NCBI GenBank assembly: GCA_964560525.1
Contig: CAZLLO010000001.1
Location: 6,656 to 70,655, forward strand
DNA: 64,000 nt
Direction: 5' to 3'
Source of the DNA: an uncultured Candidatus Saccharibacteria bacterium
GTDB lineage: Bacteria; Patescibacteriota; Dojkabacteria; SC72
This document shows, piece by piece, positions 1 to 64,000 of the stretch. Each line of letters begins with the position of its first letter. The first letter of the stretch is position 1. The position numbers were made by a program, and so were the translations under genes. Below the pieces are notes generated by a model. It saw only the letters and a list, made by a program, of their open reading frames with translations. It searched no databases and had not been told where the DNA came from.

Positions 1-1639
1 CAAATCTCTTAAGAAGAAGCATCTTCATAAAGGTAAGCATATTTCTTTGTGAGATCTTCTCTCTTTCTGTTAACTCTCCAGTGTAATAAAGGAGTGGGAC
101 ATACCTACTATATTTAAAGTTCTCAATGAAAGAAATTGTCTTATTAAAGGCTTCATCCTCTTTAGAGTCAAACTGGTAAAAAATAGAATTGGGATCATGC
201 ACCTTTGGAAATTTAAGACCTTGTTTCTTTAAATCTTCACTGTAGTATTTCTCAATCTCTGTTCTAGTTCTCCTAACCATTAAATATTTCAAGATATTGT
301 TTCGAATGTCTTGTGCATTTTCCTTTACAATACTCATGTATTCATCATAGTTGTTTTTTCTGTCCAATTTTCTGATTCTAGAATTCAAACTACTAAAGTA
401 AGCTTCCAGATTCTGGACTCCTGGGATGTTACTTTTCCTACTATTTTGGAATAGTTTTATTTGTGCAAGTAAGTCTTTTGGCTGGTTATTAAATGGTGTA
501 GCACTAACTAAGATTACCTTCTTACTTCTACATATCTCTGATAGTCTTTCAAAAGATATTGTTGCTTCATTTCTAAAGTTGTGAGACTCATCAATAACAA
601 TGTTATCGTACTTATCTATCCCTCTTTCTAATATCCTTTCTAACATACCTACAGACTCACATTCATAACCTCTAACACCAAATTCCATCAACACATTGGC
701 CCATGAACCCGGGTTGTCCTTTGAGATTAGTGCAGGAGAGGCAATAACCAAGGTCTTCCCCCCAAGCGTATTGATTAACCTTGCAGCAATATATGTTTTC
801 CCTAAACCAACAACGTCCGATATAAACACTCCACCATACTCCTCTACAATCTTCTTAGCATTTACTACTGCCTGCTTCTGATACTCAAGCTCTAGATATC
901 CTTCAGGTGTGTAATCTTCTATTTCTGTATCTGCAGTAAGGTCTTCCTTAAAATACTCATACAGGAATTTAAGATATAACTGATATGGTGTAATCTCATT
1001 ATTAAGATGGGTTTTTTCACTTATTGTATCATTCAAATTCTGCGATATATCCATAGCTTCTTTCCAAAGTGCATTAAAATTGCCCAATGCATACTCGTAG
1101 TCCTTACTATTTTTTAACTCAACATTGAATTCCAAGTTGTCTTTAAGTCCTGATCTAGTGAGATTACTGGAGCCAGTGATAACCCTACCTGGATCTATCT
1201 GATTCTTATCAAATGTAAAAATATATAACTTAGCATGGAGGGGAGCCTTATCGTAAATCTTTATCTGTAATTTTCCACTCTTTAACCACTCAACAAATTT
1301 AAACATACCTTCCTCGACATCGGCATCATCTTCTGCTATTGCAACCTCATCAATATACTTCTTGCTAATACTTTCTTTAATCTTTTTGGCTGACTCAAAT
1401 TGTATTTCCAGATTCCCTTGTATAGCATCTACAACTTGTGATTCAGTATTAAGTCCAATTAGAATTCTTACCTTTTCTACTTTTTCTAGACTTTTGTATA
1501 TCTGATAGAAACCACTTATGTAGAAATAGCCAACAAGTATATCTAAATTTTCTGTTCTGGGTACTAATTCATTCAATCGCTCTGAGAGGGTATTACCTTT
1601 CTCATTAGTAATAAACTCAGTAATCTGGTTTCCTGACAT
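1..1639 (-). CDS. PLD-like nuclease domain fused to SNF2/DEAD-like helicase. The N-terminal ~546 aa are in the window; the C-terminus runs off the window edge.
   Basis: Hand translation of the minus strand from the ATG at 1639 (stop codon upstream at 1652-1654) gives MSGNQITEFITNEKG.... It has a PLD HxK-x4-D-x6-GSxN motif (HAKLYIFTFD...VITGSSNLT), a Walker A (GLGKTYIAA) and motif II (DESH) typical of SNF2/SF2 helicases. It is absent from the ORF track because there is no stop codon inside the window. Confidence 0.7.
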   Translation of the reverse strand, partial: MSGNQITEFITNEKGNTLSERLNELVPRTENLDILVGYFYISGFYQIYKSLEKVEKVRILIGLNTESQVVDAIQGNLEIQFESAKKIKESISKKYIDEVAIAEDDADVEEGMFKFVEWLKSGKLQIKIYDKAPLHAKLYIFTFDKNQIDPGRVITGSSNLTRSGLKDNLEFNVELKNSKDYEYALGNFNALWKEAMDISQNLNDTISEKTHLNNEITPYQLYLKFLYEYFKEDLTADTEIEDYTPEGYLELEYQKQAVVNAKKIVEEYGGVFISDVVGLGKTYIAARLINTLGGKTLVIASPALISKDNPGSWANVLMEFGVRGYECESVGMLERILERGIDKYDNIVIDESHNFRNEATISFERLSEICRSKKVILVSATPFNNQPKDLLAQIKLFQNSRKSNIPGVQNLEAYFSSLNSRIRKLDRKNNYDEYMSIVKENAQDIRNNILKYLMVRRTRTEIEKYYSEDLKKQGLKFPKVHDPNSIFYQFDSKEDEAFNKTISFIENFKYSRYVPLLYYTGELTEREKISQRNMLTFMKMLLLKRF

Positions 1640-1746
1640 GAGTATCCTTGTTTAATTTAAATAGTAATGTTGACTACACTCTATAAAAACATCTTTATTC
1701 ATGTCATTTTACCTCCTTCTACTGTTTTTTACCACCCATATTATAT

Positions 1747-3300
1747 TTAGAACACTCTCCGGCTTCCTGGACCAAATACATTCTGCCTTGTCCAATAGTT
1801 AGGTTCGTAACTACTACTCCCATATCTAAAAAGATCCCCGACCTCTTTTGATAAGACTTGCACAGGCCTTCTATCCTCCTTTATGGCTACATGTAGTACG
1901 ATGGTAAATGCATCTACTAGGTCATCATGCTTCTCTACTCCAAAATATACTAACTGCTGTATTAATTTGTCTGCACCTTCTTTTGGAAACAATACTTTAC
2001 CCGATCTAATCATATACGTTACTGAGTCTAACCTAGCCCTCTTATCCTGTCCATTAACAGAAAAACCCTTTGCATCAAAACTACTTGTAACTAATTGCTG
2101 TATAACTGCTCTCTGATATCCAACATCTTCAATATATATCTTACATCTCCTATCAAACAACCCTGATTCTTTTGAAAGACTCTTTATTCGCTCTGTTGCA
2201 GAGGGAAAATCCAATCGTTCATTAACAGGAAACTTTTGAATATATACCTTCAGAGTCTTTTCATATCCAAATACATGCCCTACTACTAAAGCTGTATAGT
2301 CTGCATGATTACTTGAAGATATAGCTAGATCAACCCCTATTACAGAATATCTATACCCATCACTATCTACAGGCAATTCATCATAGTACTGTATCCACTC
2401 CTTGTGTACTATTTGGTCTTCATCAGCAATAATTTTAAGCATATACTCCCTTTGCCATGCTTTATCATCTCCATTCAGCTTTCTTTCAACACTTAAATCA
2501 TCAAGTGTTGGGTATCTACCTTTCCAAAGTATTTCATTCTTATCATTAATAACAGGATATTCCCTGTAAATTGTATTACTCGATTCCTTCTCAATATTCT
2601 TTCTAAGTCTCATTAGTAAAGAATCTTCATGCAAAAGATTTCCCACCATCACAATCTTAGTATTTTTCTCTCCAAGAGGAGCAATCTCCCCTGTGAACCA
2701 AGTATATGTCCTATCTCTTCCTTCTTTCGTCTTTGTAGAAGTTAAATCTTCAACATCATCACAGATAATTAAGTCTGGTCTGTATGCTCCATGCCTTAAA
2801 CCTCTAATACTCTGTTCACTTGAAGCTGCTATTATCTTTGCATTAAAGTTAGGAATTACTAAAGAGAAGGAGCCCCACTCATCTGATGTCTCCTGGAAGG
2901 GGCCTAAGTCTTTTCTAAGAAGCTCATTGTATTCCAACTCTCTCTTTATATTAGCTAGATGTATCTTAGCTTGTTGTTGTGTCTGAGAAAGAATCACTAC
3001 ACATTTCTTCTGTTGTTTTCCTATTATTGACCATATTGGATATGACATTGTCATAATGGTTGATTTAGCAGAACCCCTGAAAGCAACAATAACTGCCATC
3101 TTTAGATTCTCATCCTCTGTAATCCTAAACATTTCTCTTTGAAATGGTGCTGTTTTGTACCTGGTATATTGGCTAAAATATAGATGAAAGAATATATAAT
3201 GGCTTTCTTTAACAATCACTCTTCTTGCGACCTGATCTTCCAAAAGTTTGTTTATATCCTCGATTGTTATTTCAGTATTATTCTGTAATTGGTTGTCCAT
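1747..3300 (-). CDS. terL: Phage terminase large subunit (TerL, Terminase_6-like).
   Basis: 517 aa. P-loop FRGSAKST, Walker B LIICDDVED, C-terminal RNaseH-fold nuclease acidic residues (IGVDLA, IEDVGY, HDDLVDAF). Confidence 0.8.
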   Translation of the reverse strand: MDNQLQNNTEITIEDINKLLEDQVARRVIVKESHYIFFHLYFSQYTRYKTAPFQREMFRITEDENLKMAVIVAFRGSAKSTIMTMSYPIWSIIGKQQKKCVVILSQTQQQAKIHLANIKRELEYNELLRKDLGPFQETSDEWGSFSLVIPNFNAKIIAASSEQSIRGLRHGAYRPDLIICDDVEDLTSTKTKEGRDRTYTWFTGEIAPLGEKNTKIVMVGNLLHEDSLLMRLRKNIEKESSNTIYREYPVINDKNEILWKGRYPTLDDLSVERKLNGDDKAWQREYMLKIIADEDQIVHKEWIQYYDELPVDSDGYRYSVIGVDLAISSSNHADYTALVVGHVFGYEKTLKVYIQKFPVNERLDFPSATERIKSLSKESGLFDRRCKIYIEDVGYQRAVIQQLVTSSFDAKGFSVNGQDKRARLDSVTYMIRSGKVLFPKEGADKLIQQLVYFGVEKHDDLVDAFTIVLHVAIKEDRRPVQVLSKEVGDLFRYGSSSYEPNYWTRQNVFGPGSRRVF

Positions 3301-3685
3301 TTTCTTCCTCCTTTCTCTCTTCTGAGAATGCCATACTAAGAGATTTACGAATTAGTTCCTTTTGCTCATCCGTTAGAGGGAGATCCTTGTTAGTTGTAGT
3401 TACTTCAAGTTTAGGAGAGTAGTTCTTATGGTGATTCTTTAACCAGAATATTATTCCAGTTAAGTTTCCATCCCTTATGGCAGAGATCAATTGACTCTCT
3501 GCCATATCATTAATTAACTGAGCCCCTTCTTGTAGTGCAATCTCAGCATCTTCTGCAAACTTAGGATCTCTTTTCTTCCATCTATAGAATGTTGCTCTTG
3601 ATACTCCCATCTTTTCGCAAGTTACCTGTATGATTGGTGTTTTCTTAAGCTGTTCTACAATTGCTTTCTTATTTATTGTTTTCAT
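3278..3685 (-). CDS. Small HTH protein in the terminase-small-subunit position.
   Basis: 135 aa. HTH signature VSRATFYRWKK. Lies immediately upstream of terL and overlaps it by 23 nt. Confidence 0.5.
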   Translation of the reverse strand: MKTINKKAIVEQLKKTPIIQVTCEKMGVSRATFYRWKKRDPKFAEDAEIALQEGAQLINDMAESQLISAIRDGNLTGIIFWLKNHHKNYSPKLEVTTTNKDLPLTDEQKELIRKSLSMAFSEERKEEENGQPITE

Positions 3686-5010
3686 TGTATTTTCTTTGCA
3701 CTTAATTTAGTTAGGTTTTCCCATCTATTCCTAATTACCTCTGCATAAACAGGAGATTTTTCCATTAAATAGCATCTTCTTTTCATCTTCTCACAAGCAA
3801 TTAATGTAGATCCGCTTCCGCCAAACGGTTCTACTACTAAATCATTTCTTTTTGTAAGGACTTTGACATAAGGAATGAGTATTTCTAACGGTTTTGTCCC
3901 AAAGATTATCCCCTGTCCAGAGCTTTTCTCATCAGAAGCTTTGTATTCTATGAAGTCAGTTGGCTGTATTTTCTTCCCTTTCTCATATCCTTCCCAATGG
4001 GGCTTCCCAGATATGGCATACAAAGCTGTCTGGTACTCATTCTGAAGCAATTCTTCCTCGGGAGGAGTATTCATGACTTCCTCTTTGTATGAGGAACCAA
4101 CCATTGCTATATCGTGTTTAGAAAAGAATTTGTATTTAGCAGAAAATCCTTGGTGTCTATTTGGTATATGCCAAACAATCATGTTTTTTACCTTCCAATA
4201 CTTCTCCATTTCTCCCCATATAGTCCTAATATTTTTCCAATTTTCATATACAATGATGTGGAAATCCTCCTTTGCTACTTCTGAAATATTTTTCATCCAT
4301 AGTTCTGTGAAGTTATCTGGTAATACATCTGTCTCAAGGTACTTTCTGTCTCTTTTGTATCCGAATCCTTCCGTTGGTTTACCGCTCTTTTTCTTCCCAT
4401 GAAGATAGTCCAAAATATACGGAGGGTCCGTATAAACCATATCTGCTTTTTCACCATTCATTAACTTGAGCATGTCTTCTTGTACTGTAGAGTCTCCACA
4501 CATCATCCTATTTTCTCCTAATTGCCATATATCTCCTTTTTGAATTTCAATCTTCTTAATGTCTAGCTTGTTAAGCTCTTTTTTGAGATCAAATACTTCT
4601 GGGCTATTATCTTCCCAATCAAAGATTAGATCCAATTCCTCTGAGTTGAAACCTGTATCTGTTAAGAATTCCTCTGCAAAGCCAGCGAGAAGTTTAAAGT
4701 CGAATTCTCCTTGATTTTTGTTTAATCTAAGGTTTAATTCCTTCTCCTTCTCAATATCTGGAATATTTACATATACAACAGGCATTTCTTTTATACCTAA
4801 GGCTTTCGCTGCCTCTATACGCATATGTCCACCAATGACAATGTTCTGTCTACTAGGAGCATTGTTAACTATTGCTGGATCTACAATACCAAATCTTTGG
4901 ATACTGGTTTTGAGATCATTTAAAGCTTTTTCATCCCATTTCCTTGGGTTGTAGTCAGCTTTGACTAAGGCGTCTATTTGAACATAGACTGTTTGAAGTT
5001 TGTTCTTCAT
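3682..5010 (-). CDS. ParB-like nuclease domain fused to a beta-class DNA methyltransferase (N6-adenine or N4-cytosine).
   Basis: N-terminal ParBc-like block GGHMRIEAAKALG. Motif IV DPPY lies upstream of motif I EPFGGSGST, which is the beta-class order. ATGA start/stop overlap with the upstream gene. Confidence 0.75.
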   Translation of the reverse strand: MKNKLQTVYVQIDALVKADYNPRKWDEKALNDLKTSIQRFGIVDPAIVNNAPSRQNIVIGGHMRIEAAKALGIKEMPVVYVNIPDIEKEKELNLRLNKNQGEFDFKLLAGFAEEFLTDTGFNSEELDLIFDWEDNSPEVFDLKKELNKLDIKKIEIQKGDIWQLGENRMMCGDSTVQEDMLKLMNGEKADMVYTDPPYILDYLHGKKKSGKPTEGFGYKRDRKYLETDVLPDNFTELWMKNISEVAKEDFHIIVYENWKNIRTIWGEMEKYWKVKNMIVWHIPNRHQGFSAKYKFFSKHDIAMVGSSYKEEVMNTPPEEELLQNEYQTALYAISGKPHWEGYEKGKKIQPTDFIEYKASDEKSSGQGIIFGTKPLEILIPYVKVLTKRNDLVVEPFGGSGSTLIACEKMKRRCYLMEKSPVYAEVIRNRWENLTKLSAKKIQ

Positions 5011-5105
5011 AACTTAAATAGTAAAAATTTAGATATATATGCTTAAATAATGGTTATTCAAGCTATATCTAAATGATAAAACAATGATAGTTGTGTAAAG
5101 TTGGG

Positions 5106-5846
5106 TTACTTTCTTAAGAAGGATATATATGCAGGATTAACAGTGAACATTGTGTTGTTAGATATAAAGAAATCCTTGTATCCAATACCTTCTTCAATAG
5201 TATGGTTTAAGGCCCTATATTTCTCATACACTATGTGATACCAATCCTTACTTGCATCCGAGTAGTCTTCACCAATAGCTTTTACTAAATCTTCTAACTC
5301 CCAAGGCATCTTTTTACGACGCTTACCGCCGAACATAAACTTACACAAATCATACCTAGGAGTTCCCTTTTTTAATGCTAACGGGAAGCCATTTATCACT
5401 AAACGTGGTTTTTCTTCTTCAAAAACAACATTATTTGTTTCTAGGAACATGAATTGAGGTTTATTCTTTATTACTACTTTAATTGCTTCTGCAACTTCTT
5501 TTGTCACTTTAAATGATATTGTCTTAAATTTTGTAGCACCTTCCTGTATTGTATAAATCGTGTATATATCTTCTTCTGTAAGTGTACCCTCTTTTAAACC
5601 TTTCCTTATTTCTTTAGGAGAGATAGAAATCCTTAGGTTTAAGAAAAATTCATAGGTATCTGAGCTTAGGTAGATGGTTTTTTCAAAGAATTTTGCTATA
5701 CCCGAGGTAACTTCCAACATCTTATTGATAACCTTCTGTATAGGTTTCATCGTTTTATTAATAATCTCTATCTGTTGTTGGAAACTTCCAGAAGCTATCT
5801 CTATACTTTTCACTATATCTGCGATATCACCCATTTGTAGCAACAC
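5106..5846 (-). CDS. Hypothetical protein.
   Basis: 246-aa ORF in the same orientation and block as the phage-like genes. No motif recognised. Confidence 0.4.
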   Translation of the reverse strand: MLLQMGDIADIVKSIEIASGSFQQQIEIINKTMKPIQKVINKMLEVTSGIAKFFEKTIYLSSDTYEFFLNLRISISPKEIRKGLKEGTLTEEDIYTIYTIQEGATKFKTISFKVTKEVAEAIKVVIKNKPQFMFLETNNVVFEEEKPRLVINGFPLALKKGTPRYDLCKFMFGGKRRKKMPWELEDLVKAIGEDYSDASKDWYHIVYEKYRALNHTIEEGIGYKDFFISNNTMFTVNPAYISFLRK

Positions 5847-5962
5847 CCCCTAAGTTAAACTATCATGTATTATAATATCTTTTACGTATTTATGGTGGGA
5901 AAAAAGAGATAATATACCAGAAGACCATTCTAATATGAAAACAGCGAACATATTAGCAACTC

Positions 5963-7558
5963 CTAGTCTACACCATTTTTCTTATCAAGGACTTTTTTTA
6001 TCTTTTCAATATCTCTGGCCACGATTGGTTCAAATACGTCTAAAATTGCCAATAAACTACTAACATTATTAATATTGCTAACCCGTGCCATCTCTAAATT
6101 CGAAAGTGCTTCTTTATTTTCGGGGTAGTGCTTATTTATAGCGTTGATCCTCAATTTCCTACTAAAGGTATAATTCCCTGGATGATTGGCATCCACTACA
6201 CCATATAAAAAATGAATTATCTTACTAGAGAGATACTGACATCTCTCAGTCAAGTCTTCTGGTCCTTTTTCCACAGTATCATCTTCACACCACTTTCTAA
6301 TCTCTTGCATCTCGGAAACTAAATCTTTATTTAGTAAATAAGTTAATTCTGATCCAGACTGAGGAAATTCCTCGTGTGGAAGCATCTTCCCATACAAAAG
6401 TATTCCATCAAAGGTACATATAAATCTATCCTTCTTATACTCTTCTCCTAAAAAGTCCGATATATTTATAACTTTCACATCATTTTTGATCTCCCGAAGG
6501 AGTTTAGCACTCTCTTTATCAATTTCTTTTGCCCCTTTTTCAAGTATTATATAGATATTAGTGTCTGAAACACCTTCCTCATGCTCCCCTCTAGCAAGAC
6601 TCCCAAGAAGATAGATAGATCGCAAATCATTGCCATAACGGCACTTACAAAGCTCTATCATGTCATTAATCCAATTCTTATGTGTAGCATCAATAGCATC
6701 AAAGTTTGTAAGATTAACTATTTTTAAAGTATTGGAAAATTGCAAATATTCGTTTATAACCTTCTTATCACCCTCCCCAACTAATGGATACCCTAGTTCG
6801 TTAATAAATAAAAGGGCTATGTCGTCAATATTTTTATATATTTCATCAAAGGTCTTTTCCAGTTGCTTTTGTGACACCGTTGAAAAATCTTCCAATGTCT
6901 TATCTCTCTTTTCTTGTAAAAGTTTTTCTCCTTCAGTTGTTAAAACTCCAGACATGCTTAATACAATCCGAAGTCCTTTAATTTCATTAAAATCTTGATT
7001 CTGATGAAGAGTACTCAAAAAATGATGATACCCCGTACGTTTTCTGAGACAAACTTGAATTCCAGACTGTCCAGAATGGTCATCTGCATCCCATTTTGAC
7101 ATTAGATCTTCCAGCTTCTTAGACTTAATAGCACTCAAATATTTCTTTAATTTTTGATCACTTGATCGAACCTTTTTCTTCAGATCCTCAATAGTAAATT
7201 CTTCTGAACTATCAATATCATTCTCCAAAAGATAGCTCATCTTAATCAATTTATCTTTGAGTTGATGTACTAAATCTAAAAAGTACCCTTGATAAAATAT
7301 TATTATATCCTCTTTACTCAAACCCTCAGCTTTTAAAAAAGACTCATCGTACTCATACTTCATAAGAGACCTTACTCTTTTAAGGTCTACCAGGACTCTT
7401 TTCACCTCATTCGCGTAGTCGAATCTTGATTGCAAGTAGCCTGTTGTAGCAGAGTCACAGTTTATAGCCAAACAATGAGGCTCACTAAGCTTCTGCTTAA
7501 AAACATCAATTAGAAGCCTGGTACACAAGTTATTTAGATTTGATTTTTCTATATCCAT
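5963..7558 (-). CDS. Large protein with a Pol-beta-superfamily nucleotidyltransferase (MNT-like) core.
   Basis: 531 aa. GS-x11-D motif LLGSLARGEHEEGVSDTN near residue 318. The second carboxylate is replaced by N, so the domain may be inactive. Rx5-6H patches (RKRTGYHH, RINAINKH) could be HEPN-like. The N-terminal 300 aa are unassigned. Confidence 0.45.
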   Translation of the reverse strand: MDIEKSNLNNLCTRLLIDVFKQKLSEPHCLAINCDSATTGYLQSRFDYANEVKRVLVDLKRVRSLMKYEYDESFLKAEGLSKEDIIIFYQGYFLDLVHQLKDKLIKMSYLLENDIDSSEEFTIEDLKKKVRSSDQKLKKYLSAIKSKKLEDLMSKWDADDHSGQSGIQVCLRKRTGYHHFLSTLHQNQDFNEIKGLRIVLSMSGVLTTEGEKLLQEKRDKTLEDFSTVSQKQLEKTFDEIYKNIDDIALLFINELGYPLVGEGDKKVINEYLQFSNTLKIVNLTNFDAIDATHKNWINDMIELCKCRYGNDLRSIYLLGSLARGEHEEGVSDTNIYIILEKGAKEIDKESAKLLREIKNDVKVINISDFLGEEYKKDRFICTFDGILLYGKMLPHEEFPQSGSELTYLLNKDLVSEMQEIRKWCEDDTVEKGPEDLTERCQYLSSKIIHFLYGVVDANHPGNYTFSRKLRINAINKHYPENKEALSNLEMARVSNINNVSSLLAILDVFEPIVARDIEKIKKVLDKKNGVD

Positions 7559-7604
7559 ATGTATTGATTATACTCTTTTTTAGGGTGTCTCTTTTGTCTC
7601 ATTT

Positions 7605-8012
7605 TTGATATCATCTAGTCGGGGAAATGGGGTCCAGACCCATATGTCCCGTATTATTTCTCTGCTCCATATTCTAAGGCTAAATACCTGGTCAACAGAA
7701 ATCTCAAAAGAAATTCATGTTTTACAGGATGATATCGTGATAACAAAGAACAGAGTAAGTGCTTTTTGTAATACCAATTTAGATTCCATATTAAAATTAA
7801 AAGAAAATGATATTGAAGATATTATGATTGCGGGTATTGCAACCGAGTTAGCAGTTTCAAGTACAGTTCGAGATGCGCATGATTTGGATTATGATGTTAC
7901 TGTAATTGAAGACTGTTGTGCTTCTGCAGATATTTCTAATCATAATGCTACGATGAAGATATTACAGAAGATAGCAAAGATAGAGAATTCTGCTACGGTA
8001 TTTGAAAAATAA
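7605..8012 (+). pseudogene. 5'-truncated isochorismatase/cysteine-hydrolase family gene (C-terminal ~105 aa only).
   Basis: DDIVITKNRVSAF...IMIAGIATELAVSSTVRDAHDLDYDVTVIEDCCAS matches the C-terminal half of the isochorismatase-like fold. The apparent N-terminus of the ORF is translated from repeat R1 (7633-7674), so the true 5' part is missing. Confidence 0.6.
7633..7674 (+). repeat. Repeat family copy R1 (TCCAGACCCATATGTCCCGTATTATTTCTCT...CCATATT).
   Basis: Direct repeat shared with 8036, 9535 and 10323. Contains 3 CCRTAT sub-motifs about 10-22 bp apart. Confidence 0.7.
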
Positions 8013-8035
8013 AGACATATAGATTCCAGACCCAT

Positions 8036-8072
8036 ATGTTCCATATTGCTCCTCATATTAGTTTCGCTACCC
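8036..8072 (+). repeat. Repeat family copy R2.
   Basis: TCCAGACCCATATGTTCCATATTGCTCCTCATATT. Lies immediately after the isochorismatase fragment stop. Confidence 0.7.
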
Positions 8073-8138
8073 TAATTCCTTTTATATACTACCCCATTAG
8101 AGAATGATTGCATTGTATGAAATTAATTACAAAAGATA

Positions 8139-8186
8139 TTCGGATACCATACCATATCCTTCATTTTCAGCTTATCCGTATAAATG
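8139..8186 (+). repeat. Variant repeat copy R3a (TTCGGATACCATACCATATCCTTC...CCGTATAAAT).
   Basis: Shares the CCATAT / CCGTAT phased sub-motifs with R1, R2, R4 and R5, and about 27/30 identity with 8966-9000. Confidence 0.55.
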
Positions 8187-8250
8187 ACAATATTGTAAAT
8201 AAGCAATAGCTATGGAATAATGGAGCTATTAATATAATTGTTATTCATTT

Positions 8251-8805
8251 ATGGATATAAGAAATTCTACATGTAAATGTTGGGTATGTGGCACAGAATA
8301 TAACATACAAGAAGTTCTTTCAACATTTAGTGGTTTAGATTCGGATTTCAAACCAAAGGAAAATATATGTCCTAATTGTGGAGCACCATATCGCCATAGC
8401 GCAACACCAAGTATAGGGATTGTAAGAGATTTGTATACCGCAATCTATTGGGTCCCAAGTAATGGAGAAGTCCCCAAATTGGAACACTTCGTAAATTCAG
8501 AAGAAGGAATTGAAGACTTAAAGAAACTGTTGTTAGCATACAAAGATGTATTAGCAGCTGTAGAAATTTTTGTAGATATGAACAAAACAGATATACAAAA
8601 TTCTTCCAATCCAGCACTTCCAAGTGGACCATACCTTCCTTCCCCCATAGAAGAAGAGGCCAGGTTAAAGACTGAGAAAGCTATGATTACAGAAATGACA
8701 AAAGATGAAGTAGCATTTAAAGAAAAGATTGAGAACTTAGTTTCTAAAACAAAGGAAAAACTTCTTACAGAAAAAGGTAAATATTATAAAGCTGATCTTC
8801 AATAA
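8251..8805 (+). CDS. Zinc-ribbon (CxxC...CxxC) hypothetical protein.
   Basis: 184 aa. CWVCG...CPNCG. Flanked by R3a and R3b. Confidence 0.5.
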   Translation: MDIRNSTCKCWVCGTEYNIQEVLSTFSGLDSDFKPKENICPNCGAPYRHSATPSIGIVRDLYTAIYWVPSNGEVPKLEHFVNSEEGIEDLKKLLLAYKDVLAAVEIFVDMNKTDIQNSSNPALPSGPYLPSPIEEEARLKTEKAMITEMTKDEVAFKEKIENLVSKTKEKLLTEKGKYYKADLQ

Positions 8806-8965
8806 GTTATTCAAAAGTTTAGCTTTTGAGTGTACACATATTTAAGGACATATGTTAATTGGTATGCAGGTTGAAATTGAGATGATGATTGGAGGTTGTA
8901 CTGAAAATGAAACATTTAAGAGTCCATATAGTTATGAAAGATAGGTAGAATACTTGAATATTGAT

Positions 8966-9000
8966 TTCGGATACCATGCCATATCCTCCGTATTTATTCC
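8966..9000 (+). repeat. Variant repeat copy R3b (TTCGGATACCATGCCATATCCTCCGTATTTATTCC).
   Basis: Same family. Ends in CCGTATTTATT, like R1 and R4. Confidence 0.55.
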
Positions 9001-9497
9001 CTAACTAAGATATTTTCCCTTTAGTTTTTCTATTCTTGCTTTGTGTTTTTCAACAAACCAATCATCAAGATATGGCAAATATTTTAACTGTATTTCTAAT
9101 GGTAGTTTAAAAAAATTTCCTTGATATACTTTTCGACAGTTTGAACTTCCACAGTTACATTGAAAAACGCCATCGTTATCTCCATTAACAGAATAATCAT
9201 ATGTTATTTCATCTCCCTCTTTTAAGCATAAACATTCCTAACTCCATTTTTTGTTTTAACATAGACATTTGGATCACAAGAATGATTTATATATACTTCA
9301 GGTTCTTGCATTAAAACGATTTTGTCAGAGAAATAATCACAATGAAATTCATGCTGCTCTTTTGTAAGTTTTGACTCATCTGTAACAACATTAGAATCAT
9401 CTATTTTTAATACAAAATCGCCCTCTCTGAAATCTCTACAGGCAAAAACTCCCTTTCCTTGCTTAGCAGATTTTTTTACTTCTACATCGTTAATCAT
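9001..9497 (-). pseudogene. SET-domain (lysine methyltransferase-like) gene split by a single-nucleotide frameshift in an A4/T4 run at 9220-9224.
   Basis: The 9222-9497 ORF gives GKGVFA...INHSCDPN (SET N and NHSC motifs). The downstream frame 9001-9221 gives EGDEITYDYSVNGD...CNCGSSNCRK (SET GEELTxDY motif plus a post-SET Cys cluster). Adding one A restores VYALKEGDEITYDY. Confidence 0.65.
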
Positions 9498-9534
9498 AGA
9501 ATCAATTATACACTTTCTTTATATCCTTTTCTGT

Positions 9535-9580
9535 TCCAGACCCATATGTTCCGTATTATTTCTCTTTTCCCCCGTATTGT
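9535..9580 (+). repeat. Repeat family copy R4.
   Basis: TCCAGACCCATATGTTCCGTATTATTTCTCTTTTCCCCCGTATTGT. Confidence 0.7.
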
Positions 9581-9645
9581 GTAAGTTCTAATAAATTAGT
9601 TCATATTTATTTTCAAACTGTATATCATGCTATATAATGTAAGCC

Positions 9646-10290
9646 ATGGTTATAAAAGCAAAAGCAGTAATATTTGATAGAGATGGTGTAATTATTGATT
9701 CCGATACACTAGTAGGACAATCAATAATTTACGGACTTAGAGAAATTGGTATCGATGTTCCAGAGGATGATATTCCACCTATGGCAGGAAAAAGCGTAGA
9801 TACACTTAGAGATTCTTTATTATCTAAATGGAACTTCAATTTTGATGAATTTCGTGCCATTCAAAGAAAATATTTTTATGACAATTTAGATAACGCTCCC
9901 TATTACACGGATATGGTTGGGTTTATAAAAGATTTACATGCCCAGAATAAAATTCTTGCGCTAACAACATCCGCTGGTAGAGAAGGAACTACCCTAATTT
10001 TAAAGAAAATTGGGATAAATGATATGTTCAATGTTATCATCGCAAAAGAAGATTGTGCTAAGCTGAAACCTGATCCTGAACCATATCTGAAAACAGCTGA
10101 AATGCTTGGTGTCTCACCAGAGGATTGCATAGTAATCGAAGACTCAGCAATAGGTGTTGAAGCAGCAAAAAAAGCTAATATGAAATGTATTGCAATACCA
10201 AATAAACATACGAATAAGCAAGACTTTTCCATAGCAGATTTAGTAGCCAGCTCGGTGGAAGATATAAAAAACAATATTTTAATCTCTTAG
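9646..10290 (+). CDS. HAD-superfamily hydrolase (beta-phosphoglucomutase-like phosphatase).
   Basis: AVIFDRDGVIIDSD is HAD motif I (DxDGV). 214 aa. Confidence 0.7.
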   Translation: MVIKAKAVIFDRDGVIIDSDTLVGQSIIYGLREIGIDVPEDDIPPMAGKSVDTLRDSLLSKWNFNFDEFRAIQRKYFYDNLDNAPYYTDMVGFIKDLHAQNKILALTTSAGREGTTLILKKIGINDMFNVIIAKEDCAKLKPDPEPYLKTAEMLGVSPEDCIVIEDSAIGVEAAKKANMKCIAIPNKHTNKQDFSIADLVASSVEDIKNNILIS

Positions 10291-10322
10291 GTATTTAGGA
10301 ATATTGGGAGCCCATTATGTGT

Positions 10323-10357
10323 TCCAGACCTGTATGTCCCGTATTCATTATCTCCTC
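10323..10357 (+). repeat. Repeat family copy R5.
   Basis: TCCAGACCTGTATGTCCCGTATTCATTATCTCCTC. Sits between the convergent HAD and ABC-permease genes. Confidence 0.65.
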
Positions 10358-11088
10358 TATTGTTTGCTATCACTCTTCATCTTTCTTTTGAATATAGCCA
10401 TTGTTAATGCGTAAACTCCACAGATATATACAAAAATAATTAGAATTGATAAGAAGAGATTTTCTACATTAGAAGCCAATACACCTCTAGTAAGATCAGC
10501 TGCCCATATAAATGGGAGCCCCTTACAAATATATCCAAATACTTTCCCTGCAAGATCTATAGAGAACCACATACCTGAAGTAAATGCTACTAATTGGATC
10601 ACGATACTACCTAGAGGGCCAGAGGATTTATCAGTAGATATACATCCTACAAGAACTCCCAAACCAATAAATAAGATAGAAATAGGAATTAAAACCAATA
10701 TTGCCCATAAAATGTTAATAGAAAAATGCAAACCTAAGAGAATACCCGTAGCAAAGAAAAATACACTCTGAGTAATAGTTAAAGGAAGTAATGCAAGAGA
10801 ATAACCCAAGATATAATCAATTGGCTTCATAGGACTAGAAAATAACCTTGAAAGAAGTGATGTACTCCTATCTCTAGCAACTAGGTTTGCTGTAAACAAA
10901 GATATGAAAGAGAAACTAAACAAAATAATACTAGGTGTGAAATTTCCAATTGAATACTGTTCAACTGGGATATTAAATTGCTGAAATATAATTAGGAAAA
11001 ACAAAGGTAAGAGAATACAAAATACAAGACTCATAGGATCTCTAAGTAATTCTTTTATATTTCTTTCTGCGAAAGCTATCATTCTCAT
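10357..11088 (-). CDS. ABC-2 type transporter permease.
   Basis: 243 aa, about 6 TM segments. Abuts the ATPase gene (2-nt gap). Confidence 0.6.
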   Translation of the reverse strand: MRMIAFAERNIKELLRDPMSLVFCILLPLFFLIIFQQFNIPVEQYSIGNFTPSIILFSFSFISLFTANLVARDRSTSLLSRLFSSPMKPIDYILGYSLALLPLTITQSVFFFATGILLGLHFSINILWAILVLIPISILFIGLGVLVGCISTDKSSGPLGSIVIQLVAFTSGMWFSIDLAGKVFGYICKGLPFIWAADLTRGVLASNVENLFLSILIIFVYICGVYALTMAIFKRKMKSDSKQ

Positions 11089-11089
11089 A

Positions 11090-11812
11090 TTATTTATTCC
11101 TTGTTGCTATATTAACAAATGCATCTTCAAAATTTTTAGCATTAGATAATTTAATTAACTCCTTACTTGTTCCAACTTCTAAAAGATGCCCTTCTACCAT
11201 TATTCCAACTCTATCTGCCAACATTTCAGCTTCTTCCATGTAATGAGTTGTTAAAACAATTGTTTTTTTACCCTTTAAACTTTCTATCACTTTCCAAAGC
11301 TCTCTCCTAGCCAAAACATCTAAACCTAAAGTCGGTTCATCTAAAAATATAATCTTGGGATCATTCACAAGAGCCATAGCTATAGAAAGCCTTCTCTGCC
11401 AACCACCCGAAAGTGTCTTAGCACTTTGTTTTCGCACCTCTTCCAAGCCAAATTCTCCTATCAACCCTTCTACGATATTCTTTGTATTTCCTATTTCATA
11501 AATACCTGATATGAAATATAGATTCTCTTCAACTGAAAGATTGGGTGCAATTGCAGTTTCTTGTGGGCTTACATTTACAATATTTTTTACACTATTAGAA
11601 TCTTTAACAATACTGCTACCACACAATAAAGCATCCCCACTACTAGGTGTTAACAAACACGTTAGTATCTTAATTAAAGTAGTTTTACCAGCACCATTTA
11701 CACCAAGCAATGCAAATAGCTCACCCTCGTGGATATCTAAATTAACATCATTGACAGCAACTTTCTGTCCGAAATTTTTTACAATATGTTTTATTTCGAT
11801 AGAATTTGTCAT
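11090..11812 (-). CDS. ABC transporter ATP-binding protein.
   Basis: Walker A GVNGAGKTT, signature LSGGWQRR, Walker B IIFLDEPT. Confidence 0.85.
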   Translation of the reverse strand: MTNSIEIKHIVKNFGQKVAVNDVNLDIHEGELFALLGVNGAGKTTLIKILTCLLTPSSGDALLCGSSIVKDSNSVKNIVNVSPQETAIAPNLSVEENLYFISGIYEIGNTKNIVEGLIGEFGLEEVRKQSAKTLSGGWQRRLSIAMALVNDPKIIFLDEPTLGLDVLARRELWKVIESLKGKKTIVLTTHYMEEAEMLADRVGIMVEGHLLEVGTSKELIKLSNAKNFEDAFVNIATRNK

Positions 11813-12030
11813 TATCTTTTTGTCTTACTTTTAATAGTATTTCCTGTTAAGTCTTCAAAATGCTCAGATTTAACAATTGCTATCCCCTTTTTCTTGTCTG
11901 CCAACATCACAATAGAATCGCCAGGATTAATTTCAAACATATCACGAATATCCTTAGGGATTACTATTTGTCCTCTTTCGCCTACTTTGCAAACTCCAAT
12001 ATATTTATCTTTTGGCATATTTATATTCAA
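11812..12030 (-). CDS. AbrB/MazE (SpoVT-AbrB) family DNA-binding protein.
   Basis: GERGQIVIPKDIR swapped-hairpin motif. 72 aa. Its stop overlaps the start of the ABC ATPase gene. Confidence 0.6.
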   Translation of the reverse strand: MNINMPKDKYIGVCKVGERGQIVIPKDIRDMFEINPGDSIVMLADKKKGIAIVKSEHFEDLTGNTIKSKTKR

Positions 12031-12094
12031 GGTAAAATTTCATATTTATCATACTATTCATATTTGAGTCGTGCAAGACAGATTTAATAATTAT

Positions 12095-12115
12095 TCTCAA
12101 TATCGTTTATTGAGA
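12095..12115. promoter_or_regulatory. Perfect 8-bp inverted repeat TCTCAATA-N5-TATTGAGA upstream of the AbrB-ABC operon.
   Basis: Seen directly in the sequence. Lies between the radical SAM gene stop and the abrB-like gene start. A candidate operator or terminator. Confidence 0.3.
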
Positions 12116-12125
12116 TACTATACAA

Positions 12126-13001
12126 TTAGAAATTCCCCATTCTTAATTGCTCACTCTCTCTATTCTTTATTTTGTAATTGTTCTGTATATTATATTTTCT
12201 TTTATACTTGCTTACCCTAATATAAAAGACCTCCCTGTACTCCCTACTAACAAATCCTCCCTTGTACAACTCCAAATATTTTTTAAAATATTCTGGAAAC
12301 TCCCTCTCAATAAAGCCAAGAAAATGACTCTTAGTAACACCCCTTAGATTTAGTATCTGACACAAAACATAATCTATTGGCACAGATGATATATGACTAA
12401 ATAAATCATCAAGATTTTCATCGGTATCAGTTAAGAGAGGTAAAAAAGGCATCGCTAAAACACCTAAGTTAACATTTGTTTTTCTAAACTCTTTTAATAC
12501 CTCCAATCTCTCAGTAGGCTTAGAAGCTCCAGGCTCTGTTTTAGGATATATATTTGAATCAAAGGTTGTAAGAGATACTGCCAAACTTACAGATGCTACA
12601 TTAGAAAGTTCATTCCACAGCTCAATATCTCTTAAAATTAATTTTGATTTCGTAGAGATTGTCACTGGATTCTTGTATTTGATTAATATTTTAAGAATTT
12701 CTGGCATTATTTCTTCCTCTTTTTCGAGTCTCTGATAACTGTCTGTTACACCCCCTAAATTAATAATTTCCCCTTTCCATCTTTTTGAAGATATCTTCTT
12801 TTCGAGTAATTCAGGTATATTATCTTTAACATATATCTCACCAAAGAAATCTCCATCCTCAAGATATCTGTGTGAATATTGTGCATAGCAGTATTGGCAG
12901 TGATGACTACAGCCTCTAAAGATATTTAAATCCCAATTATATGGAAGATATTTCGAGTTGAGTTTATTTAATGCAGATTTGGAATCTATTCTTTTTACCA
13001 T
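12126..13001 (-). CDS. Radical SAM protein, spore-photoproduct-lyase-like DNA repair family.
   Basis: CSHHCQYC is a Cx3Cx2C cluster. A TISTKS motif resembles the SPL ELRTKS motif. 291 aa. Confidence 0.55.
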   Translation of the reverse strand: MVKRIDSKSALNKLNSKYLPYNWDLNIFRGCSHHCQYCYAQYSHRYLEDGDFFGEIYVKDNIPELLEKKISSKRWKGEIINLGGVTDSYQRLEKEEEIMPEILKILIKYKNPVTISTKSKLILRDIELWNELSNVASVSLAVSLTTFDSNIYPKTEPGASKPTERLEVLKEFRKTNVNLGVLAMPFLPLLTDTDENLDDLFSHISSVPIDYVLCQILNLRGVTKSHFLGFIEREFPEYFKKYLELYKGGFVSREYREVFYIRVSKYKRKYNIQNNYKIKNRESEQLRMGNF

Positions 13002-13238
13002 ATTTAATTATATCATCAGTATATTGTTTGAAATGTGAGGGGAACAGATATTTGGTATAATTAAATATGAAAAACAATAAAGAATATTTCTTCATCGACC
13101 TTAATGTCATTGATATGAAAATAGTTAATTGGGGAATATCTAATACAGCAACTCTTACAGGAGAAACAGGAGACAAGGACATTCATAGGATATTTCTAAC
13201 TAAGGGGCAATACAACAAGTTTCTAGCTTACTTAAAGT

Positions 13239-13263
13239 AATCAGAATAGCTTTTATTCTGATT
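13239..13263. promoter_or_regulatory. Perfect 10-bp palindrome AATCAGAATA-N5-TATTCTGATT about 55 bp upstream of the 13318 gene.
   Basis: Seen directly in the sequence. A candidate dimeric transcription-factor operator. Confidence 0.35.
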
Positions 13264-13317
13264 TTGACATAACTATTCCTAATTGATACAGTAGTAAATA
13301 ATCTCATTCATATTAAG

Positions 13318-15165
13318 ATGAAGAAATTAATTCTCCCTCAAATAAAGCTAACTAAGAAGCAAATCCTTTTCATTTGTATTCCCCTTGCCGTTATAATCCT
13401 CCTAGTTATTGGCTTTTTCATACTAAAAGGCATGGGAAAGCTCAACTTTGGAAATAATGTAGAAAATAACCAAACAAAAGAAGGATATGCCAACGACATG
13501 GTAGAAGATCCTGAAGATATATATCAACCGTTTGAGGAATCAAATACAAAAATTAAAATATATGGAGAAATTGGATGGGATAATGAAGGAGGAACAGTAC
13601 CTACATACGTAAATATGAGTAAACAATGCTCAACACAAATTGCATGGGATGAAGTAAACGCATATATAAATGAACATTGGGGCGAAAAAAAGAAAAATGA
13701 ACTAGAATCAGAATATCTAGCATCTAAAGGGCTTTCATATACAAGCTATGATGAATACAGCACAACTTTTACGAATCCTCCACACACCCGTCTTACTGGA
13801 GAAGCAACCGAGGTTGAAAATCACTGTATCATTAGCACATCTTCAGGTTTTGATATATCAAGGACATGGAACGAAGAAGAACACAACTTTACTCAAAATC
13901 CTATGTTAAGTGCATATGTAGAATTACCTGATGGTTCTTTACTCACAATGAATGACTCTTCTACATTTCAGATAAATGTATATGATAATGAAATAAGAGT
14001 TGTACTAGAAGAAGGTTTAGGATATTTTAGAATAGCTGAACAAAAAGATGGAAAGACTTTTGCAGTTCAAGTCGGAGATAAGGTATACAAGACACAAGGA
14101 GGAACAGAGCTTTATGTTTACTCTGTATCATATATTAACCGATCACAAGCATTCAAAACAGAATTCGCTATCTTTGCAGATACAGAGGGATATGATGGAT
14201 TTCAGACATACTTCAACCAAGAGGCAACAGAACGGAGCCAAGCATATCTAGCAGGAATAAAGACAATAGCTGGAGATGGAGAAATATACCAGAGAGGTAC
14301 TAACAATAAGATCGAGAAATCAGAGAATGAATACAGATTCGCCTACTACTACAAATATACATATACAACAGATAGTATAAAGGGCGGGTACACACGCAAT
14401 GCCAACGAAGTACCAACTCTCTCATCATTTGGTACATATGTTAGCAATGATCTTGATACAGGTCTTAATTTGAATATTAATAACTCAAGCAGAGAATACT
14501 ATGACTTCTTTGTACGAGATCAAAAAGCATTGAATAAGATTGGACAAGGCTTTGAGAATATCGTAAAGAACAACAATGGAAATATATCCAAGATGATGAA
14601 AGAGTATGTAGTATATTACACAAATCTTGGAACTAAACAGTTAGCAGAGAGAGCAGCTACCGAGGAAAAAGATACTCGTCCATGTAGCGGTGTATGGTTT
14701 CTGGAAGATTCTCCTACCTGTGGCTGTAAAACAGGCTGGACATACATCAAAGAAGCCAAAGGTTGCTGCCCTAGTGGCTCAACATATTCAACAAGTCAAA
14801 ATAAATGTATAACTACAACAATAATATCTAGATGTCCATCGGGGACATATAGTGTTGGCAATAATAAATGTTGTAAAACAGGGTCTAAATTATCTAGTGA
14901 TGGTACTAAATGTGTATCCAGTACGAATAAATCAGACAAAACACCAACGTATTATCCAGATAGTGGGACAACAAGTTCTGGAACATCTGGTAGTACAGGT
15001 TCCTCTTCCAGTTCAACAGGTGGTAGTTGCCAAGCACAAGATATGGAAGCCTGTTTCGAGATGGGCATTATGAAAGATCAATGCCCGGGTGGTGCAGCAG
15101 GTCCTGGATTCTATGTAAAAAATGGACAATGTTGCCAAACAGTAAAAATGGAATGCGTTGACTAA
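13318..15165 (+). CDS. Secreted or membrane-anchored protein with a Ser/Gly/Thr-rich linker and a Cys-rich C-terminal repeat region.
   Basis: N-terminal TM segment. Repeated CCPSGSTYS...NKC / RCPSGTYS..NKCC motifs. SGTSGSTGSSSSS linker. Confidence 0.5.
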   Translation: MKKLILPQIKLTKKQILFICIPLAVIILLVIGFFILKGMGKLNFGNNVENNQTKEGYANDMVEDPEDIYQPFEESNTKIKIYGEIGWDNEGGTVPTYVNMSKQCSTQIAWDEVNAYINEHWGEKKKNELESEYLASKGLSYTSYDEYSTTFTNPPHTRLTGEATEVENHCIISTSSGFDISRTWNEEEHNFTQNPMLSAYVELPDGSLLTMNDSSTFQINVYDNEIRVVLEEGLGYFRIAEQKDGKTFAVQVGDKVYKTQGGTELYVYSVSYINRSQAFKTEFAIFADTEGYDGFQTYFNQEATERSQAYLAGIKTIAGDGEIYQRGTNNKIEKSENEYRFAYYYKYTYTTDSIKGGYTRNANEVPTLSSFGTYVSNDLDTGLNLNINNSSREYYDFFVRDQKALNKIGQGFENIVKNNNGNISKMMKEYVVYYTNLGTKQLAERAATEEKDTRPCSGVWFLEDSPTCGCKTGWTYIKEAKGCCPSGSTYSTSQNKCITTTIISRCPSGTYSVGNNKCCKTGSKLSSDGTKCVSSTNKSDKTPTYYPDSGTTSSGTSGSTGSSSSSTGGSCQAQDMEACFEMGIMKDQCPGGAAGPGFYVKNGQCCQTVKMECVD

Positions 15166-15191
15166 TTAGATAATTTATTAAAAAAATATAT

Positions 15192-15704
15192 ATGAACAGT
15201 AATCAAATATTATTTCTCCTAATAAATATATTAGGTGGTGTAGCCGTGATTTTAAGCTATATTATTGGCTTCAAATCTGCAAAAGGACCTGAAACACTTT
15301 GGGGAGGAGTTCCAAAAAAATTACGCAATCTCTATACTTTCTCCATCCTAACCAGTGCTGTAGCTTATTTTGTTTTTTCATCATACATATTTAAAATGCT
15401 CGCTGGAAATGTAGACCTCTCTTTCTTCTACTATATATATGCCACCCTTCTAACCGCTTCAGCTCTCTGGCTTCCACTTGTTAATATGATGGCTAAGAAA
15501 AATAGAAAGTGGACATGGATTAGTATTAGAACAGTATTAGTTTTAACTTCGTTTTCATTCTTTCTTCTCTTGGTAATATTACTATGCACAGTACCAACAG
15601 GCATACACTATTACATTTCTGTAATAGGGCTAGTATTTGCGACTCTTCATACAGGAGTATTAGATGCAATACTATGGCCTCACTACTGGAAAACCAGGAA
15701 ATAA
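15192..15704 (+). CDS. Small polytopic membrane protein.
   Basis: 170 aa, 4-5 hydrophobic segments. Confidence 0.45.
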   Translation: MNSNQILFLLINILGGVAVILSYIIGFKSAKGPETLWGGVPKKLRNLYTFSILTSAVAYFVFSSYIFKMLAGNVDLSFFYYIYATLLTASALWLPLVNMMAKKNRKWTWISIRTVLVLTSFSFFLLLVILLCTVPTGIHYYISVIGLVFATLHTGVLDAILWPHYWKTRK

Positions 15705-15765
15705 CGTAGATGTTAAAAAACGGTTTAGAAGTCAACTTCTCTAAGGTATACTTAAGATACCAAAC

Positions 15766-17664
15766 ATGAATATCAAAAATACAAAACACATAATCCTGTG
15801 TGCCATACTCTTTGTAATAATCCTACTCGGCCCTATTCTCGTGTTCTTTCTAATCACACAAAAAGAACTAACTACAAATACAAAAAGTATAAAACCAATC
15901 GATAAGTTTTGCATTCAAGGAACATTCCTCTTTCCAACCCTTTATGAAGTAAAAGCTTCATTTCCTACAGAAGTAGAAATAAGAGATAAAACAACTATTT
16001 TCAATAAGATAGATATTTTCGCCAAAGAAATATGCTTAAAACCCAATACCACACTCTCAGCCAATACTCCATATATTCTTACCCTCTCATACCTTGGAGT
16101 CTTTCAAAAGGAAATAAAAATACTAACGACGGACTATCCACAGATAAAAGAACCTAACCCAAAAACAACAATAGATCCTAATCAAATAATTACATACGAA
16201 TTAGATTATACCTCCGAATCTCTAAACTACACCCTTGTTCTAGACGATACCAAGACCCTCTGTACTAAAGAAAATAATCTCGTACATTGTAATATTGCTT
16301 CCCTTAATCTAAGACCAGATAGTGCACACAAGTTAAACCTGGTATCCTCGAATAAGACAGAGACTGTAAATACGCTAATTTCGACCAATATTACAGTACT
16401 CTCTCCTGTTAACATAGTTTCTACAAGCATACAACAAAATGAGATCATACAGAGTCTTTCAATCCCAGAAATAAAGATAACTTTAAATAAAGAGATAGAT
16501 AAAAATTTCAACACTATACTTGAGGATAACTTGAAGAATAAGGTCACATGCAAAGCTTCTGTTACAGGATCTAAGATTTTCATACAACCTCAAAGCACAT
16601 TTAAACAAAATACAGCATATACTCTAAAGCTTAATCAACTTATTGGTTTAGATGGAAGCCAATTAGAGAAAGAATATACTTTAGAGTTTTCCATAGGTAA
16701 TGGTCCGAAAATTACAAAAACGAATACAAGTAGTGCATTTCCAACAACAGGAAACATAGTAATCACATTTAATCAAAACCTTAAAAACTCACAAGATATT
16801 AAGAAATTCATAACGTTGAATTCCGGAACCGATTACTCATATACCATTAGCAAGAATAAGATAACTATAAACCCAAGCCATAGCTTAACTCTATGCAAGA
16901 AATATAGTTTGAACATAGCAAAGGGACTCAAAGGAAGTACCAACCTGATATCCACCTCTAATTCTTCATATACTTTTAAAACAACGTGTAAAAGAACTGT
17001 TCCAATTGGAACATCCGTACAAGGAAGAAGCATCTACGCGTATTACTTTGGTACTGGTAGTAAAAAGATTGTATTCTTTGGCTCAATACATGGATCTGAA
17101 GCAAATACTAAAACAACTCTTAATAGATGGGTAACAGAGTTAGAGAATAATAACAGTAGAATTCCATCAGACAAAACCATCATCGTTATACCGACAGTTA
17201 ATCCTGATGGAATAGCAAACAAGAGTAGATTTAATGCTAATGGTGTGGACTTGAATAGAAATTTTGATACTACCAATTGGGTAACAGGCACATACCTTCA
17301 AACTCATTTCTATCCTACTGGTGGAGGATCTAATCCATTCTCTGAGCCAGAGAGTCAGGATATTAGAAACCTCATAAACAGAGAAAATCCATATATTACA
17401 CTTACATACCATTCTGCAGCAGGATATGTGATACCTACAAATACAGGCACAGGTGTAGCATTGGGAAAAATATATTCTCAGTTATCTGGATACAGATATG
17501 TTGCCCCTGGCACGACTGGTTCTTTTACATATGATATTACTGGTACTTTCGAAGAATGGGCTGAAGAGCATGGGCACAATGCCTTGGTAATAGAGCTTTC
17601 CAGTGCATACTATGATCAATTTATACAAAATAGCAAAGCTATGTGGAGAATGGTTGAAAACTAA
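15766..17664 (+). CDS. Membrane-anchored protein with Ig-like repeats and a C-terminal M14 zinc-carboxypeptidase domain.
   Basis: HGSEA (HxxE), NPDG, DLNRNF and a downstream His are the M14 signature. N-terminal TM. Confidence 0.65.
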   Translation: MNIKNTKHIILCAILFVIILLGPILVFFLITQKELTTNTKSIKPIDKFCIQGTFLFPTLYEVKASFPTEVEIRDKTTIFNKIDIFAKEICLKPNTTLSANTPYILTLSYLGVFQKEIKILTTDYPQIKEPNPKTTIDPNQIITYELDYTSESLNYTLVLDDTKTLCTKENNLVHCNIASLNLRPDSAHKLNLVSSNKTETVNTLISTNITVLSPVNIVSTSIQQNEIIQSLSIPEIKITLNKEIDKNFNTILEDNLKNKVTCKASVTGSKIFIQPQSTFKQNTAYTLKLNQLIGLDGSQLEKEYTLEFSIGNGPKITKTNTSSAFPTTGNIVITFNQNLKNSQDIKKFITLNSGTDYSYTISKNKITINPSHSLTLCKKYSLNIAKGLKGSTNLISTSNSSYTFKTTCKRTVPIGTSVQGRSIYAYYFGTGSKKIVFFGSIHGSEANTKTTLNRWVTELENNNSRIPSDKTIIVIPTVNPDGIANKSRFNANGVDLNRNFDTTNWVTGTYLQTHFYPTGGGSNPFSEPESQDIRNLINRENPYITLTYHSAAGYVIPTNTGTGVALGKIYSQLSGYRYVAPGTTGSFTYDITGTFEEWAEEHGHNALVIELSSAYYDQFIQNSKAMWRMVEN

Positions 17665-17703
17665 AAGCCACATAAATATCATATACCTGTTAGAATGTAG
17701 CAT

Positions 17704-18078
17704 ATGACAAATACCAAAAAGCAATTTACTACTATCGATGAATATATTTCCTCCTTTCCCAAAGAAGATCAGCTTCTTCTTCAACAATTTAGAGAAGCGA
17801 TTAAGAGTGTTGCTCCTGAAGCCACAGAGATTATTAAGTATCAGATGCCTACATTCATACTTAATGGTGATTTAGTATATTTCGCAGGATATGCACATCA
17901 TATTGGTTTCTATCCTACACCCTCAGGTATCGTTGCATTCAAGAAGAAACTTGTAAAATATGTTACCTCAAAGGGAGCTATTCAATTTCCTATTAGAAAA
18001 CAGATACCATTTAACTTAGTAAAGGAGATTGTAAAATTTAGAGTACAAGAAAACCAGAAAAGAGAACATACCAAATAG
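17704..18078 (+). CDS. DUF1801 (YdhG-like) domain protein.
   Basis: TIDEYI...YQMPTF...YFAGYAHHIGFYP pattern. Confidence 0.5.
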   Translation: MTNTKKQFTTIDEYISSFPKEDQLLLQQFREAIKSVAPEATEIIKYQMPTFILNGDLVYFAGYAHHIGFYPTPSGIVAFKKKLVKYVTSKGAIQFPIRKQIPFNLVKEIVKFRVQENQKREHTK

Positions 18079-18126
18079 CACAATACATGCTACTATATGT
18101 ATGTATTAATTTAGTTCATCATAAAT

Positions 18127-18609
18127 ATGGCATATCCAAATGAGTGTTGTCCAAAATTTGACCCTACTCCATGGCAAAATAAAGAGCATGTCTGGAAAGA
18201 TAAACTCTTTGTAAAAAAAGATGTAAATCAAATCTTCCACTTGCCACTTAACATGGGCAAAGTTATAACCGAAATGTTTGATAAAGTTCAGAAAGCTGGT
18301 GCAGAAACATCTGGAGAAGAATTTCTAATGCTTGCATATGATCCTTCACCATGGAAATCAGAAATGTATATATCAGTAACAAAGGAAGTCCCTAATATCG
18401 AGAATGTAAAACTCTCTGGCAAATATATTAGTAAAGTCTTTGATGGTCCATACAATGCAGTCCCTAGTTGGATTGCAGAATTTGAATTGTATTTAAAAGA
18501 AAAGAATCTGAAAGCTTTAAGATATTACTTCTACTACACTACATGCCCGAAGTGTGCTAAGAAATACGGACATAACTATGTTGTAGCTTTTGCACAAACA
18601 GAGAAATAG
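18127..18609 (+). CDS. Hypothetical protein.
   Basis: 160-aa ORF with a C-terminal CPKC motif. Confidence 0.4.
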   Translation: MAYPNECCPKFDPTPWQNKEHVWKDKLFVKKDVNQIFHLPLNMGKVITEMFDKVQKAGAETSGEEFLMLAYDPSPWKSEMYISVTKEVPNIENVKLSGKYISKVFDGPYNAVPSWIAEFELYLKEKNLKALRYYFYYTTCPKCAKKYGHNYVVAFAQTEK

Positions 18610-18617
18610 ACAAGTAA

Positions 18618-19181
18618 CTACCTTATATACACACAACTAGGAGTAACTAATTCAGATATATATGAGATTTTAATCTCCTTCTTCTCTTTCCCTCCATTAG
18701 GGATATATACTGCACATGCCTTATCTACCCTGTATCTAAAATAGTCATCTAAGCTTTGACTAGTATTAGGAAACATTCCCATTAAAGTACAGTACTGTGA
18801 GAGATCCAAAGACATATCAATTTTCTTTAGATTTTTAGCAGTAATAGCAAAATGAGATTTCTTCTTATTCCCAACTAACAGTACTTCCTCAGGAAGCTTA
18901 GACCAGACATCCTTGTCAGAAGAATATTCTTCAAACCTATCTACTTTGTCTGGTATAAAGCTAGATTTAGTCTCAACGAAAAGAACATAAATAGGTTGAG
19001 TATTTGAATATGACATGAGGCTTTGAATAGTTTTAGGATGACAGAACACTCCGCTATATCCCCAGAAATATTTTCCAATCTTCTTTTCTTCTTTCTGCTT
19101 AATTTCAATTATCTCATCCAACGAATGGTTACAATACGGACCCACTTTCATAAGGATGATATTTTGAAATTGGCTTTCCAT
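18618..19181 (-). CDS. Hypothetical protein, translationally coupled partner of the 19182-20030 gene.
   Basis: 187 aa. Its start abuts the stop of the upstream gene. Confidence 0.4.
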   Translation of the reverse strand: MESQFQNIILMKVGPYCNHSLDEIIEIKQKEEKKIGKYFWGYSGVFCHPKTIQSLMSYSNTQPIYVLFVETKSSFIPDKVDRFEEYSSDKDVWSKLPEEVLLVGNKKKSHFAITAKNLKKIDMSLDLSQYCTLMGMFPNTSQSLDDYFRYRVDKACAVYIPNGGKEKKEIKISYISELVTPSCVYIR

Positions 19182-20030
19182 TTACTCTGGGAATAAATCA
19201 TCCTTTAATCTCTTACTAAACCTGCCCGCGTTTAAAGCTCTTTCCTTTAGTTCAACTTTAGCAGATTCCGATATCTTCATAAAATGTCTAAACATTTCTA
19301 AAGTATGTTGGTATGTTTCTTCTGTCCCATGGAATTTGGCCAAAACAGCAAATTGCATGATTACAGAAGTAGGAATCCAAAAATTCGTAGGTATTTTCTC
19401 CTCTGAAGTATAGTCACCATAATAGGCTGGTATTGATGTTTTTCCTTCGAGGATTGCTAAGAGTGATCGTCTATTTCCATCTTGGACAATATAGCTATCA
19501 ACACCATCCTTTGGTAACACAAATACAATAATTGGAGATTTATCTTTGTCAAAACTCTCTTCTCTTGACTGTTGAAATTCTTTCCTCCATCTATCTGCTA
19601 TCTCTTGATTCTCAGGTGCGTTAAAGAATTCTCTTACCTCTTCCATATTGGAATTTTTACCTTCAAAGTATGGAGATATGAAGGACAAATCTGTACCAAC
19701 TAAAAGATTTCCATCTAAAGGAAAGTCATCTCTTAATTTCCAAGTAATATTTTCTGCTGTTAGTACTTCCAAGAAATGTTCCTTTAGTTTGAATCCCATG
19801 GCCATTCCATGAAATCCATTCCAAAATTGTCTTAATGGCATAATATTATCTTTTTCTGAATACCATTTCTCCACGCTTGAATCTATTTGACTCCATGCTT
19901 CAGGTTCTTTAACATCTGGAAGATATTTCTTAAACTCTCTTCTGAGGTATGTTGTAGCAATGTCTATCCTTATGCGGTCGTAGATATGTTTTGGATAGTT
20001 ACCGTCTTTCTCGTATGGTATTTTACTCAT
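19182..20030 (-). CDS. Protein with a ParB/sulfiredoxin-like motif.
   Basis: IVQDGNRRSLLAILEG resembles the DGxxR..A ParB/Srx/DUF262-type motif. 282 aa. Confidence 0.4.
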   Translation of the reverse strand: MSKIPYEKDGNYPKHIYDRIRIDIATTYLRREFKKYLPDVKEPEAWSQIDSSVEKWYSEKDNIMPLRQFWNGFHGMAMGFKLKEHFLEVLTAENITWKLRDDFPLDGNLLVGTDLSFISPYFEGKNSNMEEVREFFNAPENQEIADRWRKEFQQSREESFDKDKSPIIVFVLPKDGVDSYIVQDGNRRSLLAILEGKTSIPAYYGDYTSEEKIPTNFWIPTSVIMQFAVLAKFHGTEETYQHTLEMFRHFMKISESAKVELKERALNAGRFSKRLKDDLFPE

Positions 20031-20112
20031 AAATATATTCCACTATATTATTATTTTAATTTTATCACATCTAGTATTTCTCTAATTCTTTTTTCATGAT
20101 AATATACAGACT

Positions 20113-20766
20113 ATGTTAGCCACACTAATAGACTTCATAATACATATAGATGTACACCTTACAGAGCTAGTAGCTCAAACAGGCCCATTGGTATATATCA
20201 TTCTCTTTGGAGTACTCTTTGTAGAAACTGGCGTTGTCGTATTTCCATTTTTACCAGGCGATTCCCTCCTATTTGCAGCAGGTGCGTTGTCTGCCATTGG
20301 AGCTATGAATATATATGTATTGCTCATTTCTTGTATTGTTGCAGCATTCCTTGGGGATACTGTTAATTATTGGATTGGAAGATATATTGGTCCTAAGGCT
20401 TTTAGTGTAGATAGATGGTTCTTGAAAAAGGCATATTTAGAAAAGGCTAAAGCTTTTTTTGACAAGCATGGTGTTAAATCAATTGTATTAGCAAGATTTG
20501 TCCCAATAGTTAGGACTTTTGCTCCATTCATAGCAGGTATAAGTGAGATGAAATATTCTACTTTCATTCTCTACAACCTTATTGGTGGTGCTTCATGGGT
20601 TATTCTTTTTCTCTTGGGTGGTTTCTTTTTTGGTAATATACCCATAATTCAAAAGAACTTTGAAATTGTTGTATTCGCTATTATTGGTATTTCTGTAATA
20701 CCTATGATTTTTGAATTTGTAAAAGAAAGTAAATTTGGGAAGAAGCTTTTCAAAAAGAAAGATTAA
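20113..20766 (+). CDS. DedA/SNARE-associated family membrane protein.
   Basis: FPFLPGDSLLFAAG motif. 217 aa. Confidence 0.7.
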   Translation: MLATLIDFIIHIDVHLTELVAQTGPLVYIILFGVLFVETGVVVFPFLPGDSLLFAAGALSAIGAMNIYVLLISCIVAAFLGDTVNYWIGRYIGPKAFSVDRWFLKKAYLEKAKAFFDKHGVKSIVLARFVPIVRTFAPFIAGISEMKYSTFILYNLIGGASWVILFLLGGFFFGNIPIIQKNFEIVVFAIIGISVIPMIFEFVKESKFGKKLFKKKD

Positions 20767-20838
20767 ATATTTGATTTCCCAAAATCAAAATAATATAATT
20801 AGCTATCACGATGACCGAGTTAAGTGGCCTAAGGTTTC

Positions 20839-20870
20839 GACCGAACGCTGATCTCGGTCCTTTTGTTTCT
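20839..20870 (+). terminator. Rho-independent terminator candidate after dedA.
   Basis: GACCGA-acgctgatc-TCGGTC stem-loop followed by CTTTTGTTTCT. Confidence 0.45.
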
Positions 20871-20913
20871 CTCAAAGATATCTCCATTCATATTATTCTG
20901 GTATTATTACTCT

Positions 20914-21345
20914 ATGAATATAAAGATAAAGAGGTTTGATAAATCACTCCCTATACCTGAATACAAGACTCAAGGTGCTGCTGCGTTTGATCTCTATTCT
21001 AGAGAGGATGTAACTGTTAATCCTGGTGAGGTTGTATTGATTCCGTTGAATATAGCTATGGAGATTCCTAAGGGATATTTTGTATTACTTGTTAACAGGA
21101 GTTCTACATTTAAATTAGGTATTACGTGTGCTAATGGTTTAGGTATTGGGGATAGTGATTATTGTGGAGATAATGATGAGTATAAGTTCCCTGCGTTAAA
21201 CTATACCAAGGATATTGTTACTATTGAGAAGGGTACTAGGTGTTGTCAGATGTTAATACTACCTGTAGAACAGGTTAATATACATGAAGTAGAACATTTA
21301 GAGAATACTGATAGAGGGGGATTCGGAAGTACAGGGAATAAGTAA
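20914..21345 (+). CDS. dut: dUTP diphosphatase.
   Basis: AAAFDLYS motif. About 143 aa from the internal Met (MNIKIKR). The track start at 20863 overlaps the terminator. Confidence 0.75.
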   Translation: MNIKIKRFDKSLPIPEYKTQGAAAFDLYSREDVTVNPGEVVLIPLNIAMEIPKGYFVLLVNRSSTFKLGITCANGLGIGDSDYCGDNDEYKFPALNYTKDIVTIEKGTRCCQMLILPVEQVNIHEVEHLENTDRGGFGSTGNK

Positions 21346-22290
21346 TTAACTTTTTAAATAATCTTCCTCGAAACCCATTATAGGCGGCACAATGCTATCT
21401 CCATTCCCCATATTGGCCCAATTAATTTGTGGTGGAATATATTCTGGTATTCTGTAATTTGTTAACTCATTACAATCCTCCTCGGTCATTTCGAAATGCA
21501 TTGCTTCCCAATTTTCTCGAATATGATTTTCTGATGTAGAAAAAACTTCAGGTTTAAATCCCAAACTCTTCATCCAATTTAATACTATTTGGTTTTGTGT
21601 TTTTCCATATTTTTTACTTAATCTAACCAACGGTTCCCAATCATGAGTAATTGTCATTCCCTGTCTTAGAGGTCTCCATATTATGGTTTGAATATCTAAA
21701 TCATTGCATAAGTCAAAAATCCCTTCATCCTGGCACAATCTTATTTCGAAACTAATATGTGTCTCATGAGCAAACAAATTATCTTTAAATTCTTCTTTAA
21801 ATTTCTTAATTAATTCTTTATTCGCATTTGACAAGCTAATATACCTAGTTCTATTAGCTCGTATAAGTTCCCACAATTTCTCTACAACAACATCATATCC
21901 AAATTTAACAACTAAAGATTGTGTTACAAGTGTTGAATCAAAATAGTTAGTATCAAATAGCTGATACATATCCTCGATATCTTTTTCTAATGCAGAAAAA
22001 TCATCTAAATCTCTTGGGTATAACGAATTAGTGATAAATATATCCTCTCTATTAATATCGGATTCTCTAATAGCTCTTGCTAATAATTCAGCAGATTTGC
22101 CATGCCCATAACCCAAAGAAATTTCTGTAAAGTTGTATCCCATTTTTAAGCTTGTGATCAAAGCATTTACACATACTTCATCTCCCTTTATATCCTTCAA
22201 ATCAATATCTCTATGCCCACGCCCTCCAACGCCATAAGTTCCAATACCAATAGGAGAAAGATCTTTCCCTGAAATAGTAGTTACTTTCAT
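21346..22290 (-). CDS. Aldo/keto reductase family oxidoreductase.
   Basis: LSPIGIGTYG, FTEISLGYGHGKSAELL (DTA..YG-like) and ISLSN motifs. Confidence 0.55.
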   Translation of the reverse strand: MKVTTISGKDLSPIGIGTYGVGGRGHRDIDLKDIKGDEVCVNALITSLKMGYNFTEISLGYGHGKSAELLARAIRESDINREDIFITNSLYPRDLDDFSALEKDIEDMYQLFDTNYFDSTLVTQSLVVKFGYDVVVEKLWELIRANRTRYISLSNANKELIKKFKEEFKDNLFAHETHISFEIRLCQDEGIFDLCNDLDIQTIIWRPLRQGMTITHDWEPLVRLSKKYGKTQNQIVLNWMKSLGFKPEVFSTSENHIRENWEAMHFEMTEEDCNELTNYRIPEYIPPQINWANMGNGDSIVPPIMGFEEDYLKS

Positions 22291-22295
22291 AATTG

Positions 22296-22730
22296 TTAGA
22301 ACATAAATTTAGGTTTCTTAAATGGCCATACACTCATTATCCATTCTTTAACCTTCTCCATTACTTCTTTCTCCATATTAGAATATTTATTTCTAATCCA
22401 CATATCTATTTCTACATCATATTCCATATCATCACATGGATACATATACAAACATCCTAAACATTCATCTCTACTGTTATTCAATATTGTATATGTAAAT
22501 GATGCTCGTTTTTGAAATTCTTTTTGATGATATCCCAAATCAACATTATTCTGATACAAGGTATGGTTTGGATATAGAGGATAACCATTCTCATCTAACA
22601 TATCCATAACTGCGGCATAGTCCATCTCAGAAATATCTATGGTTAATGGCAGGAGGATACAATTTGTAAGGACTAATTCCTGTGGTATTTCAAAGGTATC
22701 TGGTATTATTGGTTTTCTATACATTGCCAT
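22296..22730 (-). CDS. Hypothetical protein.
   Basis: 144-aa ORF. Its ATG lies 2 nt after the stop of the orphan 3'-end fragment encoded in repeat A. Confidence 0.4.
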   Translation of the reverse strand: MAMYRKPIIPDTFEIPQELVLTNCILLPLTIDISEMDYAAVMDMLDENGYPLYPNHTLYQNNVDLGYHQKEFQKRASFTYTILNNSRDECLGCLYMYPCDDMEYDVEIDMWIRNKYSNMEKEVMEKVKEWIMSVWPFKKPKFMF

Positions 22731-22766
22731 GGCTATATATTACAACAATCTAATATCTTTCGTATA

Positions 22767-22864
22767 TCCTCCTCCACACTTTCCTTACACAAATGAAAAA
22801 ATCCAAACCTGGTATCTAATTGGTTAGATATAATCTCATTCATAATTAAATACAAGCACCTATT
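22767..22864. repeat. 98-bp direct repeat copy A. It encodes an orphan duplicated 3' end (MNEIISNQLDTRFGFFHLCKESVEED...) of the gene at 26593-27096.
   Basis: About 85% identical over 98 bp to 26621-26718. Minus-strand translation matches the C-terminus of the 26593-27096 product. Confidence 0.75.
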
Positions 22865-24521
22865 TTACTATTTTTTTGCCAACTTTATTATTCCTCTCTG
22901 TTAACAAAACCAAACATATTGGTATAGTAATAACCATATTGAAATTAAATAATCTATAATCATTCCCAGATAACAAAAGCATAGTTCCAAGATCATACAC
23001 TAACGCAGGAACGACAAGCATCAGAACTCTAAAACCATGCTTGTAAAGTGCAAATAGACAAACGAGCATTAAGGCTAGAATTTGAGCACCAATTGATTTA
23101 AATACAAAATTCAAAACAGGAAGATTTGAAGCTGTATTCATGACTAAAACAAAAGCATCCCCTATCTTTGTATATATTGTATCTACATGTTTGTATCCAA
23201 TACTCTTTTTGGGAGTGATACCAACGTTTACATGTGCATTTGGACTCCCCTTTGTAGACCAAACAATACTTGTAAGACTCCTAACTGCAATCAAAGAATC
23301 TTTAGGGTCTGATTTTATAGTATTAAAAACCATACTACCAAATTTAGACAAAGGTACACTTTCAACAACCTTGTTAGTTGGTGCATGGGACTTTATTGAA
23401 TTGTAATTACCAAGGGAGTAAGTGCTTTGCCAAAGTTCATCAGAAGCTATTTCATTCATAAAAGCTTTGGTCTCAGACGTTAATGCTGAAGGATTTTTCT
23501 TCATCACATCGCTGAGTATAGTCATTGGTAGACCTACAGACTCACCATATGTATTATGCGGATATTCTACCTTTAAGAAAGAATACAGCGGACCCTTGAT
23601 AAGAACAAATACTGAGGCTGTAATAAATAATAATATTATGATTTTCTTAACCTGTTTGAAATATAGTATACATACCAGGATAAGTAATGGAATTGTATAA
23701 AAAAGCGCATTATGTCGGATGATTGTTGTTAATGCTACACATACACCAAACCATATAACATTAGAAGATTTCCTCAACCATTCCCCATGGCTTAGGTATA
23801 TATCAATACTTCCGACAAGAAGAATCAACACGAAAATAGTTAGTGCCGTATCTTTCCAGGCATACATCATAATATTCCTCGTGAATGGATTTAGAATTAT
23901 TAGAAATTCGACTATTACTAATAATACTTTTGAGAAACCCCAAGATCTTAGAGTAGATATCAAATATCCTACCCCGAGACTGAATATTACAATCTGTAAG
24001 AATATTACAAAAGTATAATTATTATATATTCGTGTTGCTAGATATATTAAAAAGGTATGTAATACTGGGTGCCAATCATTAAATGTAAAGCTTTGAACCT
24101 GTAACCATTGGTTCGCATTGTCGGGTGAGATTCCACCAGGATAATATGCCAATAACGTAATTGCTAAGATGATAAAACATATTAAAAAAGATACGAAGAA
24201 GAATCTCATATCTAACTTCTCCTGCAAACTATTTATCTTAATATGTTTGTCCTTAAGCTTAGAGCACAAAAATATTAAGACATTAAAAGCAAGTATCATG
24301 TACAAAAAGGAAAGCCCCCCCATTACCAAGACTTCTACAATTGAGAAAGAACCTTCAAAATATACTGTAAACCTTGTAAACACAATATATCCCGACAAAA
24401 GGATTCCTAGAACAATAAAAACTATCTTCCTCCACTTAGAAAGTCCTTCTACGGAAAGCTTTAAGAAGTTTTTGTATCTCAACCAAAGATTTTTAATATT
24501 AAGAAGATTTTCTTTCTTCAT
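22860..24521 (-). CDS. Polytopic membrane protein, possibly a GT-C-type glycosyltransferase.
   Basis: 553 aa, more than 10 TM segments. Sits in a cassette with a GtrA-like gene and a Glf-like flavoenzyme. No motif verified. Confidence 0.35.
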
Positions 24522-26073
24522 GGTATTCTTCCTCAGTATTAACGTTCCAAATAACAGATTTATCCTTTAAATTATTTTTTATTACTTTAACTGTTTCAAT
24601 TGCCGTTAGCATAGAATGATCGGTATTATTATACCTATGCTGCCCATTTCTTCCAATACAATACAGGTTATCGATAGTATTTAAGTAATCCTTAACCTTA
24701 TCAAATTCTTCATACGTACCAAAGTATGCAGGATATACTTTCTTCATTCTGATATATGTTGAATCAAGCACATCCTGTTCTTCTATAACATCAATTTTGA
24801 CTAATTCGCGAATAGCAAACCTAATAAATTCTTTTTCTGGTGTGTTCCACATTTCATCTCCTTCATCACAAAAATATTCTAAACCAACCCAGACAGTATT
24901 TTCATTATCTTGGACCATATATGGAGACCAATTATTAAAAATCTGTAATCTCCCAATTTTCACATCTCTTTCTTGTATATATATCCACGTATCTGGGACA
25001 ATGTTCCCTACTGTTTTAATATTTGTTTCATTCTTTATTTTTAGCTTTTTCAAAAGTAGTCCGACAGTAATAAAGCTTCTATATGGTAAATTAGTAGCTA
25101 TCTTTTTTACATCCTTAGGGATATCGTCACCCATCGCATCAACCAAATCTTTAATTGGCATGCTTGAAAAGAAGAAATCTCCATTTGTACTAGTGATATT
25201 TCCTTTAACATTTCTTGATTCTACACCTGAAATTTTATTACCTACACAGTTTATTTTCGTAACACTGGAATCAAGGTGTATTTCCCCTCCCATTTTCCTT
25301 ATCTCCTCAGCCATAGTTTCCCACAACTGTCCTGGACCTTTCTTAGGATAGAAGAATTGCTCAATAAGGGATGTTTCCTTACTCTGATAATCTTTTTTAA
25401 ATATTTTTAACAATACTTCTTTTACCGCTTGCATTAACGATAGTCCTTTTATACGTTGCGCCCCCCAACTTGGAGAAATATTTCTAGGATGTACTCCCCA
25501 AAGCTTCTCTGTATAATCTTCAAAGAACATAGCATATAATGGTTTTCCAAAGCGATTAATAAAAAAATCCTCCAATGAATTTTCTTTTCTTTTATTAATA
25601 ACAGAAAGTATGTATCCAAAACCTGCTTTCATTGTTCTAATCAAACCCATATTTTTAAATGTTTGTAACTTCATAGATATTGGATAATCAAAGAACTTTC
25701 TTAAAAAGAATATTCTAGATATACGATTTCTTATGAGCATTACCCTATCTACTTTCTCTGGATCTGGTCCATCTTTCACCAAAGGTTTCTTAATACCAAG
25801 TTTTTTATCGTCTTTTGAGGATTTCCCCTGTAATGGCATTATTTCATTCCATAGATCTGTAACTTCCTTACTCTTGGAAAAGAATCTGTGGCCACCAATA
25901 TCAATCCTATTCCCTTTGTATATCGCCGTACGAGAGATACCACCGATATAGTTGGTTTCTTCTAATATGATTGGTTTGATATCTGTTTCTTTTAGCAATT
26001 GATATGCTGCTGTTAATCCCGCAGGTCCTGCACCTATGATTATTGCTTTCCTTTGATGTTTTTTCTCTTTCAT
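24499..26073 (-). CDS. FAD-dependent oxidoreductase (amine-oxidase / UDP-galactopyranose-mutase-like Rossmann fold).
   Basis: [16 protein letters not shown] dinucleotide-binding motif. IGGISRT...IDIGGHRF. Confidence 0.5.
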
Positions 26074-26091
26074 TATTAAGATATAAAAATA

Positions 26092-26529
26092 TTATTTGAA
26101 TATGAAGATTTTGCGACCAATATAATTCCAAAGTAATACTACTCCTGCAATAAAGATTTTAACGACAATATAGAATTCAGTACCAAAAATTTTAATACCA
26201 AAATACATACCTAATTCAGTCATCAATAATCCGATAACACCGATAATAGAAAATATTACAAATGATTTGAATTGCTTCCCATTTACTTTGTCATTTCCTT
26301 TTTTAAATACAAAGATTAGAGATAAGATGTAGTTGAAAGTTAACCCTGCTACAAAGCCTAATGCTGTAGATATTAGTATCCCAGTTTTTCCAAGGTCATG
26401 AAAGATAAATTCCCTTGCCAAAACCAATACCCCCGTATCAATAAGGAACGCAGAACCACCTACTAATAAATATCTGGCAAATTCTTTTGCTAGTTCTATA
26501 TATTTTGTCTTTTTAATTTCATCTATCAT
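26092..26529 (-). CDS. GtrA-like membrane protein (polysaccharide-synthesis flippase family).
   Basis: 145 aa, 4 TM segments. LLVGGSAFLIDTGVL GtrA signature. Confidence 0.55.
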   Translation of the reverse strand: MIDEIKKTKYIELAKEFARYLLVGGSAFLIDTGVLVLAREFIFHDLGKTGILISTALGFVAGLTFNYILSLIFVFKKGNDKVNGKQFKSFVIFSIIGVIGLLMTELGMYFGIKIFGTEFYIVVKIFIAGVVLLWNYIGRKIFIFK

Positions 26530-26592
26530 TAGAATTTTTCAATTTTCCATGATACCTCCCTGTACCAACGAAATCAAATAAGGCAAGAAACG

Positions 26593-27096
26593 TCATAGAC
26601 TAAATATTAAACAACCAAGATCCTCCTCCACTCTTTCCTTACACAAATGAAAGAAACCAAACCTAGTATCTAATTGATTATTAATAATCTCATTCATAAT
26701 TAAATATGCAGACCTATTACAAGGCCCATTAGTTGTACTTGTATATCTGTAAAATGTATTAGGTAATACAATATCTAGATTAGAAGCATATTCCTCTGTA
26801 CCATCATTAATAATAATTCTTCTTCCATACCTATTAACATACTTAGGATCATATCTAGATCTTTTGGCATTCCTATTATTATCTGCTATCCCTATAACAT
26901 ACCTATACTTTGGTATCTGTTCTAACAGTTTCTTTGTTGAAAATGTACCTGGTACGAATAGTTTATCTATACCGTACTTCTCAGCATCCAATTCATACAA
27001 TACTTTTGAGCTTCTACGTGTGTAGTTGAAAAATGTATAGAGGAGAATGCTATTCATTCCCCACCTCCACCCATATGGGACAATGATCAGATCCAT
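26593..27096 (-). CDS. Hypothetical protein whose 3' end is duplicated in repeat A.
   Basis: 167 aa. The C-terminal ~40 codons lie within repeat B. Confidence 0.4.
   Translation of the reverse strand: MDLIIVPYGWRWGMNSILLYTFFNYTRRSSKVLYELDAEKYGIDKLFVPGTFSTKKLLEQIPKYRYVIGIADNNRNAKRSRYDPKYVNRYGRRIIINDGTEEYASNLDIVLPNTFYRYTSTTNGPCNRSAYLIMNEIINNQLDTRFGFFHLCKERVEEDLGCLIFSL
26621..26718. repeat. 98-bp direct repeat copy B.
   Basis: Pairs with 22767-22864. Confidence 0.75.
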
Positions 27097-27814
27097 ATAC
27101 CTCCTTTAATATTCCAGCCCCCTTTATATCCTTTTCTATGTTCTTAGATACTAGGAAGTAATCAAACCTCCATCCATTGTTCTTCTCTCTCTTAGGATCC
27201 CTCATATGCCACCAAGAATAATACCCACTACCCTTCTGAAACATTCTAAAAGAATCTACCATACCAATATCCAACATATCATCAAACCATCTTCTTTCCT
27301 CTGGTAAAAATCCAGACATCTTACAATCCTTAAGATACATATCATCATGAGTATGGCCTACATTTAAATCACCTCCTACTATTACCTTCTCGCCATTCTC
27401 AATCATGGGTTTAACTAATTTAAGAATCTCATCATAGTATTGGAGTTTAAATTTCAACCTTGATTCAGATGAATTACCATTGGGAGTATAGAAATTGAAT
27501 ATGGTTATATCCCTTACTTTGATTTTAATAACCCGACCCTCGGTTTCTAGTATTTCATTTCCTACCTTGTTGGTTATTTCTTTTACATCTAATGTATTTT
27601 TGTAATACATTGCAGTTCCTGCATACCCTGGTCTACCCGAATCATTGAATAGTGTTGAATACCCATCTACAAATTTGAGAAAAAATGATAACTGGTCTTC
27701 AGTTGCCCTTAGTTCTTGTATCCCCACAATATCTGGTTGATAGTCTTTAAGAAATTGGAGATATTTATCTTCATATGACCTTAGGCTATTTACATTCCAA
27801 GAATATATTTTCAT
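27050..27814 (-). CDS. xth: Exodeoxyribonuclease III (AP endonuclease).
   Basis: MKIYSWNVNSLR..., GDLNVGH, SDHCP motifs. Confidence 0.8.
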   Translation of the reverse strand: MKIYSWNVNSLRSYEDKYLQFLKDYQPDIVGIQELRATEDQLSFFLKFVDGYSTLFNDSGRPGYAGTAMYYKNTLDVKEITNKVGNEILETEGRVIKIKVRDITIFNFYTPNGNSSESRLKFKLQYYDEILKLVKPMIENGEKVIVGGDLNVGHTHDDMYLKDCKMSGFLPEERRWFDDMLDIGMVDSFRMFQKGSGYYSWWHMRDPKREKNNGWRFDYFLVSKNIEKDIKGAGILKEVYGSDHCPIWVEVGNE

Positions 27815-27879
27815 TCCTAATTATATCAGTTTCTTTTCTTCTCTTTTACTTGTCATTAAGGTAAGAGATATAATGGAGG

Positions 27880-28986
27880 ATGTTTCAATCAGAAATCTTT
27901 AAAGACAGACCTACATACGCAGAGATATCACTACCAAACCTTGAACATAATATATCCGTAATTAAGAATATCATTGGTAATACCAAGATCATGGGCATAG
28001 TTAAAGCCAATGCATATGGACATGGATTAGTAGAAATATCAAAGAAATTACAAAACCTAAATATTGATTACTTGGGTGTAGCCTTCATAGAAGAAGCAGT
28101 ATATCTTAGAGAAAATGGTATTACTACACCTATCCTTGTACTTGGTGCTGTAGACAATTCTCAGATTAAGCTATTTTTGAAACATGATATCGATATTACA
28201 GGAGCGTCTATTGAAAAATTAGAACAGATATCTCAGATAGCAGGAGAATTAAAACTTAAGGGTAAAGTACATCTCAAGATAGATACTGGTATGGGAAGGA
28301 TCGGAGTACAGTGGGATAGGAATAAAGAATTCATAGACAAGGCATTTACACTTCCCAATATTGATATTGTTGGGATATTTTCTCATTTTGCTAATTCTAA
28401 AGAAGATGTTGAATATACCCAAGAACAACTTAAACGATTTAATGCTGTGCTTGATTATATAGAGGAGAAATATTACTTGCCTCCTTTAATACATTTGGCT
28501 AATTCTGGAGCCATATCAAACAATTTAAAAGATTCTTTCTTTGACATGGTTAGACCTGGTCTTCTGATGTATGGGTATTCGTACAATCCTGAGATACAGA
28601 AGCTTCTTAAACCTGTTATGTCTTTTAAAACAGAGGTGTCATATTTTAAGGTGTTAGATGCTAATGAGAGTATTGGATATGATAGAACATATATTACGAA
28701 AGAAAGGACTCGTATTGTTACTATACCTGTGGGATATGCTGATGGATATCCTAAGAATAATGGAGAGGTATATATCAATGGTAAGAGATATCCTGTGGTT
28801 GGGAGGGTGTGTATGGATCAGGCTATGGTAGATATTGGTAATGAAGGAGAGGCGTATGTTGGGGATATGGTGGAACTTTGGGGAGAGAATATATCACTTT
28901 TTGATGTATCTGTATCTACAGGGAGATCTCTTCATGAGTTAATGTCTGGTATTGGAGAGAGGGTTCCTAGGAGATATCTTGATTAA
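27880..28986 (+). CDS. alr: Alanine racemase.
   Basis: VKANAYGHG PLP-lysine motif. 368 aa. Confidence 0.85.
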   Translation: MFQSEIFKDRPTYAEISLPNLEHNISVIKNIIGNTKIMGIVKANAYGHGLVEISKKLQNLNIDYLGVAFIEEAVYLRENGITTPILVLGAVDNSQIKLFLKHDIDITGASIEKLEQISQIAGELKLKGKVHLKIDTGMGRIGVQWDRNKEFIDKAFTLPNIDIVGIFSHFANSKEDVEYTQEQLKRFNAVLDYIEEKYYLPPLIHLANSGAISNNLKDSFFDMVRPGLLMYGYSYNPEIQKLLKPVMSFKTEVSYFKVLDANESIGYDRTYITKERTRIVTIPVGYADGYPKNNGEVYINGKRYPVVGRVCMDQAMVDIGNEGEAYVGDMVELWGENISLFDVSVSTGRSLHELMSGIGERVPRRYLD

Positions 28987-29488
28987 TTTCCACTTGGGGT
29001 ATGTTGCTTCTCTGTTCAACTTCTCTCATTATACTAAGAACTCTTTGAGTGACATCTTCTGGGTATAGTGGGTCTTCTCCAAATTGTTGACCATCATGTG
29101 CATTAGCAGCTGCACATAGGAGGTCATACAAAAAAGAAAAGCTTTCTTCCTGAGAAACACCACCTTCTTTCATCATCAATGAGGTATTCCTAATTACATC
29201 ATCTTCTGGTAATTGATTACTTGGATATCGTATATCTCCTATGCTTTCTTGTGGATATGCAGAGAGGTTAAAGAAACCATACACTACTTCTAGTCTTCCA
29301 GTTCTCCATAGTTCATGTATATATTGAGTTTTTTTGTCTGGACAATCATAGAACAATGCACAAAGACATTGTGGTTCAAATTCGGCTATTGCTTTTCTTT
29401 TTATGGGGTTTTTGAAAAAGGTGAATCCACTTACATATGCCTCTGGGGAGTGAGAGTTATTTAACTCTTGTACCACTTTGTTAGACAT
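28967..29488 (-). CDS. Hypothetical protein downstream of the Type III res gene.
   Basis: 173-aa ORF, same strand as mod/res. Its 3' end overlaps the alr stop convergently. Confidence 0.4.
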   Translation of the reverse strand: MSNKVVQELNNSHSPEAYVSGFTFFKNPIKRKAIAEFEPQCLCALFYDCPDKKTQYIHELWRTGRLEVVYGFFNLSAYPQESIGDIRYPSNQLPEDDVIRNTSLMMKEGGVSQEESFSFLYDLLCAAANAHDGQQFGEDPLYPEDVTQRVLSIMREVEQRSNIPQVEINQDIS

Positions 29489-29575
29489 ATAGATATTATA
29501 CTAGAATCCAAGAAACATTTAAATACCAAGGTTATTTCTTTTAAATTTTGTTGCTTTGATCAGAGGTGAGAGTCT

Positions 29576-32107
29576 CTAAGATTCCAAATTTAATTTCTCT
29601 AACAATTCTTTCTGTTTCTGTTGTAATCTTGCATTAAAAATAATGTGGTAATCAAAGTTAGGGTTTTGTTTTTGGAAATCTCTGAATCCTAATTCTTTCG
29701 CAAATACCTCATTTGTGATTCTTCTATCTCCTTTTTCGTAATCTTCTTTGTTTCTTGAGTAGTCAATCTTTTTATCATCTTCTTTAACTTCAATAACAAT
29801 AAATCTTCCTTTACTCGTCTCTATTAAGAAATCTGGGAAATACCTACTGATCTTTTCTTTCGAGGGATTCCAATATTCGAAGAAAAAATCTGTATGGACA
29901 GAGTCTGTTACGTTTCCTGTAAAATATAAATCTATAACTACCTCATCAGGACTTAATATTTCTCTTAGATACAAAAATAATTCTTTTTCGTCTGTTGTGT
30001 CAAAAGAATATGGGTTTATATGAAATCCTAATCTCCCATTCTCTAAATCTTCCTGATAAACTACAAGGCTTTCTCTATTTTTATCTCGACTTAATTTAAA
30101 TGGGAAATTCTTTGTTAATTCAAGTTCCTCCTCTACAATCGTCCTCTCCTCTTCATATTTATATAACTGGCTCGTAATATCATTCGCAATACTGTTTGTA
30201 ACATATGTAGAATTTCTATTTGTTAAACAATCGCAATTATCAATATTGTTAGCTTTAAATATCTCTTCAACATCTAAGCAAGGTACATGGGTTTTCAAAG
30301 ATAAATTTGCTACAAAGTGTATATATGATTGTTGAGATTCTTCCCACTTAATATCAACTTCTTTTCGTTTATTTATAAAAGCTGTATGAGAGTCTTCATT
30401 CAATTTAATACCACCTTCCTTTTTAATTCCTTCCACAGAAGATTTTATGTACTCGCCCAAAGGTTTTAGCTTTATATCCTCTAGCTTCTTGTTTTCTATG
30501 TTTTTTATTTCGGTTAAGATTTTCTTTACCTTTATCTTTCTTGTTTTTAATACATTCAATGCTAAATCCAACTTTTCAACATTCTGTTGTTCTAAATCTG
30601 CCCTTGTTACAGAGAAATTCCTTTGCAATTCTTTATCTAATATCAAAGCATTTTCATCTGATAAGAATATAGTTGCAAAAGTAGAATTATCTCCAATAGA
30701 TCGCATACATCTTGTAGATGCCTGAAGAACAAAAATAGCGCTTGTAGGCTTCCTGTAAAGGGCGGTAGCCACCAAGGAACGAACATTCCATCCTTCAGTA
30801 CCTTTTCCTACTAAAAGTATAAATTGCTTTTTACTTTCATCCGTGTCCAGTTTCAAAAATTCATCCCTACTTTCTTCTTTCTCTGTATGGTATTCTAATA
30901 TACTTTCTAAAGGGATACCTTTTTTAGAAAGTATTTTTTCCAACAAAGGTCTCAGATTCTGCTGCAGATCTTCAATGCTACTAGAATAAAAAGCTATCTT
31001 GGGAAGTTTTCCTTCTAATTTTAGTCCTTGGTAACGATTTGTAAAGACATTTACAACCTCTGAAACGAAATCATCTGATTTAACATTCTCATATTCAACA
31101 AAATTAACTCGTTTCAAGATACCCTCCTCAATACCTTGTTTTAAACCAAAATAATATACAACATCACTAATAAGTTTGTTATTCACATATGGAGTACCCG
31201 TAAAATTCACCACATTTACCAAAGGAGTCTGGGCTTCTTCATTTAAGAATTTTATCGTTTGTCTTGTCTTCTTAAGTGTATTATCAAGATTAGTTCCATA
31301 AGAATGGTGCGCTTCATCAACAAAGATGGCTAAATTAGAAAGTCCTTTTATAGCATCCCTTCTATAATTAGCATGGAATTGCTTCTCTCTATCCGCTTCA
31401 TTTAAAAGAATCTGCCCAGACTTCAAAGTATTATTTTTTTTCTTTAATATAATTTTTTGAGAGTTTGAAACAATAACATTATAGTTTCCAATAAAATTAA
31501 CAGGTGTTTCTGTGCTCTCTAAATAGTGATATTTGATATTCAAGACAATGTTTTCATATTCTTTTGGAACAACAGTTCTATAATCAAAGGATTTTATTTC
31601 CTTTAAACTCTCAATTATTGTTGTATCAGGAGCAAAAACAAGAATGTTTTTAGCAAATCTTGAATCGGGATATCGAGAAGACAGTATAAACTCATACATT
31701 ATCATTGTACCCATTAACAGAGTCTTGCCAGAACCCATTGTAAGAGCATATACCTGATTAGGATAGGCGAATTGTCCATATTCTTTCTCTACCAACTTCT
31801 TGATCTTGGTTTCTTTTTCAGGATCATAGGCTAAATTTAGAACCTCTTCGTTTGATAACGAGAAACTAGAAATTAAATCTCTTTCAGACTCATAAAGATT
31901 AGGAATTATTTCTGCAGTTGTTTTATTTCCCAATATCTCTTTGAGATATACATAAGTTTCAAAGGCTTCTTTTTGCGGAGTATAAAGATAGTTGATTTTG
32001 TATATATGCTTTAATATGTTTCTTGTTTCTTTTGTAACACCAGGATAATCAGCTAATTTCCAAGATTCTACTTTTATTTTTAATTTTTCGAAGAGGAGAC
32101 TATTCAT
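29576..32107 (-). CDS. res: Type III restriction enzyme Res subunit (SF2 helicase plus C-terminal PD-(D/E)xK endonuclease).
   Basis: Walker A MGSGKTLLMG, motif II FVDEAHHS, C-terminal PDFLIET...IVIEVK. Overlaps mod by 8 nt. Confidence 0.8.
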   Translation of the reverse strand: MNSLLFEKLKIKVESWKLADYPGVTKETRNILKHIYKINYLYTPQKEAFETYVYLKEILGNKTTAEIIPNLYESERDLISSFSLSNEEVLNLAYDPEKETKIKKLVEKEYGQFAYPNQVYALTMGSGKTLLMGTMIMYEFILSSRYPDSRFAKNILVFAPDTTIIESLKEIKSFDYRTVVPKEYENIVLNIKYHYLESTETPVNFIGNYNVIVSNSQKIILKKKNNTLKSGQILLNEADREKQFHANYRRDAIKGLSNLAIFVDEAHHSYGTNLDNTLKKTRQTIKFLNEEAQTPLVNVVNFTGTPYVNNKLISDVVYYFGLKQGIEEGILKRVNFVEYENVKSDDFVSEVVNVFTNRYQGLKLEGKLPKIAFYSSSIEDLQQNLRPLLEKILSKKGIPLESILEYHTEKEESRDEFLKLDTDESKKQFILLVGKGTEGWNVRSLVATALYRKPTSAIFVLQASTRCMRSIGDNSTFATIFLSDENALILDKELQRNFSVTRADLEQQNVEKLDLALNVLKTRKIKVKKILTEIKNIENKKLEDIKLKPLGEYIKSSVEGIKKEGGIKLNEDSHTAFINKRKEVDIKWEESQQSYIHFVANLSLKTHVPCLDVEEIFKANNIDNCDCLTNRNSTYVTNSIANDITSQLYKYEEERTIVEEELELTKNFPFKLSRDKNRESLVVYQEDLENGRLGFHINPYSFDTTDEKELFLYLREILSPDEVVIDLYFTGNVTDSVHTDFFFEYWNPSKEKISRYFPDFLIETSKGRFIVIEVKEDDKKIDYSRNKEDYEKGDRRITNEVFAKELGFRDFQKQNPNFDYHIIFNARLQQKQKELLEKLNLES

Positions 32108-33923
32108 TTTTCTTAAGGTTTATTTCAAATGTTTCAAAATACTCTTCTCCTAAGACATCAATTATCTTCACCGCAACTATATTCTTCTCATTACTCTTAT
32201 TTTCATATTCATATTTAGCAGATATCAAATTCTTTCTATCTGGTAAATCCATAATTTCAGCATTGAACAATTTCCCATTGTAATTAGTATCAATACATAC
32301 ACTGTCAATGATTTGTTTAAAATCTTCCACATACACATTTTCCTTGGAATCAAGCTGCTTTTCATTCTCAAGTTCCAACTTCTTTATGAGAATAGGAGAA
32401 TGAAAATCTCTGATTTCAATAAGAACCTTTTTATCACTAGCTTTTACTTCTACCTTTGCTTCTGGTAGTTGTTTAAATATGAGATTTTTATTATCAGCCT
32501 GGATATCTTTAACTTCAACTTTTACACCTGTTTTGTTTTCTTTCCTCAGATACTCTAAAGCATCTAGTTCTACTCCAGAGGCAATAATTATGACTTCTTG
32601 TTCATAAATTTCCTCCTCCTGAGAAGATGTCGTTTTTCCAGTAAACTGATCTATACCCTTTTCTATTTCTCTTATAACATTCTCGATATCTAACTTGTTA
32701 AGCACTCTATTTAGGGGCATTACCTTTACAAGGTTATCATCGAGTACTCCATCAAAATAACTTTGTTTAATTGGTTCTACACCATATATATCCATTATTA
32801 TTTCTTTTGACTCAATTTCATTCTTAAAAATATCATAGTCATTTACATTGTAAACTTTAAAAGATCTTAAGCCTTTGTATTCTTCTACTAGTTTCTGTTG
32901 TTTTTGATCCTCGATTATTTGATTTAATCTTTTCGTTGTAGTTTGTATAGCTCCAAGATTAATATCACATCCTATCCACCTTCTTCCCAATTCCTGTGCT
33001 ACTGCTAGAGTCGTACCACTTCCACAGAAACAATCCAAAACTAAATCACCAGGGTTAGAGGAAGCTTTAACAATTCTTTCAAGTAAAGTCACAGGCTTTT
33101 GTGTTGGATAAGAAGTTCTTTCCGTTTCATCTCTTTGTGAAATAATTCCCATATCCCAAACATCATCAGCATTTTTCAAATCATCTACATAATATGTATA
33201 TACCTTACCATTCGCTCTTACCTCTTGATATCTTTTCCCTTCTTTATCTGTTTTAAAATAACCACTAAAGCTACCCTCATCCGTATTTCTTTTTACACCC
33301 GCTTCGTGTCCATTATAATTCCACTCCTCACCTTTCCTGTACCATAAAATAGTATCATGTTTCCTATTAAACCAAGTATTACTTCGCCCTCCACCATTTT
33401 TGTAATACCATATAATTTCATTCAAAATATTCTTCTCTCCAAATATTTCATCTAACACTAATCTTAATTGAGCAACTTTCCTATAATCCAAATGTACAAA
33501 AATTGTGCCATTTTCTGCAAGAAGTTCTTTCAGTATGATTAATCTTTCATACATAAATTGTAAGTATTCATCATTTGCCCATATATCGGAATATTGCTTT
33601 TCCTCTAGCAAACTTCCTTGAGTACCTTCAACATTCAAACCTCTTAATTTAACTTTTTTTATGTAATCTGCGCTGCTATCAAAAGGGGGATCTATATATA
33701 TCAGGTCTATTTTCCCCCGATACATCTTAAGTAAATGAGATAACACCTGCAAATTGTCTCCCCAAAATAACTTGTTAAACTCTTTTGTATTAAAATCACC
33801 ATAAACTTCTTTCTCTTGTGCAGGAAAATATTCAACAGATTCTAAAGGTTTTTTGCCAATCCAATGAAGCATAGGCCTTCCCTTAATAGGAGATATCGTT
33901 TGAATATCATTCTGTTTGGACAT
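32100..33923 (-). CDS. mod: Type III Mod DNA methyltransferase (beta-class N6-adenine methyltransferase).
   Basis: Motif IV IYIDPPFDS lies before motif I DCFCGSGTT. 607 aa. Confidence 0.8.
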   Translation of the reverse strand: MSKQNDIQTISPIKGRPMLHWIGKKPLESVEYFPAQEKEVYGDFNTKEFNKLFWGDNLQVLSHLLKMYRGKIDLIYIDPPFDSSADYIKKVKLRGLNVEGTQGSLLEEKQYSDIWANDEYLQFMYERLIILKELLAENGTIFVHLDYRKVAQLRLVLDEIFGEKNILNEIIWYYKNGGGRSNTWFNRKHDTILWYRKGEEWNYNGHEAGVKRNTDEGSFSGYFKTDKEGKRYQEVRANGKVYTYYVDDLKNADDVWDMGIISQRDETERTSYPTQKPVTLLERIVKASSNPGDLVLDCFCGSGTTLAVAQELGRRWIGCDINLGAIQTTTKRLNQIIEDQKQQKLVEEYKGLRSFKVYNVNDYDIFKNEIESKEIIMDIYGVEPIKQSYFDGVLDDNLVKVMPLNRVLNKLDIENVIREIEKGIDQFTGKTTSSQEEEIYEQEVIIIASGVELDALEYLRKENKTGVKVEVKDIQADNKNLIFKQLPEAKVEVKASDKKVLIEIRDFHSPILIKKLELENEKQLDSKENVYVEDFKQIIDSVCIDTNYNGKLFNAEIMDLPDRKNLISAKYEYENKSNEKNIVAVKIIDVLGEEYFETFEINLKKNE

Positions 33924-34052
33924 TGTGATTAGTAATTAGTTTAAATAAATCGGTAATAGTTATTTCCAATTCTTAAAGAATCTAATGACAAATAAAAAGA
34001 AGCCTCCGCTTATAACTCTAATATACACTACAGGTGTTTGAAAAGAAATATA

Positions 34053-34598
34053 TTAACTCTTATTTTGATTAGGTTTTACCTCGTTTGTTTTTTTCTTCCT
34101 TACATACCCCAATACCTTCTTTAAAGAATATAGATCTAATATATACTTAGAATATCCTTGTAATAATGTACTAAACCTCTTGTTAGCAGCAATAATCTTT
34201 TCTAATTTGTTATTCTTCTCTAAATATTCTATTAAACATAGGAAATCCCCATCCCCTGTACATATAATGGCAGAATCATAATTAGGATATTCAATCATAC
34301 AATGTAAAACCATCTCAGCATCCACATTACCCTTGTAAGTAGTAACCTCATCCTTAGTAACAGCCAATACCTTCTTGTATATAACTATGAACCCTTCCTT
34401 CTCCAATCTCTTGTATAGATCCTCATTAGTATCAATATACCCAATGAATAGGTATGCCTTCTCTACACCGAATGTATTCCTTAGATATTCCCTAAACTTA
34501 CCCCAATCCATATTCCATCGTTTAGCAGATACACCCATATTAATATTCTGACTATCTATAAATGCATATATTTTCTTTTTGTTTTCCATATATTTCAT
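34053..34598 (-). CDS. NYN/LabA-like (PIN-fold) nuclease domain protein.
   Basis: AFIDSQNI...TGDGDF acidic motifs. 181 aa. Confidence 0.55.
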   Translation of the reverse strand: MKYMENKKKIYAFIDSQNINMGVSAKRWNMDWGKFREYLRNTFGVEKAYLFIGYIDTNEDLYKRLEKEGFIVIYKKVLAVTKDEVTTYKGNVDAEMVLHCMIEYPNYDSAIICTGDGDFLCLIEYLEKNNKLEKIIAANKRFSTLLQGYSKYILDLYSLKKVLGYVRKKKTNEVKPNQNKS

Positions 34599-34700
34599 TA
34601 TATACCCATTATTGGATTAAACCTAAATATGGATATATTTGCAAAATTTCAATCTAACATTTACAATCACGTTTCTGTTTAATTTTAAAATACAAGACTA

Positions 34701-35006
34701 ATGCCAGGATTTGTAACACTCGATAATGGAAAAACTATATACAGAGAACATACCCCCTCTGCAACTCCTAACTCAAGTCGTGACTCTGAACAAGTATATT
34801 ATGGAAATATTGCAAGGATAGGGAGAATGAAAGAAATGAGGAAGGAGAACCCTAATTCATATACAGAGCAAGAAATTAGCAAAGAAATAGCACTTGCAGC
34901 TGAGAAATATGATATGGATCCTGTAGATTATACTGCTGAAATTGATCTCTATATTGAATCACAAAAGTCAGAAAGTTCTATAGAGACAAACGAACCTCAA
35001 ATGTAG
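34701..35006 (+). CDS. Hypothetical small protein.
   Basis: 101-aa ORF. Overlaps the histidine-kinase 3' end convergently. Confidence 0.3.
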   Translation: MPGFVTLDNGKTIYREHTPSATPNSSRDSEQVYYGNIARIGRMKEMRKENPNSYTEQEISKEIALAAEKYDMDPVDYTAEIDLYIESQKSESSIETNEPQM

Positions 35007-36111
35007 CTCCCTTGCCATCTACATATTGTATAGTTCCATTATGCTTCTCAATAATCTCCTTAGTTATAGCTAACCCTAAACCACTACCCCCAGTCTTTCT
35101 AGATCTAGACTTATCAACTCTATAGAACCTATCAAATATTCTTCCCTGTTTATCCTTAGGAACACCCACTCCATCATCCTTAAACGTAATTAATATGTCT
35201 TTTTTGTTCTTCTTTAAATCAATATTCAAATTCTTCCCTTGAGAATACTTAATACTATTCTCTATCAAATTTTGAAAAGCTCTCTTTAGTAAAACATCAT
35301 TACCTAAAACCTCAATATCATGTCCATCATTAAAAGAGATATTAAATTCTTTTCCATCAACTAATCTTCTAGCGTCAGTAACTGCCTCATCTAAAAGATT
35401 TCTTAGATTTAATTCCTTCTTCTCAAACTCTACATCTACTAATGAAAGAAGTAGTAAATCCTCTGTTAATTTGTTCATAAATATAATTGATTTTTTAGAA
35501 TCATCTAACATATTGAACAAATCCTTTTGTGGTATTTTAGAATCTGCAAGAATGCTATCTACGTTAGCTTGAATAACTGCCAATGGTGTCTTCAACTCAT
35601 GAGAAGCATTTTCAACAAATTCCTTTTGAGCTTCAAAAGATCTACCTAACTGCTCGGACATATCATTAAAACTTTGTATAACCTCAGAAATCTCATCTCC
35701 CTTATCATCAAACTCTATCTTCTCTCCTAGATTCTTCGTAGACTTCTTCTTCATTTCTTCTTTTAACTTCTCCAAAGGTTTTAAACTATTATCTGCAATT
35801 AAATAACCTCCACCAAAACTCAATATGACAAATGGAATCATCGCATAGATAGAAATTAAACGAATATTTGCTAAATCATTCTGTCTAGACTCTTTTAATA
35901 ATTCTCGCTTTTCCTCATTTAGATTCTCAAAGAAGCCTACATCATTAAAGCCAACTAATCTTGGAGATCCTATATCTTTTTGCATATAGTCAACTACAAA
36001 GATATTCATGACCAGGAAGAATCCTACACAAAGAACCAGTAGGATTCCTGAATACAGTAAGGACATTTTAAATTTTAAAGATTTAAAAAACTTTTTCATA
36101 TCATTATTCAT
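34978..36111 (-). CDS. Two-component sensor histidine kinase.
   Basis: 2 N-terminal TM segments. H-box HELKTPL. HATPase G-boxes DDGVGV and GGSGLGLAI. Confidence 0.8.
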   Translation of the reverse strand: MNNDMKKFFKSLKFKMSLLYSGILLVLCVGFFLVMNIFVVDYMQKDIGSPRLVGFNDVGFFENLNEEKRELLKESRQNDLANIRLISIYAMIPFVILSFGGGYLIADNSLKPLEKLKEEMKKKSTKNLGEKIEFDDKGDEISEVIQSFNDMSEQLGRSFEAQKEFVENASHELKTPLAVIQANVDSILADSKIPQKDLFNMLDDSKKSIIFMNKLTEDLLLLSLVDVEFEKKELNLRNLLDEAVTDARRLVDGKEFNISFNDGHDIEVLGNDVLLKRAFQNLIENSIKYSQGKNLNIDLKKNKKDILITFKDDGVGVPKDKQGRIFDRFYRVDKSRSRKTGGSGLGLAITKEIIEKHNGTIQYVDGKGATFEVRLSL

Positions 36112-37972
36112 TTTTTATAGCTTCCACAGGACTCACCTTAGAAGCAGACAAAGAAGTTATTATCGATATTATACTTGATATTCCAATTAATAGCGCAGTA
36201 TATATACCAATAGAGACCCAATTAATACCTGAGAACAAACTTGCATCTACACCATTAACAACATTAAAGGTTTTTGCAACGGTCTCTGTTAGGAATGTCC
36301 CAAACCAATTTGATACAAAATGGCCTGCTAAGAAATTGAACCCTATACCTAGTACAACACCCCCTACATACCCAATCAATACATACAAAAGAGATTGAGA
36401 TATGAACATAGAGAGAATTGCACTCTTTCTCATACCGATAGCTCTAAAGATACCAATTTCTCGTATACTCTCAGATATGAATTTACTCATGGTTAAAGCT
36501 ACAATTGCAGTAACTAAGACTATGAAGCTAATCATAAAGACCTTAGATACCGTGTTTAACGTATCTTCTAACTCATCAAATACTGCAACATCATCTGTTC
36601 CTCTAACCGCGTATCCTGCAGTATTTAAAGCTTCTATGACACTATCTCTATTGGCTACATTGTCTATAATGACATTCATAGTATCTGCTTTTTTCGTTGA
36701 ACTCGTATATATAGTTGAATCATCCACAGTACCTACCACAGCATTATCATCATCAACCTCGATTACTAATCCAGGTATTAAATATCCCGAAGCATCAAAT
36801 GATCCAATACCCATACCCTCAGGAGGAGCACCTTCAGGTCTAGTCTGAGTTGTACCTGAAGAAGATGAAGAACTCATATCTCTCATTCTATTCATCATTT
36901 GCCCCATCATTCCATTTGTACTGGTTGTTAGTTCAACACCATCGTATGTGATACCTGTGAAAGAAGAATTCAACACATCAGTACTAATCTCAGTACCATT
37001 TCTAGCATTAATCTCATGTGCGATATAGTCGGTCATCAATGTATCAGCAAAATTCTCAGGAATATATGCAGTGCTATTAGTAACACTTGCATCATCTATG
37101 ACTCCTACGACTACAAATGTATACATTATTGGAGTAGAAATTTTTTCATAATCCCAATATTCAGAGATTGCAGTTTCTCTCTCGGAAACTTTAGTAGCCA
37201 ATTCTTCATCTGTTAATTTAGTTATAACCTCAGTTCCAGAACTTCTACTTGTAGTATAGTCTTGAATATCACTTAAGTTCCCGATCTGTAATGTAAAGGT
37301 AGTCCCAACGAGAGTATCTTTATCATAATCAATAGCTTCAGATTTCAAGAATGATAGCCTTTGTGTAGGAGCACCTGAAGTAGAATCTCTCTTCATACTG
37401 GACATATCCATTGTTATACTTGTGCTATCACCCCAATCCTCATACGAATATGTTAGGGAACTAGAATTTAAGATAATTGGAATAGCCTCTCCCTCTGTAT
37501 ATGTAAAATCTTCAGTTGTATATAATTCTGAGGTATTTGTATCTAATGTAGAAAGTGAATTCAACTCAACTGTTTTATCTGCAAAAAGATCTGTTGTTTT
37601 AATATTACTAACAGGAAGAGTAGATTGAAGACTTACATTTTCAACATTTTTTAAAGCTGCAACAACCTGTTCATCTAGACTAGAGAAGCTATCACTTTCA
37701 GCACTATTGGTACTATTAAACATCTGAGAGGGATCAAAGCCTCCACTAGTAGAACTAGGACTGGATTGAGTACTCACCTGGATAAGCTTATACGATTCAG
37801 CTATAGTTCCAAACACACTGTTTGCAGCTGCAGCTTGTATATTTTGAACTTGGCTTGAGAGAATTACACTGAGTGTAATAAGAACAAATATTGGAATTAT
37901 TAAAAACAAAGCTTTCTTAGTCTTTGTCTTGAGTTTCTTAATATTAATTAAGAGGATGTCTTTCAGTTTCAT
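36104..37972 (-). CDS. FtsX/MacB-like ABC transporter permease with a large extracytoplasmic domain.
   Basis: 622 aa. N-terminal TM, Ser/Thr-rich periplasmic domain, C-terminal 3-TM FtsX domain. Confidence 0.65.
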   Translation of the reverse strand: MKLKDILLINIKKLKTKTKKALFLIIPIFVLITLSVILSSQVQNIQAAAANSVFGTIAESYKLIQVSTQSSPSSTSGGFDPSQMFNSTNSAESDSFSSLDEQVVAALKNVENVSLQSTLPVSNIKTTDLFADKTVELNSLSTLDTNTSELYTTEDFTYTEGEAIPIILNSSSLTYSYEDWGDSTSITMDMSSMKRDSTSGAPTQRLSFLKSEAIDYDKDTLVGTTFTLQIGNLSDIQDYTTSRSSGTEVITKLTDEELATKVSERETAISEYWDYEKISTPIMYTFVVVGVIDDASVTNSTAYIPENFADTLMTDYIAHEINARNGTEISTDVLNSSFTGITYDGVELTTSTNGMMGQMMNRMRDMSSSSSSGTTQTRPEGAPPEGMGIGSFDASGYLIPGLVIEVDDDNAVVGTVDDSTIYTSSTKKADTMNVIIDNVANRDSVIEALNTAGYAVRGTDDVAVFDELEDTLNTVSKVFMISFIVLVTAIVALTMSKFISESIREIGIFRAIGMRKSAILSMFISQSLLYVLIGYVGGVVLGIGFNFLAGHFVSNWFGTFLTETVAKTFNVVNGVDASLFSGINWVSIGIYTALLIGISSIISIITSLSASKVSPVEAIKNE

Positions 37973-37992
37973 TTTAAAAAATTAGTAATATA

Positions 37993-38670
37993 TTAATTAT
38001 TTTTTACTGAACCACTCTCAAGCTTTATAACTCGAGAAAATCTTTTTGCAATATTCTCATCATGAGTAATCATGATTACACTCATACCATTATCCTTAGA
38101 AAGGCTCTCCAGAATATCTATCACCATCTTTGAATTCGCTTTATCTAATTTCCCCGTAGGCTCATCAGCAAAAATAATTTTTGGATCATTGGCTAAAGCC
38201 CTTGCCACAGCAACCCTCTGTTGCTCTCCTCCAGACAGCTGTCTGGGCAAGTGATTAGCTCTATGAGAAAGACCCACTTTCTCTAGAAGTTTCAAGGCTT
38301 TAGCTTCAGCATCAATTCTTTCCATTCCAGCTACCAGCATCGGCAACATAACATTTTCCTTAGCCGTAAAAAAATCATGTAGATTTATCATCTGAAAAAT
38401 GAATCCCATTGTTTTATTTCTAAAATCAGAAATTTCACTATCTGACATATTTTTAATACTCTGACCAGATATGATGACATCTCCGGATGTCATAGTATCT
38501 AATCCCCCAGCCAATTGAAGTAATGTGGTCTTACCTGAACCAGATGGTCCAAGAATTGCCAGATCAAAACCATCAGGGAGCGAGAAACTAACATTGTTTA
38601 ATGCAGTTACTTCTATATCCCCATCTGCATATTTCTTTGTTAATTTCTTAACCTCTAAAATATTACCCAT
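37993..38670 (-). CDS. ABC transporter ATP-binding protein (MacB/LolD type).
   Basis: GPSGSGKTT, LSGGEQQRVAVARAL, IIFADEPT. Confidence 0.85.
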   Translation of the reverse strand: MGNILEVKKLTKKYADGDIEVTALNNVSFSLPDGFDLAILGPSGSGKTTLLQLAGGLDTMTSGDVIISGQSIKNMSDSEISDFRNKTMGFIFQMINLHDFFTAKENVMLPMLVAGMERIDAEAKALKLLEKVGLSHRANHLPRQLSGGEQQRVAVARALANDPKIIFADEPTGKLDKANSKMVIDILESLSKDNGMSVIMITHDENIAKRFSRVIKLESGSVKNN

Positions 38671-38742
38671 GTTATGAGATAAAAACTATAATTTATATAG
38701 GAAGCAATTTACGCAAAATGCAGTGAAACGAATGTGAAGTGG

Positions 38743-39411
38743 TTAACAGTTGATACAATACCCTTTTCCCCTAATAGTCTTGATATACCTTTTCTTTGGA
38801 TCAACTTTTTTTCTTAATGTCTTGATATGTGTTTTTACCGTTTCAGAAAACATATCTATTTCTCTATCCCATACATGTTCTAGAAGAGATTCTGAAGAGA
38901 TAATGTCACCTTTACTTCGAAGAAGGTACTGTAATACACCCATTTCCTTATTACTAAGTGATATTTCTTTCCCCTTTTTATTATCTATCACAAGATTCCT
39001 GTCTGGATATACAACGTAATCTCCAAATGTAAGATTCTCTTCCTTGTTAAGGCTACTCCTTTTAATAACTGCATTAATTCTTGCAACTAATTCCTTCAAA
39101 TCAAATGGCTTAGTTACATAATCATCTGCTCCCTGGGTAAAACCCTTAAGTTTGTCATATACCTGAGATCTTGCAGTAACCATAATTATGGGAACAAGAT
39201 TCTCATCTTCTCGGATTTTCTTAGCCACCTCTATACCATCGACTCCAGGAATATTTAAATCTAACAAAATACAATCATATTCATTCATACCCACCATATC
39301 CAATGCTTCTTGTCCATCACCTGCCTCATCTACTGTGAAGTTATTTTTTTCTAAAAAATATTTCACAGGTCTTCTTAAACTCTCTTCATCTTCTACTAAT
39401 AGTAATTTCAT
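38743..39411 (-). CDS. OmpR-family response regulator.
   Basis: Receiver domain LLVEDE...D...LDL. Winged-helix C-terminal domain. Confidence 0.8.
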   Translation of the reverse strand: MKLLLVEDEESLRRPVKYFLEKNNFTVDEAGDGQEALDMVGMNEYDCILLDLNIPGVDGIEVAKKIREDENLVPIIMVTARSQVYDKLKGFTQGADDYVTKPFDLKELVARINAVIKRSSLNKEENLTFGDYVVYPDRNLVIDNKKGKEISLSNKEMGVLQYLLRSKGDIISSESLLEHVWDREIDMFSETVKTHIKTLRKKVDPKKRYIKTIRGKGYCINC

Positions 39412-39444
39412 AATATATCAATTATATAACTTAAATATACAAAA

Positions 39445-39463
39445 GGGGGACCATTGGTCCCCC
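39445..39463. other. Perfect GC-rich hairpin GGGGGACC-att-GGTCCCCC.
   Basis: 8-bp stem, 3-nt loop. On the minus strand it is followed by TTTTGTATATTT, giving an intrinsic-terminator shape. Confidence 0.5.
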
Positions 39464-39782
39464 CTCAGACTTACCAATCTGCTCTCTGCCATCAACCTGG
39501 TCCCTTGCTATCTTCAATGAGCCATATTAAATACCCCAAATTTTTGTTTTTCATAATAGCTTGTCTTTAGAACTTAGCTTTGTACCTTTTTTTGAATAGA
39601 AATAGCTTGTTTTATGCAGTAATATTTAAAATATTGTTTGTGCTGCTTGTATACAAAGGCTTACATTTCTTTTTAGAGATTTTTTCTCATCATTTAAAAG
39701 TACATGTTCATGATATGCTCCGTTAGGTGAAGTCCCGGGAAAGTCCAGAAACACTGGTATAGCGTGGTTTAATTACAAACAT

Positions 39783-39811
39783 TTGACGAAAACCTAAGAT
39801 ATCTCTACAAT
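39783..39811 (+). promoter_or_regulatory. Sigma70-like promoter TTGACG-17nt-TACAAT.
   Basis: Consensus-like -35 and -10 boxes with a 17-nt spacer, about 40 nt upstream of the ATG at 39852. Confidence 0.45.
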
Positions 39812-39851
39812 GTAATTCCAAGTATATATACCTAATTTTTACCAGAAATAT

Positions 39852-40772
39852 ATGAATATTACTTGGAACACTCTAGCCTCAGGATCAGTAAAAACCCCTT
39901 ACAAAAATACCATTTCCAAGTACAAACTTTACCAAACCAAAATACTTCGAGATTCAGTATCTATTAATGTATTACAATCTCCTGAAACTAAATCTCTTCT
40001 CATTGAACATGCTGGAAAACCCGCAAGATTACATCTCGGAATGGCAAGATCTGTAGATCTATGCGCAGCAACGTACGCAATTGCTTCAACTGATGAATTT
40101 AAGAAAGCTATAAATCATAAATACAATCCTAGTAAAGAAGCCCTAAGTGCAATGCTGATCCGAGAACCAATCACGCAATCTCCATTTGTAAATACATATA
40201 TGGGAAGCGGTTTTGAATCCAGACTCTATCTCATAATGGATGTACATCATGTTAAGGATGAAGAGAACGGAGTAAAAGGTATTGCTGGAAAAGTATGTAA
40301 TTACAAAATAGATTTACCCAAAGGACAAGAAGCAGAAATTCTAAAAGATATTAAGCTAGCAATTATGTATGATTCCATAGCAGCAGGAAGAAATCTAATT
40401 GCAGGTATAACTGATTTAAAAAAGAAGTGCCCCAATTTAGAAAAGGTTGTAACTGTTTCAGTATATGCCACGTATACTGGATGTAAAAGACTAGCCAAAG
40501 CTTGCCATGCACTAGGCCTAGAAGTCGTTATGTTTTGTATGCATGAACTCTTAGATGCAAGTGTGATTAACGAATATGATTCTTTCTACCCCAAATGGAA
40601 TATTTCAAAATCAGATGAGAAACTTATGCAAAAATTCTACGGTAAAAACTATCACAAAATATGCGTTGGCGGAGATTGGTCTGCCAATACGCTCGGAAGT
40701 GAACAGGCTTTAGATGTATTCAAACAACAATTAAAAGATATTAAAGTAGATAGCAAGAAGTTTGGACTCTAA
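39852..40772 (+). CDS. Hypothetical protein.
   Basis: 306-aa ORF. No motif recognised. Confidence 0.45.
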   Translation: MNITWNTLASGSVKTPYKNTISKYKLYQTKILRDSVSINVLQSPETKSLLIEHAGKPARLHLGMARSVDLCAATYAIASTDEFKKAINHKYNPSKEALSAMLIREPITQSPFVNTYMGSGFESRLYLIMDVHHVKDEENGVKGIAGKVCNYKIDLPKGQEAEILKDIKLAIMYDSIAAGRNLIAGITDLKKKCPNLEKVVTVSVYATYTGCKRLAKACHALGLEVVMFCMHELLDASVINEYDSFYPKWNISKSDEKLMQKFYGKNYHKICVGGDWSANTLGSEQALDVFKQQLKDIKVDSKKFGL

Positions 40773-40787
40773 TGATATAATCAGCAT

Positions 40788-42014
40788 ATGCCAAATCAAT
40801 ATGACAAAATAATCATTGGTGCTGGACCAGCAGGTCTTTTTACTGCAATATTTGCAAAAAAGAAAGACCAAAATATCCTCCTCATTGAGAAAAACAATAG
40901 TCTAGGAAAGAAATTAGCCATAACTGGAAAAGGAAGATGTAATATCACGAACAATACGACCGACATCAAGCAATTGGTATCCAGCTACAAGAAAAATGGG
41001 AAATTCCTTTATCATGCATTTTCAGAATTTGGAGTAGAAGATACTCTCCAGTTTTTTAATCATGAACTTGGTATAGAAACAAAAACAGAGAGAGGAAATA
41101 GAGTATTTCCTGAAAGTGATGATGCCTACGAAATTATTGAAAAGCTATACGCATTAGTAAAGGAAGATACCCTCTTTAATTGCGATGTTCAGGAGATATT
41201 AACAAACGAAAACCATATCACGGGGATAAAAACAAACAAAGGAATATTCACAGCAGACAAATATGTCATAGCTACAGGAGGAAAATCATATCCACTTACA
41301 GGATCAAATGGTGATGGGTATGAACTTGCAAAAGCTCTTGGACATACAATAGTAGAACCAAAACCTGCATTAGTACCAATTACAACAAAAGAGACATGGG
41401 TTAAAGAGCTTGCAGGCTTAGGATTAAAAAATATTAGGATGGACATATATCAAAGTGGTAAAAAGATATTTTCTAAATTTGGAGAGCTTCTCTTCACACA
41501 CGTAGGTATTAGCGGACCAATAGTAATAGATTGTGCAAGAGAAATAGGAGATTTGCTTGAGATAGCTCCAGTTAATGTACTAATTGATCTTAAGCCAGCA
41601 CTCTCCTACCCTGTACTCAAGGAAAGAATAGCCAAAGATTTAGCAGAAGCAGGAAATAAAGCCATTAAGAATTCTCTTAGCGGATTGTTACCCTCATCAC
41701 TAATACCAGTAATCATAAAACTAACAGGGATAAACCCAGAAGAAAAATCCTCTCAACTTTCCAAAGAATCAAAAAATGCATTACTACATATACTTAAAGA
41801 ATTACCACTAAATATAACTGAAATAGGAGATTGGAATAGTGCAATTGTTACTGACGGTGGAATCAATATTAAAGAGATAGATCCAAATACTATGAAATCT
41901 AAGATTGTTGATAATCTTTACTTCGCAGGAGAAATAATAGATGTCTATGGACCAACAGGAGGATATAATCTACAACTTTGTTGGAGTACAGGATTTTTAG
42001 CTGGGATATCGTAA
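40788..42014 (+). CDS. HI0933-like NAD(P)/FAD-dependent flavoprotein (aminoacetone-oxidase family).
   Basis: [16 protein letters not shown] dinucleotide motif. 408 aa. Confidence 0.65.
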   Translation: MPNQYDKIIIGAGPAGLFTAIFAKKKDQNILLIEKNNSLGKKLAITGKGRCNITNNTTDIKQLVSSYKKNGKFLYHAFSEFGVEDTLQFFNHELGIETKTERGNRVFPESDDAYEIIEKLYALVKEDTLFNCDVQEILTNENHITGIKTNKGIFTADKYVIATGGKSYPLTGSNGDGYELAKALGHTIVEPKPALVPITTKETWVKELAGLGLKNIRMDIYQSGKKIFSKFGELLFTHVGISGPIVIDCAREIGDLLEIAPVNVLIDLKPALSYPVLKERIAKDLAEAGNKAIKNSLSGLLPSSLIPVIIKLTGINPEEKSSQLSKESKNALLHILKELPLNITEIGDWNSAIVTDGGINIKEIDPNTMKSKIVDNLYFAGEIIDVYGPTGGYNLQLCWSTGFLAGIS

Positions 42015-42042
42015 ATACAATAAAAAAGAGATACACTTTAGT

Positions 42043-43887
42043 ATGAAAACGCCTAAGCCACATACGAAACTGTTTAAGCTAACCCTATTGATTCTCAGTA
42101 TTCTTTTTGGATTGGTTACTCTGATATTCATTGCTTTCAACATATACTTCACAACAAAAGAATCTCTTGAAACAAAAAACTCTAAAAACATTACAATCAG
42201 CTATTCAGATATTAAATCCGAAGAAGTTACACTAAAAGAACCTACCAATTCATCAGAGCTCTCAATTCTCCCAGAATACTATACACAACTAACAAAAGTA
42301 TTTGGAAACTTCTCTTCTCATGAATTAACCACATACCTAAGATATGGAGAGGTTCTCAAATCCTCTTCACAAACTAGTATTTCGGAGGGATATCGCTACC
42401 TTCAAGGACAAGACTTAAATATTCTCATCCCCCAGACATACATAGATCAATACTACATTGCTAAAATAGCAGGAATCTCGGATAAACTAGCAGAAATTCT
42501 TAAAAATCAGACAACTAATAAATCTTCTGTAAATATCAACAAGGATTCTTACATATATGAAGAATTAGAGAAATGCATTGCTCAAAATGTTACCAAATTC
42601 CTAAACCAAGAAGATTGTAAAACTCAGATACAAAATATAGAGAAACAAGATACGATTCCTACTTTAAACTTCTTAATAAACTCCCTTGTAACTACACCAC
42701 CTACACAAACTAATACCTACGATATATATGTACAGAACCAGCAGTATCTTTACCAGCTTACAAAGAAAATCACCGTACCAGAAACCGAAAATATTGGGGA
42801 TCCTTTTCAGGGTAATATATATATAGATTTAAATCCAGTACATATACAGAAGATAAACTCCATCTTAAACTTCTTAGACCTTTTCTATTCCCAAACAGGC
42901 ATAACAGACCCAGAGATAAAAGGTCGTACAAAAGCTTTGGAGAATTCTCTCCATTCCTTGGAACAATATACATTTGGTGCACCGATACCCAGTGATTTAG
43001 CTACCATATTTAACACCTCATTCTTAGATACAAGCTCAGGAAATAAGATCAATGTGCAATTGAATCAAAACATCTCTTACTTAGTAAAAAGCATCAATCT
43101 TACAGATGGGATAAAGACATTCGTTGCGCCCGTATATACATTCTCAGACATCACATTCAATATTAATGATAATAATTTTAACGAAGACTACGATGTTCCT
43201 CCTACAACACAAAGTAAAGGAACTGTAAGAGTTCCCATCTTTATGTACCACCAAATAGCTCCAGTACCCGAGGGACAAAGTCGTTTTAGATCTGGTTTGT
43301 ATGTAGATCCATACGATTTTGAAGTAGAGATGGCATATCTTGTTAAAAAGAATTACAAAAGTGTTACTACAGAAGAATATTACAAACTTCTAAAGACAGG
43401 AAAGAATCCTACGCAGAAAACTGTGATGATTACTTTTGATGATGGTATAGAGAATCAATATTTAAATGCATACCCAATACTTAAGAAATACAATCTTAAA
43501 GGAGTATTTTTTGTAGTAGCACATAAATCATCCATAACCCTTTTACAAAGAAAAGAGATGGCGCAAAATGGTATGTCCATAGATTCCCATTCTTCTAAAC
43601 ACCAAGATCTAACAAAAGTGTCAGATCCTACAGAGTTGAGCTATGAGATTGCATCTAGTAAATCTGCCCTGCAAGCTACGACAGGAAAACAGGTGTATTC
43701 GTTTGCATATCCTGGATGTGGATGGAACAAAGAGACCATTTCATATGTTTCTGGTGCTGGATATCTTCTAGGAATGAGTTGTGGAAATACGATAGATAAC
43801 AGGCCATCAAATAAATTAGTGCTTTCAAGAGTACATGCATTTGGAGATTTAAAAAGCTTTAAGAAATTACTCTCTGGGGTACATTAG
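42043..43887 (+). CDS. Membrane-anchored polysaccharide deacetylase (NodB-homology domain).
   Basis: N-terminal TM. ITFDDG and HSSKH motifs in the C-terminal domain. Confidence 0.7.
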   Translation: MKTPKPHTKLFKLTLLILSILFGLVTLIFIAFNIYFTTKESLETKNSKNITISYSDIKSEEVTLKEPTNSSELSILPEYYTQLTKVFGNFSSHELTTYLRYGEVLKSSSQTSISEGYRYLQGQDLNILIPQTYIDQYYIAKIAGISDKLAEILKNQTTNKSSVNINKDSYIYEELEKCIAQNVTKFLNQEDCKTQIQNIEKQDTIPTLNFLINSLVTTPPTQTNTYDIYVQNQQYLYQLTKKITVPETENIGDPFQGNIYIDLNPVHIQKINSILNFLDLFYSQTGITDPEIKGRTKALENSLHSLEQYTFGAPIPSDLATIFNTSFLDTSSGNKINVQLNQNISYLVKSINLTDGIKTFVAPVYTFSDITFNINDNNFNEDYDVPPTTQSKGTVRVPIFMYHQIAPVPEGQSRFRSGLYVDPYDFEVEMAYLVKKNYKSVTTEEYYKLLKTGKNPTQKTVMITFDDGIENQYLNAYPILKKYNLKGVFFVVAHKSSITLLQRKEMAQNGMSIDSHSSKHQDLTKVSDPTELSYEIASSKSALQATTGKQVYSFAYPGCGWNKETISYVSGAGYLLGMSCGNTIDNRPSNKLVLSRVHAFGDLKSFKKLLSGVH

Positions 43888-43901
43888 TATATAATGGAGA
43901 G

Positions 43902-44549
43902 ATGAAACTAGACTTCAATACACTCAAAGAACTCCACGAATACTATGCAGTAAATAATAGATGCGGATTAAGAAAGATTGCCACCCAACCAGTATATGAA
44001 ATAACTCCACCTACTTCAGGTATTGTATTCATAGGAGAAGCACCTGGTAAAAATGAGGACCTACAAGGTAAACCATTTGTTGGAGCAGCTGGTAAATTCT
44101 TAAATGAGTTACTACAAAGTATTGGATTCTCAAGAGAAGAGGTATATGTTTCTAATACTGTTAAATACAGACCTCCTGAAAACAGAGAACCAACCGATGA
44201 AGAAAAAGATAGCTGTAGAGTATGGTTAAATGCAGAATTACTATTTATTAAGCCCAAAATATTAATACCTCTAGGAAGACATGCATTTGAAAAATTTGTA
44301 CCTGGTGCAAAGATTTCTGCCTCTCATGGACAACCATTTTCACATCCAAGTGGTATTCCTGTTTTTGCTATGTATCATCCTGCTGTTGCTTTGTACAATC
44401 CTAATCTGAGAGATGTTTTGAAAGAGGATTTCCTCAAACTTAAAGACTATTTAGACAATGGTGGCAAACTAATGGAAAATGAAATTCCAGATACTTCTCC
44501 TTTTTCAAAAACTACGAAGAAAGATATTGATGATATCTTAAGTATGTAA
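43902..44549 (+). CDS. Uracil-DNA glycosylase, family 4-like.
   Basis: GEAPGKNED...GKPFVGAAG motif A. YHPA motif B. Confidence 0.7.
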   Translation: MKLDFNTLKELHEYYAVNNRCGLRKIATQPVYEITPPTSGIVFIGEAPGKNEDLQGKPFVGAAGKFLNELLQSIGFSREEVYVSNTVKYRPPENREPTDEEKDSCRVWLNAELLFIKPKILIPLGRHAFEKFVPGAKISASHGQPFSHPSGIPVFAMYHPAVALYNPNLRDVLKEDFLKLKDYLDNGGKLMENEIPDTSPFSKTTKKDIDDILSM

Positions 44550-45158
44550 TTCCATTTTGTCCCAAGTAGAATCATAGAAGAATTTCTCCATGACAGTTTC
44601 GTAGTTATCACATATCTCTTCCTTTCCAAACCATACCCCTATCTCCCTATTTGCATTCTCAACAGAATCAGAAGCATGTAACATCGTTCTTGTAGAGCGA
44701 GATATCATATCTGCCAAATCATATGAGTCTATGGAATAATCTGCACGAATGGTGCCAACATCACTAGCAGAAGGATTTGAGCTCCCCAATAACTTCCTCA
44801 CTCCAGATATTACTCCAGGTCCAGCAAGCACAATTACAACTATTGGCCCACAAGTTAGATATGCAATATTCTTTTTTCTAATAAGTTTACCCCTTTCTAA
44901 AGAATTCCACTTACTCATATCATCACCCCTGGCTATTGCTTCATTCTTCGCTTTCTCCTGTGTACCAATTAAATATTCCTCATCATCAATATAGTGTTCC
45001 CCTGCTTGCTCTTTTGTAGCATTTAACATCTTCATTGCAACAATTTTGTAACCTTTCCTCTCAAATCTAGATAATATCTCTCCCGCTATCTGTCTCTGAA
45101 GCACATCTGGCTTCATAATAATTAGGGTTCTCTCTTCTGCAAGTTTAGGTCTATTCAT
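44538..45158 (-). CDS. ndk: Nucleoside diphosphate kinase with an internal insertion.
   Basis: RTLIIMKPD N-terminal motif. LHASDS region (NxxHxSD). 206 aa against the usual ~145. Confidence 0.6.
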   Translation of the reverse strand: MNRPKLAEERTLIIMKPDVLQRQIAGEILSRFERKGYKIVAMKMLNATKEQAGEHYIDDEEYLIGTQEKAKNEAIARGDDMSKWNSLERGKLIRKKNIAYLTCGPIVVIVLAGPGVISGVRKLLGSSNPSASDVGTIRADYSIDSYDLADMISRSTRTMLHASDSVENANREIGVWFGKEEICDNYETVMEKFFYDSTWDKMELHT

Positions 45159-45205
45159 GTAGCTAGATTAGTTAAAATATTAGATAATACAAGGATATCA
45201 GAATA

Positions 45206-46834
45206 ATGAAGAACTTTAAACCCGAAAATTACAAAATTGAATTAAAAGAAATATTTTCCTTAATCAAGGCTTCAACCAATTGGAGAACAGATACATTACA
45301 AACCATATTAAAGAAATATCCAAAGGATGGGAACAAACTCTTTAGACATGATGAATTAGTAAATGGATACGAATATCTTGGATCAAAGGACAAGACAGTG
45401 GAAGAAAGAATTAGATTAAAACCTACCAGAACTAACTCAGGTGTAGCTACAGTTACAGTACTCTCTAAACCCTACCCTTGCCCTGGTAGATGTATATTCT
45501 GTCCTAATGACCCAAATATGCCCAAGAGCTATATATCCTCCGAACCGGGGGCACAGAGAGCTCTAAGCAATTGCTTTGATCCATATGCTCAGGTATACAA
45601 CAGATTAATTGCTTTAAAGAATATTGGACATAATATTGAGAAAGTAGAATTACTTGTATTAGGGGGTTCTTGGTCTGCATATCAAGAGGAATACAAGGTA
45701 TCATTTGTTAAAGCTTGTTTTGATGCTATGAATGATATACAGAAAGATACTCAAGGATATATACAACCTAGAACCGAATTACCATTGGCCACTGTGAATG
45801 AATTGTTTGAAGCGCAACATATCAATGAGAGTGCATATTGTAGGAATGTTGGGTTGGTGTTTGAAACTAGGCCAGATTTAATCACCGAGGAAGAAGTTGT
45901 TAATCTTCGAAAGCTTGGTGCTACTAAGATACAGATTGGTATTCAATCTTTAGATGACAAGATTATTGATGCTAACCATATTGGTAGACCTACGAAAGAT
46001 GTTAAGAACGCAATTAAATTACTTAGACTTGGTGGTTTCAAGATTCATGGGCATTGGATGCCTAATTTGTATATGTCTAATGTTAAGAGGGATATTAATG
46101 ATTACAAGAAGCTTTGGAAGAAGGATTTCTGTCCTGATGAATTAAAGATATATCCTACTTCCATTGTTCCTAATACTTTGCTTTTTAAATTGTATGAGGA
46201 GGGTAAGTTCAAGCCATATACCGAGGATGAGTTGTTAATGGTTTTGTCTGAGACTATGCCTACTACTCCTAGGTATTGTAGATTATCCAGAATTATTAGG
46301 GATATTCCTTCTGAAGAGATTGTAGCTGGGAACAAGAAAACCAATCTTAGACAGATTGCTGAGGAGTTGATTGAGAAGAAGGGGAAAAGGATGAATGACA
46401 TTAGGAGTAGAGAGATAAAGAATGAGAGGGTTAGTTGGGAAGATTTGGTATTGGAGATTATTAGGTATGATACTTCTACTGGGAAGGAGTTTTTTCTTTC
46501 TTACAAGACTAAGGATACGGATAGGATTTGTGGATTTTTGAGGTTGTCTATACCAGAGAAAAAATACAGAAAAGAAAATTTCATTGAGGAGTTACGTGAT
46601 TCTTCTATAATTAGAGAGGTTCATGTGTATGGTAGGGTTATGAGTTTGGATATTGATAGTTCTGGAGAATCTCAACATTTGGGATTGGGCAAAAAGCTTA
46701 TTGAGATGGCTGAGGAGATTACTAAAAAGGAGGGGATACATAGGATAGTGGTTATTTCTGCTATTGGGACTAGAGAATATTACAAGAAGAGAGGATTTGA
46801 AATGGGGAGATTGTATATGGAGAAGGAGATATGA
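45206..46834 (+). CDS. elp3: Elp3-family radical SAM / GNAT acetyltransferase (tRNA wobble-uridine modification).
   Basis: PCPGRCIFCPND radical-SAM cluster. C-terminal GNAT region. 542 aa. Confidence 0.75.
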   Translation: MKNFKPENYKIELKEIFSLIKASTNWRTDTLQTILKKYPKDGNKLFRHDELVNGYEYLGSKDKTVEERIRLKPTRTNSGVATVTVLSKPYPCPGRCIFCPNDPNMPKSYISSEPGAQRALSNCFDPYAQVYNRLIALKNIGHNIEKVELLVLGGSWSAYQEEYKVSFVKACFDAMNDIQKDTQGYIQPRTELPLATVNELFEAQHINESAYCRNVGLVFETRPDLITEEEVVNLRKLGATKIQIGIQSLDDKIIDANHIGRPTKDVKNAIKLLRLGGFKIHGHWMPNLYMSNVKRDINDYKKLWKKDFCPDELKIYPTSIVPNTLLFKLYEEGKFKPYTEDELLMVLSETMPTTPRYCRLSRIIRDIPSEEIVAGNKKTNLRQIAEELIEKKGKRMNDIRSREIKNERVSWEDLVLEIIRYDTSTGKEFFLSYKTKDTDRICGFLRLSIPEKKYRKENFIEELRDSSIIREVHVYGRVMSLDIDSSGESQHLGLGKKLIEMAEEITKKEGIHRIVVISAIGTREYYKKRGFEMGRLYMEKEI

Positions 46835-47352
46835 GTATGGTAGACAGAAATCTAGACAAGTTCGAAGAAAGAACAAGGGTGTATTTTGAAGAAAAAGGTA
46901 TATATCTAAAAAGAATCGGTTGTGATTCAAAAAAGACTCCAGATTTTGAAAATTCTTATTGTCTTGTAGAAACTAAACATTATGATGGTAAAGAAAAGAT
47001 TTCTGATACTATCGAATTTGACCCCACTTTTAATGCGATTCTAGGGCATTGTGAAAAGGCTGCAAAACAATTCGAGGCATACGATCCATCACATAAGAAA
47101 ATCCATCTACTAACACTCTTTTCTTCTGAATTGGAAAAAGAAGATATTTTATCTGTCTTTTCAGGATGTTTAATTCCAGGCATACAAAACATAAGTTGGA
47201 AAAAATTGGAACCGCGGCTTTCTTTAAGATACTCTGAACAAATTGATGCAATTTTATTATTTCGTACAATTGATTCTTCGAAACCAATTATTTATTCAAA
47301 AGATAGAGGGCACAAATTTGTACAAGAGCATTTGCATATACTCAGTTCTTAA
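46831..47352 (+). CDS. Hjc-like PD-(D/E)xK nuclease-fold protein (candidate Holliday-junction-resolvase-like).
   Basis: FEERTRVYFEEKGIYLKRIGCDSKKTPDFE..YCLVETK parallels the archaeal Hjc block [37 protein letters not shown]. ATGA overlap with the elp3 stop. Confidence 0.4.
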   Translation: MSMVDRNLDKFEERTRVYFEEKGIYLKRIGCDSKKTPDFENSYCLVETKHYDGKEKISDTIEFDPTFNAILGHCEKAAKQFEAYDPSHKKIHLLTLFSSELEKEDILSVFSGCLIPGIQNISWKKLEPRLSLRYSEQIDAILLFRTIDSSKPIIYSKDRGHKFVQEHLHILSS

Positions 47353-47371
47353 CTATATACTATTAACATCT

Positions 47372-47785
47372 ATGCAAAATAGGGACACCAACAAAACAGA
47401 AGAAACTAGTAAAATAACAAAGCTGAAATATGTTGAATGTCCAAATTGCAAATCATTATTCGACAATAAAGAAAAATATGCCGATTGGAAAACTTTCATA
47501 GGTATAAATAAATTTCTTTGTAAGAATTGCAAGATGGAATTTAAATATCCCTCTCATCGAAGGTATGGGCTTGATTTAATAATTGGAATTATTCTTTGGA
47601 TTTGCTCTGCAAGTATCCCCACTACCTCGGGCGACATCCTAGCCATTGCGGCTCTGTCTTGCTTGGGAATAGCAGGTTTTTTATTAACACTTCAAGGAAT
47701 ACTGGGCTTGATAGAAAATTCCTCTTTGAAATCTAAGAATCCCGAATGGGAAAATAGATTTCACAATACAAGATATTCAAAATAA
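47372..47785 (+). CDS. Zinc-ribbon plus 2-TM small membrane protein.
   Basis: CPNC...CKNC, then hydrophobic helices. Start taken at the internal Met after the upstream gene stop. Confidence 0.4.
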   Translation: MQNRDTNKTEETSKITKLKYVECPNCKSLFDNKEKYADWKTFIGINKFLCKNCKMEFKYPSHRRYGLDLIIGIILWICSASIPTTSGDILAIAALSCLGIAGFLLTLQGILGLIENSSLKSKNPEWENRFHNTRYSK

Positions 47786-47804
47786 AGAAGCACCCCTTCA
47801 ATCC

Positions 47805-48689
47805 CTATAAAGAAACAATCTTCTTATCTGATAACCATCTTCCATTTATAGCTTTCCATTCTCTATCCATCCCTTGTATAGACTTCATACTTGGGTCCCA
47901 AAAATGCGATATTAATCTAAAATCCGTTTTACTTAAATCCGAAAATGCCATATATAAATCCATATCTCCCCTGGTTAACAAGCTTTCTGAAATAGAGTCA
48001 TTAAAATCAAAGTATATTGGCTCTACCCAACCCTTGCTTATTTGATATGCGAAGTTAGCATATATAGAGCCAACTGATTCTGAGCTTAAGAAAAGATATT
48101 GATACTTCAAATTTTCATTCGCATATAAAATAATTCCTACTTGTAATTTGCAGTTTTTAGGATTTATGAAATTATCATAATCTTCACATATTATATCTGA
48201 GCGTACATATTCATTTATCACATAGTCATTAATCTGCAATGTACACAAAGGACAGTAAGGTGGATTTTGAAGTTTTTCTTTATCTATCTCTTCACACTTT
48301 ATTGTATATTGATCACCCCCAATATCCCATGTGTCTGAAACAACACTTCCAATAGTAATATCATATTGGGGGATATCAATAGCTTTCGGTATTTCTATAT
48401 ATCCGTTCGGTTTCCATTCCCCATTTATGAAAACATCTGCGTCTTTGTAGTATGGTTCATCTTCCTTATCAAGATTAGAAATATCTGCAGTACCTAACAC
48501 AAGAGGTTGTATGTTCTCTTTAATTTGAGATTCAGAATAATGGTTTCTTAATGAATTATCTACCAATTCATAGCAGAACATTCCTATTACATAAAGCATC
48601 AAGGGAAATGGAATTATTAAAAACAAGACAACTCCAACTCTTTTTAACTTTTCATTTACCTTTGTAGAAAAGAATGGTGTCTTATTCAT
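47805..48689 (-). CDS. Membrane-anchored hypothetical protein.
   Basis: 294 aa with an N-terminal TM segment. Confidence 0.45.
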   Translation of the reverse strand: MNKTPFFSTKVNEKLKRVGVVLFLIIPFPLMLYVIGMFCYELVDNSLRNHYSESQIKENIQPLVLGTADISNLDKEDEPYYKDADVFINGEWKPNGYIEIPKAIDIPQYDITIGSVVSDTWDIGGDQYTIKCEEIDKEKLQNPPYCPLCTLQINDYVINEYVRSDIICEDYDNFINPKNCKLQVGIILYANENLKYQYLFLSSESVGSIYANFAYQISKGWVEPIYFDFNDSISESLLTRGDMDLYMAFSDLSKTDFRLISHFWDPSMKSIQGMDREWKAINGRWLSDKKIVSL

Positions 48690-48753
48690 TGATATAATAT
48701 ATACCAGGAATAGGATCTGGGCAAGAATCGTTGAATATGAAGAATATATAATC

Positions 48754-48826
48754 TGAGCACGCGGGGACTCGAACCCCGAACCAAGCGATTAAGAGTCGCT
48801 TGCTCTACCAATTGAGCTACGTGCCC
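48754..48826 (-). tRNA. tRNA-Lys (anticodon CTT).
   Basis: Hand-folded cloverleaf of GGGCACGTAGCTCAATTGGTAGAGCAAGCGACTCTTAATCGCTTGGTTCGGGGTTCGAGTCCCCGCGTGCTCA. 7-bp acceptor stem, GTTCGAGT T-loop, anticodon loop CT-CTT-AA. Confidence 0.85.
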
Positions 48827-48863
48827 ACAAACAATGAGTATAATATCACTTTTAATACCATTT

Positions 48864-51017
48864 TTACAACTCTTCCAAAGGTTCTAACACCTCTTCTACC
48901 TTAACTTTCTTAACCTTTTTCTCTTGTACTACTTTCTTCAAAACAATACCCTTTATCAATATATCCTCTTTCTTAACAATTATATTTGCTACACTTTTCT
49001 CATCAACCAATACCCAATCAGAATTCAATACTGCAATCTCATACACACCTTTTGCAACAAAGAAACGATACCTACCATTCTCATCAGTAACCCTTTTCGA
49101 AACTAACTTTCCAAATTCCATTTCTTTCAATCCAATAGTTATACCTGCTAAACGTCTACCCGAGATATCTTTTACTACACCAAATTTCTCTCTCCTGTTA
49201 AATAGTGAGAAGAAAAGTATAACAAGAGAGGGAATGTATAGAATAATAACAAGATAGTTGTACCAGATATTGTTAACTGACAAAGCATAGATACTAAATA
49301 CTAAACCAACAAGAAAAAGAAGAATGTGTAATGACTTCCATAATACCTTTGAACCAAAAGCCAATTGACTAAATATTCTTTTAAATTCACCCATCTTCTT
49401 TAAATCCATAGGAATTGAGAAATTGGGAATAACACCCTTAGAAGTATAGAACTCTTGACCCTGATATACATTCTCTAATGGAAAATCTGTCTTTCCAAAG
49501 ACTATCTTAGATGGAAAATCATAATCCTTTGAGGCAGTCTTAATTACATATTCGCCTGGTACAACCTTATTGGTTCTAAAATACCCATCCCTGTCTGTAA
49601 CATCTGTCCATATCAATACACTATTCTCATTAAAGATTCTTACAACACATTGAGATATTGGTTCCTTAGTAACAGAATCATATACATATCCAGTAGGATG
49701 ACCTTTTTTTCTGAAACCCAAAAGGCTTGAGATAGCTAAAAATATTTGAAGAATGATATATGGCAAAGTACCCAAGCCACCCAAAAGAATTCCCATCCCT
49801 AGTAATATATTTCCAAGAGTAATGGTAATTGTTAGTTGTTGTAGAGAAGTATTATTGATTTTCCCAATAGTGTTTTGCATAAACTCATTGGTACTCTCAA
49901 CAATATTATTCACAACATCCTTTATCTGCTCAATAATTGGAACAACTGGTTTCTCTGGTGTACCAGTAGCAGGGATATTTAAATATATGTTACATATTCT
50001 TGTAATGTTACCTACGCTATCAGAAGCCTCAGCACAAAAAGAATACTTAGCAAAAAGATCGTAATCAGAATTATGTTCTAGTTCCCCAAGCTTTACCTTT
50101 ACAGTCCAGATATCACCACTTACACTTTGAGTATCAATACACTCGTCAGTACTACCATCTTGTAATACACACCAAAAGCTTTTTTGGCTAACTACAATAT
50201 TATCCTTTACCCTTAATTTGAAAATTATTGTATCCTGGGCTTCCCAATCTTTCGTAGTATTATCTCCAAGTCCTGAGATACTCAAAAGCTTAACCTCGGG
50301 GCTTGAGTTATCTTGTACTGAATATACACTATTGGACCAGCTACTTTCTCCACCCCAGTTATTTTTTGCCTTTACATGATAGAAATATATCTGGCTATTT
50401 GCTAGTCCTGTAAATTCATATGATTCAGCCCCTATCCATCCACTGTCCTTAAAAACAGGAGCAAATGTTGAGGAGACACTAGATTGTATGAAGTATGTAT
50501 AGTTTCCACTAGTAATAGCCCATGACAAGGTATTTGAAAGCCCTTTTGTATATGCTGGTTCTGGAAGCAGTGTTGGAACAGCAACAGGTACAACATATAT
50601 GGTCTCACAATCCAAAATGTAAATATTGAAGCCCTCGGTAGTATCTCTTGCACATACTTCATAGGTTCCTGGGATAGAAGATTTAAATGTACCTGTAGCT
50701 CTACCATCACTATCTGATACCGCTGGTTGGGTTATAGTTACACCTAGACTACTTCCATTTACATACAAAACAATACTTCTTCCAGGTTTAGGATCTCCAT
50801 TAACATTCAACATTTGAATATTGACCGTGGCTGGCTCCAATATCTCTACATTAGTTGGAGTGATATCTAACTGTGAATACAAATCCTCAGTTATATTTGC
50901 ATTGATATCTACACCACCACCACCAGCTTCAAAGGATGTCTGTGCATAGGTATGACTCCCTAAAAGACAAAAAGCACATACAACCAATATTGTAATCAGG
51001 ACAGTTTTTAATTTCAT
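48864..51017 (-). CDS. Large surface protein with an N-terminal signal/TM, Ig/FN3-like region, multi-TM segment and two carboxypeptidase-regulatory-like domains.
   Basis: 717 aa. The CarbopepD_reg-like block GYVYDSVTKEPISQCVVRIF...DRDGYF appears twice. Confidence 0.45.
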   Translation of the reverse strand: MKLKTVLITILVVCAFCLLGSHTYAQTSFEAGGGGVDINANITEDLYSQLDITPTNVEILEPATVNIQMLNVNGDPKPGRSIVLYVNGSSLGVTITQPAVSDSDGRATGTFKSSIPGTYEVCARDTTEGFNIYILDCETIYVVPVAVPTLLPEPAYTKGLSNTLSWAITSGNYTYFIQSSVSSTFAPVFKDSGWIGAESYEFTGLANSQIYFYHVKAKNNWGGESSWSNSVYSVQDNSSPEVKLLSISGLGDNTTKDWEAQDTIIFKLRVKDNIVVSQKSFWCVLQDGSTDECIDTQSVSGDIWTVKVKLGELEHNSDYDLFAKYSFCAEASDSVGNITRICNIYLNIPATGTPEKPVVPIIEQIKDVVNNIVESTNEFMQNTIGKINNTSLQQLTITITLGNILLGMGILLGGLGTLPYIILQIFLAISSLLGFRKKGHPTGYVYDSVTKEPISQCVVRIFNENSVLIWTDVTDRDGYFRTNKVVPGEYVIKTASKDYDFPSKIVFGKTDFPLENVYQGQEFYTSKGVIPNFSIPMDLKKMGEFKRIFSQLAFGSKVLWKSLHILLFLVGLVFSIYALSVNNIWYNYLVIILYIPSLVILFFSLFNRREKFGVVKDISGRRLAGITIGLKEMEFGKLVSKRVTDENGRYRFFVAKGVYEIAVLNSDWVLVDEKSVANIIVKKEDILIKGIVLKKVVQEKKVKKVKVEEVLEPLEEL

Positions 51018-51021
51018 TCAA

Positions 51022-51630
51022 CTATATTTCTTCTACAACTTTCTTAACATATCTATCTAACGATTGGGTTAGAACCAACGATGAATACGGTTTGTCACCC
51101 AATGGCTTAACACCGCTTCTACTGTAGCAATTTTTGCATACAAGAGCAAAACTTGTAGTATCAAGATAGTTTAAGTCTTTTGTATTACCACAGTACTTAC
51201 ATTGAGAGAAATCTTCCAAGAAACCCATCTCCATCAGAAATTTAATCCTAAGCTTATTTGTAACTTCTAGTTCTAAATTACTTTTTAATGCCACCTGAAG
51301 CGCATCAAAAAGTTTTGGATATGGGTCGTAGTCCTGAAGAAATTTATTAAGTAAAAAGAGAATTCTTTGGATATTGGGGACTTCAAGCTTATCAAAATTA
51401 AGACTGGAAACAGGTGCAGATTCAGTTAGAATTGGAAGACCTTTTCCTTCGTAGAAAGCAATTTGGCTAGTACACAATGTCTGCATATTTCCCCTATTCT
51501 TACTGTTTAGTTTCCTAATACCTTTTGCAAAGAGTGTAAACTTGCCATACTCTCTTCCAAACACAGTAAGTACTTTATCTGCTTCAGAATAGTTAACCGA
51601 TTTTATTACAGTAATCGTATCTTTATTCAT
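51022..51630 (-). CDS. recO: DNA repair protein RecO.
   Basis: N-terminal OB region. C-terminal CKYCGN...CKNCY zinc motif. 202 aa. Confidence 0.6.
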   Translation of the reverse strand: MNKDTITVIKSVNYSEADKVLTVFGREYGKFTLFAKGIRKLNSKNRGNMQTLCTSQIAFYEGKGLPILTESAPVSSLNFDKLEVPNIQRILFLLNKFLQDYDPYPKLFDALQVALKSNLELEVTNKLRIKFLMEMGFLEDFSQCKYCGNTKDLNYLDTTSFALVCKNCYSRSGVKPLGDKPYSSLVLTQSLDRYVKKVVEEI

Positions 51631-52258
51631 ATACTCCTTTTCTTGTTAAGACAACAAATGGTGTCTTGAGAAATATCTTTGTATCTTCAAAGAAACTGAT
51701 ATGTGAAGCATATTTTGCTTCCAATACTATCCTATCCTTAAATTTAATATCATTTCTTCCTGAGACTTGCCAGATTCCTGTAATTCCTGGTTTTACCTTA
51801 AATATTCGTTTCAAATATCTTTTCCCCTCTGAGTATCTTCCTAAATATCTATTTATCTCCTCTTGATACATTGGACGTGGACCAACCAAAGACATATCTC
51901 CAATTAGTACATTAAGAAGTTGTGGAAGCTCATCAATATCGGTTTTTCTAATAATTTTCCCAATCCATGTGATTCTTGGATCTTCACTTATTTTTAATTT
52001 TCCATCATTTTTAAGCCATTTTTCATACTGCTGACTATCTTGTATCAATTTATGTGCCTGTGGAACCATAGATCTAAATTTGTACATACGGAAGTTCTTA
52101 CCCTTGTACCCAAGTCTTACAGGTTCTTTAACAAAAATGTTATTCATATCTGTAATCCAAATACAGAAAGAGACCACCAAGAGTAACGGGGAAAACAAAA
52201 CTAAAAGGAGAAAGGCGATTACAATATCTAATATTCTTTTAATCTTTTTGTAAGACAT
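51623..52258 (-). CDS. Polyprenyl-phosphate sugar phosphotransferase (bacterial sugar transferase family).
   Basis: N-terminal TM. KFRSM...DELPQL...GDMSLVGPRP motifs. Confidence 0.75.
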   Translation of the reverse strand: MSYKKIKRILDIVIAFLLLVLFSPLLLVVSFCIWITDMNNIFVKEPVRLGYKGKNFRMYKFRSMVPQAHKLIQDSQQYEKWLKNDGKLKISEDPRITWIGKIIRKTDIDELPQLLNVLIGDMSLVGPRPMYQEEINRYLGRYSEGKRYLKRIFKVKPGITGIWQVSGRNDIKFKDRIVLEAKYASHISFFEDTKIFLKTPFVVLTRKGVYE

Positions 52259-53423
52259 CTTTTACATAATTTTGCAGTTTATATACAAAAATCTCAGATG
52301 CAAAATTACTTGCCTGTTTTCTACAGTTATCAGGATCAAAATCAGTTGATTTGAAATTCTTTATAACCTTGTACAAAGCTTCAACATTATATTTATCAAA
52401 GAATACCCCTGTTCTTGGATTTTCTTCGGAAATACTTTCTAATGGTCCACCCTCTCTAAAAGCTATCACTGGAGTACCTGAGGCATTTGCTTCTACTGGT
52501 GTGATTCCAAAGTCTTCATGACGAACAGGGAAAAGCAACGCTTTCGCACGTGACATTAAATCGAATTTTTCTTCATCAGATACATAGCCTAAGAATTTTA
52601 CTAATCCTTTTGCATTTAAATTTTTTACTAAATTCTGTAATGCATCAAGATCATCACCTTTTCCAGCAATCTTAAGAGGAACCCCAGCCTTAACACATGC
52701 CTTTATAGCCAAACCAACACCTTTATACGTTTCCACTCTTCCTGAATACAGAAACCAATTCTCTTTCCTGTTGATCTTTTCTGACTTTTGCAGAATTTTG
52801 GTATCTACAGGAGGATATATGACGTCAGCATCCACATCGTAGTATTTCTTTATCCTTTCTTTAACAACATTGGATATAGCTATCATCTTGGTACATCTAC
52901 GTGCTGCATTTCTATCCCATCGCTGCCATATTCTTTCTAAGATGGTATTCATAAAAAAGGAATAAAAAGAAAACATAAAGCGATTAAAGCCTGTAAATTT
53001 GTTCTTGTCTTTAAGTGTTCTGCCCTCTTTTTCCCAGAAAAACTTTGGCGGAGACATACAAATATCTACATGGGGAATATTCTTTGGTCTTACAAACTTC
53101 CCAAAGGATATTGATATTGAAATAACAGCATCAAAACCTTTAAATTTGAATGATTGATATGCCCATGGATGAAGAAGTAAAGATACATATTTCAATACTG
53201 ATAGCTTCCCTGGAATGTACTGCATAAAAGAATGATGTACTTTTACATGTGGATAGTACTCTGCCGTAAACTTGGGATCATAGTATGCAGTGAAAAGTTC
53301 TGCTTTAGGAAATGCCTGTAAAATACCCCTGACATGATCTTCTGCTCCTCCTCGTTTGTATAATGGATCAGTTACTACTGCGATTTTTAAATCTGCACCC
53401 CTATTTCTTAGTTTCCTTTTCAT
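52239..53423 (-). CDS. GT1-family glycosyltransferase.
   Basis: EDFGITPVEANASGTPVIA E-x7-E motif. Confidence 0.75.
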   Translation of the reverse strand: MKRKLRNRGADLKIAVVTDPLYKRGGAEDHVRGILQAFPKAELFTAYYDPKFTAEYYPHVKVHHSFMQYIPGKLSVLKYVSLLLHPWAYQSFKFKGFDAVISISISFGKFVRPKNIPHVDICMSPPKFFWEKEGRTLKDKNKFTGFNRFMFSFYSFFMNTILERIWQRWDRNAARRCTKMIAISNVVKERIKKYYDVDADVIYPPVDTKILQKSEKINRKENWFLYSGRVETYKGVGLAIKACVKAGVPLKIAGKGDDLDALQNLVKNLNAKGLVKFLGYVSDEEKFDLMSRAKALLFPVRHEDFGITPVEANASGTPVIAFREGGPLESISEENPRTGVFFDKYNVEALYKVIKNFKSTDFDPDNCRKQASNFASEIFVYKLQNYVKDVLQKD

Positions 53424-54558
53424 GTACTTGTAATATATATTTCTCTAAATTATGTAGGAACTTTTCTTCTGAGAATTTCATGGCCTGTTTTACTATTTCT
53501 TCCCTATTATATCTTCTTTTATCAAAATCCTTAAGCAGATTAAATAATTCTTCTTCTGTTTTAAAGAATTCTCCTGTGACATGCTCGTTTACTGTCTCGA
53601 GTAGGCCACCCTCTTTTAGTGCAAATACTGGAGTACCAGCAGCCATTGCTTCTACTGGAACAATTCCAAAATCTTCTAATCCACAGAAGAGAAGTAGAGA
53701 TGCTAAAAGGAAAAGAGAAATGGCCTCATCATCACTTACGAAACCAAGGAATGTAACATTTGGATTATTATTTGCTATTTTCCTAAGATATTTTATATCT
53801 GGTCCTTCTCCCACAATTATGAGTTTTTTATTGGCTTTGATACATGTTCTAATCGCCCAATCAATTCTTTTGTAATCGTATAGCCGAGAAAGCACAAGTA
53901 CGAAGTCTTTCGGTAAATTGTACTTCTGTCTTACTTTCTCTATTTGTTCACCACTTCTTTTTTCAAAATATCTTGGCTCTATGCCTGGATATATGACAGT
54001 AGCATCTTTGCCATATGTACGCTTTATTTTTGATTGAATATATTTTGAATTTGCAGTCCAATATTTTATCCTTTTGGATATTGAAACGTCCCACATACGC
54101 ATAAAGACATCTATTATTGAAGAGATAAATAGGTATGTCTTTCGAAGTTTCAATGCTCTGAAATTATGCTCCTTATCCCACAAGCTCCTTGGAGGTGTCA
54201 TAGTCATTGCAATATGGATTTGATCAACACCTGTTATGATGCCTTTTGCAGGGCCAGCAGAAATACTTAAAACCAAATCATAGCCTTCAAGATTAAAGCT
54301 TTCATATGCCCATGGTGTGAATATTTTTAAATGCCTACTGAATGATTTCGGAAGAAAAGCAAATAGCTTTTGTACAAAGCTTGTATATACATGATTTTTT
54401 AATTCTGGATATTTTCGTTTATCAAAAAAGACGGTAAAGATATCTGCATTGGGGAATAGTTTTAACATTGAGAACATTTCGCGGTCTGCGCCACCAAACC
54501 CTGTCATCTGGTCGGCCACAATAGCTACTCTTGGAAATACTTTTTCTAATGTTGTCAT
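53401..54558 (-). CDS. GT1-family glycosyltransferase.
   Basis: EDFGIVPVEAMAAGTPVFA motif. Confidence 0.75.
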   Translation of the reverse strand: MTTLEKVFPRVAIVADQMTGFGGADREMFSMLKLFPNADIFTVFFDKRKYPELKNHVYTSFVQKLFAFLPKSFSRHLKIFTPWAYESFNLEGYDLVLSISAGPAKGIITGVDQIHIAMTMTPPRSLWDKEHNFRALKLRKTYLFISSIIDVFMRMWDVSISKRIKYWTANSKYIQSKIKRTYGKDATVIYPGIEPRYFEKRSGEQIEKVRQKYNLPKDFVLVLSRLYDYKRIDWAIRTCIKANKKLIIVGEGPDIKYLRKIANNNPNVTFLGFVSDDEAISLFLLASLLLFCGLEDFGIVPVEAMAAGTPVFALKEGGLLETVNEHVTGEFFKTEEELFNLLKDFDKRRYNREEIVKQAMKFSEEKFLHNLEKYILQVHEKETKK

Positions 54559-54564
54559 CTGAGA

Positions 54565-55080
54565 TTATAACTCAGGAACCTCCCCACCACCAAATTCTTC
54601 AAAATCATCTGTTGTTGTATCGTCTTCTTCGTCTAATTGCTCAAGTGCTTTTGAAAGCTCATCATCATCTAATGCTTCAACCTTTGGAGGATTCTCCTCC
54701 CCATCATCATCACTTGGGAATATAACGTCTAAACCAGTATCATCATCATTCGTAGGATCTATGCCACCATCATTAAGATTTACATCATCTCCACCCATCA
54801 AGATAATGTTTGGTTGTTCTTCCTCTTCTTCTTCAGGCGTTCCTTCTTGTGCAGAAACATTTACTTCTGTTAATTTCTTCTTTGCAAGTAATATCTGTTC
54901 CTCGGCTTCTTCTCCAAATTTCTCAACAACATTTATAACCCGCATTGGTTTACCACAATCAGGGCAAAGTACTACTTGATTTACCTCTTCACCACAATCA
55001 GGACATGAAAGCACAACCATATGCACACTCTTATGTGTGGGGACTAACTGGTCTTTTGGTTTTTTCTTGATATCTGACAT
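54565..55080 (-). CDS. Zinc-ribbon protein with an extremely acidic C-terminal tail.
   Basis: CPDCG...CPDCG, then about 100 residues rich in D and E. Confidence 0.45.
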   Translation of the reverse strand: MSDIKKKPKDQLVPTHKSVHMVVLSCPDCGEEVNQVVLCPDCGKPMRVINVVEKFGEEAEEQILLAKKKLTEVNVSAQEGTPEEEEEEQPNIILMGGDDVNLNDGGIDPTNDDDTGLDVIFPSDDDGEENPPKVEALDDDELSKALEQLDEEDDTTTDDFEEFGGGEVPEL

Positions 55081-55163
55081 TAGAGTAGTTAATGAATCTT
55101 GTTATCTAATGAATAGTATAAGTGTTGTGCGGAAACTGTCAAGAAACCCATAGCAACAGTATT

Positions 55164-58082
55164 TTAGCCATACTTAGGATAGCAACATTTTTTGTATTTT
55201 TTCCCACTACCACAAGGACAAGGGTCATTTCGACCAACTTTTTTGTTCTTCTGTATAGTTTTTTGCTTAGCAATTTTACCTGGTCTTTTGTCTTCTTCTT
55301 GGTTCGTATTCATAGCTGCTTGCTCTATTCTTGGAGCTAATCTGACTCTAAAGAATCTAGTAACTACAGATTCGTCTATCTTTTTTAACATATCATCAAA
55401 CATTTGGAATCCCTCATTTTTGTACTCTACTAAAGGATCTCTTTGAGCTAGATTTCTTAAAGAAATACCCTCTCGAAGATCTGTCATCGTATCTAGGTGC
55501 TCCATCCAGAATCTGTCATATGCTTCAAGAATGAGCATTCTAGCAAGTGCTTTCATTGGCTCCACCCCGATTGCATACATATGAATAATCATAGAAAGAA
55601 GAATCAACTGTTTTACCTCTTTCAATTTCTCAACATTACTCATACCTTCTAACTTTCTGAAGAACTCTGCTTCATTCTTGTGTCCCAATTCTTTGACAGC
55701 CATTCCGAAGAGCTCTTCTGTTAGTAAGTTCTTTATCTGAATATATAGCTTTCTCTCTTCAACATTGTCTATCTCCTTGTCATCTTGTAATTCAGATGCA
55801 AAAAGGAAATCCACATATTCTAATTCTTTCTTAAGTATCCACTTCTCAAGAGGAGAATATATATATTTGAAATCTTCTAACTCAGAAATATTCCAGCTTT
55901 CTTCTTTAGTAAAGGAGAAACCATCCAAACTATCTTGCAGATTATCAATATCTGTTGCCTTAGCTTTTTCGATATCATTCTTTAGAGAAGTTTTAGAGAT
56001 TTCAAACTTCGGAGTTGTATCAGCTTGAAGAAGTTTTCGTCTGAGAGTATATATTATTTCCCTTTGTTGATTTAATACATCATCATATTCAACAAGGTTT
56101 TTACGAATATCATAGTTGTATGCTTCTACTTTTTTCTGAGCATTTTCTATGGTCTTCCCTAATATCCCAATTTCAATAGGTGTTTCATCATCTAGTCCTA
56201 CCTGAGTCATTAGCATTTGCATTCTATCTCCTCCAAAGAGTCGCATTAGTTCGTCCTCAAAAGAAACATAGAATCTAGATTCTCCTGGGTCTCCTTGTCT
56301 TCCAGATCTTCCTCTTAACTGGTTGTCAATTCTTCTTGATTCATGTCTTTCAGAACCAATGACATACAAACCACCTAAGTCAGTTACTCCTTCTCCTAGT
56401 GCAATATCTGTACCTCTACCTGCCATATTAGTAGCGATAGTTACAGCACCTTTTTGTCCTGCTTCAGATATAACATGAGCTTCTCTTTCATGTTGTTTAG
56501 CGTTCAATACGTTGTGTTTGATTCCATCTTTCAGAAGCATATCTGATATTCTTTCGGATTTCTCCACTGAAGTAGTACCAACCAATACTGGTTGACCATT
56601 TTCATGGTGTGTTTTGATATCTTCCACTATGGCCCTGAACTTGCCATCCTCGCTCCTGTAGACTAGATCTACATGATCTTTCCTAACTACTTGCCTATTT
56701 GTAGGTACAACGATGGTATCAAGCTTGTAAATTGATGAGAACTCTTCTGCTTCTGTTAAAGCTGTAGCTGTCATTCCAGAGAGATACTTGTAAAGCCTAA
56801 AGAAGTTTTGCAAAGTAATTGTAGCCATTGTCTTAGATTCTCGTTTAACTTCGACACCTTCTTTTGCTTCTATTGCTTGATGTAGTCCCTCACTATATCT
56901 CCTTCCCTCCATTGCTCTTCCTGTAAATTCATCAACGATGAGGATTTCACCATTCCTAATCATGTATTCGTCATCAAGTTTGTACAACTCTTTTGCCTTC
57001 AATGCATTATCCAAATGATATGCTAACTGTGCATTTTCATAGACATTTTTTACACCCAAGAGCTTTTCGGTATAGTCAATTCCTTCATCTGTTAAAGAAA
57101 CAGAATGGGACTTTTCATCTACAACATAGTGTTTTTCGTTTTGTAGCTGGTTAGCTACTGTAGCAAACTGTTTGTACAAAGTATTGGCGGTTTGAGCGTT
57201 GGTAGAAATAATCAAAGGAGTACGAGCTTCATCAATTAAAATTGAGTCAGCCTCATCTACGATTACAAAATATTTAGGACCTTGAACTCTCTCTTCAAGG
57301 GTTCTCGCCATATTGTCTCTAAGGTAATCAAATCCAAATTCATTGTTAGTACCATATACCACATCACATGCATAAACTTCCTGTTTGCTACATTCAATCA
57401 TATTAACTCCAGACATATGATCATACTTTAGTCGTCCATTTGCTTTAGCTTTTTCATCTCTTTCTTTAAGAAGTGCTTTCCCTTCATCTCCTTTTAACTT
57501 AAGTACTTCGTCATCTGTTATGAATTTGTACTGTTTACCTGAGTTAATGGCTCCAACTGTGATACCAAGAGCATTTAAGATATGGCCATTCCATTCTGCA
57601 TCTCTTCTTGCAAGATAGTCATTTACAGTTACTAAGTGTGCACCTCTCCCTGTTAAACCATACAAATAAAGTGGAAGATTAGCTGCTAATGTTTTTCCTT
57701 CTCCTGTAAAGAGTTCTGCAATCTTGTTATCAAACAAAACATATCCAGCCATCATTTGAACATCAAAATGTCTGTGGTTTGCAACTCTTTTTGAAGCTTC
57801 CCTTACAACGGCAAATGCCTCTGGAAGGATGTCATACAACTTCTTCTTCTCTTCTTCGAGTTTAACTCTTAATTCTTCTGTTTTTAGTGTTTCAAATTCC
57901 TTTCTAGCTGTTTCTAAGTCTACATTTAGTATCTTTCTAAATGATGCTGTTTTCTTTCTTAATTCTTCATCTGAAAGTTTTCCAAAGTCCTCTTCAAAGG
58001 AGTTTATTTTCTCTATTATGGGTTGGATTTTGTTTAATTGTTTTTCGTTAGAATCGAAAAGGTTTGCAAAAAATTTCAACAT
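55164..58082 (-). CDS. secA: Preprotein translocase ATPase SecA.
   Basis: 972 aa. DEAD-like motor motifs. C-terminal zinc finger CPCGSGKKYKKCC. Confidence 0.9.
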   Translation of the reverse strand: MLKFFANLFDSNEKQLNKIQPIIEKINSFEEDFGKLSDEELRKKTASFRKILNVDLETARKEFETLKTEELRVKLEEEKKKLYDILPEAFAVVREASKRVANHRHFDVQMMAGYVLFDNKIAELFTGEGKTLAANLPLYLYGLTGRGAHLVTVNDYLARRDAEWNGHILNALGITVGAINSGKQYKFITDDEVLKLKGDEGKALLKERDEKAKANGRLKYDHMSGVNMIECSKQEVYACDVVYGTNNEFGFDYLRDNMARTLEERVQGPKYFVIVDEADSILIDEARTPLIISTNAQTANTLYKQFATVANQLQNEKHYVVDEKSHSVSLTDEGIDYTEKLLGVKNVYENAQLAYHLDNALKAKELYKLDDEYMIRNGEILIVDEFTGRAMEGRRYSEGLHQAIEAKEGVEVKRESKTMATITLQNFFRLYKYLSGMTATALTEAEEFSSIYKLDTIVVPTNRQVVRKDHVDLVYRSEDGKFRAIVEDIKTHHENGQPVLVGTTSVEKSERISDMLLKDGIKHNVLNAKQHEREAHVISEAGQKGAVTIATNMAGRGTDIALGEGVTDLGGLYVIGSERHESRRIDNQLRGRSGRQGDPGESRFYVSFEDELMRLFGGDRMQMLMTQVGLDDETPIEIGILGKTIENAQKKVEAYNYDIRKNLVEYDDVLNQQREIIYTLRRKLLQADTTPKFEISKTSLKNDIEKAKATDIDNLQDSLDGFSFTKEESWNISELEDFKYIYSPLEKWILKKELEYVDFLFASELQDDKEIDNVEERKLYIQIKNLLTEELFGMAVKELGHKNEAEFFRKLEGMSNVEKLKEVKQLILLSMIIHMYAIGVEPMKALARMLILEAYDRFWMEHLDTMTDLREGISLRNLAQRDPLVEYKNEGFQMFDDMLKKIDESVVTRFFRVRLAPRIEQAAMNTNQEEDKRPGKIAKQKTIQKNKKVGRNDPCPCGSGKKYKKCCYPKYG

Positions 58083-58150
58083 ATTCCGATTATATCACTT
58101 AAATTACGTATTTTCAGAAATATTTAATTTCTATTTCGTATCCTTTATAT

Positions 58151-59161
58151 ATGCAAAAACTCCTCTCAAAATTCTTAAGTACCATGTTTTTTACCTTGGT
58201 TTTTGCATCTCCCTGTTTTGCAGATGTTATTCTAACATATCCTACAGACAATACTACTGTTAATACTGATTCTGTAACATTTAAATGGGAAAATACTGAT
58301 ACAACAGATAGCTACTGCTATGCTGTTGAGGTTGGTCCATATGTAGAAGACGACAATTATTGGAGTCCTAGAATCGGCCTAGAAACAGTCAACACCACTA
58401 CATATACATATGTCCTGTCTGACAGCTATATTGGCAAGCTAAAGTGGTGGCTAAGGTATGGCATCTATGACGGAACTAAGTGTGAGAAAAGATATTCCTC
58501 TACCATTAGCGCTTTCGCTTTTAAACCAACAGAACAAGTTACACAGATAATTGAAAAAGAGCCTCTTCCTTTGGTAAAGGGAGAATCTACAATTAAGAAA
58601 CCTGAGGTGGTTGTAAAAAAAGAAGAGATTGTTAAGCCTAAGGTTTCCACAAAAGATACAATCAAGAAGAAACCCTTTGTTTTCCCGCTTTCTACCATCA
58701 CGGGAGTTACCCAATGGCATGGAAATACCACATATCAAAAACCACATAAAGGTATAGATTTTGGGGCTACAAAACAAACTGTTGTTGCAGTAGCAAAAGG
58801 TACTGTTGTAGGGAAAGGTTGGGATAGTACAAAAGGAGATTGTTTCTCTGGTGGTAATTATGTCCTCATACAACAAAACAATGGTATGTATACTGCATAC
58901 TTTCATTTAAAATCCATTAGCGTAGATGTTGGACAGAAAGTAAAAGCTAGTCAGACAATTGGAGTGTCTGGAAATACTGGGACTTGGAATTGTCAGCCAT
59001 TAGCCTACCACCTTCATTTTGAAACAAGAAAAGAAAGAGCCCAAAGTTCTCATGTAAATCCTGTTGAATACATATCTGTTGATTGGAACATAGTTACGAC
59101 TTTAAATTCAAAAACCAACCCTGGAAGATTAAGTGGGGATAATCCACACCCAGGTACTTAA
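58151..59161 (+). CDS. M23-family metallopeptidase with signal peptide.
   Basis: HKGIDFGA (HxxxD) and HLHFE (HxH) motifs. Confidence 0.75.
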   Translation: MQKLLSKFLSTMFFTLVFASPCFADVILTYPTDNTTVNTDSVTFKWENTDTTDSYCYAVEVGPYVEDDNYWSPRIGLETVNTTTYTYVLSDSYIGKLKWWLRYGIYDGTKCEKRYSSTISAFAFKPTEQVTQIIEKEPLPLVKGESTIKKPEVVVKKEEIVKPKVSTKDTIKKKPFVFPLSTITGVTQWHGNTTYQKPHKGIDFGATKQTVVAVAKGTVVGKGWDSTKGDCFSGGNYVLIQQNNGMYTAYFHLKSISVDVGQKVKASQTIGVSGNTGTWNCQPLAYHLHFETRKERAQSSHVNPVEYISVDWNIVTTLNSKTNPGRLSGDNPHPGT

Positions 59162-59177
59162 ATTGAGCCATATTTGT

Positions 59178-59741
59178 ATGACAAAGTTACTTACAGTAAT
59201 AGCGATTGTATGGCAATTAATAACAGGAGAAACAGAGAGATACCAAGTAGTGGGTATTACAAGTCCTCAGCAGATGGTATGGGTTAATCCATATACTGTC
59301 GTTTTTGCTGTTGACGGGAATATTACTAAAGTTAATGTATTTACAAAATCAACAGAATATATTGGAAATATAGAGCCAAATGTTTTTATAGGGGTAAGTA
59401 ATAATAAAGAATTGCAATATTGTACAATTAAACATTATCTCATTACCTCAAGAGATCAATTTTCAACCATATTTGAAATTGATGGAAAAGAGTTAAAGTT
59501 TTTTGAGACTATTCGACCCATTCATTGGCAAGGAAATATTATGATTGCACAGACGGCTCTAGATTTCCTAGAGCAACATTACTACGAAATAGACACGGAC
59601 AACGGGGACATGAAAGAAATTCCACATCCTCCCATGCTTAGAAATAAAGCAGCATACATTGAAGAAGATATACCAGGAGATATTTATGTGAATTACAATG
59701 CAAGAGAATATTTTAAATTCTTCTTCTTACATTTTGACTAA
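59178..59741 (+). CDS. Secreted hypothetical protein.
   Basis: ORF with a signal-like N-terminus from the internal Met (MTKLLTVIAIV). Confidence 0.35.
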   Translation: MTKLLTVIAIVWQLITGETERYQVVGITSPQQMVWVNPYTVVFAVDGNITKVNVFTKSTEYIGNIEPNVFIGVSNNKELQYCTIKHYLITSRDQFSTIFEIDGKELKFFETIRPIHWQGNIMIAQTALDFLEQHYYEIDTDNGDMKEIPHPPMLRNKAAYIEEDIPGDIYVNYNAREYFKFFFLHFD

Positions 59742-60666
59742 TCTTAGTTAGAAATCCTTTTAGGAAAGTATCCAGGTAGTATATTCTCCATTCTTTTGAA
59801 GGATCTATCTCTATCAATTGTCTTGCATATTTCCTTGCTTTCACAAATTCTTTCTCATAGAAATATCTTTTCATCTTCAGCTCTATTCGGAGTCTCTTAG
59901 GAGCATATTTTGATAGATGATTAGAATCTATCTCTTTGTACACATCTTTGTAATTATCTTTCTTTTGATGATACCAATATCTAATAGCTTCTTCTGTAGA
60001 TTTTTGATTCAAATATTTTTCGCTATATATATCCTTTTCCTCCCTTATATGTGTTGCTAATATCTCAGGGTAAATATTGATCTTTTTGGATTTAAAAACC
60101 ATTTGTAGAAGCAAGTCATAATTCCCTGCATAACACATATTCTTTCTGAATTTGTATTCCTTCTTGTTCCTGAATATTAAAGGTGAATATTCTAAAATAT
60201 TTTCTGTTTCCAATTCCATAGAGATATCTTTTTCTATGCTTGCAGATCGTGATTCTTCAATCTTATTCCCATTTGTTTGGGTAACTAAAACTCTTGTGCC
60301 CAATGCATAACAATTAGGATGTGTATCCAGAAATACCACAACCTTTGCCAACATAGATGAAAATATATAGATATTCGGATCTAAGATTACAACGTATTCC
60401 CCTTGAGCAGCCATTATTCCACGATTCTTAAGATAGCAGATGTTTTGCTTCCTCTTGCTAACTATGATCTGAATACGGGAGTCTAGCTCTTGATATTGTG
60501 AAAGTGGAAGACTACTGCCATTGTCTATTAATATTAATTCCCAATCTTGAAGTGTTTGTGCTTGTGTACTTCTAACAATCTTTTCTACATCAGTATCACT
60601 ATTTTCTACAACAACAATAATGGAAATGATTTTTCTTTTGGTAGCAATGTTATCTGGTACATTCAT
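59713..60666 (-). CDS. GT2-family glycosyltransferase.
   Basis: N-terminal IISIIVVVEN...LILIDNGS. GT2 DxD-type architecture. Confidence 0.6.
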   Translation of the reverse strand: MNVPDNIATKRKIISIIVVVENSDTDVEKIVRSTQAQTLQDWELILIDNGSSLPLSQYQELDSRIQIIVSKRKQNICYLKNRGIMAAQGEYVVILDPNIYIFSSMLAKVVVFLDTHPNCYALGTRVLVTQTNGNKIEESRSASIEKDISMELETENILEYSPLIFRNKKEYKFRKNMCYAGNYDLLLQMVFKSKKINIYPEILATHIREEKDIYSEKYLNQKSTEEAIRYWYHQKKDNYKDVYKEIDSNHLSKYAPKRLRIELKMKRYFYEKEFVKARKYARQLIEIDPSKEWRIYYLDTFLKGFLTKISQNVRRRI

Positions 60667-60690
60667 TACAAATAGATAATACCATATATC

Positions 60691-63165
60691 CTACTCATAT
60701 CTTAATACATCCACAGGTCTTGTATTTAAATACTTAATCGCAACAGACCAAATAAGCACAAATATTACTGCGCCAAAGCCAAGCATTAAATACAAAACAT
60801 CTGAGCCCGCAAACAAAATAGTATATTTGTAACCAAATATTTGCTCACTGTATTTACTTAATATGGTTACTCCACCCCATACCGTTAGGTAGGATATTGC
60901 AAACGTAATTACGAATATCAATCCATATTCTAAGAACAACATAGCTTTGACTTGTTTGTTCATAAAGCCAACAACCTTGAGCAGTCCAAATGATCGTTTT
61001 CTAGATATAATTTCTAAAGAGGTAGAATTTAGTAAAAGGATACCACCTGCGAGTAATGCTAATCCTGCAACAGAGAAAACCATCTTAGTTATCATATCGA
61101 ACATAGAATTCATATACGCTTCAGCTGCTTTAGTACTTAATACTACATTCCCATTTACTTCATTCAACACGTTAACTGCCTTGTCTTCGCTATTTGAATC
61201 AGCTACAACTAACGCAACTTCCTTTATATTCCCTTTAAAATATTGCATAAAGGTCGTCTTTGTAACAATTACAGCTGGCATATCAGGAATTATGGAATAG
61301 CTCATTCCCCCACTAGTATCTGATTGTTGAGTATTGGAAGCATAGTAGCCACTAATTTCAAAATCTCCTACTTCAGGAAGTGATACCATTTGTCCAACAG
61401 CATAACCATCTTCAGTTTTGAAGATATCAGGTATAACTACATATTTTCCTTCCTTCAAACTTCCCTCAGTAATATTTATATCTAAATATTTATCCTTAAT
61501 ATCTCTTCCAGATGCATTGTAGAAATATGTTATCCCATTTGTATCTAGAACTTTTACATATTCAATATCGTAATTGAAGCTATTACTCTTTAACACATCC
61601 ACTAGTTGAGTATTAGCGTCATAATCGCGTACAGAGACTATATTTACAGTGCTCTTTAAATCAACTGTCTGAGAAGACATCTCTTCTTTGCTTGTTTTGA
61701 TTAAACAAATGATGAATCCAATTGCCGTTATACCAATGAAGATAGCCATCACAGCTAATATATTTTTCTTGTAGCTATTCCTTAGATTAATCCAAGCCAT
61801 TTCAAATGTATTACCTGTATTAAGTGGTAATCGAAGAATTAACCAGAATATGAATTGGAATATTAAACTAAATATCAAGGTTCCAGCTCCTGCAACACCA
61901 ACAGCTATTAATCCATATTTCAAATCTCCCGTTATTAAGATGCTAATACCAGCAAACAATATAGCTATGACAGCTATTAGTAAAATATTTTTCCATTTAC
62001 CCTTTCCTTTTCCATTAGAATTCTCTCTTAATGCATCAACAATACTGAAAGATGCAAATTTGGAGATTGAATAGAAACCAAATATTAAGGCAGAGCCGAG
62101 TGATGCTAAGAATGTAATACCTGCAACTTTCCAATTTAATGCGGTTTCAAATGCGATATTAATGCCAACAGTAGTAAACAGATTTAATATATACCTGGAA
62201 AGAAAATATCCTCCAAAAATACCAAGAAGAATACCTGGTAGTGCTAGAACTAAAAGCTCTAAGAGGTAAAGGAAAGTTATATTCTTCTCTGTATATCCTA
62301 TCGCTTTCATTATTCCAATCTCTCGTTTCCTCCTCGATATTATTACTTGCATCGAAGATGCTATACCCATACTTCCTATGAATATACCCAGAATGCTTAG
62401 ACCTCTAAATACTAATGTATACGCTAAAGTACTTTTTTTCTGACTATCAACATATCCAGTAAGACTCTGATACATGCCAGAGATATCCTCAGCTGCGAAG
62501 AAGCTATCTAGTTTCTCTCCTATAGCTTTCTCATCTCCCTTTATCAACAAACTTTTACTCGAATATCCAAACATATCTAAAGTTTCCATATTAACGTATG
62601 CCTGCCCTGCTCCAATATTTGTATCCTCAATTATGCTTGTTACCTTTAACGATTTTGATTCAAAGATATTTGAAGGCAAAATCTGTATGGTATCACCTAC
62701 ATTAACTTCAAGTTTCTTAGATAAATCATTAGATATTGATATTGTATTTGGTTCTTTAACACTGTTGTACAATCCTCCCTCAACGTTTACATAACCATAT
62801 AATGGGTATGCACTATCATTTATTCCCACCAAATTCATCATCATCAATTCCTTAACTTTGCTGCTTTGAACAGAGATTCCATATACCCGACCTCTTTGGG
62901 TCATTTGTGTAATTTTTCCAGAATCCTTAAGCTCTTGTAATTCTAATCCTAATTCTTTAATGGTAGCTTTGTCCGCATCTACTACTACATCTCCTCCGAA
63001 ACTTATCTCAGGGTCTTTAACCGTAACACCTAAGAATTGATCTGACATTGTAAGCAATGCCATTGATGAAAATGCAGAAAAAAATACCGCAAGAGATATT
63101 ATTACTGCTGTTATTCCCAAAGATTTAAGGGAAGATATAATTTTGTGGAATGCAAAATCTAACAT
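60691..63165 (-). CDS. Large FtsX-family ABC transporter permease (two FtsX repeats).
   Basis: 824 aa, about 10 TM segments. Coupled to the downstream ATPase by a 7-nt overlap. Confidence 0.65.
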   Translation of the reverse strand: MLDFAFHKIISSLKSLGITAVIISLAVFFSAFSSMALLTMSDQFLGVTVKDPEISFGGDVVVDADKATIKELGLELQELKDSGKITQMTQRGRVYGISVQSSKVKELMMMNLVGINDSAYPLYGYVNVEGGLYNSVKEPNTISISNDLSKKLEVNVGDTIQILPSNIFESKSLKVTSIIEDTNIGAGQAYVNMETLDMFGYSSKSLLIKGDEKAIGEKLDSFFAAEDISGMYQSLTGYVDSQKKSTLAYTLVFRGLSILGIFIGSMGIASSMQVIISRRKREIGIMKAIGYTEKNITFLYLLELLVLALPGILLGIFGGYFLSRYILNLFTTVGINIAFETALNWKVAGITFLASLGSALIFGFYSISKFASFSIVDALRENSNGKGKGKWKNILLIAVIAILFAGISILITGDLKYGLIAVGVAGAGTLIFSLIFQFIFWLILRLPLNTGNTFEMAWINLRNSYKKNILAVMAIFIGITAIGFIICLIKTSKEEMSSQTVDLKSTVNIVSVRDYDANTQLVDVLKSNSFNYDIEYVKVLDTNGITYFYNASGRDIKDKYLDINITEGSLKEGKYVVIPDIFKTEDGYAVGQMVSLPEVGDFEISGYYASNTQQSDTSGGMSYSIIPDMPAVIVTKTTFMQYFKGNIKEVALVVADSNSEDKAVNVLNEVNGNVVLSTKAAEAYMNSMFDMITKMVFSVAGLALLAGGILLLNSTSLEIISRKRSFGLLKVVGFMNKQVKAMLFLEYGLIFVITFAISYLTVWGGVTILSKYSEQIFGYKYTILFAGSDVLYLMLGFGAVIFVLIWSVAIKYLNTRPVDVLRYE

Positions 63166-63830
63166 ACTACTTTTCCGTCAACGATATTAATTGTTCTGTC
63201 TGCTTTTGAAGCAATACTTTTATCATGTGTAGCTATTATCAAGGTTATACCTAATTCCTTATGTAGCTTGATGAAGAGATCCAAAACTTTTTCACCCGTA
63301 GTTGAATCAAGATTTCCTGTTGGTTCATCTGCAATTAATAGTCTTGGGTTAGTAATCAATGATCTAGCTATGGCTACTCGTTGCTGTTGACCACCAGACA
63401 TTTCTTCTGGTCTATGCTTTGCTCGATCAGAGAGTCCAACCTTTTCTAACATTTCTAATGCTCTTTCTCTGATTTCTTTTCTTGAGATTTTTACTGAAGA
63501 TGCAAAGAGAGGTGCTTCTACATTTTGCAATGCATTAAGACTTGGGATGAGGTTAAAGGCTTGGAATACCACTCCTATTTCTCTGTTTCTAATATCTGCA
63601 AGATTATTTTCACTAACTCCTGCTATATCTCTATTATCTAACATGAATTCACCTGATGTTGGTGTATCTATACATGAGAGTATTGCTAAAAGGGTTGATT
63701 TTCCTGATCCTGAAGGACCCATAAGGGCAACAAATTCACCATCTTGGATTTCTAAATCTATGTCTCTTAATACTGGTATTTCGGTCTTGCCGAGGAAGTA
63801 ACTCTTTTTTATGTTATGAAGTTTTATCAT
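63159..63830 (-). CDS. ABC transporter ATP-binding protein (LolD/MacB type).
   Basis: GPSGSGKST, MSGGQQQRVAIARSL, LIADEPT. Confidence 0.85.
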   Translation of the reverse strand: MIKLHNIKKSYFLGKTEIPVLRDIDLEIQDGEFVALMGPSGSGKSTLLAILSCIDTPTSGEFMLDNRDIAGVSENNLADIRNREIGVVFQAFNLIPSLNALQNVEAPLFASSVKISRKEIRERALEMLEKVGLSDRAKHRPEEMSGGQQQRVAIARSLITNPRLLIADEPTGNLDSTTGEKVLDLFIKLHKELGITLIIATHDKSIASKADRTINIVDGKVVC

Positions 63831-64000
63831 ATTTATGGGATTTCAAATTACAATGTTCCTAATCTATCACAATGTAAGAAGAAGTTCAAAATGATTAAAT
63901 AATCCTTGTTATAGTGAATATTATTATGCCTACACTTAGTCCTAGTTTTAATACCATACTTACAAGGATCCCGATAAATGTTCCCCAGCCTGCTTTTAGG

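Follow-up and report, generated by a model that had tools for sequence, protein, structure and literature searches.

The locus described here raises the question of how three envelope-glycosylation genes came to interrupt the end of another gene, and which kind of recombination placed them there. In the 64-kb stretch of DNA that we analyzed (the window), which represents one Saccharibacteria (TM7) lineage, these genes occupy 3755 bp of DNA inserted into the 3' end of a gene whose product has a pyroglutamyl-peptidase fold (the target gene), and the insertion duplicated 87-99 nt of the target. One copy of the duplicated segment (copy B) stays in the intact gene, which now ends with a new tail of eight codons, while the other (copy A) is orphaned together with the ancestral tail. 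The coordinates of all these features are given in Table 1.

Table 1. Features of the locus (window coordinates).
Feature	Coordinates	Strand	Remarks
xth	27814-27050	minus	upstream of the target gene
Target gene (g167)	27096/27057-26593	minus	167-codon ORF; pyroglutamyl-peptidase-I (C15) fold
Repeat copy B (left, attL-like)	26620-26718	minus	codons 127-159 of the intact target gene
Replacement tail LGCLIFSL and stop	26593-26619	minus	encoded by the inserted DNA
GtrA-family small membrane protein, 145 aa	26092-26529	minus	PF04138, E 5.7e-17
FAD enzyme, 524 aa, PRK07208 family	24499-26073	minus	23-nt overlap with the GT-C gene
Polytopic membrane protein, 553 aa, GT-C glycosyltransferase fold, DUF6020-related	22860-24521	minus	
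Repeat copy A (right, attR-like), start of the orphan 3' fragment	22766-22864	minus	
Orphan ORF (displaced target 3' end)	22855-22733	minus	
Ancestral last ten codons IRKILDCCNI and stop of the target gene	22733-22765	minus	attached to copy A
144-aa gene	22296-22730	minus	adjoins the target gene at empty sites
Unique inserted DNA, 3755 bp	22865-26619	minus	from the two alignments of L002 with the window

All the genes from xth through the 144-aa gene lie on the same strand, so that the cassette genes are co-oriented with their surroundings. The point of entry of the cassette lies ten codons upstream of the target gene's stop codon; the true start of this gene is probably Met14, at 27057. At the opposite side, the first 5 nt of copy A overlap the stop codon of the GT-C gene, and the stop of the orphan ORF is found 2 nt upstream of the ATG of the 144-aa gene, the ancestral 2-nt spacer being kept. 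No clear promoter or terminator belonging to the cassette itself was recognized; this, together with the string of co-directional genes, suggests that the cassette is probably transcribed with the host operon.

The original prediction rested on two direct repeats flanking the cassette, and a repeat search of the window confirmed them as two segments of 99 nt, 87% identical (86/99), whose starts are 3854 nt apart, a length that is also that of the inserted unit when one repeat copy is included. The window contains no further copy of them; direct-repeat families of at least 40 nt are three in total in the same 64 kb. The empty site that should exist in relatives, if three genes had indeed been inserted into a gene 3' end, was found in two related Saccharibacteria genomes (L002/L027 and L010). 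There, a single copy of the 99 nt is present, and the target gene is followed, after 2 nt, by the 144-aa gene (10474-10908 in L002 and 2471-2905 in L010), the DNA of which is 90.2% identical to that of the window. Positions 10001-10438 of L002 align with 27057-26620 of the window and positions 10340-10908 with 22864-22296, and these two alignments share exactly 99 nt. At none of the 14 other loci carrying the target gene was the cassette or a second target fragment found. On one point the prediction has to be reversed: repeat B had been taken for the genuine 3' end of the gene, but the ancestral end is the one on the orphan copy A, and copy B is followed by eight non-canonical codons and a stop. 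Indeed, tails of the IRKILDCCNI type also occur in P0002, P0003, P0004, P0008, P0009, P0012, L002, and L010.

The window looks like a metagenome-assembled contig, and samples of this kind hold co-occurring related strains, two of which might have been joined at the repeat by the assembler. However, the stretch of the window from 26703 to 22676 was also assembled independently: a Logan contig of 4028 bp (L006, run SRR8925806) matches it at 100% identity and follows the same path through both junctions. The contig begins 16 nt into repeat B and extends across the cassette and the complete repeat A to the first part of the 144-aa gene, which renders an assembly artefact unlikely. Moreover, the longest exact identity between A and B (23 nt) is too short to collapse at k=31, the value that we take the Logan assembly to use, and the target-gene fragment is joined directly to the GT-C stop codon. 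Such a chimera is therefore exceedingly improbable.

The empty sites might also be read in the opposite direction, that is, the filled arrangement might be ancient in the clade and the "empty" sites secondary, produced by precise deletion. Recombination between A and B would in fact restore the exact empty-site sequence with its canonical tail, and the divergence between the two copies equals that between species. Nevertheless, this scenario needs a loss in all nine close relatives, whose interval otherwise differs too; the databases searched yielded no relative closer than 48% identity for the GT-C protein; and an origin by insertion would be needed anyway. We thus consider it distinctly unlikely.

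The target gene encodes a small protein specific to Saccharibacteria/Patescibacteria, which has the fold of pyroglutamyl peptidase I (C15) as well as the conserved Cys and His. The tail that it acquired, LGCLIFSL, has the length and the hydrophobic pattern of the short-tail alleles of the family (LREIIRSL, IENIIKKL, LDLILSLL), in agreement with the idea of a replacement 3' end. This pattern, which was defined post hoc, is shown by a fraction of arbitrary 27-nt stretches of the window ranging from 3e-5 (strict version) to 4e-4 (loose version). In the structure model, the replacement tail falls within the last helix (residues 153-166), and the new end of the intact gene still suits the C-terminal helix pattern of the family. 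An allele of the presumed donor type, with a short tail and the triad directly after it, was not found in the database searches, which counts against the single-crossover explanation favored below.

The comparison of the two repeat copies with one another and with their counterparts in relatives bears on where each of them came from. Copy A opens with a 7-nt match (AATAGGT), followed by five mismatches in a row at positions 8-12; the longest identical stretch occupies positions 13-35, and over positions 13-99 the copies agree at 79 of 87 sites. Both are at least as close to copies of other species as to one another: A is nearer to six relatives (80-81/87) than to B (79/87), B is nearest to L013 (81/87), and the whole range of matches to relatives is 74-81/87. 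Unique states are found in A at positions 8-12 and 54 and unique substitutions in B at positions 38, 63, and 87 (against 8-9 relatives), positions 36, 37, 42, and 66 are polymorphic among relatives, and no substitution is exclusive to A and B over the 87 positions, few of which are informative. The two copies might represent a reciprocal mosaic, as judged from very few sites (three unique changes in B and one in A within 87 nt). No substitution being confined to A and B, and neither being the nearest relative of the other, one of the two probably arrived with the cassette. An imported copy explains their divergence better, and the divergence does not then mean that the event is old, one of the two options offered in the original prediction; the absence of the cassette from the 14 other target loci also speaks against great age.

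An alternative to an imported copy is an illegitimate insertion that simultaneously duplicated host target DNA, with the two copies diverging in place and the new tail arising by chance read-through. Both copies do lie inside the sequence range of the local clade, and the short match followed by five mismatches at the right junction resembles a microhomology patch. On the other hand, A and B lack the exclusive derived sites and the nearest-neighbor relation that copies duplicated in place should show, the tail fits a helix pattern that is rare by chance, and at a divergence of 8/87 the event would date from about the time of the split from the relatives, all of which are cassette-free. To our knowledge, transposition does not produce target duplications of about 90 nt, and homology-facilitated illegitimate recombination typically deletes rather than duplicates. 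Taken together, these points make a duplication in place very unlikely.

We favor, as a moderately probable explanation, a single-crossover (Campbell-type) integration of circular DNA carrying a related 3' end; the insert lies, as such integration predicts, between two copies of a segment that would be common to the chromosome and the incoming DNA. The incoming circle would have consisted of the cassette, a 3' segment of roughly 90-100 nt, and a tail of the short type, the last two deriving from the same gene of a related Saccharibacterium; the mismatches of copy A at positions 8-12, which count against this scheme, would imply that the circle was made by an earlier illegitimate join. One crossover would then have occurred where the two molecules were homologous, the most likely place being the 23 nt over which A and B are identical. 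Given the absence of an integrase in or near the element, the crossover was probably performed by the homologous recombination machinery of the host, after natural transformation. It must be considered that RecA-type recombination works poorly on 99 nt of about 90% identity, which counts against this mechanism. RecO is encoded in the window at 51022-51630. Single crossovers with a circular molecule have generated duplications of homologous segments of 109-950 bp around the insert, while homology-facilitated illegitimate recombination yields deletions instead (PMC3240628), and Saccharibacteria are naturally competent, with a comEC-dependent integration of DNA by homologous recombination (PMC10633639). 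Host recombination following natural transformation is plausible, and a site-specific recombinase is not required, contrary to what had been assumed: a flanking duplication is also the outcome of a single crossover (PMC3240628), and no such enzyme was detected in the ORFs of 110 aa or more of the window.

The same structure might have been left by a site-specific integrative element that lost its integrase or has it encoded elsewhere; the repeats would then be attL and attR, and the crossover would be due to a trans-acting recombinase of the tyrosine or serine type. Repeats that duplicate the 3' end of a gene and an attB-like empty site that is intact represent, in combination, its classical signature; the 23 identical nucleotides could be a common core; and CIMEs are defined by attL and attR sites kept after the loss of integration genes (PMC5704250). 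In addition, a prophage-like segment with terminase genes at 1747-3685, about 18 kb from the element, runs off the left end of the window, and an integrase may be located outside the 64 kb. However, the third feature of such elements, an integrase in or beside them or, for a CIME, a cognate one elsewhere in the genome, was not seen within the window: no integrase, transposase, or resolvase domain was detected in its ORFs of at least 110 aa, in agreement with the original prediction as to the segment itself, and the element, nearly filled by its three metabolic genes, contains no remnants of integration or transfer genes. Searches of 2.9 million viral contigs gave no match to the 23-nt core or to the GT-C protein family, a search of 50,697 phage genomes gave none to the GT-C protein, and no PHROG family was matched by the GT-C and GtrA proteins, the two cassette products checked. 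Finally, the same triad is not flanked by repeats at two other places where it occurs (L007 and L018). For these reasons, we regard an integrative element as rather unlikely.

One may further ask whether the site has captured other genes. In ten related genomes, the interval between the peptidase-like gene and dut contains from 0 to 5 co-oriented genes, belonging to at least eight families, and in seven of the eight genomes having a co-oriented next gene, this starts no more than 3 nt from the peptidase-gene stop or overlaps it. In addition, the homology between alleles stops exactly at the codon where the cassette entered. It might be speculated, although we hold it to be unlikely, that this interval is an integrase-free gene-capture site in which cassettes are stacked by single crossovers in a conserved gene end. 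Were this true, the duplicated 3' end of the window would be a case of cassette stacking by naturally competent Saccharibacteria caught in the act, and the site would be functionally integron-like, yet driven by host recombination.

As to the cargo, the three assignments made in the original prediction (GtrA-like, UDP-galactopyranose-mutase-like, and GT-C) were all borne out. The GtrA protein, recognized by PF04138 and scoring 21.8 bits with NCBIfam gtrA_1 (under the cut-off of 50), is a putative polyprenyl-phosphate-sugar flippase. The flavoenzyme matches NF005546 with 822 bits (cut-off 418) and, over residues 159-500, the UDP-galactopyranose mutases of the PDB (E 8.5e-15). The alignment keeps the GGH loop, two Arg, the Tyr (YP) and Asn positions, and the RY..N.DHS motif, residues whose roles we take to be those of the Aspergillus UDP-galactopyranose mutase. 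With the curated equivalog TIGR00031, it reaches just 30.9 bits, in the N-terminal part only, and misses the cut-off of 303.75; its own family (NF005546/PRK07208) is named simply "hypothetical protein" in NCBIfam and has at least 8000 homologues at E 1e-30 or better, the named best hits being all Clostridia. By these alignments, the enzyme is mutase-like and related to the eukaryote-type UDP-galactopyranose mutases. The 553-aa protein has the GT-C membrane fold, and its Asp134 and Asp224, invariant in 35 homologues, are candidates for the acidic residue that serves catalysis in the first extracytoplasmic loop of such enzymes. It matched no Pfam family, staying also below the threshold of DUF6020 (PF19484), a domain present in several of its homologues; its closest homologue among 5.8 billion proteins is 48% identical. 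One homologue from Priestia (22% identity) is annotated as DUF6020, and on a Priestia plasmid, a DUF6020 protein is embedded in a GT2-DUF6020-EamA-EamA-MurJ-ligase cluster.

These assignments suggest a pathway in which the flavoenzyme would make a furanose sugar donor, e.g., UDP-galactofuranose, the GtrA protein would act as the flippase of a polyprenyl-phosphate-linked sugar, and this sugar would be joined to a surface glycan outside the membrane by the GT-C enzyme. L007 and L018 carry the triad in unrelated contexts, and the flavoenzyme/GT-C pair also occurs within a LicD/IspD/GT4/Wzy_C glycopolymer locus. Nevertheless, neither the cassette nor the triads of L007 and L018 include a polyprenyl-phosphate-sugar synthase, and the sole other GT2 of the window (59713-60666) is not GtrB-like. 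Of a three-component extracytoplasmic glycosylation system, flippase and GT-C are thus present and the synthase is lacking, which counts against the proposed pathway. The GC content, GC3, and codon usage of the cassette are inside the host range (z from -1.7 to +0.6), pointing to a donor of similar composition.

The genomes of Saccharibacteria are tiny; these organisms live attached to host bacteria and rely on their surface for this contact, and the route by which they obtain new surface-modifying genes is largely unknown. In this respect, the acquisition is cleanly resolved here: the site is seen both empty and filled, the target gene has received a replacement end, and no recombinase was detected. 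The route to which the locus points is the recombination, by the host machinery, of DNA that the cell had taken up, an idea which can be tested in transformable strains. The locus also draws attention to a recurrent, uncharacterized three-gene module, which encodes a GtrA protein, a flavoenzyme of mutase-like type, and a GT-C related to DUF6020. It is a clear yet fairly ordinary scar of gene acquisition and reveals no new principle of mobility.

In mycobacteria, the gene order is Rv3789-DprE1-DprE2-AftA. It differs from the one described here in that DprE1, a flavoprotein of another family, has a lipid-linked sugar as its substrate, while the cassette encodes a flavoenzyme of the UDP-galactopyranose mutase type. 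The mycobacterial arabinan synthesis pathway has been described (PMC11127046), and the gtrABC cassettes of Shigella and Salmonella phages and other three-component systems (PMC11127046) share with our locus the combination, in one small cassette gained by horizontal transfer, of a GtrA flippase and a GT-C enzyme that would modify a glycan of the cell surface outside the membrane. The parallel with phage gtrABC drawn in the original prediction holds for these two proteins but not for the remainder, since the cassette has no GtrB (GT2) synthase, a mutase-like flavoenzyme occupies its middle, and neither carriage by a temperate phage, nor a phage or viral homologue of the GT-C protein, nor a nearby integrase was found.

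With regard to the insertion itself, Hill et al. (1989) and Campbell et al. (1992) are said to have described the integration of prophage e14 and phage 21 in E. coli icd. There, too, the element sits in the 3' part of a coding gene, brings a diverged replacement end that keeps the gene intact, and leaves the old end orphaned at the other side; however, e14 and phage 21 are prophages with their own integrase beside att, whereas the element of the window measures 3.8 kb, carries the three glycosylation genes, and has no integrase or phage gene within or near it. The CIMEs of the streptococcal ICE/IME families (PMC5704250) are likewise blocks at a gene 3' end, with attL/attR-like repeats and no integration or transfer genes. 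They derive from ICEs or IMEs by decay; their att cores are short and exact, and the species that carries them also has a cognate integrase family. The repeats described here are long (99 nt) and 87% identical, and neither an integrase family of this kind nor a decay remnant nor an integrase was seen. Lastly, as in Campbell-type integration (PMC3240628), duplicated homology flanks the insert and a recombinase encoded by the element is unnecessary; in that case, laboratory plasmids recombined in E. coli over 109-950 bp, whereas the event proposed here would be a natural one, deduced from sequence, over about 90-100 nt that are roughly 90% identical.

The existence of a repeat-flanked cassette in this region is confirmed: two 99-nt direct repeats, identical at 86 positions and starting 3854 nt apart, enclose a GtrA gene, a gene for a UDP-galactopyranose-mutase-like flavoenzyme and one for a GT-C-fold membrane protein related to DUF6020. 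No further copy of the repeat occurs within the 64-kb window, in which only three direct-repeat families of at least 40 nt are present, and every gene of the cassette region lies on the minus strand. The target gene, g167, encodes a protein of the pyroglutamyl-peptidase fold whose residues 1-13 are missing from most homologues and disordered in the structure model, so that its true start is probably Met14 (27057). An independently assembled Logan contig (L006, SRR8925806, 4028 bp) matches window positions 26703-22676 at 100% identity; it runs from within repeat B, of which it includes the greater part, through the complete cassette and repeat A into the beginning of the 144-aa gene. An assembly artefact is thus unlikely, and a chimera generated during assembly is hardly credible.

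Coordinates of the features discussed, with the cassette region in gene order
Feature	Position	Strand	Remarks
xth	27814-27050	-	first in gene order
g167	27096-26593	-	167-codon ORF; 47-nt overlap with xth (27050-27096)
Repeat B	26620-26718		within intact g167
GtrA-family gene	26529-26092	-	
Flavoenzyme gene	26073-24499	-	524 aa
Membrane-protein gene	24521-22860	-	553 aa; 23-nt overlap with flavoenzyme gene
Repeat A	22766-22864		orphan copy
Orphan ORF	22855-22733	-	40 codons
144-aa gene	22730-22296	-	2 nt past orphan ORF
Aldo-keto reductase gene, then convergent dut			beyond 144-aa gene
Restriction-modification pair	29576-33923	-	3 kb from cassette; 843-aa restriction-enzyme-like helicase protein (weak NF046055 match) and 607-aa N6/N4 DNA methylase
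Prophage-like segment	1747-5010	-	runs off left window end; about 18 kb from cassette
Resident glycan set	51623-54558 and 59713-60666	-	polyprenyl glycosylphosphotransferase (Bac_transf), two GT4, TuaG/EpsE-type GT2
TTCCAGACCCATATGTYCCGTATT, first copy	7632-7655	+	
TTCCAGACCCATATGTYCCGTATT, second copy	8024-8047	+	
TTCCAGACCCATATGTYCCGTATT, third copy	9534-9557	+	
TTCCAGACCCATATGTYCCGTATT, fourth copy	10322-10345	+	

The g167 family is small (41 proteins from Saccharibacteria and other Patescibacteria, without a Pfam domain), and its members document the site without the insert. In the lake MAG contig CAIVJR010000006 (L002), only 2 nt separate g167 (10001-10471) from the downstream 144-aa gene (10474-10908), exactly the empty site that the original prediction had called for; the same arrangement is found in a further locus (L010). 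Since a 3.3-kb JGI metagenome contig (3300045671, L027) is 100% identical to the lake contig, this genotype has been sampled twice, independently. In blastn comparisons, L002 positions 10001-10438 align with window 27057-26620 and positions 10340-10908 with window 22864-22296; exactly 99 nt of L002 are common to both alignments. The insertion, placed ten codons before the stop, therefore added one repeat copy and a unique stretch of 3755 bp (22865-26619). The closest g167 homologues end in ...VEEDIRKILDCCNI, which is the sequence of the orphan, and the intact g167 of the window ends in ...VEEDLGCLIFSL. Judged from these endings, the ancestral 3' end of the gene is on the orphan copy A, and not, as had been proposed, on repeat B. 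Of the 14 other loci in which g167 has a homologue, none contains the cassette or a second g167 fragment; likewise, no donor allele or other filled site was found in these loci (genome and metagenome scans) or in the contexts of the homologue proteins P0013, P0022 and P0025, and two flanking window proteins have no exact match. The cassette-flanking genes are 85-92% identical to the orthologues of the relatives, whereas a search of 5.8 billion proteins gave nothing closer to the 553-aa protein than a homologue of 48% identity. An ancient insertion repeatedly and precisely lost from the other lineages would be an unparsimonious history, and we regard it as improbable. The empty sites and the new g167 tail instead support the proposed insertion, which entered the gene at its 3' end and supplied a replacement for that end.

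Where the two repeat copies come from can be approached by comparing them with the relatives. Between repeat positions 13 and 99, the two copies agree at 79/87 sites, while A is closer to six relatives (80-81/87) than to B, and B is closest to locus L013 (81/87); no substitution is common to A and B alone. A duplication within the lineage would be expected to give sister copies, which A and B are not, so one of them would have arrived with the insert. The unique changes are also sorted: repeat B is unique at positions 38, 63 and 87 and in everything past position 99, repeat A at 8-12 and 54, and the two are identical across positions 13-35, a mosaic argument that rests on a handful of sites. 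A precise crossover at 37/38, drawn from a three-way comparison, was dropped, several of the sites being polymorphic among nine relatives. Moreover, the new tail LGCLIFSL, placed in the terminal helix of the structure model, has the length and hydrophobic spacing of the short tails of the family (LREIIRSL, IENIIKKL, LDLILSLL); 27-nt stretches taken arbitrarily from the window conform to this pattern, which was defined after seeing the data, at a frequency of 3e-5 to 4e-4. Taken together, the non-sister copies, the sorted unique changes and the family-type tail indicate, at the sequence level, that one repeat copy came in with the insert. Their divergence, previously read as a sign of an old event, is better explained by different origins. 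Duplication in situ followed by divergence fits poorly with the non-sister copies and the family-type short tail, and appears quite improbable. Repeat A departs from B at five successive positions (8-12), after a 7-nt match that overlaps the GT-C stop codon, and this would point to an illegitimate join at an earlier stage.

A single crossover between a circle and the chromosome is known to leave the homology duplicated on both sides of the insert, whereas homology-facilitated illegitimate recombination yields deletions (PMC3240628), and natural competence, with integration of DNA via homologous recombination, is documented in Saccharibacteria (PMC10633639). Given these precedents and the probably imported repeat copy, Campbell-type integration seems the best explanation, and we lean towards it: a circle bearing the triad and, from a related g167 allele, a 3' segment with its short tail would have recombined with the resident gene. 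RecO is encoded in the window. Searches of window ORFs of at least 110 aa gave no domain of an integrase, transposase or resolvase; with a single crossover sufficing as precedent, the idea that an integrase is needed is not borne out. A 135-aa ORF gave a faint IS3-like helix-turn-helix match, but is closer to terminase small subunits. A recombinase acting in trans on a CIME-like element is a lesser possibility, which we hold to be unlikely; in its favor, only 64 kb are visible and a prophage-like segment continues beyond the left end of the window. Genes for both terminase subunits, large (phrog_38, E 1.8e-81) and small, and for a ParB-DNA methyltransferase fusion are found in this segment, whose integrase, should it have one, would be encoded beyond the window. 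Neither the 23-nt repeat core nor the GT-C family has a match in viral contigs; the GT-C protein has none in phage genomes and one distant match (22% identity) in plasmids, and neither it nor the GtrA protein matches a PHROG family. The suggested parallel with phage gtrABC cassettes is thus reduced to a partial likeness. In GC, GC3 and codon usage the cassette is host-typical and not marked as foreign, promoter and terminator sites within it are no more numerous than in shuffled sequence, and an Rfam search returned a tRNA-Lys gene only.

Comparison of window positions 20863-27096 with loci L001-L003 and L009-L014 suggests, from gene content and sequence boundaries, that the g167-dut interval may be a recurrent site of gene capture. 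Across the ten related genomes, the number of co-oriented genes in it varies from 0 to 5, with at least eight families represented, and three types of g167 C-terminal tail accompany different downstream content. DNA homology between g167 alleles stops exactly past the EED codons, the entry point of the cassette, and in 7/8 genomes with a co-oriented gene after g167 this gene starts at most 3 nt from the g167 stop or overlaps it, the exception being L014 with a 138-nt gap. Elsewhere in the window, a 24-nt core, TTCCAGACCCATATGTYCCGTATT (44 nt with flanks), is present in four copies of the same orientation within 2.7 kb, against zero expected in shuffled sequence and zero in 26 fetched comparison loci. 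Co-oriented genes (an isochorismatase-like fragment, a 184-aa ORF and a HAD hydrolase) are bracketed by the copies, and the element, which has no Rfam match, resembles the boundary motif of a small array of genes.

As for the possible function of the cassette, the GtrA gene matches PF04138 (E 5.7e-17). The flavoenzyme scores 822 bits on NCBIfam NF005546 (PRK07208), named there only "hypothetical protein", and 30.9 bits on the bacterial Glf equivalog, below its cut-off of 303.75. Among proteins of solved structure it is closest to eukaryote-type UDP-galactopyranose mutases (E about 1e-14), with which it shares the GGH loop, two arginines, the YP tyrosine and the RY..N.DHS motif, residues whose roles are described for the Aspergillus enzyme. 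It has at least 8000 homologues at E 1e-30 or better, the best being only 64-73% identical, and the named best matches are all from Clostridia. The triad recurs in two unrelated contexts, beside transporters (L007) and between dnaB/recR and cysS/corA (L018); the flavoenzyme/GT-C pair, its genes again overlapping, is found within a LicD/IspD/GT4/Wzy_C glycopolymer locus (L019), and in none of the three are there flanking repeats. A Priestia plasmid carries a DUF6020 protein inside a GT2-DUF6020-EamA-EamA-MurJ-ligase cluster, whose logic is like that of ArnC/ArnT/ArnEF. DUF6020 is unmentioned in the literature searched, in which no work linking GtrA, UDP-galactopyranose mutase and GT-C was found.

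A polyprenyl-phosphate-sugar synthase (GtrB-like) is absent from the cassette and was not found in the window. The GT2 at 59713-60666 was rejected for this role, since it resembles cytoplasmic TuaG/EpsE-type enzymes and has no similarity to the Priestia GT2 beside DUF6020. The resident glycan-synthesis set to which it belongs, whose two GT4 genes are tandem paralogues with a common 80-nt repeat at 74% identity, may build the glycan modified by the cassette. The cassette would, as we infer, decorate a surface glycan with a furanose, plausibly galactofuranose. Its gene set and contexts fit the three-component scheme of extramembrane sugar addition, in which a synthase, a flippase and a GT-C enzyme act with auxiliary sugar-reshaping enzymes (PMC11127046). 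The locus sits among known kinds: a Campbell-type or CIME-like insertion carrying a three-component glycosylation module.
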